A stretch of DNA of 64,000 nucleotides from Octopus vulgaris (taxonomy: Eukaryota), in the NCBI GenBank assembly GCA_951406725.2, contig OX597817.1, positions 161,386,001-161,450,000 of the forward strand. The letters are read 5' to 3'. Below, piece by piece: positions 1-64,000 of the stretch (the stretch's first letter is position 1; every line of letters starts with the position of its first letter). Position numbers and translations under genes: made by a program. The notes under the pieces are model-generated. The model worked only from the letters and a program-made list of their open reading frames with translations. It was not told the origin of the DNA and did not search any database.

Positions 1-138
1 CATCTACCAAATACACTCACAAGGCTTTGGTTGGCCCGAGGCTATAGTAGAAGACACTTGCCCAAGGTGTCATGCAGTGGGACTGAACCTGGAACCATGT
101 GGTTGGTAAGCAAGCTACTTACCACACAGCCACTCCTG
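1..138 (-). mobile_element. tRNA-derived SINE, family C (head portion)
   Basis: Reverse complement begins AGGAGTGGCTGTGTGGTAAG...GGTTCAGTCCC (A/B boxes); near-identical to the copies at 10510, 29700 and 49386. Confidence 0.8.
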
Positions 139-292
139 CGCCTCATGTGAAAAACAAAATAGGAACTTTGAAAGATGCGTTTATAAAACTAGTTTTTAAA
201 AATCAAATGGCTATGGGGTTCACTAGAATAAAATAGTAATCCAAGGGATGTGAAAATGGTTGAGAGCCACTAGTCTGTATTATACTACATAT

Positions 293-565
293 GGCATATG
301 ATCTGTTGGTTAAGAGTGCGGACTACTAACCCAAGATTCTGAGTTCTATTCCAGGCAGTGACCTGAACAATAATAATAATAATAAAAATAATAATAATTT
401 TCTTATGGTTTCTTAAACATTCTCTCGAACAACACTATGTACAAAACCAAATATATGGTACCCTAGGCATAATACCAAGATGAACTTCCAACTTGTTGTC
501 TCCTGAGGTCTCTGAGTGAGACTTGGAGCCAACTTGTACAAATGTAAAGCAAAAGTCAAACATAA

Positions 566-597
<32 letters not shown>

Positions 598-745
598 CAA
601 CATTGAAAATACCTTAGGAATAAGAACCTAGGTTTGAAATTTCCCCCAAGACACCTGATGAAGGCTGGAGGGTATATTAGCTGAAACGTTACATTAGCAA
701 CAAACAAGATGAGGACAAATATCCGTCAAATGTAAATAATGTACA
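293..745 (+). mobile_element. SINE-like element with degenerate tRNA head and a decayed Penelope-type hammerhead motif, interrupted in its (TAA)n tract
   Basis: Degenerate A/B boxes at 298-352. The motif GACAC-CTGATGA-A-GGCTG..TAGCT-GAAACGTT lies at 650-690. An unrelated ~170-bp segment (398-570) sits within the TAA repeats. Confidence 0.45.
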
Positions 746-827
746 TGTGTGTTGTTTAAGTACCCTGTGACCTACATGTAGCCACCCAGAGATATTGCAT
801 TGTATGTTCTATAATTGTATTTTTCAG

Positions 828-919
828 GAGAATGATGAGACTTCACTGCACATGGCAATTAGTCAAGAAGATGGAAACAGTTTACATATGGTGGACTTTA
901 TTATACAGAATAGCAGTAT
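828..919 (+). CDS. ASAP1: ASAP-type Arf-GAP coding exon (first ankyrin repeat), phase 0 to 2
   Basis: Acceptor ttttcag|G at 827/828 and donor AT|gtaagt at 919/920. Translates ENDETSLHMAISQEDGNSLHMVDFIIQNSS(I), resembling the ASAP-family ETALHLAV...SLHLVDFLVQN ankyrin segment. Joins in frame to 3245. The symbol denotes the family (ASAP1/2-like), not proven orthology. Confidence 0.9.
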
Positions 920-1059
920 GTAAGTATGGGGGCTAAGGTGATGGTGGGTTAAATTGTGAGTTTGATTACTGGGTGGTGACCAGTTTTAAGTATTGGAACC
1001 ATTGGTGGAATGTAGTATGTGCTGGGTTCATGACTAGGTGTGGTTTTTCAACACTTAAT

Positions 1060-1620
1060 ATCCAGATGTACCCGGCAGGACAAGTGAGTCCATAACCCGT
1101 GGCCTTCTACATGGGATGGAGCCAGCCTACGTATGCATACCTTCCCTTCTTGGGACACAAAACTCTACTTGTGAAGACCTGTTGAGGCAAGTGAGGATCA
1201 GAATCGAAATCGATCAATGGAAATTGCAGATGTGTTACCAGTGCCGGTGGCATGTAAGAGAACCTTCCGTTTCGCGACCGTTGCCAGCGCCGCCCCGACT
1301 GGCCTCGTGCCGGTGGCACGTAAAAAGCACCATCCGTTCGTGTCCGTTGCCAGCCTCGCCTGTCCCTCGTGCCGGTGGCACATAAAAAGCACCATCCGTT
1401 CATGGCTGTTTGCCAGCTCTGTCTGGCACCTGTGCGGGTGGCACGTAAAAAGCACTCACTACACTCATGGAGTGGTTGGCGTTAGGAAGGGCATCCAGCC
1501 GTAGAAACACTGCCAGATTTGACTGGGCCTGATGAAGCCTTCTGGCTTCACAGACCCCAGTAGAACCGTCCAACCCATGCTAGCATGGAAAACGGACGCT
1601 AAACGATGATGATGATGATG
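1060..1620 (+). mobile_element. 5'-truncated RTE LINE 3' UTR with internal hairpin-unit array and (GAT)n tail
   Basis: Same architecture as the sequence directly following the RT remnant at 16505-17081; ends ...AAACGATGATGATGAT. Confidence 0.75.
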
Positions 1621-1924
1621 ACAGCATTTGGACTATGTGTGTGTGTTGTGTGTGTATAGTTTTTCAATCTTCCATCTTTTATATCTACGTCTTTCTCACT
1701 TTTGCTCTCATCCTATCGTCCCATTTTTAGTTTCTTATGCTATGTGGGCAGTACCTGATGATTGTGATAGGATACCAGACATGTTAAAAAATACTGTCTG
1801 GCATGCTCTTGGCACATGAAACTAATAGTAGCACATAAAATCATATATTGTGTTTATTAAATAATATTTATCTCTCACAATATGGAATATTTCTTTTGTT
1901 GATCTTACCATCACAAAACAGTAC

Positions 1925-2163
1925 ACTTGGCACCTGTGCCAATGGCATGTGTAAAAGATTTGAGCGAGGTCGTTGCCAATACTGCCTAACTGGCACGTAA
2001 AAGCACCCACTACATTCTCGGAGTGGTTGGCGTTAGGAAGGGCATCCAGCTGTAGAAACTCTGCCAGATCAAGGTTGAAGCCTGGTGCAGCTATCTGGTT
2101 CACCAGACCTCAGTCAAATCGTCAGCATGGAAAGCAGACGTTAAACAATGATGATGATGATGA
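1925..2163 (+). mobile_element. Short RTE 3' tail fragment
   Basis: GGCACGTAAAAGCACCCACTACA...GGAAGGGCATCCAGC...(GAT)n. Confidence 0.7.
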
Positions 2164-2324
2164 TATATAAAGACAGAGAGATCTCCTTGTTTTATATGAG
2201 CAACATTTGCACTGATTAATCTCTCTAATCTATATTTTACTCTATGGAAATATTCATACTCCTAATTCTATTTGTACAACTGCTCTCGTCAGTCTTTGAT
2301 TTATATGTATATATATATATATGT

Positions 2325-2621
2325 GGAGGCGCAATGGCCCAGTGGTTAGGGCAGCGGACTCACGGTCGTAGGATCGCGGTTTCGATTCTCAGACCAGGCG
2401 TTGTGAGTGTTTATTGAGCGAAAACACCTAAAGCTCCACGAGGCTCCGGCAGGGGGTGGTGGCGATCCCTGCTGTACTCTTTCGCCACAACTTTCTCTCA
2501 CTCTTTCTTCTGTTGGCCTGCTCGCTTAGCCAGTGGGGTGGCATCATTTGAAGGCTAAAACAATGCACAGCGCATTGTGACCAGCGATGTGTAGCAACAT
2601 CTGATAGCCTGGTCGGTCACA

Positions 2622-2625
<4 letters not shown>
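2325..2625 (+). mobile_element. tRNA-derived SINE, family A
   Basis: Head GGAGGCGCAATGGCCCAGTGGTTAGG...GGTTTCGATTCTC (A/B boxes); inserted in (TA)n. Relatives at 11327, 12676, 35890, 52880 and 56477. Confidence 0.8.
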
Positions 2626-2666
<41 letters not shown>

Positions 2667-3244
2667 TTTTCCAACTAATCAGTTTCCATGTTTATATTTA
2701 CAATATTTAGATATTTATATAATATAAACATGGTTATACATTCCTAGTTGTATATCGAGAACATCTCAACTGGCCAGGACCCTACTTTGTATCTATAACA
2801 TTTGTGTGTTTAAAATTCCCTGTTTTATATTTACAATATTTGGACTGGTCACTCTCTAATATTCTTTAAATATTTTGGTCATGTGTCATGACCATCTCAT
2901 TTTTTTTTGGCATGTGTACGTCTCAGACTACATTATTCAGATTTAAGGAAGATTTAGCTTGTATTTCTAGCAAGTTGACCAAACACATTGGGGCTCTTTC
3001 ACTGATTTGTCATTAGTCAGTTTTAAACAAGGGTATTTTGTTTGGTTATACTGTTATTGGTTTCTTATTTTCTTGTATGTAAGTGTGTGTGGCCTAATGT
3101 GTCATAGGACCTAAGACGATAATGTGCAGGGGTTGATAGTGATGATGATGTGATGATGATGACAACATCTATGTGTGAGTATTTTAATTGAGTAATTTAA
3201 TTAATTAATGTAACAAGGTTGACATGGTTTCACTCTAATTGCAG

Positions 3245-3431
3245 TTCTAGTCTGGATAAACGAACCAAAGATGGCAACACAGCCCTCCATTTATGTGCTC
3301 AACTCAACAAATCTGAATGTATAAAGTTGATATTGCGCACCAAACCAGACATGGCTTCACTCGTGAACAATGCAGGCCAAGCTCCTCTAGATATTGCCAT
3401 TGAAAATAACCACCAACTTTGTGCTGAACTG
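3245..3431 (+). CDS. ASAP1: ASAP-type Arf-GAP coding exon (ankyrin repeats), phase 2 to 0
   Basis: Acceptor ttgcag|T (an in-frame alternative AG lies at 3250) and donor CTG|gtcagt. Translates SSLDKRTKDGNTALHLCAQLNKSECIKLILRTKPDMASLVNNAGQAPLDIAIENNHQLCAEL, with the ankyrin GNTALH and GQAPLDIA motifs (ORF 3219..3473). Confidence 0.93.
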
Positions 3432-3619
3432 GTCAGTCATCACCTCAGCATTTCCTTTATATCTTTCTTATAAATTTCACTCCTTTATGGGATATATTTT
3501 GTGTAGCAAACCTAATGATGTAACAAAGCGATACTGTTAGAGGGGGTGGCTTGTGTAGCATGTCCAATGATGTAATACATATTTATGTATAGTAAATATG
3601 ATGCCTTTGTGTGTAAAAC

Positions 3620-4508
3620 GAGGCAGTGAGCTGGCAAAATTGTTAGCATAACAGACAAAATGCTTAGCAGCATTTCTTCTAGTTCTTTACATTCTGAGTT
3701 CATATCCCACCATGGTAAACATGTGTAATGATATCTATATAATTGTTGTTGTCTTTATTGTTAAATAAAGGCAGTGTGCTGGCAGAATTGTTAGCATGTC
3801 AGACAAAATACTTTGCAGCATTTCTTCATGTGCTTTACATTCTGAGTTCAAATTCTGCTGAGGTTAGCTTTGCCTTTCTTCCCTTTGGTGTCGGTAAAAT
3901 AAGGTACCAGTCAAGAACTGGGGTCATTGTAATCGACTTGTCCCCTCCCCTCAAAATTGCTAGCTCTGTGTCAAAATTAGAAAGAGTTATTATTATTAAG
4001 ATGGTGAGCTGGCAGAATCGTTAGCACATCAGACAAAATGGTTAGCAGAATTTCTTCCAGCTCTTTATATTCCAAGTTCAAATCCTACCAAGCCACCGAG
4101 TTTAACTTTGCCTTTCAACCTCTCAGGATTGATCAAATAAAGCACCAGACCAATACTGATGTTGATTTAATCAACCTGTTCCCACCCCTCAGAATTGCTA
4201 GCCTTGAAGCCTGCAACAGACCAGCCTCTTATCCAGAGGAGTGTCGTGATCTTGATCACATATTCACTATGGAAACTGGCAGCGAGCTGGCAGAAATATT
4301 AGCATGCTGGGCAAAATGCTTAGCAGTATTTCGTCTGCCGTTATATTCTGAATTCAAATTCCGCCGAGGTTGACTTTGCCTTTCATCCTTTTGGGGTCGA
4401 TAAATTAAGTACCAGTTACGCACTGGGGTCGATTTAATCGACTTAATCCCTTTCTCTGTCCTTATTTGTCCCCTCTATGTTTAGCCTCTTGTGGGCAATA
4501 AAGAAATA
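3620..4508 (+). mobile_element. Cluster of four SINE family B copies or fragments
   Basis: Repeated GGC(A/G)GYGAGCTGGCAGAA..GTTAGCA head, GAGTTCAAAT B-box-like motif and GCCTTTCATCCTTT.GGGGTCGATAAA core. Confidence 0.75.
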
Positions 4509-5278
4509 GGAAACTGGATAACCAGCATCGTGAGTTCTAGGGCACAAGACAAAAAAAGTATGTAAAACACTGCTACAGTAAGTGGCTTATGTAGTAAATT
4601 TAGAAATTCTAGGTGTGTAACATAATGTTACCTGATGTAAATTGCATAACATAAATTGATCTCAAGGATCACTACCTGAAAATATAGAAACACATTTCTT
4701 ATTGGTATCTGATTTTTAATTATTTTCCATCTATAAGGAATGTCTCACTTCATAAAATGTTAGATTCATATCCCTTAGGTTATGTCATGCTGATGATTTC
4801 AAAAAAGAATGAAATGGTACTATGCATGATTGCTACTGAAAAGAAATACTGAATAGAACTTTGTTAGAAGCAACAATAAATATATAAATAAATGAATAAG
4901 TATGCAACTGGTGTTGCTTTGTTTATGTTCCTCTAACTTAGCAGTTTGGCAAAAAGAGACCAATATAATAAATACTAGACTTAAAAATATAAGTACTGGG
5001 GTCGATTTGCTAAATTAAAACCCTTCATGGTGGTTCCTCAGCATAGCCATTGTCCAGTGACTGAATCAAGTAAAAGATACAATACATTATTGATCATTCT
5101 ATATTCCATTCTCATCCCACCAACACATTAATAATAATCCCATATTGCACCATACCATCATGCTGCAACCACGCTGCCAGTACACTACTTCACACTACCA
5201 AATCACTACCACTTCACCACAACACTACTTCACCACCACCACCACCATACTCAAACTCCATCACTTCTATGATTTCAG

Positions 5279-5347
5279 ATAAAAGCTGCTTTGGAGAACA
5301 GAAAAGATTTATTTGAAAACGTCAATATTGACTGGGATCTTATGGTG
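5279..5347 (+). CDS. ASAP1: ASAP-type Arf-GAP coding exon (post-ankyrin), phase 0 to 0
   Basis: Acceptor tttcag|ATA and donor GTG|gtaagt; 69 nt. Translates IKAALENRKDLFENVNIDWDLMV, matching the position of the ASAP F..hV.veW.L segment after the ankyrins. Confidence 0.85.
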
Positions 5348-5699
5348 GTAAGTTTGGGGTTAATCCCATCTTCTTCTAGATATCATGACTGGTAAGAAGG
5401 TTGGAATTGCCCTTGTCTGCCTTTTATGATTCCTGGTGGTAAGTCTGGTTGGATCTACTGCTTTTGTTATCAAGGGGATAAGTCTATAAGTCCAGGGGTT
5501 GTCTCTCATTCTTTAGATATCATAGCAATGAATCTGGATTGACTTTATTTTGTTGGTTTATTGCTGTGCATTTGTTATGAATTGCCCAGTGGAATAAATA
5601 TAATTCCAGGAGGAAGAGGAGATGTTTAATGTTTCGGGCAGGAAATTTTTTGTTGGAGAACATTAAGTTTGGAATTGACTCTTTCACATTATAGTGTGA

Positions 5700-6030
5700 A
5701 ACTGACATTACTAGCAACTAATTTAAAACAACTATTTTGTAGCTGGCAGCTTATTAAGGCAAGTATTTTTTTGTTCTTTTGCTGGCAACTAATTAAAGCA
5801 GCTATTTTTTTGCTGACACTAACTGAAGTAAATATTTCATTGCTAGCAACTGATTAAAGCAACTATTTCATTGATGGAAATTGATCAATGTAACTATTCC
5901 ATTGCATCTAAACTGAATAATAGCGATTTACAGATTACTAGTATTTCGGCTATTGACTATTGGTAACTAACATATTGCATCAGCTATTTGGTTTCTGGCA
6001 ACTGAATAATTGAAATTAGAGATTGTCATA
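5700..6030. repeat. Degenerate ~35-40-bp minisatellite (CTGGCAACTAATTAAAGCAACTATTT), resuming at ~6450-6620 after a LINE insertion
   Basis: Recurrent GCAACT(A/G)ATTAAAGCA units visible by eye. Confidence 0.55.
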
Positions 6031-6061
6031 ATTTTTGCTATTGAAGATTTGCAACAAATAT

Positions 6062-6449
6062 TGCCGTGCTGGTGGCACGTAAAAAACACCATTTGAGTGT
6101 GATCGTTACCTGCGTCACCTTACTGGCACTTGTGCTGGTGGCACGTGAAAAAACATTTGAGCAAGGTCGTTGCCAGTGCTGCAGGACTGGTTCCTGTGCA
6201 GGTGACACATAAAAAGCCCCATTTGAGCATGGCCATTGCCAGTACCACCTAACTGGTCCTTGTGCCAGTGGCATGTAAAAGTACCCACAACACTCGGAGT
6301 GGTTGACATTAGGAAGGACATCCAGCTGTAGAAACTCTGCCAGATCAGATTGGAGCCTGGCACAGCCATCTGGTTCACCATACCTCTGTCAAATTGTCCA
6401 ATCCATTCTAGCATGGAAAGCGGACATTAAACGATGATGATGATGATGA
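6062..6449 (+). mobile_element. RTE 3' UTR fragment with hairpin-unit array and (GAT)n tail
   Basis: Closely similar to 16695-17081. Confidence 0.75.
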
Positions 6450-7194
6450 TTGCAACCAACTATTTGACTATTCAAAACTGAATAATAGCAAATGGCAGAT
6501 TTCTAAAGGCTCAGTAATAGTAATAACTAAATTTGTTGCTTGTAATTGAATAACAGCCACTAACAGATTACTGGCAACTGAATAGCAATTTAAAGATTGC
6601 TGACAACTAAATAACAACAGCTGATTGATTCCTGGTTCTTGAGCAGATGAGATTTTCAAATTTCTTGCCTGAACAAACTGTACAAATGATTTCTTTATAG
6701 TAATCAAATGTTTGTGCTGTACCTTAACTCCCTCCTTTCATTGAATTGAGATTGCCTGTACAGGTAAGTGCACAGTGTGCCATGTGTCAGGTGTTGAAGT
6801 AATCACAGAGCAGTGAAATTATGTGTTTTGCTCAAGAACACAACGCACTGTCCAGTCCAGAAATCAAAGCTATAACCGTGAATACACCATCCAAACCACT
6901 AGGTCATGCACCTTAGTCATTGAATAATGGCCACTAATTGATTGCTGGTCATTGTTCTCTAGTTAATTTCTTCACCTCTGCTCTCTCTCTATTTAATAAT
7001 CTACAACAGATGTGTGGATGGGTGAGGGTATATTGTTACTGCTGTTACTATTTCCAACCTGTCAATCTATCTTTGCATATAAGCATCATGTATAAATGTC
7101 CATTTGTGAAACTTATTTAAAACAACACAGCTCTCACTCCTCCATTTGTGAAGGCAACAAGATAACAAATATCACCAATCTATCCATTTTCTTT

Positions 7195-8045
7195 GTCTGC
7201 TATTCCTGAGGAGCTTGTAGGGGTAAGAGTCCTCAGGTACTTCCCCCATAAGGTCCTATCAGAAGCAACCATCGTTACACTTTCTGGATGAATTCCTAAG
7301 CATAACCAACTGAGACTATGAACATGATCCAACCATCTTGTTCTTGGTTAACCTCTAGGTCTCCTGTCAGTTGGCTCTGCTTGAAGAATCCATCTTGCAA
7401 TTCTTTCCTGTGACATTCTAATCACATGTCCATCGTACCGGTGCTGTGATCTCTCCATGCAGAGAAATACCGTAATACTTTTGGATAGGTCACACCCTTA
7501 GTTTGGGGTTGTCAAAGTTGGTATTTGTGGTTGACTCGCAGATAGGTTGGTTGCACTATAATCTGGGGAGTTACATGACCCTCTTTTAATGTAAATATGA
7601 CTTATATTTGCATTGGTGTTGTCTAAAAGACCAACATGCAAACTTCCAGTTTCTGCTTTCTAGTAAACAGACGTCACAAAAATATTTTTCATAACAACTT
7701 GAAAACTGAAAAGCCCAGGTCCAGGGTACATTCCTGGACTACTGATATGCTGCCATATACTTCAGATTCCTGTGATGTTGAATGGATTGGTCACACCCCT
7801 GATTTTTATCAAAGTTTTTGGTAAAAAAAAGTGTGACCTATCCGTGAGTATATATGGTAGCAGCTCAACCTTGAGAGATTCTTTGATCTCCAAGCTATGC
7901 ACCATGTGGAGTAACATTACTCTAGAGGTCTTTTCAAGGAACCCTATTTCTACCATTTCTTTTCATGATCTTACTCTTCTGGTCATTAGCCAACATTCAT
8001 GACCAAATTGAAGATAGCAAGTTTGGGCTTTTTACCAACCTCTTC
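7195..8045 (-). mobile_element. Degenerate RTE LINE ORF2 C-terminal fragment, split by a DNA-transposon MITE
   Basis: Minus-strand translation GHECW...EIGFL...LKVELL|FLCMERSQHRYDGHVIRMSQER...RPRG*PRTRWLD is typical of RTE C-termini and is contiguous once 7470-7857 is removed. Confidence 0.7.
7470..7857. mobile_element. Non-autonomous Tc1/mariner-superfamily (pogo/Tc2-like) MITE
   Basis: Imperfect TIRs CCGTAATACTTTTGGATAGGTCACAC / GTGTGACCTATCCGTGAGTATATATGG, with a TA target duplication at 7468-7469 and 7858-7859. Confidence 0.7.
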
Positions 8046-8087
8046 TCTTCTGACGATTAAATACTGGAAGGTATTACATTATTGTAA

Positions 8088-8306
8088 GGTGGCGAGCTGG
8101 CAGAAATGTTAGCACGCCAGGCGAAATGCGTAGCCATATTTCGTCTGCCTCTACGTTCTGAGTTCAAATTCCGCCGAGGACGACTTTGCCTTCCATCCTT
8201 TCGGGGTCGATTAAATAAGTATCAGTTACGATATAATTGACTTAATCCGTTTGTCTGACTTTGTTTGTCCCTTCTGTGTTTAGCCCCTTGTGGGTAATAA
8301 AGAAAT
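8088..8306 (+). mobile_element. SINE family B, full copy
   Basis: Same head and core as 4278 and 43313; flanked by a GTATTACATTATT direct duplication. Confidence 0.8.
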
Positions 8307-8505
8307 ATGTATTACATTATTATAATCATCATCACCATTGTCATTATTATCATCACCACCATTAGCATCAACATCTCAATCATTATCATCACCATCATGA
8401 CCACACCACTACCATTATCATGACCACCACCATCACCACTATCATTGTTGTCATTGGATTGATCGTCAGTGAATTATAATCAATATAATAAATATTACAT
8501 TGCAG

Positions 8506-8553
8506 GAGGAGCCCCAATATCCGCTTGACTGTTATAGTGATGATGATATTGAT
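8506..8553 (+). CDS. ASAP1: ASAP-type Arf-GAP coding exon (acidic SDDD linker), phase 0 to 0
   Basis: Acceptor ttgcag|GAG and donor GAT|gtaagt; 48 nt. Translates EEPQYPLDCYSDDDID, comparable to the ASAP SDDDLD motif. Confidence 0.85.
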
Positions 8554-8993
8554 GTAAGTAACACTTCTATTTCATTTATCTGATGTGACTATTATCTGTC
8601 TATCTATCTATCTATCTATCTGTGTGTGTGTGTGTGTATTTTTATATGTTGTGACAATCCGTATATAACCCACCCTTGTTATTGTTTGTATAAAAGTTGT
8701 GTCTATAAAACAACATGTATCAATACTGAGCATACATATGTGGAGATTTTAGATATGTAAATATGCATCGTGGGCCCTGAAAGCATTTTTAAAGTTTGGC
8801 ATCTAGATTCATGTTTTTAAATGGAACTGATCCTAGATGCCATTTGGTAATAGAGATGCATCCCTTAGAGACAATTTCAATACATCAAGAAATTATGTTG
8901 TACAGTATTTGACATAGCTCTTTTTGTTTATGATGCTCAAATATATGCCACTGGCCACTCTGAGTTATCTTTTCTTGGTTCATTTTTCTTTAA

Positions 8994-9214
8994 CCCTTTA
9001 GCATTCAGATTTCTTTGTCAAGCGTCATGCTTATTTATTCACATTGTTTTGAATGGATCATGCAATGTCTTGTAGCCTTGAGGTTTCGATAATGGGAGGA
9101 TTTAATTTTTGGAGTAACATTGTAGGGTAGGTGTGAGAAGCCAGATCTGTCTAGTTTTAGGATTTATCAAGTAGAATATTTAGGCCAGATATGGCCAGTT
9201 TAAATGCTGAAGGG
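8994..9214. mobile_element. piggyBac-like MITE
   Basis: TTAA|CCCTTTAGCATT ... AATGCTGAAGGG|TTAA; a related degenerate copy ends at 27382. Confidence 0.7.
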
Positions 9215-9887
9215 TTAATCTTGTAATGTTGATTGGTTCATTGATAAACCTTTCTCTGCATAGGGGTACTCCTCTACACTAATTTTTAAGGTTAGATTAA
9301 TTGGGGCAATGATGGTTCCAGTTGATCCAATCAACAAAATAACTGGCTCATGAAATTAACATGCAAGTGGCTGAGCACTCCACAGGCATGCATGCATGCA
9401 TGCATACCTTTAATGTAGTTCTCAGGGACATTCAGCATGACACAGAGTGTGACAAGGCTGGCCCTTTGAAATACAGGTACTACTCATTTTTGCCAGCTGA
9501 GTGAACTGGAGCAACATGAAAGAAAGTGTTTTGCTCAAGGACACAAATCATTGCCAAGAATTGAACTGATGACCTTACTATTGTAAACCGAATACCCTAA
9601 CCATTAAGCCATGTGCCTTCACTGAGGCAATATAGAATATAGTATATCCCCTTAGAGACACTTTGATGTGAGAAAAATCTCAGTTTACCTAAGACCTATC
9701 TTGTCTAGAGATACTTATTAAAGTGCAAACCTGCACGTGCATGCAATGCATGCAAACACATGTGCATAAACACACATGCATGATGGTGTCGTGTAGATAA
9801 ATACAAAGTGGGATAAGAAAAATGTGTCCCCTACTTGGCTAAAAATATCAGTCTGTCCAAAATGTATTTCCTTTGGAGATACTTTAA

Positions 9888-10109
9888 CCCTTTTGTTACC
9901 AATCCGGCTGAAACTGGCTCTAGCTCTGTAGTGCAAATGTCTTGTTTTCATAAGTTTTGAATTAAGATCTTCCACCAAACCTTAGTCACAATTTATGTTC
10001 CTAACATTAGCTGAATGATAACTAAGTGATTTTTACTAAATTCTTTGTTATATTTAAAGTAATTGAAAGAAACACAGAGCATCTCAAAATAAATACAGTA
10101 TTGAAAGGG
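9888..10109. mobile_element. piggyBac-like MITE (second subfamily, inverted relative to 51676 and 59499)
   Basis: TTAA|CCCTTTTGTTAC ... GAAAGGG; the interior is the reverse complement of the 51676 and 59499 copies. Confidence 0.75.
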
Positions 10110-10434
10110 TTTATGTGAGATAAATCCCTATCAATCAGAGGTAACAATAACCTTTCATGCATACTCCTTAGTGAATGTCAGGATGTAAAGAATTCGCGTG
10201 TGAGAAGTGCTAACCATCTCATTCAGCATATTAATGCCTTCATGCTCATTTTCATTTCCTTTACATGTAAAGCAAGAGTACATTGTCTGTTGTATCTCCT
10301 AACATTGTCTGTTCTGTACCTTGTTATGTCTCAGAATGAGCTGATTGGGCTTAGCTGTTTGGGTGCTGACAATTTGGCACGGCTGACTGGACGTTCAGCC
10401 TGGTTTGGTGAAGGTACTTTTTGGCACACTGAAG

Positions 10435-10465
<31 letters not shown>

Positions 10466-10509
10466 TGCAGCATCAAATATTTCAACACTCTTTTTTACTC
10501 TCTTTTACT

Positions 10510-10878
10510 CCTTTACTTGTTTCAGTCATTTGACTGTGGCCATGCTGCAGCATCGCCTTTAGTCAAGCAACTCGACCCCAGGACTTATTCTTTGTAAGCC
10601 TAGTACTTATTCTAGCGGTCTCTTTTGCCAAATCGCTAAGTTACAGGGATGTAAACACACCAACATCGGTTGTCAAGCAATGTTGGGGGAACAAACACAC
10701 ACACACACATATACATATATACGATGGGCTTCTTTCAGTTTCCATCTACCAAATCCACTCACAAGGCTTTGGTCGGCCCGAGGCTATAGTAGAAGGCACT
10801 TGCCCAAGATGCCATGCAGTGGGACTGAACCCGGAACCATGTGGCTGGTAAGCAAGCTACTTACCACACAGCCACTCC
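10510..10878 (-). mobile_element. tRNA-derived SINE, family C, full copy
   Basis: tRNA-like head on the minus strand and an internal (CA)n; near-identical to 29700-30058 and 49386-49767. Confidence 0.85.
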
Positions 10879-11326
10879 TGTGCCAATGTGAAACAAAAAT
10901 TAAAATGTTGAAAAAATAAATAACAAAAACAAAAGTGAATGGAAAAGCAAACAAAAATGAAGAGGGGTCATTTTATATCCCATCCCCTACCTATTATGGA
11001 CATGCCCAGATAATTAAATTCAGCTAATTATGGTCTATTTAATCAAAATTGGTGCTGCTTGTTATTAACTTGGGACACACATGTGCCTGTGCAGAAACAG
11101 AAGCATACAGATAGAAGGAGTGATAGAAAGATGAAGAGAGAAACATTACAATTTATGGATTGAACATGATTGACATAAACATTTTCCTTCTCCTCAGACA
11201 CATAAAGAGAAATATATTCACACACATATAGAAAATGTGTGTGTGTGTGTAAGAGGGAAGGAAGGGAACAAGAGAAACATTAAATGTCTTATGTCAAATA
11301 AGTCAGCATCGAATCAGTAATGTTTG

Positions 11327-11613
11327 TTCTTTCTCGAGCCATGCCTGGCTCATAGGGCCGGTTTCCTTGGCATATAGGTTCCCCACCTGGACGGGACGCT
11401 GGTCCGTCGCAGGTGAGCTGCAAGATGCAGGAGGAAAGAGTGAGAGAAAGTTGTGGCAAAAGAGTCAGCAGAAGTTTGCCATTACCTTCTGCCGGAGCCA
11501 CGTGGAGCTTAGGTTTTTTCGCTCATAAACACACACATCGCCCAGTCTGAGATTCGAGCCCACGAACCCTCGACCACGAGTCCACTGCTCTAACCACTAG
11601 GCCATATGCCTCC
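11327..11613 (-). mobile_element. tRNA-derived SINE, family A variant
   Basis: Minus-strand head GGAGGCATATGGCCTAGTGG; target duplication GAATCAGT(A/G)ATG at 11311 and 11617. Confidence 0.85.
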
Positions 11614-11698
11614 ACTGAATCAGTGATGCCGAATAGGCAGCGCCAAAACGTCCCATACCCATTACACCTTGTTGATATTTTTACCGTTTCTACTGTAG

Positions 11699-11864
11699 GG
11701 AGTACCGGAGTACAAGAAACCACGATCGAGACCGTCGAGTGTGATTGGTATCAATGAAACATCAAGTGCAGCCTCAGTTTCTCGAGAGGCTGTTTATCGA
11801 GATAAAGGAGAAATTGAGACCAGTCGGCCCCCGCCATTGCCACCACCTCTAAACAAACCGACAA
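11699..11864 (+). CDS. ASAP1: ASAP-type Arf-GAP coding exon (start of proline-rich region), phase 0 to 1
   Basis: Acceptor ctgtag|GGA and donor ACAA|gtaagc; CpG-rich coding-like composition. Translates GVPEYKKPRSRPSSVIGINETSSAASVSREAVYRDKGEIETSRPPPLPPPLNKPT, with an RPxS motif and a PPPLPP SH3-ligand-like motif. Confidence 0.88.
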
Positions 11865-12675
11865 GTAAGCCATGTTTTTACTTTCAATCTTCTTCGACCC
11901 CACTTTTTTTATGGCCCCCTTCGCACATGCTCCTCCTTTGCATTTCAAACATTTTCAAACAATTTTGCTATGTATGATTTATGGGTTGTTTTTTTTTTGT
12001 TTTTATTATTTGTTTCTGTTGTTGTTGCTGTTGCTGTTTTTGTGGTTCTTGCTGTTGTTGTTGTTGTTGTTTATGCTGCTGTTATTGTTGTGGTGATGTT
12101 GGTTGTTTTGTTGTCGTGCAGTGTTTCTTGTGGTGATGTCCACCTTGTTTCTGCCTGATGAAAATCTAGAATATTCTCTCTCTCAAAATAAATAAATAAA
12201 TAAATAAAAGACATCAAATATTTCAGTGTGAAACAAAAATAAAAATAATGTTAAAAAAAATAAATAACAAAAAAAGTGAAGAGAAAAAAGAAAAGGGGTT
12301 ATTTTATGGCCCATTCCCCACCTATTATGGACGTGTCAAGATAATTAAATTCAACTAATTATGGTCTATCTAATCAAAATTGGTGCTCCTTGTTATTAAC
12401 TTGGGACAATTCCTCTACACTTCAATTTGACCAAATATTCTTCTTCTAATTTGGCCAGCTCTTGTCCACTCACTCTGGACAGCTTCTGCTAATACTTCTC
12501 TAAATGTTGTCTTTCACACTCTCACACATCCAACACAACATTGTCACAGTCGAATAAAAATTTACAAACCCTACGCATACATGCACACACAGACGTGTGC
12601 ACATGCTCACCTATATATGCAATGCATACAAACACATATGCATAAACTCACATACAGAATGAATACAGAATGAAT

Positions 12676-12900
12676 GTAGAGGCGCAATGGCCTAGTGGTT
12701 AGGGCAGCGGACTCGCGGTCGCAGGATCGCGGTTTCGATTCTCAGACCGGGCGTTGTGTGTGTTTATTGAGCGAAAACACCTAAAAGCTCTACGAGGCTC
12801 CGGCAGGGGGTGGTGATCCCTGCTGTACTCTTTCACCACAATGGCGGTGCCCCAGCATGGCCACAGCTCAAGAGCTGAAACTGGAAAAACAAAAACAAAC
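12676..12900 (+). mobile_element. tRNA-derived SINE, family A head with a family C-type tail
   Basis: Head GAGGCGCAATGGCCTAGTGG...; ends GGCGGTGCCCCAGCATGGCCACAG...GAAAC plus an A-rich tail. Confidence 0.75.
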
Positions 12901-12991
12901 AAAAACAAATACACATAATACTGCTGTTATATGTAGATGTACTTGTGGGTCACAAGTACATCAACTGGAAATTATAGGATGAAATATATGC

Positions 12992-13028
<37 letters not shown>

Positions 13029-13029
13029 A

Positions 13030-13677
13030 TATAAACGGCAGTTTGTCTGTGCGTGTTTCTGTGTGTCTGTTTGCTTGTACCTCACCTGACCACGGCTTTC
13101 AACCGATTCTGATATATATGTCATATATATATATATCGATAAATATGGGGTCGATCAGAAACACGAACCACAAACTGTCTAGGGACACCCACCTATATAT
13201 TTTTTCCATTTTTTTGCTATTTTTTGGCTATAACTCTCTAAAAATGCTTTATAGTTATTTCCCTTACAAACCTGAGCAACGCCGGGTGATACTGCTAGTC
13301 TCTATATAAACGGCAGTTTGTCTGTGCGTGTTTCTGTGTGTCTGTTTGCTTGTACCCTCACCCTGACCACGGCTTTCAACCGATTCTGATGAAACTTGAC
13401 ACACACATAGCCCAATGTCATAATTCAAAACTAACGCAACGAAAATTTTGAAAAGTTCCCCCAGTTCTGAAAAAAATTGATAAATTCGACATGGGGTCGA
13501 GAATCAGAAACCCAAACCGCAAACTGTCTAGGGGACGCAACTCCACCTTTTTTAACTAAAAAAAAAATTTACCATCATTTTTTTCCATTTTGTTGCTATT
13601 TTTTGGCTATAACTCTCTAAAAATGCTTTATAGTTATTTCCCTTACAAACCTGAGCAACGCCGGGCGATACTGCTAG
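13030..13677 (+). mobile_element. Head-to-tail dimer of a non-autonomous Helitron (deleted copy 13030-13298, full copy 13299-13677)
   Basis: 5' TC(TC)TATATAAACGGC start, subterminal GC-rich hairpin CCTGAGCAACGCCGGG and 3' CTAG|T; the junction reads CTAG-TCTC. Confidence 0.8.
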
Positions 13678-13690
13678 TATATATATAAAA

Positions 13691-13893
13691 ACATAATTAT
13701 AATTAGGGTTCAGCTAATTGCTTCACCACATACCAAATTTAGAAATAGGCGTTAAAATTCCTTTTCTACTACTATAAGAATCTCCATGACGGTAACATGG
13801 TGATTCTTATAGTAGCAGAAAAGGAATTTTAACTCCTATTTCTAAATTTGGTATGTAGTAAAGCAATTAGCTGAACCCTAATTATAATTATGT
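13691..13893. repeat. Long inverted repeat: 98-bp arms, 7-nt loop, 5 mismatches
   Basis: 13691-13788 is the reverse complement of 13796-13893 (aligned by hand); the loop is ACGGTAA. Confidence 0.95.
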
Positions 13894-15122
13894 ATGTAAT
13901 TATGAAATATTTGTATAATTTTACCTATAAAGGTTATTTTAACGTACCAATCTACTTGGTGAAATTGTTAATTAATTGATTGATTAATTAATTAATTTAA
14001 TTGATAAATTTTAGCCTTTTATTATTAATTATATATATATACTATAATATACATATATTATTATAATATACATATATTATTATTATTATTATTATTATAA
14101 GCTACCAGTACAGTTAAGGGTACCTTAGGTTTCAAAATCCATATTTAAGGACAATTATTTAATGCCTACATTTCTCATTAGTCACAATTAAGATGGTGAT
14201 GTTAATTTGAGATCATCATCAGTTAGTGTCTGCTTTCCATGCTGGCATGGGTTGGATGGTTTGACAGGAGCTGGTTAGACAGGAGACTGCACCAGGCTTC
14301 AGTGTCTGTTTTGACATGGTTTTTACAGCTGGATGCCCTTCCTAACACCAACCATCCCACAGAGTGGAATCATGTGATTCAAAGGGACAGAATTGATCTG
14401 GGTACTGATGAAAGATCGATTAGAAACATAGTCATTAAATGACTGTCTAGAAAATATGGATTTCGAACCCTAAGGTACACCTGACTGTGCCATTTGATTG
14501 CACTAATAATAACATTCAGCTCTCAGACTACACAGAGCACTCTCCTTTCATTTTTGACTTTCAACAGAAACCTTCGATTCTACTACATATATATATATAT
14601 TCTAATATATATATATTAATTTGCACATCTGACTTGACTTAGATGTGTCATATTAAGAACATTGTAGACTGCATAATCCTGTTACAACAGGGCCATCCAC
14701 CAAGGCTGAGGAAATTTTGTTTACTGATATAATCTGTCCTCCTTCAGCACTTCACATCAATATGAATTGATTCCTGAGGGCAGTTATCACAGTCTACAGC
14801 ACTCTTAACAAAACACTGAATTTAATTTGGATCTGAAAATTGATATTTCTTACAAAGTTTATTTCCATTACTAAAAACTAATACATATCATATATATTCT
14901 TTGGAATAATTTTGAACATCATGTCATTATTTCCTTTACACCATGTCATTATTTCCATTCACAATATTTACAGAAAAAGAGGGGTTTTTTTATGAATATC
15001 AATATAATTACTTTTTTGTATGATATTCTAATACTCTAATTAATTAGTAATTACACTGTATGAGTATAGCTTAATTAGTTTTATCAATTTTGTTTATGTG
15101 ATCATATTCTGGAATCTTGTAG

Positions 15123-15167
15123 AATTTAAGCTGAGATCCTATCTATCCCGTAGCAAACTGAAGTCAG
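15123..15167 (+). CDS. Candidate 45-nt symmetric (phase 1-1) cassette exon of the ASAP gene
   Basis: Acceptor tcttgtag| and consensus donor CAG|gtaagt. Open in phase 1 as (K)FKLRSYLSRSKLKS(G); fits between the phase-1 ends of the 11699 and 31030 exons. No homology support. Confidence 0.5.
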
Positions 15168-15629
15168 GTAAGTGTGCAAGCAACTTGCATGAGGCTCAGT
15201 ACAGTCAAGCTGCTGCTGTTGCTGCTGCCGCTCTTGCTGCCAACATCCAACTGTTATTTCTTCCAATTCTCATGGAGCTACTCTCCTTCGTTCACCAACA
15301 CTAATAATTAACCTGGTTTCTTCTCTTGACAACAAAGCAGTATTTGAAATCAACTGACATTGGTATAACTGGAGTGTGTGTCACACACCCCCACCTGGGC
15401 CCCTAAACCTATATAGGTTTATACAGCAGACCTCCAAAGTGCCATCCTGTTAAAAGCGTTGCCTGGGGTGCCTTTCCTCCTACCTACTGTCAACAGATTT
15501 TATGTTGGACATAGCTTGCTGCTACAGCATTAATGCAGTCCCATTGAAGGGGTTACACATCCAGGGATTTTCTGTTACATTCTCTGGGGACAGTTTAAAA
15601 CCTAAAATGAAAAAAGTTTATTCTTAAAG

Positions 15630-17081
15630 ATTAGAGTCAACCTAGCTAAAACCAAAGTCCTAATAAGTAGGAAGGCAGGCAAACCACAAGTCCCTTCAGG
15701 TAGATGACCCTGCTCGATCTGTAGAAAAAGCGTAGGTAGAAACTCTATACGACGTACCCAGTGTAAGCTATGGACACATAAGAGGTGCAGCAATATCAAA
15801 TGAAGGCTACCTGGGAAGATAGTTTTTGTGTGTGCCAAATGCTCAGGAGCAATAAACACTGAAAATGTGCAGAGAACAACTTCCGCCACATTCCAGGGGG
15901 CAAAACTACAAGTAGTTGATAGCTTCCATTACCTAAGTGACCAAATCTGTAGCAGGGGTGGATGCTCTGAAAGTGTAGCTGCTAGAATAAGAATAGCCTG
16001 AGCAAAGTTCAGAGAGATCTTACCTCTGCTGGTTACAAAGGGCCTCTCACTCAGAGTAAAAGGTTGTTTGTATGACACATGTGTACAAACAACCATGCTA
16101 CATGGCAGTGAAACATGGGCCGTGACTGCTGAAGACATGTGTAAGCTCGCAAGGAATGAAGCCAGTATGCTCCGCTGAATGTGTAGTGTCAGTGTGCATA
16201 CTCGACAGAGTGTTAGTGCCTTGAGAGAAAAGTTGGACCTAAGAAGCATCAGATGTGTTGTGCAAGAGAGACGACTACACTGGTATGGCCATGTGGTGAG
16301 AATGGATGTGGATAGCTGTGTGAAAATATGCCACACCCTAGTGGTTGAGGGAACCTGTGGAGAAGGTAGATCCAGGAAGACCTGGGCTGAGGTGGTGAAG
16401 CATGACCTTCGAACATTGGGCCTCACTGAGGCAATGACTAGTGACCGGGACCTTTGGAAATATGCTGTGCTTGAGAAGACTTGGCAAGCCCAAGTGAGAC
16501 CATAACCTCGTGACCTATGCCAGGGGTGTAACCAACCCATTTATGCATATCTTCCCTTCATTGGACACTAAACACTGCTTGTGAAGACTTGTTAAGGTAA
16601 ATGAAATCGAAATCAAATTCGATGACTGGCATCCATGCTAGTGGAATGCTAACAGTACCATATGAGCATGATCGTTGCCAGAGCAACAAACTGGCCTCCG
16701 TGCCAGTGGTACGTAAAAAGCACCATTCGAGCATAATCGTTACTTGCATTGCCTTACTGGCACTTGTGCTGGTGGCATGTGAAAAAACATTTGAGCGAGG
16801 TCGTTGCCAGTGCCGCTGGACTGGCTCCTGTGCAGGTGGCACGTAAAAAGCACCATTTGGGCATGCCCATTGCCAGTACCACCAAACTGGCTCTTGTGCC
16901 AGTGGCACGTAAAAGCACCCACTACACTCTTGGATTGGTTGGCATTAGGAAGGGCATCCAGCTGTAGAAACTCTGCCAGATCAGAGTAGAGTCTGGTGCA
17001 GCCATTTGGCTTGGCAGTCCTCAGTCAAACCGTCCAACCCATGCCAGCATGGAAAGCGGACATTAAACGATGATGATGATG
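15630..17081 (+). mobile_element. 5'-truncated RTE-clade LINE (ORF2 C-terminal remnant to 16505, then 3' UTR and (GAT)n tail)
   Basis: One frame reads IRVNLAKTKVL...VDSFHYLS...MLHGSETW...RRLHWYGHVVRM...GRSRKTW with several in-frame stops; these are RTE RT-thumb and C-terminal motifs. Confidence 0.9.
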
Positions 17082-17145
17082 ATATATTTAACTTATTGCA
17101 TTTGTGATTGTCCCTACATACATTTTAAAGCCATAAGTGGTATAA

Positions 17146-17470
17146 GCATATGGCTCAGTGGTTAGAGTATCAGGTTCAAATTCATGAGGTAGTTTGATTC
17201 CCGGACCAGGCCATGAGTTGTATCCTTAAGCAAGACACTTTATTTTCACATTGCTCCAGTTCACTCAGCTGTAGAAATGAGCTGCAGCGTCACTCATGCC
17301 AGTTGTATCAGCCTTTTCCCTTTCCTTAGATAACATTGGTGGCATAGAGAGGAGAAACCGATATGCATGGGCGACTGCTGATCTTCCATAAACAACCATG
17401 CTTGGTTTTGTGCCTAGGAAGGGAACTTTTTAGGTGCAATCCTATGGTCATTCATTACCAAAGGGGATCT
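17146..17470 (+). mobile_element. Older tRNA-derived SINE
   Basis: Head GCATATGGCTCAGTGGTTAGAG...; an inverted relative lies at ~23470-23790. Confidence 0.6.
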
Positions 17471-18500
17471 TTACTAAGAGGTGTAGAAGAACAGTTTTAA
17501 TTAGGATTAATTTATAATAATTAAATCTTTGAAGTTGTTATTGTTATTTAGAAATGGCTCTCCTTTGATCAAGCAAAATTAAAATCTAGTAAAACAGACC
17601 TGTATAATATAAGCATTTTAGTGTGTGTGTGTTTATGAATACATACTCACATGAGTGTGTGCACGTGTGTGTATATGCACATAAGGAGAGGTTCTAACCA
17701 CAGTGAAATAAGAATCAGTGACCAACTGGAGTTATTGCCTGAAATGTGACTCAGTGCTAAATTTAATCACAATGATGTTGGTGCTGATGCTGGAGGCAGC
17801 AATAGCAATTTCTAACATTAGCAGAAATACCCCAAATGTGGAGAAAAGAGACAGTTCATTGGACAGATCCTATATTTTGTCCTTCTGTTTTTTAAGATAT
17901 GAGGGTGTAGTTTCAGTGGGATTTGGCTGCTATTTCAAGCAGGCCATGTTACCAAGTATAGGGCTCTCCTTATGCTCCTTATAGAATATAAGCCATTGGC
18001 AACTTCTCTCTACTGTTCCCAATTCTAGGCTATCTTTTCTGCTTCTCCCCAAGATGAATCCCTGCTTTTCTTCAGCTCTCACTCCCCGTAAGGGAAAGCC
18101 TTCCTCTCTCAGGTCATCGAAGTTTCTGTAACTTTACTTTTTCCTAGGTAGGGACGTTGGCCCTACACAAACCCTTTTTTTTTTTACCTCCAGGAAGAGG
18201 TCATCCACATTAGTTAGGTTTCTATCCTTTGACCTGCCACGCTTAATGAAGAATCCCAAAGGGTAGAGGTTGAGGTGGTATGGAGATACATCATCATCAT
18301 TTAACGTCTGCTTTTTGTTGTTTGCATGGGTCAGACAGAATTTGTTGAAGCAGACTTTTCTATGGCCAGATGCCCCTCCTGGGACCAACTTTCACCTGTT
18401 TCCAAACATGACCAAGCATGTTTTACATTGATGATGATGATGATGCTCAGTTACGACCATCACATGATGTCTAGACAAGGGCACACATAAACACAAATAG

Positions 18501-18544
<44 letters not shown>

Positions 18545-19211
18545 GCTTCTTTCAGTTTCAACCTACTAACTACACTCACAAGCCCTTGGTCGATTTCGGT
18601 CTAAAGTAGAAAACACGTACCCAAGGTGCTGTGCAGTGGGACTGAACCCAAAATCACATGGTTGGGAAGCATGCTTCTCACCCATACAAATCATTGTATG
18701 CTAAATTTCCTCTAGTTACCAAGCTGTCTGTAATAGGTATAAGCAGTTCATTACATGTGGTGGACCAGCAACTTATCCAGACAAAGATGTATTCTTTGTC
18801 ACACTATGTCTATTCTGGTCAACATGCTTCATTTTATCTAGCTTTAATGAGAGGAATTGGTCCCAAATCATATGGGAAAGTTACTTGCAATAGCTTGCTG
18901 TCCTATCCCAGAGGAGATTTACTTTTAATCATAGTGTACCTTTAGGAGAAAACTTTATTCTACAAGCTTCTGTTCATTTAATTATAATTGCAGAAAATAG
19001 GTACCAGATCATCTGGAAAAGTAACTTGTAACAGATTGGTTTCCTAGCTAAGCGATTTATTTGTAATTGTATTTAGTACCCCTTCAGTAGAATGCTTTAA
19101 TCTATATACTTCAGTTCATTTAATTATAAATCTGCAAAAATAGATACAAGTGATAAGGAATGTCACTGATAAAAACTGATGCTCTTGTCAAGAAATTTTT
19201 TCTCATCACAG

Positions 19212-19242
<31 letters not shown>

Positions 19243-20416
19243 AGCAGACAGATAAACTGATAGATTAACTTATAATGATATTAATAACACAATCAAAGGA
19301 ATCTCTTTTCTCCTACATAATAATTATCTGTTCCATATTTTAACAGAGATAATCACAGATTGACTTAACACAAGAAATCTTTATCTAGACCTGACCTACC
19401 TCAATTCCTTAAAAATACTTTTAACATTTTCTTCAACAGAATCTCTGCATATTTCAATCTGTTGAACTTGTGTCACTAGAAGCAACATTGAGAATTTTTC
19501 CCTTGTTTGCAAATAATACATAGTGAAGGTTAGACATTTCTAAATAGAAAAAATATTGAAACTAAGAAAATGCAAACGTGACAAAAACCAAACTGGATAT
19601 ACATGAGAGTTCGTTAAAATTCTTTTACTTAATAATTCACTTATTCACTTACTCATAGTATTTTAAATAAAATTGCTGGAATGCTGCATTGGGTAATATT
19701 TTGTGTTCACTCAAGCATGAGCAAATGTACATGGGCAGTCTTTTATGTTGTTGGTTAATGGTATTGCAGAGACAGTAGCTTAATTAACCTCTGCTGTACT
19801 TTGGCTGTTTCCAGAGTCATGCACCTTTCCCCAAGTATACTTGCCACATTTCCACTCATAGATACATCACAAAGGAAAGACAAGTCAATACATTTGTAGC
19901 AACCACAGCACCACAGGGTATGCCACATATTGATTATGTACAATATCTCTTTTAGTGTCCCTCCTTCTAAATTTTCTGCAGGAGACTCGCTTTTTTAAAT
20001 GCTCAATAAATTACCCTGCAAAACAGTAGAGATTTATTTTAGTAGGCATGGCTTGTGCAGAGCTAGTCCTACTCTCTTGTCCTTCAAACTTGTATTTGTT
20101 TGGTGCAACAAATGCCCTGAACCCAGTACATGTAGGATTGGTGTGGAGTTATCTTCTCTTAGATGAGACTGAGGTGTCTATGAACGACTTTCTTCTGGAG
20201 GCAATTCTGTAACATAATAACTAACCCATCACTGGGGCCCTGAAAGGGGCTACCAGTCCAAGTCAGAGCAGAGCTAGGAAAAACAGTGGTTAAGTGGTGT
20301 TTCCACATGACTCAAAACACTGGGACTCCTGAACCAGGCTCCCACTACTGAACATAGATTAAAATCATATCCAGGACACACGTGTGTGTGTGTGTATATA
20401 TATATATACATACATA

Positions 20417-20600
20417 CGAGGGGGTGCTGAAAAGTTCCTGGCTTTGGGTAAAAGAAAATACAGGAGGATCAATTAATTATGATTTTATTCAATATATTCC
20501 TCTCTGATTCACACACTTATTGCAGTGGTCCTTCAGTTTTTCTAAGCCTTGTAAAAGAATTTGGAAAGTTGAGCCTCCAACTAGGCCTTTCTGGAGCAGC
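20417..20600. mobile_element. Mariner-like terminal fragment
   Basis: TA|CGAGGGGGTGCTGAAAAGTTCC terminus typical of mariner TIRs; the other end was not identified. Confidence 0.55.
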
Positions 20601-21551
20601 AAACACTATATTCAACATCATCTCAGTTTCTTTGGTTGTTGATAATAGTTACCGAATCATCTGAAAATGTTTTCTGTGACACTTTGTTGTCTTATGAATT
20701 GATGAATTGGGAGATCTATCTCTCATCATTTTATGCCATGACCTCAGAGCTAAACACAAGCTCTTAAAAGTGCCCTTGGGATTTGGAGACATTTCATATC
20801 TATATGCTACTTTTTAATTAAACAAGAATGATTTCTTCACATCTTCTTCCATTATCTTGACATCTTTTTGAGAATAACTATTTCAACTTTCATTCTCCTC
20901 CTCTCTCTCTTTCTATATATATATATATATACACATGTGTGTATATATATATGATTATATACACACATGTATATATATATATATATGATTATATACACAC
21001 ACATGTATGTATATATATATATGCATATATACACTCACGTGTAAGTATATATACACACATGCATATATCATTCTGTCTAATACTTAGTAAATCTTATTCT
21101 AAATTTAACTCTAACATATCAAGTTTATTTTATAATAAAATGATATGGTATCTTGTAATACTGAATTCTATCTTATCTTTTATGATGTATCTTTATCTCA
21201 GCAACTTATCTTTATATGAGGTCTCATTCTTGTATGATATCTTAACCTATAACTTTATCTCTCTCCCATTCCAGCCCATTCATATTACTAAACTTCTCAT
21301 TTATTCAACTTTCTTTTATTGCTAATCTCTTCAAAAGCAGCAAATTCTTTAAAACTTTCTTTAAAGTTTTTTTTATTTTTGTTTCTTCTTTACATCCAAT
21401 TTATTGACATTTTTCTGCTAAAATATTCATTGATACTATACAGGACATGCTAAACTCCTTTTGAAGTGGGTCATTTCTTGGATTCAAATGGTCACTGAAC
21501 ACCACAGGACATCATTATTGTCATCATCATCATTATCATCACTGTCATTGC

Positions 21552-21590
<39 letters not shown>

Positions 21591-22228
21591 TCTGTGTTCT
21601 TTTTTCTACGCTGGCATGGATTGGGCAGTTTGACAAGAACAGACAAGCAAGAGGGCTCTGCCAGGTTCTATGTTTCATTTGGCAAAGTTTCTACTGCTGG
21701 ATGCCCTTCCTAATGCCATTTTACAGTGTGTGCTGGGTGCTTTATATGTGGCACCAGCACTGGTGAGGTTGCCAAGTTCCCACAAGATAAGACCCCTCAA
21801 CTGAGTGGGGTATAGACTGGGTAAAGAAACTGTTACAGAAGGAGAGGAGTAGGTGTCTTCAATATATATATATAAGCTTCTTTCAGTTTCTGTCTACCAA
21901 ATGTATTGACAAGGTTTTGGTCAGCCCAGGCTATAGAAGAAGGCACTTGCCCAAGGTGCTGTGGAGTGGGACTGAACCTGTATTTTATTACAGAATTTTT
22001 TTTAAATATGATATATATATTGACAAACCATATGTGTAAAAATGATACAAGTACACCCCAATATTGAAATAGAGGACTAAATTGAATATACAATACAAGG
22101 ATGGAACACTTGCATATAACAGATGCACATGACAACTGATGAAACAGTAGCTCGAAATTGGCTAAAATCTTATCTGCTGTTGCTGGGAAACTCCAAGTAC
22201 TGGATATGAGTGTTACATGCTTGCATTG

Positions 22229-22261
<33 letters not shown>

Positions 22262-22588
22262 TTAGCATTTTCTTCATTTCCTTTATATATATATATATAT
22301 ATATACATGTGAAGACATATGGCCTCGTGGTTCAGGTGTTGCACTCATAATCGTAAGGCTGTGGTTTTGATTCTTGAGCTGGCCAATGCATTGTGTTCTT
22401 GGGCAAAATGCTCCATTTCACTTTGCTCCAGGCAACTCAGCTGTAAATGAGTTCTAACAATAGTTGGGAAGTTAACCCTACAATGGACTGACATCTCATT
22501 CAGGAAGGAGTGCTCTAATTTCAGTCATTTATCACTTATACACCATGGAGATTGGTTTAAGCTGCACCCTTGTGAGTCCTAAGGCTCA

Positions 22589-22589
<1 letters not shown>

Positions 22590-22637
<48 letters not shown>

Positions 22638-22721
22638 CATATGTATACATACATACATACATACATGCATATATATACATACATACATATATATATACAT
22701 ATATATACATACATACATACA

Positions 22722-22797
<76 letters not shown>

Positions 22798-22811
22798 TAC
22801 ATACATACATA
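22590..22811. repeat. Compound (TA)n/(TACA)n/(CA)n microsatellite
   Basis: Directly visible; it explains the YIYI/MYVC pseudo-ORFs. Confidence 0.95.
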
Positions 22812-24416
22812 TTTTGATATTTTAAATTTGAGATAAAGCAAAAAGAAACTATTTATACTTCCACAGGATCCTACTTACAGTTAAAAGAAGACTTGGAAAT
22901 ATGAATTAACACACATTATTGCCAGAAATGTAATACAACTTAATCCAAAATTCCAAGATTTTAGTGATGTTGCAATGATAACAACAACAACAATAATAAT
23001 CCTGTTTGCCATAGGCACCATGTTTGAAATTATACACACACCAGACAGGGTTTCCCTTTCTTAGCTAAATGCATTTCCCTTCCAGGGCCACATGCAATCC
23101 ATTTTCTGGACCATTCATATTGTACTTCTTTGTATTGCTCATACATTGTTCACTTTCGGGTCAAAGACAAGCCTCCTCTTTCTCTGACCACCCACTCAAA
23201 GGATCAAAGGTTCTTCTCAATTCATTGACTCACAGGGCCGGTTGCCCAGATTTGGTAGCATATGTATTATCTATCCATGGACAGGATATGATGCATCACA
23301 GGATTATTCATTTTTGCCAACTGAGTGGTATGGAGCAACATCAAGTGAAGCGTTTTGCTCAAGAACACACTGCATCATTCAGTCCTGGAAATGAAACCTC
23401 CATCTTACAACCATGAGTGCAACACCCTAACAACTAAGCCACACACTTCCACTGACCACCCACTGAAGACCCTCTTTGGTCGTGAATTACCATGGGATTG
23501 CTCCTAAAAGGTTCCCCTCCAAGGCACAAGTCTGGGCAAGGTCGTTTATGGATGACCAGTAGTCACCCATGCATATCAGCCTCTCCTCTCCATACCACTA
23601 ATGTTATTCAAAGGGAAAACAAAGGCCAATACAAAGGCACCAATGACATTGCAACTCATTTCTACAGCTGAGTGAACTGGAGCAGCATGAAATAAAGTGT
23701 CTTGCTCAAGAACACCACACACAGCCTGATCCAGGAATTGAACCCACTACCTCATGATTGTGAGTCCAATGCTCTAACCACGGAGTCACCCACTACACAT
23801 ATATAAATGCATGCTAAGTAAAAATGCATAAATACACACATGCATATGCAAGTACACACACCACTTACACTCTTTCATGTTACTTTTACTGATTTCAGCC
23901 ACAGGCTGTGGTCATGGTGGGGCACTACCTTTAGTGTGATTGCATTTTATTTCACACTCCTTTCCTGGCCCACTCTTCAGAACTCTTTCTGGTGAAGGAG
24001 AGAGCATTGGAAAGAGCTGATCGTCTTTGTGTTTCTTGTCATGAAGTTAGTTCTTCTGGCACTTCTGATGAAAGTTTGCCCAAATATTCTTTAAACACAT
24101 CCGCATCTACACCTCACAGATCTCTGAGGTTGTTGGACAGAGATGTTGAAGAGTTGTGGGCCTTTGAAACCTAAGCTGTCAACAATACTGTTACAGCTCT
24201 CACGCATATATAAACTCAAACACTTACATTTAGATATATTGCACTCACACACACACACACACACACATATTAAAATTATTACTTAGGGTATCTACGAGAT
24301 ACCACCATGCTGAAAATAGCAGCCAAGATCTGACTCTAAAACCACATTAAATGCTCATACAGCACAAGGAGAGAAGACAAAAAGACAAAATATAACTAGT
24401 AAAAAATTACTGGATA

Positions 24417-24475
24417 ATTCCAGATCCCAGATTTCTGGCTTTGCATTTAGAAATGCTTTGCCTCATCAGTGGAAT
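24417..24475 (-). ncRNA. Type I hammerhead ribozyme motif (copy 1)
   Basis: Minus strand reads AUUCCA-CUGAUGA-GGC aaa GCAUU ucua AAUGC aaa GCC-a-GAAA-UCUGGGA-UC^UGGAAU. It has a 6-bp helix I, the CUGAUGA/GAAA core and an AUC cleavage triplet, with one extra A before GAAA. Confidence 0.75.
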
Positions 24476-24911
24476 ATACGCAGAAAGTAACATAAATGCA
24501 CATATATATACATACAACATACAAATACTTACATATACGAATGTATACATATATATATATATGCATGTATGCAACACGACCAGTTTAAATTGCCCGCTTC
24601 ATAACTCCATTGTGTGATATGGTTTAAACCTCACCACAGTAAATACAGTGATGAAATAAATTTAAATTTATATGAATAAGGATAAGATCGCAAATTTAAA
24701 TTAAATAATGATCTTATCAAGTGACCAGCATGGAAATAGAGACCTTCAAAGGTAATAATTATTATTAAAATTATAATTTAGGGTATCTACGAGATACCGC
24801 CATGCTGAAAATAGCAGCCAGGATCTGACTCTAAAACCACATTAAATGCTCATACAGCACAAAGAGAGAAGACAAAAAGACAAAATAAAACTAGTAAAAA
24901 ATTACTGGATA

Positions 24912-24970
24912 ATTCCAGATCCTGGATTTCTGACTTTGCATTTAGAAATGCTTTGCCTCATCAGTGGAAT
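24912..24970 (-). ncRNA. Type I hammerhead ribozyme motif (copy 2)
   Basis: Minus strand reads AUUCCA-CUGAUGA-GGC aaa GCAUU ucua AAUGC aaa GUC-a-GAAA-UCCAGGA-UC^UGGAAU. Helix III is near-palindromic (AUCC-A-GGAU). Confidence 0.75.
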
Positions 24971-25085
24971 ACACGCAGAAAGTAACATAAATGCACATAT
25001 ATATATATACAACATACGAATACTTACATATACAAATGTATACATACATATATATATACACGTAGGCAACACGACCAATTTAAAT

Positions 25086-25116
<31 letters not shown>

Positions 25117-27501
25117 TTTGACTACATCAATGCAGCACATTCTGTGTAACACTAAGTTCAAGATGTATCAATAATATCAGTCGGCACCAATTTAAAATCA
25201 AGCATAAATATAGATCTGTATTGTTTGAAAATCTGCATACATTTGCATGTATGACTTGTTTAAGGTCTTAATGTTCTGTGTAAGCATGTAGCTATTTAAT
25301 TGTTGATTCCATCCTGACACCCCTGAACATTTACCTTGCCCTCACCCACCCCGAAAATACACTGCAGGTGCATTGCTTATAAGCTGCAGATATATTTAAC
25401 TGATTTTTCAGGCCCACAATGTTTTATAAGGTTTATTGGTGCAGTGCAATGTGCAAGTGTCAATTATGTATGTGCAATCTTTGCAGGTGTTACCAATGCT
25501 GTGCTGCATACAGGTATATATATATATATATACACACAGATATATATATATATATATACACACATGCATCAGACGTTAAACGTTGATGATGATGATATAT
25601 ATACCTACAGACATACACATGTGTGTGTGTCTGTATATACACACACACACACACACATATATATATGTATATAGACACACACATTATATATATATATATA
25701 TGTGTGTATATACACATACACATGTATATATGCACATACACACAAAGAAATATATATATACATTATATATATATATCAAGAGACCAAAGTGTTCATACGC
25801 TGCTATATGTTTTATATATATATATGTATATACACGCACGCATGTATATATGCACATACATACATATATATATCATCATATATATCATCAAATTCGCCAT
25901 TGTCTGCTATAAATGTGTATCTATGTAACTTTACAAGTACATAGCTTAGTATTTTTGTTTTACAGGAACACAAAGTTTCACATTTGTATTTATGCAATTC
26001 TAATATGTACACCACATACGTTACTGTAGATTTCAGGTGCATTCTTGTAGTTATTGTAGTCCTCGTGCATTACTAAATGTCATTAGAAATGATTTTCTGC
26101 AAATATTCACACATTCTGTGTTATTTCTTTGTGCATCATCACATTATTTACAGGTGCATTTCTGCATTATTTACCTGGACAATATGACTAATGTAATAAT
26201 GCAGTTTTAGTAGTGAGCACAGAATTTTTTAGAAATTTTCTTTATTTTTTTTCATTTTTGTATATATATATTTTTATTTATCATTATCATTATTAAAAAT
26301 TTTTTTTTTTTGGTTTTTCTAAGTAATCCTTATTTTTCAGTTTTTCTTTTTCTGTTTCTCTTCCCCATCACCACCCCACCCCTCTCCCATTCCTCTCTTG
26401 CTGCTTCTTTATAAGTGATATAGAAACCCTGTTAAATGCAGAGACTGTTATTTCGAGAAAGTGAAAGTAAATGCAGAGAGGTGAAGCTGCAAATACACAG
26501 GGAATGGGAGGGGGAGGAGAATATAAATAGAAAAGAGGAAGGCAGTTGACAGAGAGGGCAGGAAGAGGCAAGTTAACAAAGAGAGTGGCAAGAGGCAGGC
26601 ACACAGAGAGGACAGGAAGCACATATCATGGTATTGTGGAATGTTATTACAGAATAGGATCCTCCCACCAGGGCCTTTATGCAAAGTTGGACCTTTCATA
26701 AGCTCATTTTGTCCCTGGTGCTAGGATGACATTAGGATATTGAACCTTTCAGATGAGGGGGAAAAGTATTGAGATGCCTTCTGTACTCAAGAAAACCTGT
26801 ACTCCATAACAGAAGTGTTAAGGCTACTTCCCCTGGTAAAGAGGACTGGCCTATAAGAGTCTTGTGCCAGTACCACATAAAAAACACTTGTACTGGAGCC
26901 ATGTAAAAGTGCTATACAATACTACATAAAAAAACCCAACTTTGGTTGGCATTAGGAAGGGCATCCAGCCTTAGAGATCAAGCCAAATCAGACTGGAACC
27001 TGGTGTAGCTCTCCAGCTTGCCAGGTTTGGTCAAACTGTCCAACCCATGCCAGCATGGACAATGGATGTTAAATGATGATGATGATGCACTACTGGAATT
27101 GGGATGCATCTAGTATGCTCCTGTGTCTTTTATGCCAGCAAATATTGTACATTTTCTTTTATTGTTTAGTATTTAAATCAGCCAAACCTGACTCAAATAT
27201 TTTACCTGTTTTTTGTTAGAACTGGTTAGGTTTAGCCTCTCACACCTGCCCTACATTATCATTCTAAAAATAAGCAATCACATCATTGAAATTGTGGAAC
27301 TAAAGAGATAAAGCATGATTAATTCAAAATAATGTGACTAAATAAGCATTATATTTGACAGAGTAACCTCTATGCCAAAGGGTTAATATATAACTGGTAT
27401 TACTAAATCAACCAGTCATATCTATCCAATAGAAACAGACTCACCTAGCTTCCATAGCAAAATTCAGGGACAAACTAGATTGCTACACCTGTATACATTT
27501 C

Positions 27502-27728
27502 TTTACTACCCGCAAGGGGCTAAACACAGAGGGGACAAACAAGGACAGACAAAGGGATTAAGTCGATTACATCGACCCCAGTGCGTTAATGGTACATAAT
27601 TTATCAATCCCGGAAGGATGAAAGGCAAAGTCGACTTCGGCGGAATTTGAACTCAGAACGTAACGGCAGATGAAATACAGCTACGCATTTTGCCTGGTGT
27701 GCTAACGTTTCTGCCAGCTCGCCACCTT
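27502..27728 (-). mobile_element. SINE family B
   Basis: Reverse complement of the 8088 copy. Confidence 0.8.
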
Positions 27729-28159
27729 AAGATTGTTACATCTGTATAGAGATCAGGGAGATGATGCTGATGTACTGAATGACATGCACATTCTCTATGA
27801 ATTGAAGTTTACCTGTTATTTAGCTATATAGTGATTCCACTGTAACTGAGACAGGTCACTTAGCACAGGTGTGTTACCTTTTACTTGTCTTAGTCATTGG
27901 ACTGCTGCCATGCTGGGGCATTGCCTTGAAGAGGTTTTATGCAAACAAACTGACCCCTATTGTCAATCAGTGGAGTGAACACACACACTCACATATATAT
28001 ATGCAATAAACTTTCTCATTATTTCTATCTACCAAATTCACTCACAAAGTGTAAACAGACAACATTTGCCCAAGTACCACACAGTGGGATTGAACCTAAA
28101 ACCATGTGGTTACAACGCTAACTTTTTAACCACATAGCCATGCCTGCACCTGTAAATGT

Positions 28160-28505
28160 CAGATAACCAGATGTTATAAACATGTTACTTAAACCATGTT
28201 ACAGACATGCCTCTTAATTCCTGCATTACAAACTCCATTACCTAACTCAACACACATGTTACTGACATGTTTCATGTTTTAGAGACATGTCACTCAAATC
28301 CTGTGTGACAGAGCATGTCATTCAACCTCTCTGTTACAGGCACGTCACTAAAACTCTTATGTTACAAACCAGTCTCTTAACTGCTGTCGTAATAAAGACC
28401 TGCCACTTGACTCTTGTGTTACAGATGTGCCACACAACTTATGTATATCACATGCCTCATATGGGTTACAGATATGTTACTCAAATGCTGCGTTACAAAT
28501 GAGTT
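28160..28505. repeat. Degenerate ~27-bp minisatellite (TGTTACAGACATGTCACT)
   Basis: Recurrent TGTTACA(G/A)A(C/T)ATG units. Confidence 0.55.
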
Positions 28506-29699
28506 ACTCATCAATGAATATCTTAAAATACTCATCACAACTTCAGGTCTTACTTGCTTCATATACCTCTTCTTTCACTCACTTCTTTTACCATCCCTTT
28601 CTCCCTCTCTCTCTCCCTCCCTCTTTCTCTCTCTCCTATCTCTCCCTCCCTCCCTCCCTCTCACTCTCTTATCCACTACAAGCTCTTTTCTCATATCTTT
28701 TATCATATCCTCTCAAAAACCACCTTATCATTTCAAATATTTTTCTTCTCTTTCTTTGCGTGCTTCATCATGCATGAGTACACACGATCCTATAACATTT
28801 GAATGTTACCTGGACAAATTCCTCCTAGAAATAGCAGATAAACCACCAAAACCTGTATACATCTTGGCAAACACCTCCTTATTTGAGTGGGCAGTGATGT
28901 CCTAACACCTGCCTTAAAAGACTGTTCCGGGTGGTGCTATTAAGTTAAACGTATTCCATGAGGAAATATTATTTTGTTTGGGACCAAATGAGGGTTAGCA
29001 ACGGGAAGGGCATCCAGGTGTAGAAAATCTGTTTCAACAAATTGCATCTGATCCATGTAAACATAGAAAAGTGGATGCTAAAATGGTGATGATGATATAT
29101 ATATATGTGTGTGTGTGTGTGTGTAGATAGATAGATAGATAGATAGATATGTTTCTTTATTAGCCACACAGGGCTGAACACATATGGGACAAATTACAAA
29201 GAGCTTTTTTTGGCGGGGAGAAAAAAAAAAGTGGGGTAGGTTTTCGATCGAAAGGGATCGTAAAAAAGAAAGAAAAAATTTTAAAAATAAAAAAGATAGA
29301 TAGATCTTTTATTTCTCTCATTATACTGTGGCCATGCTGGGGCACTGTCTTGAAGGGTTTTAATTAGACAAATCAACCCCAGTACTTACTTTTTAGGTCT
29401 GGTACTGATTCCATCAGTTTCTATGCCAAACTGCTAAGTTACAGGGATATAAAAAAAAACCCAATGCTGGTTGTCAAGCAATGGTGAGGGAAAAACACAA
29501 AGACACACATACACACAAACGGTTCCACACAGTTTGTGTCCACCAAATTTGCTCACAAAGCATTGGTTGGTCCAGGCTATAGTAGAGGACACTCACCCAA
29601 GGTGCCACTCAATGGGGCTGGACTTGAAACCATTTGGTTGCAAAGCAAGCTTCTTAACCACACAGCTATGCTTGTATACACATACACACTATAATATTT

Positions 29700-30058
29700 A
29701 TCAGTGTTTCAGTCATTTGACTGTGGCCATGCTAGAGCACTGCCTTTAGTCAAGCAAATCGACCCCAGGACTTATTCTTTGGAAGCCTAGTACTTATTCT
29801 ATCGTTCTCTTTTGCCGAACCGCTAAGTTACGGGGATGTAAACACACCAGCATCGGTTGTCAAGCGATGTTGGAGAGACAAACACAGACACACAAACACA
29901 CACATATATACATATATCTGACGGGCTTCTTTCAGTCTCCGTCTACCAAATCCACTCACAAGGCTTTGGTCGACCCGAGGCTATAGTAAAAGACACTTGT
30001 CCAAGTGGGACTGAACCATGTGGTTCATAAGCAAGCTACTTACCACACAGCCACTCCT
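29700..30058 (-). mobile_element. tRNA-derived SINE, family C (older copy immediately upstream at ~29320-29670)
   Basis: Near-identical to 10510-10878. Confidence 0.85.
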
Positions 30059-31029
30059 ATGCCTAACATGAAAAAAAAAATACACAGAGAACTCAGTAGT
30101 GTTGTAGAATAGACAGTGTTTATTACACAATATAATGTCAACTCTTCATCTATTATTGCATAGGTTTCAGCTGTATGGATAATTCAAATGGTCTGTTTTG
30201 TATATGTAACCAATTTTTAAAAAAGGAACATACATGTAAGTGCTTATATATTAGTGTATACATTTAAGTAATAGAATTACTCCAGACCACTCACTAGTTA
30301 CCAGACAAAACTACCTATATTAGCAGTGATCTGTCAATGAAAAGGCACCAAAGACAAAATTGTTAATGACATTTCAATATGTTGTTTATTCGTAAAAGTT
30401 TAGGTTGTTTACAACTTGGAATTTAATGAATTAAGCTCAGTCAGCTCAGTTACTAACAAAAACAAGTTTCGTCACTTACTGCCATCATCGATCCCTGATA
30501 AAATCCTGTTTTGGTGTTTACAATTATTTTACACCTGAACACGGGTAGTACTCTGTACAGCTTGGTAAAGTGAAAATAATACATATTTAAAGTTGTGTCT
30601 TCACGGATTGCTTTTCTGCATCTCACATTGCAACTGCCATCAAGTAATAAAATTGCCTGATGATTGCAGCAGTGCAAAATTAAGGTATATATGCAAATAT
30701 TCAGGTGAATCTGTGTGTATGTGTGTGTGTGTGTGTTTCCCCATGTATTTTTCTCTTCCCTTTCTTTCATTATACAATCTTTCTTTTCTCTTCCTCCTCC
30801 TCCTCTTTTTATTTCATTGTTCCTTCTCTGTCCCTACCCGTCTCCCTTTCTTTCTCCCTCCCTCCTTCACTCTCCATCTCCCCCCTCCCTCCCTGCCTTA
30901 TCCCTTTTTCTCTCTCTCTCTCTCTCTCTCTCGCTTCCCTCTATCTATCTCCTCAATTTGCTCTCTCAAAGCAAGTTTCTTTGTATTGACATGTTGTTTA
31001 TTTTGCCTCATCAGCATTATTTGCATCAG

Positions 31030-31323
31030 GTTTGAATCACTATAGCATCAGTGGAGCGGCACCTTCACAGACCAACGGAACCTTGCTGCACACCACTTCC
31101 TACAACTATAATCACAGCGGTGCAGGCGGACCAAGTCTGCCTCCACTGCCGCCCAAAAAGAAGCCACCAGCCCCTGTTCCACCGCCAACATCTGGCCATA
31201 CAAGGAACTGGTCCGAGCCCAATGCCTCTTTCTTGGGTCACTATCGTACGCCTTCAGACCCGCCACCTCCACGGTTCAAACCACCCAGTCCTGAGAATCG
31301 CAATACCATGCATGTTCCTGTAG
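31030..31323 (+). CDS. ASAP1: ASAP-type Arf-GAP coding exon (proline-rich region), phase 1 to 1
   Basis: Acceptor catcag|GT after a very long pyrimidine tract and donor TAG|gtaagg; 294 nt. Translates LNHYSISG...PSLPPLPPKKKPPAPVPPPTSGHTRNWSEP...GHYRTPSDPPPPRFKPPSPENRNTMHVPV; the HxRTxSDPP motif is ASAP-like (ORF 31032..31376). Confidence 0.9.
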
Positions 31324-31713
31324 GTAAGGATTGCAGTCCGTCTAGACAACCATTGCTCTGGCTACCTGCATTTTGATTTTGTGAAGTTTTTTTTTGTTTG
31401 TGTTGATTGTTATTTTTTTTTTTATTTTTATTTAAAAACATTCTTCCTTCTTTCCTGTGTTTTTTTTCTCCTTCCTCTTCATCTCTTCTTGCTCATGTTC
31501 TTCTTCAACATCTCTTCCTCGTCGTCGTCATCATTCTCTTGTTCACATTCCGTCACTCTATACCAAGACTGGCTTTACATTTGCTGCATCGTTAGTAATG
31601 TGTGCCTTATTCATAGAAAAACCCTAGCCCCAGTAACCATCTGACTACATCCAGCACTCTTGCAGAATATATGAATATATATAATTATACGTATATGTGT
31701 GTATGTATGTATG

Positions 31714-31751
<38 letters not shown>

Positions 31752-32609
31752 CGCCTGTATAAATGTGTGTGTGTGTAGGTACCATTTTTTAGATAGTTAT
31801 ATATCAAGAGTGTCAAACATTAACTAAATGATGACGCAATACATTTTAAGTGGATTTTCAAATTTAGGAAAGAGTTGACAGTGACTTCAAAGTCAATGTC
31901 AATCTTTTCCTTGTAAGAGAGAGAGAGAGAGAGAGAGAGATGATCTCCAACAAGATCTAAAGAGCATGTGTGTATGTGTATATGTACAGATGTGTATCTA
32001 TATATATCTATATATTTATATTTATATATCAAATATATATATATATATATAGATATAGATATAGATAGATAGACAGATAGATAGATAGATGAATGTATGG
32101 TTCCTGTTTATTATGAACATATTATTACTTCTTCTGTTTCCTCTACAATTACTGGTACATCAACTTCTATCTTGAAATACTCTCTCTTCAGTTTTATACA
32201 GCATGAATTCAAATAATTTCTCTTTATTTTATATCAACAACGCTATCATTAATAAAGCTACTACTAAAATCATTTTGTTTGTTTCACTTGGTGGGTTATT
32301 GTTACTACGACTACTACTACTTCTACTTCTGTATTGCTTTGATTTATCATGTTTATAGCAAATAGGATTACATTGTATAAGAAAGGTCCTGAACATAGGT
32401 AATATAGCTGTAACACTATATTTCAGAACTGAACCCCAGGATAGTATATCTAACAGTAACATACCATTGAGCTACTCTATAGGGGTGGTTCTCAGCCCCT
32501 TTTTACCTAAGGATCCCCTTTTGATTTCTGTTTCAATCAGATTGATCTTCATAGCTATTTGATGTTTTAATACATTCTATTATTCAGATATGAAGGAGAA
32601 GCAGCCTGA

Positions 32610-32949
32610 AGGATATAAACAATATCAAACACACTTATGTAAGTTATGTGTTTTGCCATTTCATGGGCAGGCTGCAATTTATAGGCATAAAAGAATATAT
32701 TCTCATCAATTTGCCTGATGTTAAAACATCTGGAAGCCATAGAAAAGCACAAGAATGACAAAATAATAATGTCTGCTGCTCATGTAACGAGACCTGATGC
32801 AAGTTATTTCACTTGTCTATGACTTCTAAGTGTTTTAACACCAGGTGAATTGATGAGAATATATTCTCTTACGCCTATAAATCGCAGCCTGCCCACAAAC
32901 TGGCAAAATGCATATCTTGCGTATGCATGTTCGGTATTGTTTATATCCT
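32610..32949. mobile_element. Degenerate foldback MITE (~137-bp arms, ~64-nt spacer) nested in a hAT-like MITE beginning at ~32482
   Basis: 32610-32747 is the reverse complement of 32812-32949 with many transitions; the flanks resemble the reverse complement of the hAT end at 49790-49939. Confidence 0.7.
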
Positions 32950-34117
32950 ATTATATTTAGATAATTAAATATCATTAGGAATTATATTTTGAAAATTGTT
33001 AAATAATTTACATCGCACAAGCACGGATGCTTTTCTACTTGTAACCAGCACGGATGCTTTTCCGCACGGCACCAACATAAAAAAGCCAAGTGCTAGAAGT
33101 TATTTCATTTTTGATCTCAAGTTTCAGGCCCGGTTTATATATGCTAGGCATGTAATTTTGTAGTCAAGGTTAATAATGCAAGAAACTAGTCCCACATACC
33201 ACAGTTCAACACTAAATGACTACCTTCATTGTATCTTGGCTACTGTAAGTTAACACCTGTGATTAACTGGACTGATACCACTCAGTATTAGGTAACATGT
33301 GATTTAAATAACTTCATGTCTTTATTTAGCTGTAGCCACAATACACTAAGCAGCAACTGTTCTAATTTATTTTTAGGGAGGGGACGCTGTGGTTGTGAGG
33401 TTTCACTGCTAGACTATTGATTACATTCATCAAGTATTCTAACTTTATTATAGTCACACTTCACCTGGCCCTTTGCAGCACTTTGAAAATCCCTCCCTGC
33501 TTCCTTTCATCGACTACATCAGACTCAACAATCAGAGAGATCCTGCAATGGTCACGATTGTTTTTTTCACATCGTTTTTGTCAGGCCTCTAGTCAAAATA
33601 CGTGGCTTCATTTACCTCAATATTACTGATAAATCATCCTCTTTACAGTCAATGGATATGTGGTTAGCACCAGGAAGTACATTCAGTTATGAAAATTGTT
33701 CAATCATTGTATAAATCACATTCACTTTCTACTTAAAACTAATACATTACAATGCACCTGAGCACGGCATACAACAGGCTTATTTTTATCATACTACAAT
33801 CATCATCTTCAATGGTTTATAATATAGGTATCTTCTAAAATATGGTTTCATTTTAAAGAAGTTATGATGGTAGTCTTGAATATTTTCTCAAAAACCCCCA
33901 ACCAAATTATTTTCCTTGGGTAACCTCATAAGCTGTATAAATATCTGCAGTATTTGTAGCTTGTCTTTCAGTATTTTTAATCATTTTCCTTTGTCAAAAT
34001 TATATTTGTTGTCAACCCTTTGATAATATACAGTTTCTCCTTGTCAAAGCTTTAGTTTCGTAAGCTTCTTTGAATATGCATTCCCATGGAGTTTTAATGA
34101 AATCCTGCTCAATCCTC

Positions 34118-34421
34118 TGTAGCGTGTAGCCATTTTCAAATGGTAGCGCCAATTTGTGGTAGCTGGCAATATGACATAATGTTGTATTGCCAAAGAAATA
34201 TGATTGTTGTTTTCCCATTGGTTGATATAACTACTCAACTTGACTTTAAAGAATCGAAATCACATAAAAATATTCTTTAACTAATTTTCAGAATTCCTAT
34301 ATGAGCAGTTATTTCAACCAATGGGAAAACGACAATCATATTTCTTCGGCAATACGACATTATGTCATATTGCCAGCTACCACAAATTGGCGCTACTATT
34401 TGAAAATGGCTACTTGCTACA
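34118..34421. mobile_element. Foldback MITE with 120-bp TIRs, TGT...ACA ends and 4-bp TSD (Ginger-like)
   Basis: 34118-34237 against 34302-34421 shows 8 mismatches by hand alignment; the flanks read CCTC|TGTAG ... CTACA|CCTC. Confidence 0.75.
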
Positions 34422-35889
34422 CCTCACTGTGCTGATTAAATTTTTGCTGGTGATGTAATGTGGTAATATACGCAAATCGGTTCTTGAAGCTTCTTTTTAT
34501 TATTTATAAAATAAAATGTGTAGTCTGTCATATGAAATATGGAGAATTTCAGAAAGTTCCCCACTATCAAAGATAAGTTGACTCAGTTCCCATGATTTAT
34601 GTGCACATGCATAAAAACCAAGAGAATACTTGGTTCCTATGCAGTGAGGATTAATCAAAGATGTTTTCCAGTGAGTTAAACTCTCTTTCTGTCATAGACT
34701 GTATTTGTCTTCAGAATTGGTTAAGCAATTTCTCTCTCACTAAATGTTCTTCACTGTTTATGTAAGTTTTTGGTATCAAATTCTTTAATAGAGATAGAGT
34801 GTGTGGGTTATTCTTTCTCCATTCTCACCACCACTAACAACATCACCACCAATAATCAGGTGAAGGGAAATTATTTAAGTTGTCAGTTCACCTTTTCGCT
34901 TTTGGTGTTAAAATTTGTACTTTCTTTTCATTTTTGTCTGCCCTTTCTCTTGTAGTTGGCATTTTACTCTCTTACACCTGATCATAGTTCAATTGTTGAA
35001 CATCAGTTCTTGGTGGCCTATAGTATTGATTACAATAAGTCTTTGTATCAAATCACATCCTTTGATCACTGTATCAACAGCAAGGAAAGAACTTGAGCAT
35101 TTTTCTTACCATTAACTATTGTCTTCAAAGAGTTACAAACAGATTCTGTGTAACTCTTGGTAATTATGTAGTACAAGACTATACAGCAACTTTTGTATTC
35201 ACAGAAACAATATTGTAACTCTTCTGTTCCAGGAAGTATAAAACAGATTGTAATTCTGGTAGGTCGTGTAATGTGAAACTCTTGTGTACCTGGAGGTACA
35301 TATTCTGTTTTAACCTCTTTTGTACCTAGAGATAGAGACAAAACTAATTGAATAGAAAAACCTTGTTCTATGTTTACTTTGTATTTAAATTTCTGCCTTG
35401 ATATTTTTTCCACTATTTAATTTTACTTGTGACTTGCTCTATTGCCTGTTATATTGCCTGCATGTTGCTTGCAATATTGCCTGTATGTTTCCCATATCTT
35501 TCTTTCTTGTTGCTTGCAATATTGCATGTACATGACTTATATCTTTCTCATGTATTACTTGTTATATATTGCCTGTTTTTATGAAGAAATTTGCTAATGA
35601 AGGTTTCACATTATGAACTTTGCTCTTAAAATATTCACCTAAATCTCACCAATCTTATAATCAGAATATTCTTTCTCCATTCCAATTACAGTTAATACAA
35701 CATTCTTTAATATATATCTTTGAAGGTTTTTGTATATTTTGAAAAATATATCTTTTTTGTTGTTTCACATTCCTTTTTATTCCATGCCAGCATGGATGAG
35801 TTAGAGAGCTTCTGCAAATTTGGAAATTCGCATGTTACTTAAATTAGTTGATTTCACTGATTGATACTCTTCTCTTTCTTTCGCCCTTT

Positions 35890-36160
35890 TCAAGCCTAGC
35901 CAGGCTCATGGGCCTGGTTTCCTGGTTTCTGTGGCGTATGAGTCTCCCCAGCTGGATGGGATGCCAGTCCATCGCTGCGTTACTCAAGAAACAGGAAGAG
36001 AGAGTGAGAGAAAGTTGTGGCGAAAGAGTACAACTGGAGCCTTGTGAAGCTTTTAGGTGTTTTCAATCAAAAAACACACACAACGCCCAGTCTGGGAATC
36101 GAAACCATGATCCTCCGACTGCGAGTCCACTGCTCTAACCACTAGGCCATTGCGCCTCCA
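35890..36160 (-). mobile_element. tRNA-derived SINE, family A variant
   Basis: Minus-strand head GGAGGCGCAATGGCCTAGTGG; flanking duplication ACTGATTGA(T/C)AC. Confidence 0.75.
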
Positions 36161-36495
36161 CAACTGATTGACACATTTTCTATAAATCACTGAATTGTGA
36201 AGTCAGAATTGAGCTTATGTTATCAGACATTTAATGAAAGCAGGAGTAGAGAGTGAATACCAGACATTTCAGTCTTAGAGGAGTAAGTTAGTATAATGTG
36301 TTAAGTGCTGGAATGAGGATGGTGATATGTATTCCTTAATCTCGATCAATCATGACTTATTAACAACCTGGTAGCTAGGTATGTTGAAGGTATTAAGACT
36401 AAATTTCCAGATTTCAATATCTTGGATGAGCCTAAAAGTGTGAAAGAGTTGCAATTTGGTACTGAAAAGCCACTACTACTTATACTGGTAGCTAT

Positions 36496-37251
36496 ATAAG
36501 TACATTTATTAAAGCAGACTAGCCTTCACTTGTTTTGTCAGAAAAAAGTTACAACATTAGCTGAAATATATCAGATAAAACATAATCCAAGGCAACAAGT
36601 GGTGGTCTGCTTTGACAAGGCCTGCATTTGATTAAGTAGCAGAAAATATATAGTGAAATTGTCATTGTGTGATGTTTTGCAAATAACTTGCACATGCAAG
36701 TGCTACTAGTGAAAACCTCCGCATACCGGAAGCCAGCAAGTGTATGGGGTCATCAGGAGAGAATGCACGCCGTTTCAGGGTCTACCTCTCGATGGCATCA
36801 ATGCGCACCAGTCCCCCTCACTGATATGAGGCCCCACTTGCTAGATCAACTGGTTATCAAGTAAAGCTCAATATTCTTCTAGCCATCACTCATCGTCTTT
36901 TTTTAACCAAATCCAGTGGCTAGCCTTTTCCACTGTAGTTTGATTAAGTATTGGAAAATGTATAGTGAAATTGTCATTGTGTGTGGAGTATCAAACATTT
37001 TGGACAGACTTTCTTAAGAGTAAAAATGACAGGAGTTAAATAAAAGAAAGATAACAGAGCTTTACATCTGTACTATCTAGTATTTAAGCACTTGATTCTC
37101 AGTTTGGCTTTCATAGGTAAAGGTATTTCTGCTCTGCACAATCTGCACAAAAGCCAAACTGCATCTGGTACTCTTGCTGGCCCCTGCTGGGGCATCTTTT
37201 CATTTCTGACAAAATAAGTAAAGGCTGGTCTGCTTTAATTAATGTACTTAT
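36496..37251. repeat. 49-bp inverted repeats enclosing a 45-bp direct repeat pair
   Basis: 36496-36544 pairs with 37203-37251; the direct repeat TTTGATTAAGTA..AAAAT.TATAGTGAAATTGTCATTGTGTG occurs at ~36627 and ~36939. Confidence 0.75.
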
Positions 37252-38349
37252 CTCAGGACAAATGCCACAGTAACTGGCCTATCAACAGTGTATATACACT
37301 AAGTATGATTCATAGTGGGGATAAATATTACCTTTTGGTATTATTGCTGCTTCTGCCACTAATAATTATTAATCAGAAAACATATTTGGTATAAAATTTA
37401 AAATGCCATATATGTTTTCTGTATTTTATTAATACTATATATATATATGTATGTGTGTATAAATTAATACTATATATATGTATGTGTGTATAAATTAATA
37501 CTATATATATGCATGTGTGTATAAATCATACATATATATATATCCAAGGATTGGGTTTTATTCAGTAATAGAAGCTGGTTGATTCTTTAATTCTTAATCT
37601 GGATTATTGGGTTCTGTTTGTGCAGTTGTTCAAAGAATTTCTTATGAGGCGAGAATGTTGTTGATTTTGATAAGCTGTTCGTTGGCAGTGGGAAGAGTGA
37701 ATTTCATATATTTAGTAAGATATTAGTATGTATACATACAGACAGACATAAATATTTGTGTATTTTCTTATTCCAAATTCAAACTTCTAATCCCACCAAA
37801 TATTCTGAAGAAATGATTATCCCCCTTGTATTAACTGTATTCTAGGGAACAACATGCACAAACACACACACATGCACACATGAAGTTTTACTATCACTAC
37901 TGCTTTATAGTTGCAACCTTAACTGTTATTTCTGGATATAAGATCCTCACATCTACTTGCACAACATGCAGCCATAAAATAACAGAAACATTATCTGCAC
38001 TTAGTGACGACAGATGTATTTCAAATCTCAGGATATCACATGTCTATTCCATACACAACTGCATCTGTTTCCTTTGCATGCCTTCATTACCCATTTGGAT
38101 CCCTCTCTTAACTGTACGGCTTCCTTACATACCGTTGCATCTCTTACAGCTGGTCTATCTTGCTTTTTACTTTTGTGCAATGCTGCATCACTGAACAATA
38201 TCCACTTTCTGCTTTCATTTTTACAGGACCCCCTGCTTCTTCTTGGACTTGTTTTTTTTTTTTTTTTTTGCTTTTTTTCTTCACAGACACTCACTCACAT
38301 TTCCAGGAATATAGCTCAACCGCTGAGCCAAGACACTCATGACTTACTA

Positions 38350-38401
<52 letters not shown>

Positions 38402-38574
38402 CTCTCTCAAATTACTAAACACCTCTTTCCTTCAGCCTAACCTACAAGACTTTCTTTTTAGTTGTTCTCTGTTCTTTTGTCTTTCATCTGTTATTGTTAA
38501 CGTTGTTCCTATCCTTATTGCTACTAATTCAGCTACTACTACTATTACTATTACTACTACCATCATTATTATTA

Positions 38575-38749
38575 AGGCAGTGAGCTGGCAGAATTGTTTG
38601 AGCATCAGAAAAAATACCTTGCAACATTTTTCCAGCTCTTTACATTTTAAGTTCAAGTTCTGCTGAAGTTGACTTAGTCTTCCATCTTTTTGGGATTGAT
38701 AAAATAAGTACAGGTTGAGTACTGGGGTCCAAAAATTGCTGACCCTATG

Positions 38750-38793
<44 letters not shown>

Positions 38794-39109
38794 CACTGAG
38801 GTCAACTTTGCTTTTCATCCTTTTGGGATCGATAAATTAAGTATCAGCGAGACACTGGGGTGGATGTAATCAACTAGTACCCTCCCCTAAAAATTTCAGG
38901 CCTTGTGCCTTTGATAGAAAGAATTATTATTAAGGCTGAATGAAATGCTTAGTGGTATTTCATCTGCCACTACGTTCTGAGTTCAAATATCGCTGAGGTC
39001 GACTTCACCTTTCATCCTTTCAGGATCAATACATTAAGTACCAGTGAAACACTGGGGTTGATGTAATCAACCAGTGTCCTCGTGCCAAATTTCAGGCCTT
39101 GTGCCTTAA

Positions 39110-39160
<51 letters not shown>

Positions 39161-39470
39161 GGATAGATTAAGGCAGCAAGTTTGACAGAATTGTTAGAGC
39201 ATTGAATAAAATACTGAGTGGCATTTCATCTAGCGCTTAATGTTCTGAGTTCAAATCCCACCAAAATGAACCTTGCCTTTCATCCTTTTGGGGGACCAAC
39301 AAAATACAGTACCAGTTGAACATTGGAGATACTTCAGTGTTCAAATCCTGTCAAGGTTGACTTAGCCTTTCATCCTTTCCGATGTGATGAAATAAGTACC
39401 AAACAAATACTTGGGTTAATTAAATCAAACATGCCTTTGTTCTTAAATCAAACATGCCTTTGTTCCTAAG
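38575..39470 (+). mobile_element. Cluster of SINE family B fragments separated by (ATT)n
   Basis: Several repeats of the GAGTTCAAAT...TTTCATCCTTT..GATAAA..AAGTAC core. Confidence 0.7.
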
Positions 39471-39930
39471 TTAGATACAATCATCATCATCTTGACCACC
39501 ATCGCCATCACCATGATGATGATGATGATGTCAAGAGGCAGAAGTTTGAGAGTGCTTGTCTGACAATCTTGGAGTATTTAGTTATGTCATATTTCATGGT
39601 CTCATCCCAAATCCTGCTGAGGTTGCCTCAGTCTTAGCCTCGGATCCTTCTAGAATTGATGTAATGGTTTCTTGTCTGTTACTGAGATCTAGTAAATTGA
39701 TTTGTGCCGCTCTTCTACTAGTTCATGGTCCTGTTCCAGAGTTTGGAATTTCTGCAACCATCGACTTAATGAGGAACAAACAGAGTTATGGAACAGAGTG
39801 GGAGTGGAGAGGTCTGGGGAGATGGGTTATAGGGGTGGGGATCAACACCGGGGGGGGTTTGGTCTTTGTGTTTATATGGCTGTCAATCAAATACTGAAGT
39901 TTTTTTTTTCACCATTCTTGTCCCTGACAG

Positions 39931-39970
39931 GTTCCAAGGTGGTATTACAAAAGCCTGCAGAATCGGAGAG
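39931..39970 (+). CDS. Candidate 40-nt small exon of the ASAP gene, phase 1 to 2
   Basis: Poly-T/pyrimidine tract, acceptor ctgacag| and donor GAG|gtaaga. Reads (G)SKVVLQKPAESE(R); the frame is restored by the 23-nt exon at 41582. Confidence 0.7.
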
Positions 39971-40019
39971 GTAAGAATTTCCTTTCTTTTGTGTCTTCCT
40001 CCTTTTTCCTCCTCCTCTC

Positions 40020-40052
<33 letters not shown>

Positions 40053-41581
40053 GTCTTCTTTTCTGTTTCAAGCAGCAAAATGATTCTTTTTGATCTCTGA
40101 AATGAAATTACCTGACATAATTAGTTGACTTTGAAACCTGTACAAATCTCTAAACAGCATGCCACTGCATTATAGCGAAAAGTTCCAGCCCCAGCTTTAC
40201 TGGATAAATACTATGTACAGCAGTAACTTGGTTTTAAATATATATATATATATATATATATATAATAAAAGAACATAAATAAAGATGTTGTTCAAATTAC
40301 ACACAGTACATTTCCATAGCATGGTTATTTGCTCATTATTGTACTTGATTACATGATCATGTAACCAGACCGTTTCATCAGGCATTTTAAATAGTTAACA
40401 GGTAAAATTGATCTGAGTACCCTGTTAATCAAATACACACTGGAGTGCTACTGTCAGGATCATTTAAACCCCTTTTTCATTCAAATTAATGATTCACTCA
40501 GTCACAACCCCAAGTTTCTTTCATTCTGCATTTGATCATTTAGGTGACATGATGATGAATAAACTGATAAAGAATTCATGTTTCTGATTCATCAGCTGTG
40601 AATGAAGAGATAAACTCTACTACATGCATTGAGTAATTTCTCCCATGTATACATCCAAATATATAATATATATGTATAATATATAATATATATGTATAGT
40701 TAAGCTGCTGGTCATAAGTTCAAATATTATGAGTGAGTTATCATTATGTATAACACTGCTTCCTCTGATATCCCTCTCTCTTATACTCCTTTCTTCCAAA
40801 GTATCAAATCATACATATTTTCACCCTGTGAAACAGTATTTCATCTTATTGTGTTGTATATAAAATAATGGCCTACATGCACATGCTGTAGTTTTGAATA
40901 ACAATATATATCCCCTATATTGTAAGTACTGTAATAAATATTGTCCTACATGTTTAATGTTGTACAACAATACATATACTATGTAGGATATTGCATAACA
41001 ATAACCCATGTAGTTTTCCTGGAATGTTCTATATATATATATATTGTAAACGGTGTCTGAGTAGAACACTCCATGTAATGTAGTGTTGTGTAACAGAATA
41101 TCCCACATGTTGTAGAGCTGTATAACAGAAGATATCACATGCTGTGTTGTATCCCACATTCTATAGCATATTATTTTAACATGTTTAAATGTAGAATGTA
41201 TTATCTCACGTGTGTATTTTATCTCCATAACATTACATGTCGTATCCAGTAGAATAGACAACACGTTTTAGTTTAATGAAACAAAAATCTTCAACACACA
41301 TTAATGTTAAACTATATGCCATACCCCATATATTATGGAGCTGTTTTAAAAGAATATCCTTCATGTTTATTTATAATCTTATATCTCAGAATATCCACTG
41401 TTTTATCTTTGCACAACATAATGTCTCCCTGTCTCTGCACTGTAACACATTTTATTTGTCTGTTAGCCATTTGCTTGGTGTCATCATTCCTCATATTCTT
41501 CTCCAAAAATATTTTTCTACCACCTTCATTTATTTTCATAACTCTTTTTTTTTTATACTCATGCTTTTTTTTTCTTTAAAG

Positions 41582-41604
41582 ATACTTCCAATATTTTGCA
41601 GATG
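41582..41604 (+). CDS. Candidate 23-nt microexon of the ASAP gene, phase 2 to 1
   Basis: Acceptor tgctttttttttctttaaag| and donor ATG|gttagt. Reads (R)YFQYFAD; 40+23=63 nt keeps the frame. Confidence 0.55.
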
Positions 41605-42075
41605 GTTAGTTTTTGAAATTCTTCTTCACCAAGTGAGGGACGGTGTTCCATGAGGAGATATAACCATTTTTAGTTCTTTAAACTCATCAACACATTTTTC
41701 TTTTTTGTTTTTGTTTCAACAATTCTGGTAGTAAAAAGGGGGGGGGGGGAAACACATTTCAGCTTCAATTTATGTTTTGTATTTCAACTGAAGAACTTGT
41801 AATGTCTGTCTATTATTGGTTAAATTTGTGGTTGTTTTTGTTACACAGCCTATCACTGATCTCAAGTGACTTTTAACAGTTGTGAAAGACCAATGTCAAC
41901 TGTACCATATCTCCCCCCCTCTGTTTCTCTCATATATGTGTGTGTGTGTGTGTGTATATATATATACAGATATAGATATAGATAGCCTGCTTGTTTCTTT
42001 CATTTTGTTCTATCTTTTTTTTCTTTTGCTGAATATATATGCTTGGTGCATCATAGTGAGTTTTCTCCCCTGTAG

Positions 42076-42150
42076 CTACAGGCACATTGTGTTGCATTCA
42101 GAGGGGAGAAGACTCATATTGTGACATGATGCATCTGCAGCGTGCTAAAG
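42076..42150 (+). CDS. Candidate 75-nt symmetric (phase 1-1) exon of the ASAP gene
   Basis: Acceptor ttttctcccctgtag| and a weaker donor AAG|gttaag. Open in phase 1: (A)TGTLCCIQRGEDSYCDMMHLQRAK. Confidence 0.5.
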
Positions 42151-43312
42151 GTTAAGTTTGTGTCAGAAACCTCTCCCTCTTTTTTCTTTCTCTCTCTTTC
42201 TCTCTCTCTCTCTATCTCCATCGTACTGTTAAGGCAGAGAACAAGATTCTGGTACTTGTTTAGCCAAAATGCTTCATGGTTTCTTATTCACCACTGAGTT
42301 GTGAAAGGTGCATACCATTTCTGATCAAACAACTAGAAACTGTTTGCGTGTATTTTTTACTTTGTGTGTGTGTTTGTGTGAACTCAAATATATATTGAAC
42401 ATTATTACCAATATCATCGTTATCTTTCTCTCCATGTGTGAAAGGGTTGTATGTGTTATTTGTCATGCATGTCATATTATCTGTGAGGCCCAACCTTCTC
42501 TGATCTGAAACTCAAATTCTTCTCTGGTCAACACCAGTCTTTCCACTCTCAGCTCTGAAAGCTGTTTTACCCAGTATGCATCATTCAGTCATATTAATCC
42601 TCGAAACCAGCACAGTCATCTCTCCCGCACATAATGTCTTTTGATTCTTTCCCAGTTAATTTTTCATTCCATTGGTTGATGTCAATGAACAGTTTTACTA
42701 TAAGAACCATACCATCGAATCCTGAATTTCCCTATCTGTATTCAATGCTCACCAATGACATTTGAGTTTTACAAGTGACCACTGCTGTCATCATTTTCAA
42801 TGTCTTTGACACATCTTCCACCTCTGTCACTTATTTCTTTATTGCCCACAAGGACCTTATCATAGAGGGGACAAACAAGGACAGACAAAGGGATTAAGTC
42901 AATTACATCGACTCCAGAGTGTAATTGGTACTTAATTTATCAACCCCAATAGGATGAAAGGCAAAGTCGACCTTGGCGGAATTTGAACTCAGAACATAAC
43001 AGCAGACAAAATACCGCTAGACTTTTCGCCGGCATTTTCGCTAGGCTTTTCATTCCTGTATGCTAGGATAAGTCCACCTAGTAGTTGTGAAGATGTGTGG
43101 CTTAGTGGTTAGCATATTTGTCTTGCAGCCCCGATTTTGATTCCTGTCGACATGTTGTGACCTTGAGCAAAACTTTCTATTTCATGTTGATCCAGTCCAC
43201 TCAGCTGGCAAAAATGAGTTATGTCTGTAATTCAAAGGGCCAGTATTGTCACATTCTGTGTCACACTGAATCTCCCTGAGAATTACATTAAGGGTACACA
43301 TGTCTGTGCTGA

Positions 43313-43727
43313 AGGCGGTGAGCTGGCAGAAACGTTAGCACGCTGGGTGAAATGCTTAGCGGTATTTTGTCTGCCATTACGTTCTGAGTTCAAATTCCGG
43401 TGAGATTGACATTGCCTTTCATCCTTTCGGGGTCGATTAAAGAAGTACCACTTACCCACTGGGGTCGATATAATCGACTTAATCTGTTTGTCTGTCCTTG
43501 TTTGTCCCCTCTGTGTTTAGCCCCTTGTGGGTAGTAAAGTAATAGGTATTTCGTCTGCCGTTACATTCTGAGCTCAAATTCCGTCGAGGTTGACTTTGCC
43601 TTTCATCCATTTGGGGTCAATAAATTAAGTATCAGTTACACACTGGGGTCGATATAATCGACTTAATCCCTTTGTCTGTCCTTGTTTGTCCCCTCTATGT
43701 TTAGCCCCTTGTGAGCAATAAAGAAAT
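43313..43727 (+). mobile_element. SINE family B with tandem internal duplication, inserted into an older SINE
   Basis: Two consecutive cores (43313-43545, 43546-43727), flanked by a duplicated TGAGAATTACATTAAGGGTACACATGTCTGT; an inverted family copy lies at 42835-43020. Confidence 0.75.
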
Positions 43728-46192
43728 GAGAATTACATTAAGGGTACACATGTCTGTACTATACTCATCCATTTGCATATTAATTTTATGAGCAGGCTGT
43801 TCTGTTAATCGAATCAGCCGGAATCCTTGTCATCAAAACCAACAGAGTGCCGATTAGACCTACTAGTTGGGATCATTGTTACCTGACCCAAAGGTCATTC
43901 TTTAACATTCTTATACTTATCTTGTCTATTTAGTTTCCCCATTTATTTGTAAACAGCCTGTTGTTGTAGTCTTTGTTCAACTCTCCAGTTAATCCTGATC
44001 AAGCAGATCAATAGTCAAAGACATTCCAGTTATGACCATCCTGTCTGCTTTTTTTAAAAACATAATGTTTACAGGACTGTAATTTGAGGGAGAGTTGACT
44101 TCTATTTCTAAACAGGTTGAATAGAGATACAGAGCAATACTCTGCAACCTTTTTTCACTTGTGGTACATTTATATTTCAAAATTTGGCGACACACCTGAA
44201 CTAAAAAGGTAGCTAAAAGTATAGGGAAAAAAGTTATATTCAGGTTACCCTGTGGCACACCTAGCATCGTTATGTTGCATGCCAGTGTGCCATGGCATAC
44301 CAGTTGTGGAGCACTGATATAGGGGCTCCTTTGTAAGTGATTGTTTGTGTCTGATGAATGTGTGTCTGTGTGCATATATGTATGTTTATTGCTCTGTCTG
44401 TGTATCCTCTTTTCTGACCAGACTTTCTTCCAAGTGTGTACACTTCTTAACATATAGTATCCTTTCATTTTTGTCTATTGTTGGAGGTGAAGGCAACTTG
44501 TCACTATTTGGTTTAGAATCTATCTTCCAACACATGAAAGTGTTTCACACATGAGGTCATCGGCAAAGTTCTCCAGCGCACTTGTTCAGCAATCATCCTC
44601 AGTGCTAAGAGGTTCTTAATTACCATCTGGTTCCAGTTTCTCTTCAAGCATCGTTTTTTTGATTTCTGGTTCTACTGCAGGGCTAACTTCACATGGTCTG
44701 GTTGGTTGGGAGTAGAATCTTTCAGTCTGGCCCAACCTGATGAGATGCCATTTGTGCAGAAACGTTGGTCTTGGAACATGTCCTCAATCCTTTTGTAACC
44801 ATATTCCTTGTTGTCGTTATCATCATCATCATCATCATCATCATCATAATTCAAAGTCCACTTTTCATTCTGGCGTAAGTGGGATGGTTTCACATCCCAC
44901 AAGCTGTAAGCCCACATCAAGCTCCAATGTCAGCTCTGGTATGGTTTCTACAGCTGGATGCCCTTTCTAATGCCAACCACTTTACAGAGTGTACTAGGTG
45001 CTTTTTACATGGCATAAGCTCTAGTGAAGTTGCAGTGTAACTTGCAAGACAAAAGAGCAGGGAAATAAAATGCCAATGTCCAATTAATTTTTGAAATAAT
45101 GAGGACTTTATTAAAATAACTTAGTCATTATTAAGCTCTTGTTTGTAACATAAATTGACATAAAATTTTGAAGTAAAGTTATAATTTACATCACTTTAAA
45201 CTGGGGAGTTTGTATCACAGAACCAGGATTCGTCTTGGGTGAGTTTGTGCCCAAAAAAGGGGGTTTTTAAAAGTGTCTTTTTCTGGGACATTATCACACA
45301 AATGTGTGTGTGTGTGTGTTGGAATGTGTATGTACATGGGTGGTGGGGTTATATTTATGTATATTTGTGTGTGTGTATAAGTGCAATATATGTGTATGTC
45401 ATATATGTTATGGTGATGATGTGTGTGTGTGTGTGTGTGTGTGTGCATGCGCAACCATGTGGTTTCAGGTTCAATACTGCTGTGTGGCACTTTAAGCAAA
45501 TGTCTTCTGCTATTGCCTCTTGTCAATCAATTCCTTCTAATTAAATTTGATAGATGGAAACCCATCATGTATGTGTGTGTGTGTGTGTTGGTTTGTTTGC
45601 ATCCCCATAACTTTGCAACTCAACAAAAGAGACCAATAGAATAAGTATGAAACTTTAAAACATGTACGGGGGTTGAAATGTTCAACTAAACCCTTCAAGG
45701 CAGTGCCCCAGCATGGCCACAGTCCAATGACTGAACAAGTAAAAGACAAAAAGACAACTGATAATCTTTATATTAATGTCACCAAGGAGTTTGCTGAAAG
45801 AATATCTGGTTGCTACACAGATTGGAACAAACTGAATATATCGATTCTCTCCTGCTAACCTTATGTGGCCCCTATTTTAAAGATCACTGGGAAGCGTGTT
45901 GAAGATTTGACTGACCCTTTCTTGCTGGTTCATGTCTAGGTAGCGGTTTGCTGTTTTGTATGGTTCAGTCTTTTTTTTATTTATTTATTTTGTTTTTGTT
46001 CCTGTTGTTGTCGTTGTCATGGTTGTCATAGTGATTTGCCAGTTCAAACATCAGAGATATTCCCCACCCACATCTCAAAAAAAAAGAAAAAGGCAAACTC
46101 AGCTTCGTTATCATTCTAGGAATATTTTGGGGGGTTTTTTTTCCTTCATTTGTTTGGTTTTTTTTTTCTTGATTTTGTTTTCTTGCCCTCAG

Positions 46193-46213
46193 AGAACGGT
46201 ATTCATGTGAAAG
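46193..46213 (+). CDS. Candidate 21-nt symmetric microexon of the ASAP gene
   Basis: Long U-rich tract, acceptor ttcttgccctcag| and donor AAG|gtaagt. Phase 1 reading (E)NGIHVK. Confidence 0.7.
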
Positions 46214-49200
46214 GTAAGTTTGTCATCATCATCGTCATCACCATTATCATCATCATCGTCGTCATCATTGTCATCATCATCATCATCGCCATCGCTGTCG
46301 ACGTTGTAACCAATATTTCTACTATCACCTTAATTAGTAGTACTGCCATTGACACCTGCATGGCTACCACTATCACTAGCGTTACCATCATCATCATCAT
46401 CATCATCATTATTAATTCTTCTATCATCATCATCATCATTATTGTTACCATTTTCAACACCACTATCATTATCATCATCATCATCGTAATCAATTGCACT
46501 GTTGTGTTCACAGTCAGAAGCACCACCACCACCAGCATCAGCAACAGCACCACCGTTACATCATTACCATTACTTTCCACACCATTATCTAAGTGCTACC
46601 CACCACCAATAGTTGCCAGGGATGTATTGACTTCTGTATACAGTCCTGTGTGTTTCTCCTTCATCCTCATTGGCTAAAACCTACAACATGCTGGTCTTTG
46701 TGATTGGTCAGAAACTCTATAAGGAACTGTCAGTGACATCATTGAGATCTGAGGATTTTCTTAGATATCTTTTATGTGATATAAAATAAATAACTGCACC
46801 CTTTTTAAAGCCTAGCCAGGCTCATGGGCCCGGTTTCCCGGTTTATATGGCGTATGTGTTCCCCAGCTGGACGGGACGCCAGTCCATCACAGCATTACTC
46901 ATTTTTGCCAGCTGAGTGGACTGGAGCAACGTGAAATCAAGTGTTTTGCTCAAGAACACAACGCGTCGCCCGGTCCAGGAATGGAAACCACAATCTTACG
47001 ATCATAATGCTGACACCCTAACCACTAAGCCACACACCTCCACTTATGTGATATATCTGGGAAAATTTTCTAGATATCCAACATGGGAATATTGGATGCC
47101 TGCCTCTACTTGAGGGTTGTATGTAGAAGTTGTCATAGTTGTTAGTTGTGGTTTAGCCTCAGGTTAGCATTCCATCCATGACTATCATTTTAATTAATTG
47201 TACTGTCATTGATAGAATTTTTGTATATTTATGACTACATTCTCCAATGTGTCGTTCCATTTTTTTATATATTAGAGTGTGATTCGAGGAAGAAACAGCT
47301 GCTATTTTTAGCATATTAGTTGACTGTGTAAAGAGGTTTTTTATGTAGAAGTAGACAAGGTTTATGTCAGGCCAGGGATCTCATCACAGGCTGATGAGAC
47401 CTGCAACTGGTACCATGTAAACCTGTATTTCCTCTTCCATGGTTGAGTGGTCAGTAACTAAACCAACTCCACCAGTTGAATAGCCTGCCACTCTTATGGA
47501 TAACCAACTGGACTAAAAACAAGACCTGCTGAAGGGCAGATGAGCTCCTAGTGTGCCAATGGCTATTCAGTTGGGGAAGGCAATGGCAAACTAGCCCAAT
47601 ATCTCTGCCAAGAAAACACTATGTGAAAGTCTCAACAAAAGTATTGCTATGGCTTCATCTGATGAGAGGACTTGCACTTAATCATTTAAACTTTCAATGT
47701 AGTGTCAGATATGCACTGCAAAAGGCATATGATACGTGACGACAATGGTGAGTCATTATTACTGTTATTATTTGACACCTTGGACTCCTGAAGACGTGGA
47801 ACTGTCCACAATATGCATTTCATGTTGAATGGCAGTCATCTTAGTTGGTACAGATTAAAAAAGACTGTAGGCATTTGTAGCACATTTGAGCTTTCTGAAG
47901 CTCAGAAGTTCTGTCTCTTCAGGTTTCTATTGTAAAATCTCTTTAGGTTTAGCATTGCTTGCCAATGAAACACTCAACAATTACACAGTATCGCAGCCAT
48001 CTGTGGCAGTGACCCATACATCGAGGTTTATATTTTAAGCCAGTGGAAGGAACTATTGGTGTTGCCTAAGTTTTGGTGTTTTGGGGGTTTTGTTTCATAC
48101 CATTTATGGTAATAGTTAATCCTATAACAAAACAGGATTATGTGCAGCTCCCATTTAACCCTGCTTGAGCAGTCTATATTGTTACATTTTTAGCATTCAG
48201 TTATTCATACGTAAACATATCCATTTGGTATCTGCACACTATGTATATATACAGGTCTGTTATATCATTGTTCTGCTAATTTTTGTTGTGGTGTTGTATG
48301 TGTTTTGCATGCTTGCACATGGCCAAAACTGTTTAAGGTGACTAGTAGTTTGATATCAAAAACAGTTTTAATATTGTACAACAAGGAGGATAATGTTAGT
48401 GAATTATGACAACTGTTTGATGTTTTGAATTTACTGCTGTAGACTTACGTAATTAGCGTAATTAGCGGAAACATGACAGCTCTAATTATCAGCTAACAAC
48501 AATAAGATGGAATCTAAACAAACATCTGGGTCTTGATTATGCCAAAGGTGATATATATGGTTAATTATCTGTAGCTTACAACTGCCTAAAGATAATACTA
48601 AGCCCCAACTAATTCAAAATCCCTTGCATTAATTGGTTTAAATGCAACCATATGATAATTTAGATTATTCAATTTAAAACATGCAATAGAAAATGTAAAA
48701 TTACAAAACTTAATCAAAGAATTATAGTTTTAAACAGATTAAAAACTGATCCTAAAACAAAAACCAGGAGAATCAACTGATGATTTCCAGCTAACATTTA
48801 ATATTCTTGTTGCTGTAATTCTTACAATCAAAAATGACCCAGAATCAGAGTTTATAATATGGATTTATATTTATGAAATTGGTTGTACTCAGATGAAAAT
48901 AAAGAATCTTAAATTGTTTAAGAATTTTACCTAAAATGTCCATCTCAGACATGCTTAGCTTTGTTGCAATGGTGTTGTCAGAATGAAGATTTGATCTTGG
49001 AACAGTAGTACAGCTGGGTTCTAATACAGAAATATTTTATGCTACTAGTAAAGATTTTTGTCAAAAAAAGTTGATTAAGCAACAAGTAACTGAGTGAGAT
49101 CAGGTTTAAAATTATAGCAATTGAGAATCGCCACAGCTTTCTGGGTCCTGTCCTGTAAATGTAAACAGTTAAAATTATGTTCAGCATACCCAGTCCCAGG

Positions 49201-49315
49201 ACACACAAAACATGATGTTGGAAATGAGCTTTAAAATCTTCTAGGAATGGGAATTATGTCTTCATGTTCTAAATGAAGGTATCAATAATTCACCACCAAT
49301 TGTTTTGGTGTAGAA

Positions 49316-49939
49316 TAGTGGTTCTCAACTGGGGTTCATTTGGCCCTTGGGGATCCATATAAAGTTTTGTTGTTAAAATTTATCTCTTTTACTTGTTTCA
49401 GTCATTTGACTGTGGCCATGCTAGAGCACCACCTTTAGTCGAGCACATCGACCCCAGGACTTACTCTTTGTAAGCCTAGTACTTATTCTATCGGTTTCTT
49501 TTGCCGAACCACTAAGTTATGGGGATGTAAACACACCAGCATCGGTTGTCAAGCAATGTTAGGGGGACAAACACAGACACACAAACATATACACACACAT
49601 ACATATATACGACAGGCTTCTTTCAGTTTTCATCTATCAAATCCACTCACAAGGCTTTGGTCAGCCCGAGGTTATAGTAGAAGACACTTGTCCAAGATGC
49701 CATGCAGTGGGACTGAACCCAGAACCATGTGGTTGGTAAGCAAGCTACTTACCACACAGCCACTCCTATGCCTATACAATACACAAAATATTTTTAAAAA
49801 TTTTAAATACAATCCCTACTAAAATCTAATTATAAAAATTCAACAGGATTTTTTAAACATTGAAAGGCTATAAAGGTCTATCCAAGTAAAGTAGGAATCA
49901 AAGTGGTCCATAGGTTAAAAAAATGGTTGAGAACCACTG
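49316..49939. mobile_element. hAT (Charlie-like) MITE with a nested family C SINE (49386-49767, minus strand)
   Basis: TIRs (T/C)AGTGGTTCTCAAC / GTTGAGAACCACTG; 8-bp TSD GTGTAGAA / GTGTTGAA (one mismatch). Confidence 0.8.
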
Positions 49940-51675
49940 GTGTTGAAGAAAGCTGGTAAATTAAAAAAGTGAGATGATTACAAAATTCATTTAAATGACA
50001 AGATGCAAATATTTTCCCATTTTAATCCACATCTTGAAACAATGTTCACTGATAATTAAGAAGCAAAGTTTTACCTCTCAAATGATTTAAATAATGCGTA
50101 CTGGCAAATTGGTTTGAGATGAAGGCTAAGAAATAGGGTGTGGGAATATATATTATGTAATTGTCTTTCCTTAATAAATAACCTTCCACTAGTAAGTTTA
50201 TAGAATTCGGAGCCGACACTGTAAGTGCTCTAAATTCTTTAGAAAATCTATTGAGATAAACTTAAACGGGAAAATATTGCATTGCTAACACAAGATAAGA
50301 CACGATAATGACTTGTGAACCAGTAATATACTATGGTTGCAAAATAAAAGATTGTGTCCTTTCTAGCAATTAATATATACATATCAGCTTCTCCTGGGTT
50401 TCAAAAACATCAGCTTTCTTTTCCAACATTGTATGGAGTCGATATTGGAGGAAATTATTGGCATGATTTTACATCAGAATGACAGACTCATTCTTGTAGT
50501 AGCCCAGAATAAACTGAAGAATCAATAAAATGCAGTCATTGCAAGACAGAAAGGAGCCACTGTATTGATTAACCTAAATAGATGCATTATTTGTGTATCT
50601 TACATAGATTTCTTATAAATGAATATTTCAAAGGTTGGAATTGAACCATGATTTAATCTAATAATTATGATTCAATGAATTAGTATAACTAAATCAAAAG
50701 AATGAATTGAAAAATGTTTGGAGTTGATTGATTATTATTACTAGTTTATACTAAAATTTGCAGACATAGTTGAGGCTTATCTTGTAGCAAAAAAGGACTA
50801 TCTCTATTTGGGACATATGTATCAGAAACAGGTCTTTAACAAAACAAATGAACTTCTTGTGCAATACCCTGTTTTGGCAACATTTGTCTGCCAAGTAAGA
50901 AACAACTCTCACTGTTGATTCTTCTGAATTTGCAAAAGTAGGAATAATGTCTTGAAATGGAAAGTCTATAGCCTGTGTTAGTTATACAATTGATAATGCT
51001 GGAGCAATAACAAACACAAAGCCTGTACAGTGGTAGGTTGTGTAGAAAGACTGAAGCATTTTCTTTTAAAGAAATCTTTGGTATTGAATATTGTTCGTTA
51101 ACATTTACAATAAAAATTTTTCAAATGATCTTCATGTTTCTAAGTGAAATTTGTAATTGATTTTTTTTTCAAAGGGTCTTGATATTTCCAAGTGAGTTTT
51201 TCAACAGATTACCTGGTGGATGCCCATATTATTACTGTATGATTTCAAGATCATTCACATTCCAGGTGAAAACTATCCCTCATGTTGATGCTTTTACTAA
51301 ACTCAAATATGATGCGGATCAGTTTGAGACAATGTTCTTTATAATTTATTATTACATTCTGACATGATTAATTAATTAATTATTGATAAGGCTTAAACAA
51401 TTAAAACAGTGGAGATTATTTAAATCCATGGACCATTTATGTTCACTTAAAGAATTCCATTACTGAAAAACAAAATTAACTTCAACAAACTTTTCAAGAA
51501 TGACTATTTGCCAGACATTCATCTGAAATGATAGCAGAGAATGGTTTTATCTTTAATAAAAAATATGCTATTTATCCCTTAAGTTTATCATACAAAAGTT
51601 CTTTCCACAACTCGTGACATAACTGGTTGCACTACCAACAGTGAAAAAAGTAAGGGCTTGTGTTTGGTGACTTAA

Positions 51676-51896
51676 CCCTTTTGTTACTGTATTTATTTTG
51701 AAATGTTCTGTGTTTCTTTCAATTACTTTAAATATTGCAAAGAATTTAGTAAAATAACTTAGTTATCATTCAGTTAGTGTTAGGAACATAAATTGTGACT
51801 AAGGTTTGGTGGAAGTTTTTAATTCAAAAATTATGTAAACAAGACATTTGTACTTCAGAGCCAGAGTCAGTTTCAGCTGGGCTGATAACGAAAGGG
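51676..51896. mobile_element. piggyBac-like MITE
   Basis: TTAA|CCCTTTTGTTA ... TAACGAAAGGG|TTAA. Confidence 0.8.
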
Positions 51897-52879
51897 TTAA
51901 TCTTGTTAGAGAAACTGAAGAATTTGTTAGACCCTTTGACATGTGTATTAATTTCAATCTCCTCCCATATTACCAATACTACTAAATCATGCTGATCCTC
52001 AAGAAATGTGAAGTATTACCTCCATTTAGGAGCTGAAGAATTGCAAAGAGAATTTGGATGCCACAAATATATACTGAATAATGCGATGTATCTTTTGTAG
52101 TTGGAATAATGTTGTATTTTTTTTTGTATCTTATCATTGATATGTAAATGTATCTGGTCAGCATCTGCACATGGTATTTATCTGCCCAGTCTGTGATTTT
52201 ATTGCTATGTTTATGTTGTTATCAAATCGCATGCATTTTGCATGGTAGCACACGGTCAGGACTATTTGAGGTGACTACCAATTCAATATCAAGGACAATT
52301 TTATAGTGAGCTCCCAGAAAAATATGATATTCAGATACAAGAGATGTCTGAAGTTTTAACCTTTCTCATCTACTGTTGTGAACTTACGGTAATTGTTGTA
52401 AATACAACAAATACATAACAAGTTGGTTGAACATATAAGCACAACACAGATACAAAAGTTAATTGTTTATAGGAATAATGCCTGTCTATACTTTAGATTC
52501 TTGTTGTTTAGTTCTGGACCATCTCTTGATCAAACAGATTTATGGTCAAAAATGCTTGAGCTGTGACCAATCCATCATTTTATATATCAGATATTATATA
52601 GTCCAATGTTTTCTTCTTTAAGTTGTGATTTGATGGATATTTGGTTGTTATTTCTAGCTACCACATTGTGGTTCCCTCATTGGCTGTTTCTATTGGCTGT
52701 CATAAAGAAGACTATCTGTTGCCAAATACAGTTGATATAGAACTGTGTGTATTGACTGTGTATCTTGACACATTTTCCTTTTTACATTAAACTACTGCTT
52801 TCTGTGTTACATTTATGGATACAACAACTTGCCTATCCTTTTAGAAATTACCAAGATATTTCACTTGTTGTTTCTTTGT

Positions 52880-53176
52880 TCCTTCTCGAGCCATGCCTGG
52901 CTCATAAGGGCCTGTTTACCGGTTTCTTGGCGTATAGGTTCCCCACCTGGACGGGACACCGGTCCGTCGCAGATGAGCTGCAAGATGCAGGAGGAAAGTA
53001 TGAGAGAAAGTTGTGGCGAAAGAGTCAGCAGAAGTTCGCCATTACCTTCTGCCGGAGCCGTGTGGAGCTTAGGTGTTTTCGCTCATAAACACACACACAT
53101 CGCCCAGTCTGAGATTCGAACCCGTGATCCCTCGACCGCGAGTCTGCTGCTCTAATCACTAGGCCATGTGCCTCCA
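52880..53176 (-). mobile_element. tRNA-derived SINE, family A variant
   Basis: Highly similar to 11327-11613; 14-bp TSD CAAGATATTTCACT. Confidence 0.85.
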
Positions 53177-53525
53177 CAAGATATTTCACTAAAGGTATGG
53201 TAGTCACTAGTCCATCTTAGGCTGGTATTACTAGATGAGTTTTCATATTTCTGCCATTATGACAGAGTAGATTTCATAAGTTTAAATTTGCTGTAGTTGT
53301 TTCATTGTGTTTCTGGGGCAGAAGACTCTATTCCATATAACTTCAGTCTCATGAACCATCAGGTGAGAATAGGCACCAAATTATCTGGGAATGTTTATTG
53401 GCTGTTAATCATTTTATCAATGGACGTTTGGAAGCCAGCTTTATTGAGCTGGCCAAGGGTTTTTGTAGAATTTAGATGTTCTCTTTTGTTGGCTTGTCTG
53501 TCACAGTTGATATTGTAATATTTAA

Positions 53526-53771
53526 CCCTTTTGTAGCCATATTTTGATTGAAATACACTGCCTATGTGCTTGAGAATTTTTTTTTCTTTAAATGACAAGA
53601 ATTTGAAGGGATTTAGTAAAATAACTTTGTTATTATTAATCTGGCGTTTGAAACATAACAAAAAGCTTCATATGTAAAATGATGGTCAGAGGATTTATAT
53701 TAAATATTAAAACAAGGGGATTTTGTATTGTAGATCCAAAGGCAGTCTTGGGACAGTGGCTTTCAAAAGGG
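53526..53771. mobile_element. Older piggyBac-like MITE
   Basis: TTAA|CCCTTTTG ... CAAAAGGG|TTAA. Confidence 0.65.
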
Positions 53772-55960
53772 TTAATATGTTTGTATGAATTAGCCATAGA
53801 TGTTATTTAGTTAGAAATTTATTTATTTTTTTTTTTGTTTGTTTTGTCCCCATTTCTCTCTTCTTAAGGAAACAACTCAGATGTTTTACTATAACTGAAG
53901 TAATTTTTTTTTTCTAATACCTTTCATTGTTCATTTACTCAGACCTTAAACTTTTCAGGTTGTATATATATGCATGTATGTGGGTTGTTGCAAAAGTCTT
54001 GTTAGTTCTTGTTCTCCTCATTGTAGCAACTTATTACTCAGTTCTTAGCATACACACTGCTGAATCTGATTTCTGTCCTTCACAAATAGAGTATTTAATA
54101 TACTGAAGCCTCAAATAGTCAGAAGGAAAAGTTTCTAAGGATTTAGATACAAAGTGAAGTGTAAGAATATGAGTATTCTTTAGAACATACCTTATCCATG
54201 AAAAAAAATGCACTCTATTCCTAATTACCATCCCATAGAACCACATTCCCACCTGCCTCCTATACTTTTTCTTTCCTACCACCTTTTCTTCTTTATATTT
54301 TACTCATTCTTTTATCTTTCCTGGTGAAGGACTAGCGCTCAAAACATCAAAACGCTTTCCTTCCCTTTTAAGTGATATACTGATATAAAATATGTTAATA
54401 TTTGTCCCTCTGGTGTTGTTTAATTCTTATTTTTTTTGGTCATTGCATAATATATAAAGAAAATACACATTCAATCAACGCAAATAAGGACCAGTTTATA
54501 CTGGAATTAATTTAATCAATTTTACATCTTCATCTCTCTCCACCACCACCACCACCAACAACAACAAAATGAAAGCTTTCTGTCTACGCTAGAGATAAAT
54601 ATTGTATGATTTTGAAATAACTATCTCAGTCATCATGGCCTTTCGTTTACTTTGTTTGGTCTTGTATGAATTTAGAATGCTAAATTTGATTTCCACCTCA
54701 TTTGTATTGGTATGTGAATCTTCTCTCCATCACTGGTGATTTTGAAGGTAACAATATTGTGATATATTTGAAATGGGTGCTATACAAATAAAACAAATGT
54801 CTACACTACAAAGAAGTGAAAGAAATGCCAAGACTTTTGTACCAACTTCATTCTGTTTGTGAATTTATTTATGCTACATAATTAGATAATTCATACCTTT
54901 CAAAGGTTATATATATATATATTATTAAGTCGCTAGGTATATCTAGATGTGTGTTCCTTTTGCTGTGAATATATATGTTTATGATTTTTTTTTTTTCTGT
55001 TTTTGCTGTTCAAATATTGATTCACATACTTGCCAAACTGAACAGATCTCATACCACACTTGATACTGTAGAAATATAAAACATTTTTGTACACTCCAGC
55101 AACTGAGATTTATTAAAGTTACAATGTGGAAGAAATGGTTCCAATCCTATTCAGTCCAAGTCTCTCTACCTGTAATGGAATACAGCTATGTTAAACTTAT
55201 GCTAGTGAATTCACAGAACAAGAGTTTAAACTACAGACAAAATTAGACATTTGTATATACCAAGGAGCTATAATAATAGATTATCACAGATTCCGTTACA
55301 TTGAAGAACATAGATTTGTACACGCTTACATTATGTGTGTATATATATGTGTGGAAGCACTCCGTCGGTTACGACAACGAGGGTTGCGGTTGATCCGATC
55401 AACGGAACAGCCTGCTCATGAAATTAACGTGTAAGTGGCTGAGCACTCCACAGACATGTGTACCCTTAACGTAGTTCTCGGGGATATTCAGCGTGACACA
55501 GAGAGTGACAAGGCCGGCCCTTTGAAATACAGGTACAACAGAAACAGGAAGTAAGAGTGAGAGAAAGTTGTGGTGAAAGAGTACTGCAGGGATCACCACC
55601 ATCCCCTGCCGGAGCCTCGTGGAGCTTTTAGGTGTGTATATATATATATATATGATGGACTCTCCTGTCGTTAGACTCCGTATGAGGGTTTGGCAATTTA
55701 TTGCCGAACAACCACAGAGATGGTTTGTTTATAGTGATCAAATGTTTGTGTACACATAAGCTCTCTCATTCCCTCCATCAAATCAACATTACCTGTACAG
55801 GTGCAATGGGCCGCCACATGTCAGATGACGAAACGATCACAGAGCAACGTGAAATGAAGTGCTTTACTCAAGAACACAATGCAATACCCGGTCTGGAAAT
55901 GATATCCATCAATGCAGTGTTGAGCACTCATATTCATATTTGACATTTTATGTTTATATA

Positions 55961-56003
<43 letters not shown>

Positions 56004-56245
56004 GTATGTATGTGTACATATATTCATCTAATCAGTGACCCAGATGACTGCAGTACTCTGGGGCATTGCCTTGAAGGGTTTACTTGAGCAAATCAACCCT
56101 AGTACTTATATTTTAAAATCTGGTGCTTATTCTATCAGTCTCGTTTGCCCAACGGCTAAGTTACAGGTACATATAAAAAACAACACCAGTTGTCAAGTGG
56201 TGGTGATGAGACAATCTCAAAGATGTGCACACGCACACATATATC

Positions 56246-56281
<36 letters not shown>

Positions 56282-56476
56282 GCAGGCATGTGCCATCAGT
56301 AATTACTCAAGGTAGGCAGTTGGTGACGTTTATGTAGTAAAACACATAAAATAAAAAAAAAAAGAGAACACAGGTGCGTGACTGAGATTTGGAGGCAGAT
56401 TTACTTCTGCCTTTGTAGTACATAAAGAAAACATTGTTGTAGGAATGTATGCAGCATGTGTACTACAGCAATACTC

Positions 56477-56841
56477 ATGGCACTCCATTGAGGGTTCTAG
56501 TTGATCAAATCAATGGAACAGCTGGCTTGTGAAATTAACGTGCAAGTGGCTGAGCACTCCACAGACACGTGTACCCATAACAGAGTTCTTGGGGAGATTC
56601 ATCGAGACACTGAGTGTGACAAGGCTGGCCCTTTGAAATACAGGTACAACAGAAACAGGAAGAAAGAGTGTAAGTTCTAGTGAAAGAATACAGTAGGGTT
56701 TTCCACCACCCCCTGCTGGAGCCTCGTGGAGCTTTAGATGTTTTTGCTCAATAAACACTCACAACACCCGGTCTGGGAATCGAAACCGCAATCCTTTGAC
56801 CACAAGTTTGCTGCCCTAACCACTGGGCCATTGTGCCTCCA
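56477..56841 (-). mobile_element. tRNA-derived SINE, family A long form (partial copy at 55355-55634)
   Basis: Minus-strand head GGAGGCACAATGGCCCAGTGG; the body is shared with 55355 and ~9320. Confidence 0.75.
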
Positions 56842-57084
56842 CACAGCCATACTGTGTAGCTTTAATACTGATATTGAAAGGCAGGGGCGAATTATGCCTA
56901 CCTAATCTACAAGACAAAATATTTTGTATTTTATGCATAGTAATCAGAGTAACCTCCATAATTTTATTGAATTAGGTGCATATTTTGCCATAAAAGGAAA
57001 ATGTTGCTATCAACCTATTTTATTCAGGGTAGGCACTGCCTACCTTGCCTACCCAGACGGCACATCCCTGATATATATACACAC

Positions 57085-57119
<35 letters not shown>

Positions 57120-57727
57120 TACATACAATGGGCATCCACACGGTTTCTACCTACCAAATTTACTCACAGGGTATTGGTTGGCTCAGGTCTATAGTGGAAG
57201 GCACTTAGCACTTGTCCAAGGTGCCATGCAGTGGGACTGAACCTGAAACAGTGATGGCTGGGAAGCAAACTTCTTACCACACAGCCACACACCTATGACA
57301 GTATATGGCCAGTGTGGGGCATGAACCCATGACATCTGCACTAGCAGCACATTAATGTGAATATACATGTGTTGTGTGAGTGCAAGTGTGTGTGTGTGTG
57401 TATTAGTGATTCCTTGTCTTGACATCTTATGATAGTTGTAAAGGGGCATCATTGTCATTTTGTTCCCAATCTTCTGAGAAAATATGTCTAGCCATGGAGC
57501 TACACCAAGCTCCAGTTGTCTGCTTTTGTATGGTTCTTCCAGCTGGATGCCCTTCCTAACACCAACCTCTTTACAACGTGTACTTGGTGCTTTTACGTGA
57601 CACCTGCACAGGTGCATTTTTTTTATGTGGTGTCAGCACAGATTCTGTGTATGTAGCACTGATGCGGTGCTTTTTATGTGACATCAGCCCCCCCCCACAC
57701 ACACACACACACATACACATACAGTTG

Positions 57728-57766
57728 TTAGATAGATAGATAAAAGGATGGATAGATGAATGGATG

Positions 57767-57811
<45 letters not shown>

Positions 57812-57822
57812 AAGGATGGATG

Positions 57823-57863
<41 letters not shown>

Positions 57864-57874
57864 AAGGATGGATG

Positions 57875-57943
<69 letters not shown>

Positions 57944-57954
57944 AAGGATGGATG

Positions 57955-57991
<37 letters not shown>

Positions 57992-58006
57992 AAGGATGGA
58001 TGGATG

Positions 58007-58055
<49 letters not shown>

Positions 58056-58090
58056 AAGGATGGATAGATAGATAGATAGATAGATAAAAG

Positions 58091-58127
<37 letters not shown>

Positions 58128-58170
58128 AAGGATGGATGGATAGATAGATAGATAGATAAAAGGATGGATG

Positions 58171-58215
<45 letters not shown>

Positions 58216-58226
58216 AAGGATGGATG

Positions 58227-58259
<33 letters not shown>

Positions 58260-58607
58260 AAGGATGGATGGATAGATAGATAGATAGATAGATATATAAA
58301 AGGATGGATGGATAGATAGATAGATATAGATAGATAGATAGATAGATAGATAAAAGGATGGATGGATGGATAGATAGATAGATAGATAGATAAAAGGATG
58401 GATGGATAGATAGATAGATACAGATAGATAGATAGATAAAAGGATGGATGGATAGAGAGATAGATAAAAGGATGGATGGATAGAGAGATAGATAAAAGGA
58501 TGGATGGATAGAGAGATAGATAAAAGGATGGATGGATAGAGAGAGAGATAGATAGATAGATAGATAAAAGGATGGATGGATAGATGGATTGAGAGATAGA
58601 CAGATAA
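57728..58607. repeat. Compound (GATA)n/(GGAT)n satellite with a higher-order AAAAGGATG punctuation
   Basis: Directly visible; it is the source of the 347-aa SIYL pseudo-ORF. Confidence 0.95.
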
Positions 58608-59054
58608 ATAGCAATATTTTTAAAATGTCATTTAGTTTGAGTGGATAGTATTAATATTTTGGTCTTGGCTAATTCTTCAAATTATCACATAGAAGATTTG
58701 CATGCAATGACAATGAAAATTTCTTCATCATAGCTTTTCTTTCGTTAAGTCTTGTCTGTAAAAGGCTGTCTTTCTCTCTCCATAGTTCAGGCTGACTTCC
58801 ACGTATATAAAACTCTTTCAGTTTCATTTCAAATATGTCTGTCTTCTGAAATTTGCATTCTGTTATTTCGTCTAATGTTAAACTGATGAAATTCATCATC
58901 CATTTTTACAGGTTGAATTATTTTTGTTGTTGTTTTTTTCTTTGTTTTTTTTTTTTATAATTTTTTTGCCTTTTTCTTCTTCTTCTTCTTGTAGCATTTC
59001 TTTGATAACTTACTTTGTATCTTACCCTGTACTCTTTTCATTTTCTGCCCTCAG

Positions 59055-59075
59055 ACAAAGATATTCATACGGGAG
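59055..59075 (+). CDS. Candidate 21-nt symmetric microexon of the ASAP gene
   Basis: Long U-rich tract, acceptor ttctgccctcag| and donor GAG|gtaagt. Phase 1 reading (D)KDIHTG. Confidence 0.7.
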
Positions 59076-59498
59076 GTAAGTTTTTCCCCCCTGTGCCATC
59101 TTACCACCACACTGTATGTTTCACCAATCATCCTCTCACCCTCATAGCAACAACAGCATCAATAACAACCACTGCATCATCACCACCACCAACAACAACA
59201 ACTACAACAGCAATAAGCCGCTTTTTATTCTTTGCTTTATGCATAATTTGTTGTTGAAGGTTTTATTTTTATTTTTTTGCAATGATTTAAATTTTTATTG
59301 TTTGTTTTGTTACATTTTTATTTGGTTTTTGACATATTCATTTGATTTTTTTTATTAATTATATCTATATTTGTTTTGTTTATTTGTATAATTATTTATT
59401 TCTTTAACCCATATCTGGAGCCACCCTGTTCATTGCTGACCCCTGAGTGTATATATGTGTGTGTGTGTGTATAAGAGACTTGGAAACAGCTTACTTAA

Positions 59499-59710
59499 CC
59501 CTTTCGTTACCATATTTATTTTGAGATGTTCTGTGTTTCTTTCAGTTAATTTTAAATATAACAAAGAATTTAGTAAAATAACTTTGTTATCATTAAGCTA
59601 GTGTTAGCAACATAAATTGTGACTAAAGTTTGGTGGAAGATTCTAATTCAAAACTTATGAAAACAAGACACTTGTACTACAGAGCCAGAGCTGGGTTGGT
59701 ATCGAAAGGG
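59499..59710. mobile_element. piggyBac-like MITE
   Basis: TTAA|CCCTTTCGTTACC ... GGTATCGAAAGGG|TTAA; same family as 51676. Confidence 0.8.
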
Positions 59711-60914
59711 TTAAACAGAGACCAGTGGGTTTTAGGGATCATCAGGAAAGAATGTACTGTTTCGAAGCTTTACAGCACACCAGCCCCCACACTGCCCTCA
59801 GTGATATGAGGCCCTGACTACTGGACCAAATGATTTATTCAGTCTTGGGTTCATTTCAGAATTATCAGCCCCATTCAAATTGTGGAATCATGCAGGTCTG
59901 ACTTTCCACAAGGGCAACCAGGCACCTGTTTCACACCCATGTGTTACCTCTTCAGCCAGATTTCATCATTCCTTTTCAACCCTTCTAGGATGACGAAATT
60001 TTCCTGAAGCAACAAAAATGGTCTAACTTAGCTCTCTGTTGGATTTTAAATATTAATGATAATAATAATAATAATAATAAAATTATTGTATACAGTGCTC
60101 AGGTGCACCACAACTTGTCAAAAGTTTGTATAAAACATATGCAGTAATTTATAGGTGGATCCTATTTGCTGCCCAAAGTAGTCAGCTAAAACTGACAAAA
60201 CTCCAACCAAGTTAGCTGATTTGGTACCCGAGGGTTTAAGGCTGGAGTGCTGTCTGGTAAAGTGTGAGGTGTGTTTCAATTGATTGGTCAATGATCAAAC
60301 AATTTAATGAGTAAAGAACTCATAATGAGTGGATAAGGGTTAGGTTTAGTTGTAAGGAATAAGTGAAGATGGTTTGAAATGTCAATGAATCAGTCAATGA
60401 TATGAAGGAGTGAAAATTCTAAATGTTGCGGAAAGTTTAAAATGGCATAAAATAAAAATTTGGATTCTGTTTCTGCAGTTTTGATGTCATAGGAGTATGA
60501 GAGCTTACAAGGGTTGTGAACATTGAGGAAAGTGACTTCAGAAAAGGGTGGTGTAAGATAGATGTGCTCAATACAAGAAGAGAGATAGTTGAACAGTTGC
60601 TAGTGGGTGGATACGTTTTGGAGATTGACAGAGACAGCAAATGAATTTAGAGGAAACGAGGTGGTGAGCTGGCAGCATTTCTTCCAGTTCCTTCTATTCT
60701 GAGTTCAAATTCTATCACAGTTGACTTTGCCTTTCATCTTTTCAGAATCAATAAAAATAAGTACCAGCAGAGCACTGGGATTTATGTAATTGGCATATCC
60801 CTTCCCCCATAAAATGAGCAGCCTTGTGCCAAAGTTTGTAACCATTATACTTTAAACCAAAATCCAAAAGAAGCAGCAGTCTTTGTTGCTGAAACCCAGG
60901 CAAGAGAAGTGAGA

Positions 60915-61428
60915 AAAACTGGGTACAGATAGCATCAGATGTAGTGTGCAAGAGAGAAGACTGCACTGGTATGGCCATGTAATGCATATGAATGAAGATA
61001 GTTGCATCAATAGGTGCCAATCTCTAATTATAGAGGGAACATGCGGAAGGGATAGACCCAAGAAGACGTGGGATGAAGTGGTGAGAATCGATCTACTGAT
61101 GCTAGGAATCACAGAGGGGATGATGGAACTGAGACACTTGATGGTTTGCTGTGCTTGAAGAGACACGTCAAACTAAGTAAAAGCATGGTTATCCTTGCAT
61201 ACAGGCTCTTCCTCTGCAACCCTGTCCAGCTGAGCATCCCTAATCTTGTGGTCTCGTAGGTGTTGGTGCCGCATAAAAAGCACCCAGTACACACTGTAAA
61301 GTGGTTGTTGTTAGGAAGAGCATCCAGCCATAGAAACCATACCAAAATAGACATAGAGCCTGAACAGCCCTTCAGCTGTCCAACCCATGCCAACATGCAA
61401 AACGGACATTCAATGATAATAATGATGA
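60915..61428 (+). mobile_element. 5'-truncated RTE LINE 3' end
   Basis: ORF 60946..61158 QERRLHWYGHVMHM...GTCGRDRPKKTWDEVV, then the UTR and a GAT-like tail; paralogous to 16250-17081. Confidence 0.85.
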
Positions 61429-61432
61429 TATA

Positions 61433-61814
61433 TCTCTCTATATATAAACGGCAGTTTGTCTGTGCGTGTTTCTGTGTGTCTGTTTGCTTGTACCCTCACC
61501 CTGACCACGGCTTTCAACCGATTCTGATGAAACTTGACACACACATAGCCCAATGTCATAATTCAAAACTAACGCAGCGAAAATTTTTAAAAGTTCCCCC
61601 AGTTCTGAAAAAAATCGATAAATTCGACATGGGGTCGAGAATTAGAAACACAAACCGCAAACTGTCTAGGGGACGCAACTCCACCTTTTTTAACTAAAAA
61701 AAAATTTACCATCATTTTTTTCCATTTTTTTGCTATTTTTTGGCTATAACTCTCTAAAAATGCTTTATAGTTATTTCCCTTACAAACCTGAGCAACGCCG
61801 GGCGATACTGCTAG
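61433..61814 (+). mobile_element. Non-autonomous Helitron, full copy
   Basis: A|TC...CTAG|T insertion signature and subterminal hairpin; nearly identical to 13299-13677. Confidence 0.85.
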
Positions 61815-62373
61815 TATATATATAAAAGCAGCGAGCTGGCTGAATTGTTACCATGCTGGGCAAAATGCTTAGTGGTATTTCATCGGAAAAATGCTATGAA
61901 AAATTACTGTTATACAAAGGGAAATTACTGTGTGATTGACCGTTATTAAGACAAAAGAGCTAGGCGCACACACGTGGGTGTGCGGGCACATGTGTAGGTA
62001 TGAACAGGTGTGCTTACGCGAATACTATGAACCTTTTACCCCCTTATTTAGTGGTCATTCGAATAGCACATGACCTTAACGTATTTTATGAATTTCAACT
62101 GGTTTTTGTGCCAATGTAGATCATTGCTAGTTTTCTCTCACATTTTGTTATCCCCCCACCTGAAGTGTAATAGTTGGCCTTGCTTAGATTTTGATGGATA
62201 TCCTCATCCTCAACAGCACCATCAGCAGCATCATCATCATCAGCAGCAACAACAATCTTGATATGATGGGTCAGATAAAAAATAATGCAAATTTCAGAGG
62301 TTTATGTTGTTCTCAAAGTTTTCTGGAACATCAATTAAACCTCTCATCTATGCTGTCACATCAATGCTATATC

Positions 62374-62406
<33 letters not shown>

Positions 62407-62695
62407 ATATGTATGTGTATATTTATATATTTGTGTGTGAGTGTATGTGTGTATACATACACATAGTTATAGTGTCATATCTCTGCTATTTTCACAATGT
62501 ATACACTACAACACCACTGTATGTAGAATACTCCTTGTATATACTCTATCTCGCTACTACTACGCCTAGTACATACACTGTTTTGCAATTTCTACACACA
62601 GTATATATATGTACACACATACATCTGATGGGTTACTCTATACTTTTGTAGAGTACAAATTTATTATTAATATTATTATTATTATTATTATTATT

Positions 62696-63238
62696 GAGAG
62701 AACAGTGCATGCCATCAAAGTGACACTGGGGTAAAATATACGAAGCCCAGTATACCCATCACCTGTCTGATAAGGGTACATCAGGCACATGCATCACAAT
62801 CATATGCGCAACATGGTGATCTCATATCAAGATAAACAGCGCATGACCTTGCAGGTGGGGCCCAGTTAGAATTTTCTTCTGGTCGAGTAGCCCATCCCGC
62901 TCAAAAGGTCCCTGAATAAGGATTGTCTAAGGATGTTGAATGAACCACCCATGTTTCCAAAGGTGAATTATCTAAACGTCCAAGAATTCCTTTCAACACA
63001 CAGCTATGATGCTCCCCCACTGCTTCTGCTCATGATCAGGGATGCACATGTCGTCAGCCACTAAGCGACTTGGTCAACAGGTTACGGTCAAACAACTTAC
63101 AAACAAATCTGTGGTATTGAGCAGAATATTTGCTGTAGCCCATCTTTTATACCAAGACAAAACAATGTACATGGTAACACTTCTAATCAGTTAAGATCAG
63201 AAGCTATGAGAGCCACTGCCTGGTACTGCATCAGGGCA

Positions 63239-63240
<2 letters not shown>
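62696..63240. mobile_element. Unclassified ~550-bp insertion within a (TTA)n microsatellite
   Basis: GC-richer block bounded on both sides by (TTA)n; no clear ORF or family motif recognised. Confidence 0.35.
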
Positions 63241-63295
<55 letters not shown>

Positions 63296-63567
63296 ACACG
63301 AATATTATTGACAGTGATTTTGAAGTTTTGGCCAGCTACAATAATAATCTTGTTTAAGGACAAAATGTATGCATGTGTGTGTGTATGTGGGTATAGTATT
63401 ATGTAATATTCCTTAATATACAAACACACAGAAGTGTATGTGCTCACATATGCATGCACACACACAATTTTGTTGCATTTCCTTGCATGTAAAGATTGCA
63501 TTCTTCTTCAAATATTGGCGTGTGCTGCAGTGTTTCTTAAAAAATACGCATGCATTGTGCCCCACAG

Positions 63568-63641
63568 CGTGTACTTCAGTGCCATATCCTTTGAGTAGAG
63601 TTGAGTATATACCCAGGTACAAAACCGTTTTGCCTACTCAA
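63568..63641 (+). CDS. Weak candidate exon of the ASAP gene, phase 1 to 0
   Basis: Acceptor tgtgccccacag| and donor CAA|gtgagt. Open as (A)CTSVPYPLSRVEYIPRYKTVLPTQ, but the pyrimidine tract is poor. Confidence 0.28.
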
Positions 63642-64000
63642 GTGAGTACAAGTACATGCCATTTGTGCACTCTGAGCATACACCGTTGTACTCTTCTTAA
63701 GTACTGCTGCATGTGTCAGGGTACCAACCACACTTAGGTTGAACGGCAAATAAGACATTACACTTCTTGGATTAATATTGAACGTCTGCTTTATAGCATC
63801 ACGGGCATAGCTGAATATAATGTGGGATCTTTTCGGTTTGAACGGTAGTTTTTTCTAGCGGTGTCATATGAAATTGTCACCCATAATTATGACCCTAGTA
63901 TCGATCTATTGCATTTCAGTCTGTTTTAGGGTTAGTTAGGGTTAGGATTAGGGGTGGGGGGAAGGGTATCTTTTTTTTCTTCACAAATGTAAATAAACCC

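What the first reader, a model, noticed from the sequence alone, without database searches (positions are those of the whole stretch)
24268..25086. Tandem hammerhead-ribozyme element (retrozyme/Penelope-like) predicted to release a 495-nt RNA
Seen: two 324-bp direct repeats with an exact 495-nt offset and a 171-bp spacer, no ORF, sitting in a CA/TA microsatellite. On the minus strand each repeat folds as a type I hammerhead: helix I AUUCCA/UGGAAU, core CUGAUGA...GAAA, helix II GGC/G(C/U)C extended by GCAUU/AAUGC, and an AUC cleavage triplet (cuts at 24918/24917 and 24423/24422). Helix III is a near-palindrome with a 1-nt loop (AUCC-A-GGAU; AUCU-G-GGAU in the other copy). Established: Penelope-like elements and non-LTR retrozymes carry such minimal hammerheads in tandem repeats, where palindromic helix III is stabilised by dimerisation and cleavage yields monomeric, often circular, RNA. 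Inference: this is a non-autonomous cephalopod retrozyme-like element whose transcript would self-process to a 495-nt monomer. Being antisense, it spares the host ASAP pre-mRNA. Caveat: both copies have a non-consensus extra A before GAAA, which may mark a family-specific core variant or inactivity.
Basis: partly seen in the sequence, partly recalled or inferred. Interest (0 to 1): 0.9.

Follow-up and report, generated by a model that had tools for sequence, protein, structure and literature searches.

The report
Penelope-type repeat with extra-A hammerhead
This is one decayed copy of an abundant non-coding jumping-gene family whose hammerhead (self-cutting RNA) fold has been kept intact across subfamilies despite an extra adenine in the catalytic core, so it is likely a working but unusual ribozyme, though cutting is untested.

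Summary
Observation confirmed: 324-bp repeats 495 bp apart, each with a type I hammerhead motif on the minus strand, in an intron of an ankyrin/proline-rich (ASAP-like) gene. It is 1.65 units of a non-coding 495-nt element with at least 752 hammerhead-bearing copies genome-wide. The family shows Penelope-like anatomy: 5' truncation, inverted 5' pieces (47 of 122 loci), two preferred 3' ends (145 of 166) and microsatellite targets. The extra A between C11.1 and G12 is family-wide, not decay: 98 of the first 100 core-free matches have A and none lacks the nucleotide. Subfamilies keep the fold (one helix I pair reads C-G, U-A or A-U; 0 of 12 core positions carry shared variants against 64 of 134 flank columns). 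Two older families in this genome match the same layout; 0 of 95 metagenome matches do. One uncommented 'AGAAA' precedent sits in a 2014 supplement. No autonomous partner was found, cleavage and circles are untested, the active fold is not the predicted minimum-energy fold, and both local copies carry weakened helix III. Verdict: new variant of a known kind (non-autonomous Penelope-like element / non-LTR retrozyme); release of a 495-nt RNA from this locus is unlikely today.

The parts
24268..25086 (-). Whole insertion: partial tandem of a 495-nt non-coding unit (unit positions 327-495, 1-495, 1-155, counted from the predicted cut)
   Evidence: family search
24912..24970 (-). Upstream hammerhead motif (copy A): helix I 24970-24965/24917-24912, CUGAUGA 24964-24958, extra A 24931, GAAA 24930-24927, C17 24918; predicted cut 24918/24917
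   Evidence: covariation
24417..24475 (-). Downstream hammerhead motif (copy B): CUGAUGA 24469-24463, extra A 24436, GAAA 24435-24432, C17 24423; predicted cut 24423/24422
24423..24917 (-). Predicted 495-nt monomer between the two cut sites (31% GC, no ORF; predicted circle fold z = -5.4 against 40 shuffles)
   Evidence: release is inferred
24268..24303 (-). 3' end of this copy at unit +155, just behind a 7-bp hairpin (+120..+136); one of two preferred family 3' ends
24656..24718 (-). Second hairpin (+200..+237) and second preferred family 3' end (+262 = 24656), internal in this copy
24805..25027 (-). Possible spliceosomal intron enclosing hammerhead A (GTAAGT at 25027, YAG ending 24805; same at 24532/24310 for copy B); untested
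   Evidence: both sites recur across subfamilies; the AG also lies in a predicted helix, so its conservation is ambiguous
24244..24267 (.). (CA)n microsatellite at the 3' junction
25086..25116 (.). (TA)n microsatellite at the 5' junction
3251..31323 (+). Host gene context: ankyrin exon 3251-3431 and proline-rich candidate exons 11699-11864 and about 31015-31323 bracket the element (intronic, antisense)
   Evidence: (only 1dcq PAP-beta and 2b0o UPLC1 among the 60 listed cover the whole exon). Exon boundaries are predicted

Best explanation
This is a decayed copy of a non-coding, non-autonomous Penelope-type retroelement family whose type I hammerhead fold, including an extra A between C11.1 and G12, has been conserved across subfamilies and likely cleaves slowly as a dimer or with protein help. 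Inferred cycle: a source locus with two hammerheads is transcribed; the palindromic helix III of two motifs would pair with each other and cut out a unit-length RNA; a Penelope-like RT/GIY-YIG protein supplied in trans would nick AT-rich microsatellites and start reverse transcription at one of two sites behind hairpins (+152 or +262), giving truncated, partly tandem and inverted copies. The extra A is likely accommodated next to the A9-G12 pair as a bulge or a mismatch with the optional 5' extra nucleotide. Shown: sequence, family, anatomy, covariation. Inferred: cleavage, dimer, partner protein, transcription. This particular intronic antisense copy is probably passive.
For: Family: 3758 first-look candidates, 40 scored at 84-92%; 752 and 727 exact pattern matches against 0 and 0 controls. 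Anatomy over 122 distinct loci: 47 with an inverted 5' piece, 8 with two same-strand hammerheads, 145 of 166 free 3' ends at two sites, 134 of 166 abutting microsatellite; these match features described for PLEs (PMC8557442 passages; two RT start sites and AT-rich cleavage, PMC11167929). Fold: helix I pair 2 is C-G 65, U-A 25, A-U 7, U-G 3, other 9 of 109 rows; 0 of 500 shuffles reach the covariation score; pair types follow subfamilies on a tree built from downstream sequence only; helix IIb A-U/U-A swap in 5 of 112; N7 free; shared variants at 0 of 12 core positions against 64 of 134 flank columns (Fisher p = 7e-4; 0 of 12 against 39 of 134, p = 0.02, at the stricter threshold). 10 of the first 100 matches lack the loop-III base, most giving a perfect palindrome (self-duplex -10.9 against -9.9 kcal/mol). 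Extra base: 98 A, 1 G, 1 T, none missing in the first 100 of 752 (counted by eye); 167 with, 0 without. Engineered hammerheads with a plain linker between A9 and G12 keep some activity (PMC544870 passages).
Against: No cleavage data. The hammerhead fold is not the minimum-energy fold: helix III probability <=0.03 locally, helix I 0.3 (copy A) and 0.07 (copy B) locally and <=0.01 in the whole 819-nt RNA, monomer or crossed. The best A/B helix III duplex is -6.4 against -9.9 kcal/mol for the commonest sequence. Rfam finds no hammerhead. Compensatory changes are only about 2-4 independent events, and part of the sample was chosen with patterns that overlap the core, which inflates. No autonomous partner: three GIY-YIG families examined share no meaningful DNA with the unit. 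Base rates are poor: PLE hammerheads cleave weakly in vitro (PMC4209133), the anole PLE hammerhead needs protein and is dispensable for insertion in vitro, and 1 of 9 genomic Xenopus dimers cleaved (bioRxiv 10.64898/2026.07.22.740005).
Confidence: 0.66

Rival explanations
1. The extra A silences catalysis; the fold is kept as a protein-binding or RNA-folding element for the Penelope machinery, not as a ribozyme.
For: Insertion lies beside the general base G12; hammerhead cleavage is dispensable for insertion in vitro and Naiads thrive without one; in copy A the extra A allows CUGAU to pair with GUCAG (probability about 0.27), hiding the core.
Against: Catalytic positions and a cleavable NUH (UC in 102 of 112) show no shared variants, which a purely structural element would not obviously need; the alternative pairing is absent in copy B and in the roughly half of copies with C at that site.
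Confidence: 0.2
2. A classical non-LTR retrozyme: constitutively expressed, efficiently self-cleaving, accumulating as an abundant 495-nt circle, with this locus as a source.
For: Two motifs flank one full unit; no ORF; 31% GC; the monomer folds better than shuffles (z = -5.4 circular, -4.7 without the microsatellite part).
Against: No locus with three or more same-strand hammerheads in the block maps; copies are about 5% decayed (median end branch 0.047); the motif is non-canonical, whereas described retrozymes carry canonical type I motifs (PMC7229834).
Confidence: 0.1
3. Truncated pseudo-LTR ends of an autonomous (now extinct) PLE, or a local duplication that mimics a hammerhead by chance.
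For: Most loci hold a single hammerhead plus a short tail, as truncated PLEs do.
Against: Wherever copies extend 5', they run into the previous unit, not into an ORF; the tandem register recurs at unrelated loci; covariation and controls exclude chance.
Confidence: 0.04

Closest known systems
Hammerheads in the pseudo-LTRs of Penelope-like elements (Cervera and de la Pena 2014, PMC4209133)
   Same: Type I topology, palindromic helix III suited to dimers, enlarged helix II, optional extra nucleotide between A9 and G10.1 (39 of the first 100 family matches), dispersed mostly single copies.
   Different: An extra A on the 3' side (C11.1-G12) in essentially all copies; the window's subfamily lacks the 5' extra nucleotide. 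In that paper's Fig. S3 only 1 of 56 rows reads AGAAA (by row count the Cotesia congregata bracovirus PLE; assignment inferred from text order); the main-text parts I read neither discuss nor test it.
Non-LTR retrozymes of animals (Cervera and de la Pena 2020, PMC7229834; Li, Clavereau and Pollet 2026, bioRxiv 10.64898/2026.07.22.740005)
   Same: Non-coding, low-GC unit of a few hundred bases with one type I hammerhead per unit; proposed non-autonomous PLE derivatives.
   Different: Partial tandems, inversions and two 3' ends instead of multimeric arrays; non-canonical core; circles not shown; no pLTR relative found.
Poseidon element of the green anole (Frangieh et al. 2024, PMC11167929)
   Same: Two preferred 3' ends downstream of the hammerhead, AT-rich targets.
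   Different: That element is autonomous and its tail is 30-40 bp; here the two ends are about 110 nt apart and there is no ORF.
Natural hammerhead core variants (Perreault et al. 2011, PMC3088659)
   Same: Single-nucleotide core insertions that keep some activity (A6a, U13a).
   Different: Section 8 and the passages read name no insertion between 11.1 and 12; Figure 5 itself could not be seen.

Membership tests
Type I hammerhead ribozyme | CUGANGA box after helix I | tested here: met
   Both copies; 85 of the first 100 core-free matches intact, the rest scattered single changes (counted by eye)
Type I hammerhead ribozyme | GAAA directly after the helix II closing pair G10.1-C11.1 | tested here: not met
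   An extra base, nearly always A, intervenes
Type I hammerhead ribozyme | Helices I, II, III and NUH triplet, supported by covariation | tested here: met
   helix III shows no two-sided change and is weak as a monomer
Type I hammerhead ribozyme | Match to an Rfam hammerhead model | tested here: not met
   No hammerhead family among 85 matches at E<=10
Type I hammerhead ribozyme | Site-specific self-cleavage | not testable with these tools
   Needs an in vitro assay; only contigs, no raw RNA reads, were available
Type I hammerhead ribozyme | Loop 1-loop 2 tertiary contact | not tested
   A purine-rich 3x3 internal loop in helix II is conserved but no contact was modelled
Penelope-like element (insertion anatomy) | 5' truncation, partial tandems, inverted 5' copy | tested here: met
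   47 of 122 loci inverted, 8 of 122 with two same-strand hammerheads
Penelope-like element (insertion anatomy) | Optional 3' tail (two RT start sites) and AT/microsatellite targets | tested here: met
   81 ends at +144..165 and 64 at +240..268 of 166; 134 of 166 abut microsatellite; spacing longer than the 30-40 bp in print
Penelope-like element (autonomous) | RT plus GIY-YIG ORF | tested here: not met
   None in the unit or attached in 40 loci of 8-10 kb
Non-autonomous PLE derivative | Sequence kinship with the pLTR of an autonomous PLE | tested here: inconclusive
   No kinship with the three families sampled; other families in the genome were not sampled
Non-LTR retrozyme | Non-coding low-GC tandem repeat with a type I hammerhead in each unit | tested here: inconclusive
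   Non-coding, 31% GC, two motifs here, but only 1.65 units and no multimers seen
Non-LTR retrozyme | Expression as monomeric circular RNA | not testable with these tools
   Contigs cannot show circles, strand or ends

The most novel reading that the evidence does not exclude
Cephalopod non-autonomous Penelope-type elements use an active hammerhead subclass in which an invariant A between C11.1 and G12 is part of the working core (or a built-in brake released by dimerisation or the partner protein), shared by at least three families with unrelated flanks, invisible to standard descriptors and Rfam, and sitting inside a retained intron so that splicing decides whether the RNA can cut.
Probability: 0.3. 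Interest if true: 0.75.

Novelty: new variant of a known kind. Interest (0 to 1): 0.5.

Why it matters
A natural insertion next to the general base G12, kept through subfamily turnover while paired positions co-vary, is a ready-made test of how much the hammerhead core tolerates and of the open question of what hammerheads do for Penelope-like elements. If active, descriptor and Rfam searches that demand GAAA straight after helix II miss whole families. The element class itself is known, and nothing suggests a role for the host gene.

Tried and rejected
Rfam scan: only microsatellite-driven miRNA matches. Partner search: a GIY-YIG family seeded from L036 (20 loci), a young 1312-aa family and the 30 best Pfam PF01541 loci, mostly a 781-aa family, share no meaningful DNA with the unit; PLE protein matches near family loci are separate insertions. 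Expression: no RNA holder listed; the two runs guessed to be RNA hold family contigs and, in X1, a 331-nt piece of this locus with no other letters, but the intron flank is covered at similar depth (4-5), contigs show no strand, ends or circles, and no joint matching the proposed intron was among the 15 of 38 joints shown: no verdict. A decayed GIY-YIG reading in the unit was considered and rejected (best E = 1.1). MAFFT put the subfamilies with the 5' extra base out of register in helix II, so helix II was counted by anchored parsing and only helices I and III with the pair tool; one row with an internal deletion (L097:1337-1414) was left out of A1, and 15 of 112 rows lacking downstream sequence were left out of the tree and. 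For one search, 8 of 130 loci were dropped (7 duplicates, 1 chance hit). No target-site duplication can be read in the microsatellites. Lunse et al. 2017 (small PLE hammerheads cleaving as dimers) is not held, and the supplements of PMC7229834 and of the 2026 preprint could not be read; any of them may already list this variant. Earlier-finding searches by sequence and in this genome returned nothing.

Full report
Observation. The two repeats are as described: 24268-24591 and 24763-25086, 324 bp, offset 495, 18 mismatches, between (CA)n and (TA)n tracts. On the minus strand each holds AUUCCA-CUGAUGA-GGC...G(U/C)C-A-GAAA-palindrome-UC-UGGAAU, with C17 at 24918 and 24423, so cuts at both would give 495 nt. 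Rfam reports no hammerhead among 85 matches at E<=10. An ankyrin exon (3251-3431; Pfam Ank_2 E = 1.2e-10; whole-exon PDB matches 1dcq and 2b0o) and proline-rich candidate exons at 11.7 and 31.0 kb lie on the plus strand, so the element is intronic and antisense to an ASAP-like gene. The genome is 2.8 Gb with about 30 large contigs, which fits an octopus (recalled, not tested).

The family. The 495-nt unit gave 3758 first-look candidates, 40 scored, at 84-92%. Exact patterns give 473 matches for a 32-letter tail motif and 752 and 727 for patterns flanking the two halves of the core, with 0 for the reversed controls; allowing for about 5% decay, low thousands of copies is my inference. Family contigs also occur in DNA-like runs labelled as two other organisms. 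The window's insertion reads unit 327-495, 1-495, 1-155, so the 'spacer' is part of the unit. Over 122 distinct loci (130 held, 8 dropped), 47 have an inverted 5' piece, 8 have two same-strand hammerheads (5 of the 30 chosen for similarity to the window, 3 of the other 92), 145 of 166 free 3' ends fall at +144..165 or +240..268, and 134 of 166 abut microsatellite. Each end lies shortly behind a predicted hairpin. These are the PLE features described in PMC8557442 (passages) and PMC11167929 (parts 1-2 of 4). No ORF belongs to the unit.

Selection on the fold. In 109 distinct rows the second pair of helix I is C-G 65, U-A 25, A-U 7, U-G 3, other 9; 0 of 500 shuffles reach the covariation score and slid controls pair 15-54% against 95%. 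Related rows inflate such counts; a tree from downstream sequence alone (97 of 112 rows, many forks unresolved) shows the pair types tracking subfamilies, which amounts to a few independent events. Other shared changes are compatible: N7 is U, C, A or G; G10.2 pairs with C or U; helix IIb swaps A-U for U-A in 5 rows; loops vary. Shared minor alleles occur at 0 of 12 core positions against 64 of 134 flank columns (p = 7e-4; p = 0.02 at a stricter threshold), with one broken pair type (C-A, 5 rows) at the lower threshold; part of this sample was chosen with core-overlapping patterns. The two core-free patterns avoid that bias: G12 is kept in 100 of the first 100 listed and CUGANGA in 85 of 100 with scattered single changes (counted by eye). 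Ten of 100 lack the loop-III base, most becoming a perfect 8-nt palindrome that can only pair between two motifs, which favours dimer function.

The extra A. With it 167 exact matches, without it 0; where the position was left free, 98 A and 2 G of the first 100 of 742 and 98 A, 1 G, 1 T of the first 100 of 752; none lacked the base. Sister subfamilies also carry the usual PLE extra base between A9 and G10.1 (452 matches against 3 controls; 39 of the first 100), so the 3' A is kept with or without the 5' base. A pattern for shorter helix II with the same A gave 184 matches against 20 controls; among 30 loci fetched, 11 share one set of flanks and 4 another, with palindromic helix III and decayed helix I (only 5 of 30 pass a strict pairing filter, and the A was fixed by the pattern).

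Against activity. The hammerhead fold costs 7.6 and 8.7 kcal/mol over the local minimum; helix III probability is <=0.03; in the whole 819-nt RNA neither monomer nor crossed helix I exceeds 0.01; the A/B helix III duplex is -6.4 against -9.9 kcal/mol for the commonest sequence. Both local copies differ from the commonest helix III (58 of 112). Published base rates are low. No partner was found among three autonomous families, two of which show their own different hammerhead-like motifs. A GTAAGT donor upstream and a YAG downstream recur across subfamilies (AG in 72 of 79 parsed rows) and would enclose the hammerhead in an intron, recalling the pLTR intron of Penelope, but the AG also sits in a predicted helix and splicing is untested.

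Mechanism. I commit to a non-autonomous PLE passenger with a slow, dimer- or protein-assisted hammerhead (0.66 overall; about 0.9 for the element type, 0.65 for cleavage by intact members, 0.15 for a 495-nt RNA from this locus today). Shown: sequence, family, anatomy, covariation. Inferred: transcription, dimer, cleavage, circularisation, partner.

Literature. Read: PMC4209133 main text parts 1-2 of 4 and supplement file 2 parts 1-2 of 3 (file 1 not searchable); the 2026 preprint parts 1-3 of 5; PMC7229834 passages and results part 1 of 3; PMC3088659 passages and section 8; passages of PMC8557442, PMC6765202, PMC10085705, PMC6962438 (235 Rfam hammerhead loci in giant squid) and PMC544870. One of 56 rows in Fig. 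S3 of PMC4209133 reads AGAAA, by row count the Cotesia bracovirus PLE, so the insertion has a precedent. Searches for octopus hammerheads and for this insertion (listings only) showed no description of this family or a test of the insertion; Lunse et al. 2017 and two supplements could not be read and may bear on this.

Verdict. A real, well-supported family of a known kind with an unusual and testable core variant: new variant of a known kind, interest 0.5.

Noticed in passing
window 650-700 (+): A different minimal PLE-type hammerhead remnant (extra base after A9, GAAA directly after helix II, no helix III); related to the repeat seen at L220-L222.
   Followed up: partly
L163-L168 (e.g. L164:2263-6198, +) and L152-L162: A young autonomous PLE family (98-100% protein identity among the 150 scored, open frames up to 1312 aa) whose 3' repeat has a hammerhead-like motif with C instead of A at position 9.
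   Followed up: partly
L175, L177, L180, L191 and others of L169-L198: A PLE family with 781-aa open frames whose 3' region has a U3-A8 type hammerhead-like motif behind short tandem repeats rich in ATTGG and TGACGT words.
   Followed up: partly
L101-L120: An abundant older GIY-YIG PLE family (18511 first-look candidates) with no CUGANGA hammerhead in the 3' region printed (part of the output was cut).
   Followed up: partly
L031:2684-5827 (+): A LINE with endonuclease, RT and PHD-like domains (1048-aa open frame) inserted into the microsatellite part of a family copy.
   Followed up: no
L199, L202, L205, L206, L211, L212, L214-L217, L227; L207, L213, L223, L226: Two older repeat families with a short helix II and the same extra A before GAAA, 65-86% alike within family, no PLE ORF attached within 1.5 kb.
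   Followed up: partly
window 57729-58611: An 880-bp (TAGA)n array, about 220 copies.
   Followed up: no
window 15804-16502 and 60913-61155 (+): Decayed reading frames that look like 3' ends of RTE-type LINEs (judged by eye, no informative Pfam match).
   Followed up: no
L229-L314 (metagenome contigs): Many canonical PLE-type hammerheads with an ACAUGU palindrome, several in inverted pairs, probably animal DNA within the samples.
   Followed up: no

What the first reader, a model, noticed from the sequence alone, without database searches (positions are those of the whole stretch)
46193..59075. Two apparently paralogous 21-nt microexons, 12.9 kb apart, with identical UGC-containing acceptors
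Seen: AGAACGGTATTCATGTGAAAG (46193-46213) and ACAAAGATATTCATACGGGAG (59055-59075) match at 14/21 positions without gaps. They share the acceptor TGCCCTCAG and the donor AG|GTAAGTTT, follow long U-rich tracts, and are followed by CAT/CAC-rich low-complexity intron. Both are phase 1-1, encoding ENGIHVK and DKDIHTG. Established: neural microexons activated by SRRM3/4 (Srrm234 eMIC domain) have UGC motifs just upstream of the 3' splice site and are enriched in vesicle-trafficking genes. Inference: a duplicated neural microexon pair (additive or mutually exclusive) tunes the ASAP linker between the proline-rich region and the SH3 domain.
Basis: partly seen in the sequence, partly recalled or inferred. 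Interest (0 to 1): 0.72.

Follow-up and report, generated by a model that had tools for sequence, protein, structure and literature searches.

The report
Duplicated microexon pair in octopus ASAP
An octopus gene for a membrane-trafficking protein (ASAP) holds two related 21-base mini-exons in one intron: one is an optional exon already in gene models and shared with cuttlefish-type transcripts, the other is an unannotated copy that is likely but not shown to be spliced, and both carry signals predicted to favour their use in neurons.

Summary
A (46193-46213) and B (59055-59075) lie in one 32-kb intron of octopus ASAP and are duplicates: 31/38 identical with splice flanks, and the only 2 matches of their cassette pattern in 2.8 Gb. 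The flanking exons make them phase 2-2, so B encodes (R)QRYSYG and A (R)ERYSCE. B is a real alternative exon: 9 of 12 octopus protein models include it, 3 skip it. One of 18 cuttlefish-type proteins has RQRYSCG there, another a different 18-nt insert. A is in 0 of 12 models and I obtained no junction reads. Its splice flanks are 19/19 identical to B's while the body has diverged (12/19), which suggests selection; about 70% it is spliced. Both have UGC at -9 and the two densest downstream YCAY clusters among 29 exons. The genome encodes a two-exon eMIC-type domain. Neural regulation is inferred, not tested. I found no mechanism for mutual exclusion. The scan noted duplicated microexons in other genes of this genome, not this locus.

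The parts
46193..46213 (+). Microexon A, 21 nt, phase 2-2, would insert (R)ERYSCE; unannotated, splicing not shown
   Evidence: absent from 12 of 12 octopus-type and 18 of 18 cuttlefish-type proteins spanning the junction
46122..46192 (+). Acceptor region of A: 71-nt AG-free, U-rich tract ending TGCCCTCAG, UGC at -9
46214..46520 (+). Donor GTAAGTTT of A followed by a CAT repeat: 19-20 YCAY in 150 nt, 42 in 300 nt; candidate Nova/Pasilla-type enhancer (inferred)
59055..59075 (+). Microexon B, 21 nt, phase 2-2, inserts (R)QRYSYG; annotated alternative cassette; counterpart RQRYSCG in a cuttlefish-type protein
58997..59054 (+). Acceptor region of B: 58-nt AG-free pyrimidine tract ending TGCCCTCAG, UGC at -9
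59076..59235 (+). Donor GTAAGTTT of B followed by a CAC/CAT/CAA-rich stretch, 12 YCAY in 150 nt
39931..39970 (+). Upstream flanking exon U (GSKVVLQKPAESE), 40 nt, ends in phase 2; fixes the reading frame of A and B
   Evidence: junction 31323->39931 seen in contigs of 4 of 4 runs
39971..64000 (+). Host intron, 32,258 nt; runs past the window to the downstream exon D (SVLPPPLPHPR...) at G000:C4:161458229-161458290
31015..31323 (+). Alternative 309-nt proline-rich exon P of ASAP
15123..15167 (+). Alternative 45-nt exon (KFKLRSYLSRSKLKS) of ASAP
828..11864 (+). Five ASAP exons of the ankyrin and post-ankyrin region (starting at 828, 3245, 5279, 8506, 11699)

Best explanation
B is an optional, frame-keeping 7-residue microexon of octopus ASAP shared with cuttlefish-type transcripts, and A is its tandem duplicate in the same intron, likely still spliced; both are predicted to be switched on in neurons, independently of each other, and would add one or two R-x-R-Y-S units in front of a PxxxPR motif. 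Shown: gene identity, frame, duplication, inclusion and skipping of B in gene models, the cuttlefish-type counterpart, the UGC, AG-free and YCAY features, and an eMIC-type domain in the genome. Inferred: (1) one ancestral microexon was copied with its splice signals long enough ago for the flanking intron to become unalignable; (2) selection has kept A's splice signals; (3) the Srrm234 eMIC isoform acts at the UGC acceptor, helped by a Nova/Pasilla-type protein on the downstream YCAY cluster; (4) four forms are possible (none, A, B, A+B), B the commonest inclusion form; (5) the basic, Tyr/Ser-bearing insert alters binding of SH3 partners, or phosphorylation, at the adjacent PxxxPR site. Step 5 is the weakest.
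For: B: included in 9 and skipped in 3 of 12 octopus-type proteins; among the 8 isoforms on one RefSeq chromosome, 5 include and 3 skip. RQRYSCG sits at the same junction in P0151, whose C-terminus matches the named Acanthosepion pharaonis ASAP almost exactly.

A: 19/19 splice-flank positions equal B's against 12/19 in the exon body (Fisher p=0.008; p=0.06 for the 9 non-consensus positions alone). A shares Cys with the cuttlefish-type B. Donor 9/9 to consensus. A second, different insert (RYMQNE, 18 nt) at this junction in P0152 shows that cuttlefish-type ASAP has more than one small insert form here.

Regulation: UGC at -9 in both, against UGC at -15..-6 in 3 of 28 other acceptors of the gene. 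Long AG-free zones and UGC are the published eMIC code (10.1101/2021.02.24.432780, passages; 10.1101/2024.09.17.613571, section 10). YCAY counts of 20 and 12 rank first and second of 29 exons (others 0-11). Pasilla sites are enriched downstream of enhanced exons (PMC3165201, passages), and Pasilla is the factor overlapping most with fly eMIC targets (PMC8797185, section 11). SRRM_C (PF15230) scores over its cut-off at C25:37317492 (32.6 bits), with an in-phase next exon 24 kb downstream. ASAP genes host eMIC-dependent exons in fly, mouse and zebrafish (supplement rows).
Against: A is in 0 of 30 cephalopod proteins that span the junction, including 8 isoforms of a very close species. No read or contig evidence for A or A+B was obtained. 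Protein-level constraint on A is not significant: 7 random substitutions give at most 3 amino-acid changes without a stop in 17% of trials. The 18-nt cuttlefish-type insert does not align convincingly to A and has no match in the octopus intron. No tissue data at all; B appears in most octopus models, which would also fit broad inclusion. The UGC and YCAY features of A and B are not independent, being duplicates. CAT repeats are common here: 1.5% and 3.1% of 150-nt windows of the gene reach A's and B's counts. UGC is present in only 74-79% of SRRM3/4 targets and is not strictly required. Fly eMIC exons have weak donors, whereas these are strong. The link between the eMIC exons and the cwf21 exon 1.5 Mb upstream was not shown.
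Confidence: 0.55

Rival explanations
1. B is the only working microexon. A is a duplicate that is silent or nearly so, a cryptic or recently retired exon whose splice sites have not yet decayed.
For: A is absent from 12 of 12 octopus-type proteins that span the junction, and from all 323 proteins held. The amino-acid conservation test is not significant.
Against: Splice flanks are 19/19 identical while the exon body differs at 7/19 and the wider flanks are unalignable. Neutral decay at the body's rate would keep 19/19 with probability about 2e-4, or 4e-3 for the 12 positions outside the minimal consensus. A has the better donor, longer U tract and larger YCAY cluster. Gene models often miss microexons (own knowledge).
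Confidence: 0.25
2. A and B are a mutually exclusive homologous pair: a transcript takes one, the other or neither, swapping E-R-Y-S-C-E for Q-R-Y-S-Y-G between cell types.
For: Homologous tandem exons are typically spliced as substitutions (PMC9741552, abstract start and two passages). The two cuttlefish-type inclusion forms each carry a single insert (2 of 18).
Against: No steric block (12,841 nt between them); both are GT-AG; both keep the frame, so decay of double-inclusion transcripts would not enforce exclusion. None of 8 flank pairings beat all 12 random controls. Two inclusion forms are too few to show exclusion.
Confidence: 0.12
3. Both are real cassettes but not a neural eMIC programme. 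Inclusion is broad or set by a Nova/Pasilla-type or other factor in non-neural tissue, and UGC is simply part of a good pyrimidine tract copied with the exon.
For: B is in 9 of 12 octopus models. Donors are strong. UGC also occurs in 3 of 28 other acceptors of the gene. No tissue data were obtained.
Against: Three octopus isoforms and 16 of 18 cuttlefish-type proteins skip, so inclusion is regulated. TGCCCT is kept exactly in both copies while neighbouring intron has diverged. ASAP is a recurrent eMIC target in three other lineages.
Confidence: 0.08

Closest known systems
SRRM3/4 (Srrm234 eMIC)-dependent neural microexons
   Same: Length 3-27 nt, frame-keeping, long AG-free pyrimidine tract, UGC next to the acceptor, host gene in membrane traffic; an eMIC-type domain is encoded in this genome.
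   Different: Tissue pattern and eMIC dependence are untested here. Two homologous copies sit in one intron, which my literature searches did not find described.
eMIC-regulated exons of ASAP genes: zebrafish asap1b DreEX0015073 (9 nt; human HsaEX0006155), mouse Asap2 MmuEX0006337, fly Asap DmeEX0000248 (48 nt)
   Same: Same gene family; small alternative exons, neural and eMIC-dependent in those species (supplement rows).
   Different: The zebrafish primers read, by my translation by eye, as the BAR-PH linker, where octopus has a separate 36-nt alternative exon. A and B lie in the C-terminal proline-rich tail, at a junction I could align only among cephalopods. The position of the fly exon was not checked.
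Tandem duplicated exon substitution (homologous mutually exclusive exons; PMC9741552)
   Same: Two homologous exons of equal length and phase in one intron.
   Different: Here the exon can be skipped altogether (3 of 12 octopus models), it is only 21 nt, and no exclusion mechanism was found.
Nova/Pasilla-enhanced cassette exons
   Same: Dense YCAY cluster just downstream of the donor, the enhancing position on the splicing map (PMC3165201).
   Different: The clusters are simple repeats common in this genome. Their conservation, and an octopus Nova gene, were not checked.

Membership tests
ASAP ArfGAP family (host gene) | BAR-PH-ArfGAP-ankyrin-proline-rich-SH3 architecture encoded by the locus | tested here: met
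   P0001 carries these Pfam domains; P0005 maps exon by exon over the window and neighbouring DNA, 28 on-gene tblastn segments at 80-100% identity covering most of residues 42-1049
Microexon (cassette) | 3-27 nt with canonical splice sites, frame-keeping | tested here: met
   Both 21 nt, CAG/GTAAG, phase 2-2
Microexon (cassette) | Found in spliced products, with inclusion and skipping forms: exon B | tested here: met
   9 include and 3 skip of 12 octopus protein models; 1 of 18 cuttlefish-type proteins. Models and contig-derived proteins, not junction reads
Microexon (cassette) | Found in spliced products: exon A | tested here: inconclusive
   0 of 30 cephalopod proteins; the stretch laid did not include A
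eMIC/SRRM3-4-dependent neural microexon | UGC between pyrimidine tract and AG; long AG-exclusion zone | tested here: met
   UGC at -9, AG-free 71 and 58 nt; 3 of 28 other acceptors have UGC at -15..-6
eMIC/SRRM3-4-dependent neural microexon | Regulator with an eMIC domain present in the species | tested here: met
   PF15230 over cut-off with an in-phase second exon; its expression was not tested
eMIC/SRRM3-4-dependent neural microexon | Neural-specific inclusion | not testable with these tools
   Runs carry no tissue label and are held as contigs
eMIC/SRRM3-4-dependent neural microexon | Inclusion depends on eMIC | not testable with these tools
   Needs a minigene or knockdown
Tandem duplicated exons | Homologous exons of the same phase in one intron | tested here: met
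   21/28 non-consensus positions identical, p about 1e-6; only 2 pattern hits genome-wide
Mutually exclusive exons | One and only one exon included (no skipping, no double inclusion) | tested here: not met
   Complete skipping in 3 of 12 octopus and 16 of 18 cuttlefish-type proteins; double inclusion could not be tested
Mutually exclusive exons | Exclusion mechanism (steric, U2/U12, frame, docking pairing) | tested here: inconclusive
   Steric, U12 and frame routes are excluded by the anatomy; no pairing above controls within 300-nt flanks; more distant sites not tested
Nova/Pasilla-enhanced exon | YCAY cluster in the proximal downstream intron | tested here: met
   20 and 12 YCAY in 150 nt, the top two of 29 exons
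Nova/Pasilla-enhanced exon | Cluster conserved and bound; inclusion depends on Nova | not tested
   No second cephalopod genome available; no search for an octopus Nova gene was run

The most novel reading that the evidence does not exclude
Coleoid ASAP carries an old two-microexon switch at one junction, copied together with its whole neural splicing code (UGC acceptor plus downstream YCAY cluster). Different neuron types would then stack zero, one or two R-x-R-Y-S units in front of an SH3-binding motif. The Cys of copy A may even hard-wire in DNA what A-to-I editing makes of B's Tyr codon (TAC read as TGC), which would explain the Cys in the cuttlefish-type B transcript.
Probability: 0.2. 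Interest if true: 0.68.

Novelty: new member of a known kind. Interest (0 to 1): 0.45.

Why it matters
How new neural microexons arise is open, and most are reported to be lineage-specific while recurring in the same genes. A microexon copied whole with its acceptor UGC and donor gives a direct route (duplication) and a natural paired minigene for testing which cis features set eMIC sensitivity in a mollusc. My searches found no such test for that group. It would also add cephalopods to fly, mouse and zebrafish as a lineage with a regulated small exon in ASAP, apparently at a new site. If A is silent, the result shrinks to one annotated microexon plus a relic.

Tried and rejected
2. Both sites as copies of a dispersed repeat: rejected; 2 pattern hits genome-wide, and B's 121-nt region has 1 match, itself.
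3. Junction evidence from sequencing runs. 24 runs were listed, none on record as RNA, all held as contigs; no evidence either way on expression. The one completed laying (window 30900-40600, 4 runs) did not cover A or B. It showed the P-U junction in 4 of 4 runs; its loose-end table was filled by repeats (654 rows not shown). The 952-nt contig of run X1 would end just before a poly-T run in the 3' UTR if it skips both exons. That is only a weak hint of a skip form in that run, and I do not count it.
4. Protein-level selection on A by simulation: not significant (P about 0.17).
5. An octopus counterpart of the cuttlefish-type 18-nt insert (YMQNE) or 15-nt insert (KKQFL): none found in the matching introns.
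6. Docking-site pairing: none of 8 flank pairs beat all 12 controls. The inverted-repeat list showed only interspersed and simple repeats (25 of 400 shown).
7. Search of 50%-identity representatives with P0151: the 150 listed hits were mostly multi-SH3 proteins and none held the A, B or YMQNE motifs.
8. Six of the 21 members of the decapodiform-type cluster were never listed.
9. A conserved tyrosine sorting motif: YGSV arises only with octopus B, not with A or the cuttlefish-type forms; not pursued.
10. The 2019 paper defining eMIC (10.1038/s41559-019-0813-6) is not held. Its tables, and the closed supplements of bioRxiv 10.64898/2026.09.05.749416 (which includes O. bimaculoides tissues), may already list B or A with tissue data.
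Full report
1. Observation. They are 14/21 identical, with the same TGCCCTCAG acceptor and AG|GTAAGTTT donor. Over the 38 positions from -9 to +8, 31 match. Leaving out the ten consensus positions, 21 of 28 match (p about 1e-6). The pattern TGCCCTCAG-N19-AG-GTAAG occurs twice in the 2.8-Gb genome, at A and B, and the reversed control never. A filter for strong microexon-like sites, set after seeing the two, finds only them in 968 kb of strand-bases. The 400-nt flanks further out align no better than shuffles (scores 37 and 30; shuffle maxima 39 and 33). So they are duplicates of each other, old enough for the intron around them to have diverged, and not copies of a dispersed repeat.

2. Host gene and frame. 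The window is G000:C4:161386001-161450000. Its 309-nt proline-rich exon matches an Octopus sinensis ASAP at 98%, and a full-length isoform maps exon by exon across about 233 kb. A and B lie in one intron of 32,258 nt between exon U (39931-39970) and exon D (just past the window). U ends GAG AG|GT and D begins with T, so the intron is phase 2. In the right frame the two peptides share R-x-R-Y-S and 4 of 7 base differences are synonymous. The insert lands directly before SVLPPPLPHPR, which holds a PxxxPR motif, about 67 residues before the SH3 domain. CIN85 SH3 domains are reported to bind PxxxPR motifs of human ASAP1 (PMC3805583, passages).

3. B is real. Of 14 proteins in the octopus cluster, 12 span the junction: 9 contain RQRYSYG and 3 skip it. 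Among the 8 isoforms on one RefSeq chromosome, 5 include and 3 skip. Of 18 proteins of cuttlefish type (near-identical at the C-terminus to the named Acanthosepion pharaonis ASAP), 16 skip. One (P0151) has RQRYSCG and one (P0152) has a different 18-nt insert, RYMQNE. Six members of that cluster were never listed. B thus appears to predate the octopus-cuttlefish split with one residue changed, and is optional in both. These are gene models and contig-derived proteins, not junction reads.

4. A is likely, not shown. It is in 0 of these 30 proteins. The completed read-laying covered 30900-40600 only and showed the P-U junction in 4 of 4 runs, nothing on A. The case for A is indirect. Its 19 splice-flank positions are all identical to B's while the body differs at 7 of 19 (Fisher p=0.008; 0.06 on the 9 non-consensus positions). 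It has no stop in frame, it shares Cys with the cuttlefish-type B, and it has the best donor and the most U-rich acceptor of the candidates in the intron. Against: a simulation of 7 random changes gives at most 3 residue changes without a stop in 17% of trials, so protein-level selection is not demonstrated. The cuttlefish-type 18-nt insert cannot be aligned to A with confidence and has no match in this intron. I put the chance that A is spliced in some tissue at about 0.7.

5. Regulation (inferred). Both have UGC at -9; 3 of the 28 other mapped acceptors have UGC at -15..-6. Long AG-free zones and UGC near the acceptor are the published eMIC code (10.1101/2021.02.24.432780, introduction and passages). 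UGC is found in 74-79% of SRRM3/4 targets and is not strictly required (10.1101/2024.09.17.613571, section 10). The genome has one PF15230 match over the cut-off, and a second exon 24 kb downstream continues it in phase (the motif used to find the second exon was recalled). The 'low-complexity' sequence after the donors holds 20 and 12 YCAY per 150 nt, first and second of 29 exons (others 0-11). About 1.5% and 3.1% of windows in the gene reach these counts. Pasilla/Nova sites are enriched downstream of enhanced exons (PMC3165201, passages), and Pasilla overlaps most with eMIC targets in fly brain (PMC8797185, section 11). ASAP genes carry eMIC-dependent exons in fly, mouse and zebrafish (supplement rows of PMC8797185 and PMC12626424). 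None of this is tissue evidence for octopus, and the two copies are not independent observations.

6. Additive or exclusive. The exons are 12,841 nt apart, both GT-AG and both frame-keeping, so steric clash, spliceosome type and frame cannot enforce exclusion. No flank pairing beat all random controls (8 pairs, 12 controls each). Complete skipping is common. The default is two independent cassettes giving none, A, B or A+B; only none and B are documented.

7. Comparison and novelty. It works like an eMIC-type neural microexon in a trafficking gene. The cis features and the regulator's presence are met; neural specificity and dependence are untestable here, so it is not filed as a proven member. 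It meets the definition of tandem duplicated exons but not of a strict mutually exclusive pair. B is already in public gene models; A is not. Searches for microexon with ASAP1 or octopus, eMIC/Srrm234 with octopus or mollusc, cephalopod microexon splicing, octopus ASAP splicing and five phrasings of duplicated microexons (one listing, PMC7935315, not opened) gave no description of this locus. I saw listings only, except for the papers cited with what was read. The 2019 eMIC paper is not held, and the supplements of bioRxiv 10.64898/2026.09.05.749416, which includes O. bimaculoides (passages), are closed; either may list these exons. Earlier scan notes report duplicated or optional microexons in other genes of this genome (unchecked), so microexon duplication may be common in octopus; none concerns this locus.

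8. Verdict. A real feature with a corrected frame: one annotated, conserved alternative microexon and one likely unannotated duplicate, with a plausible but untested neural splicing code. New member of a known kind; interest 0.45.

Noticed in passing
G000:C4, about 24.3 kb upstream of the window (161361668 onward): 36-nt alternative exon HAHHRLSGGSWI in the BAR-PH linker. It is included or skipped in octopus, cuttlefish-type, limpet and abalone proteins, and chiton has an 18-nt optional insert at the same place. The zebrafish asap1b 9-nt neural microexon appears, from its primers, to lie in this linker too, so this may be the older recurrent splice site. Its acceptor is AAG without UGC.
   Followed up: partly
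window 15123-15167: The 45-nt alternative exon reads KFKLRSYLSRSKLKS in octopus but KFITIPSLYRDKNKT in a cuttlefish-type protein and KYIT/KYVT-type in other molluscs: strongly diverged in octopods. Cuttlefish-type proteins also have a 15-nt form (KKQFL) with no match in the octopus intron.
   Followed up: partly
P0152, junction KPPDTE|SVLPPP: A second, 18-nt insert (RYMQNE) at the A/B junction in a cuttlefish-type protein; orthologue of A or an independent exon, undecided.
   Followed up: partly
P0151 against window 59055-59075: Cuttlefish-type B has Cys where octopus B has a Tyr codon (TAC) and A has TGT: either Cys is ancestral or B is recoded by A-to-I editing.
   Followed up: no
G000:C25:37317492-37317626 and from 37341779; cwf21 exon at C25:35789896: Two-exon eMIC-type domain, 1.5 Mb downstream of a cwf21 exon on the same strand. 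If these are one gene, octopus Srrm234 is very long. A second, unsplit cwf21 match lies at C27:11415.
   Followed up: partly
window 31015-31323: The 309-nt proline-rich exon P is itself alternative in octopus, cuttlefish-type and chiton proteins, and has UGC at -11 in its acceptor.
   Followed up: no
window 57729-58611: 880-nt TAGA/TGGA tetranucleotide array ending about 440 nt upstream of B.
   Followed up: no
G000:C4:161459686 (downstream of the window): Several molluscan ASAP clusters differ by one residue (KKK against KK) just before the SH3 domain, suggesting a tandem splice-site choice at this exon border; not examined in octopus.
   Followed up: no
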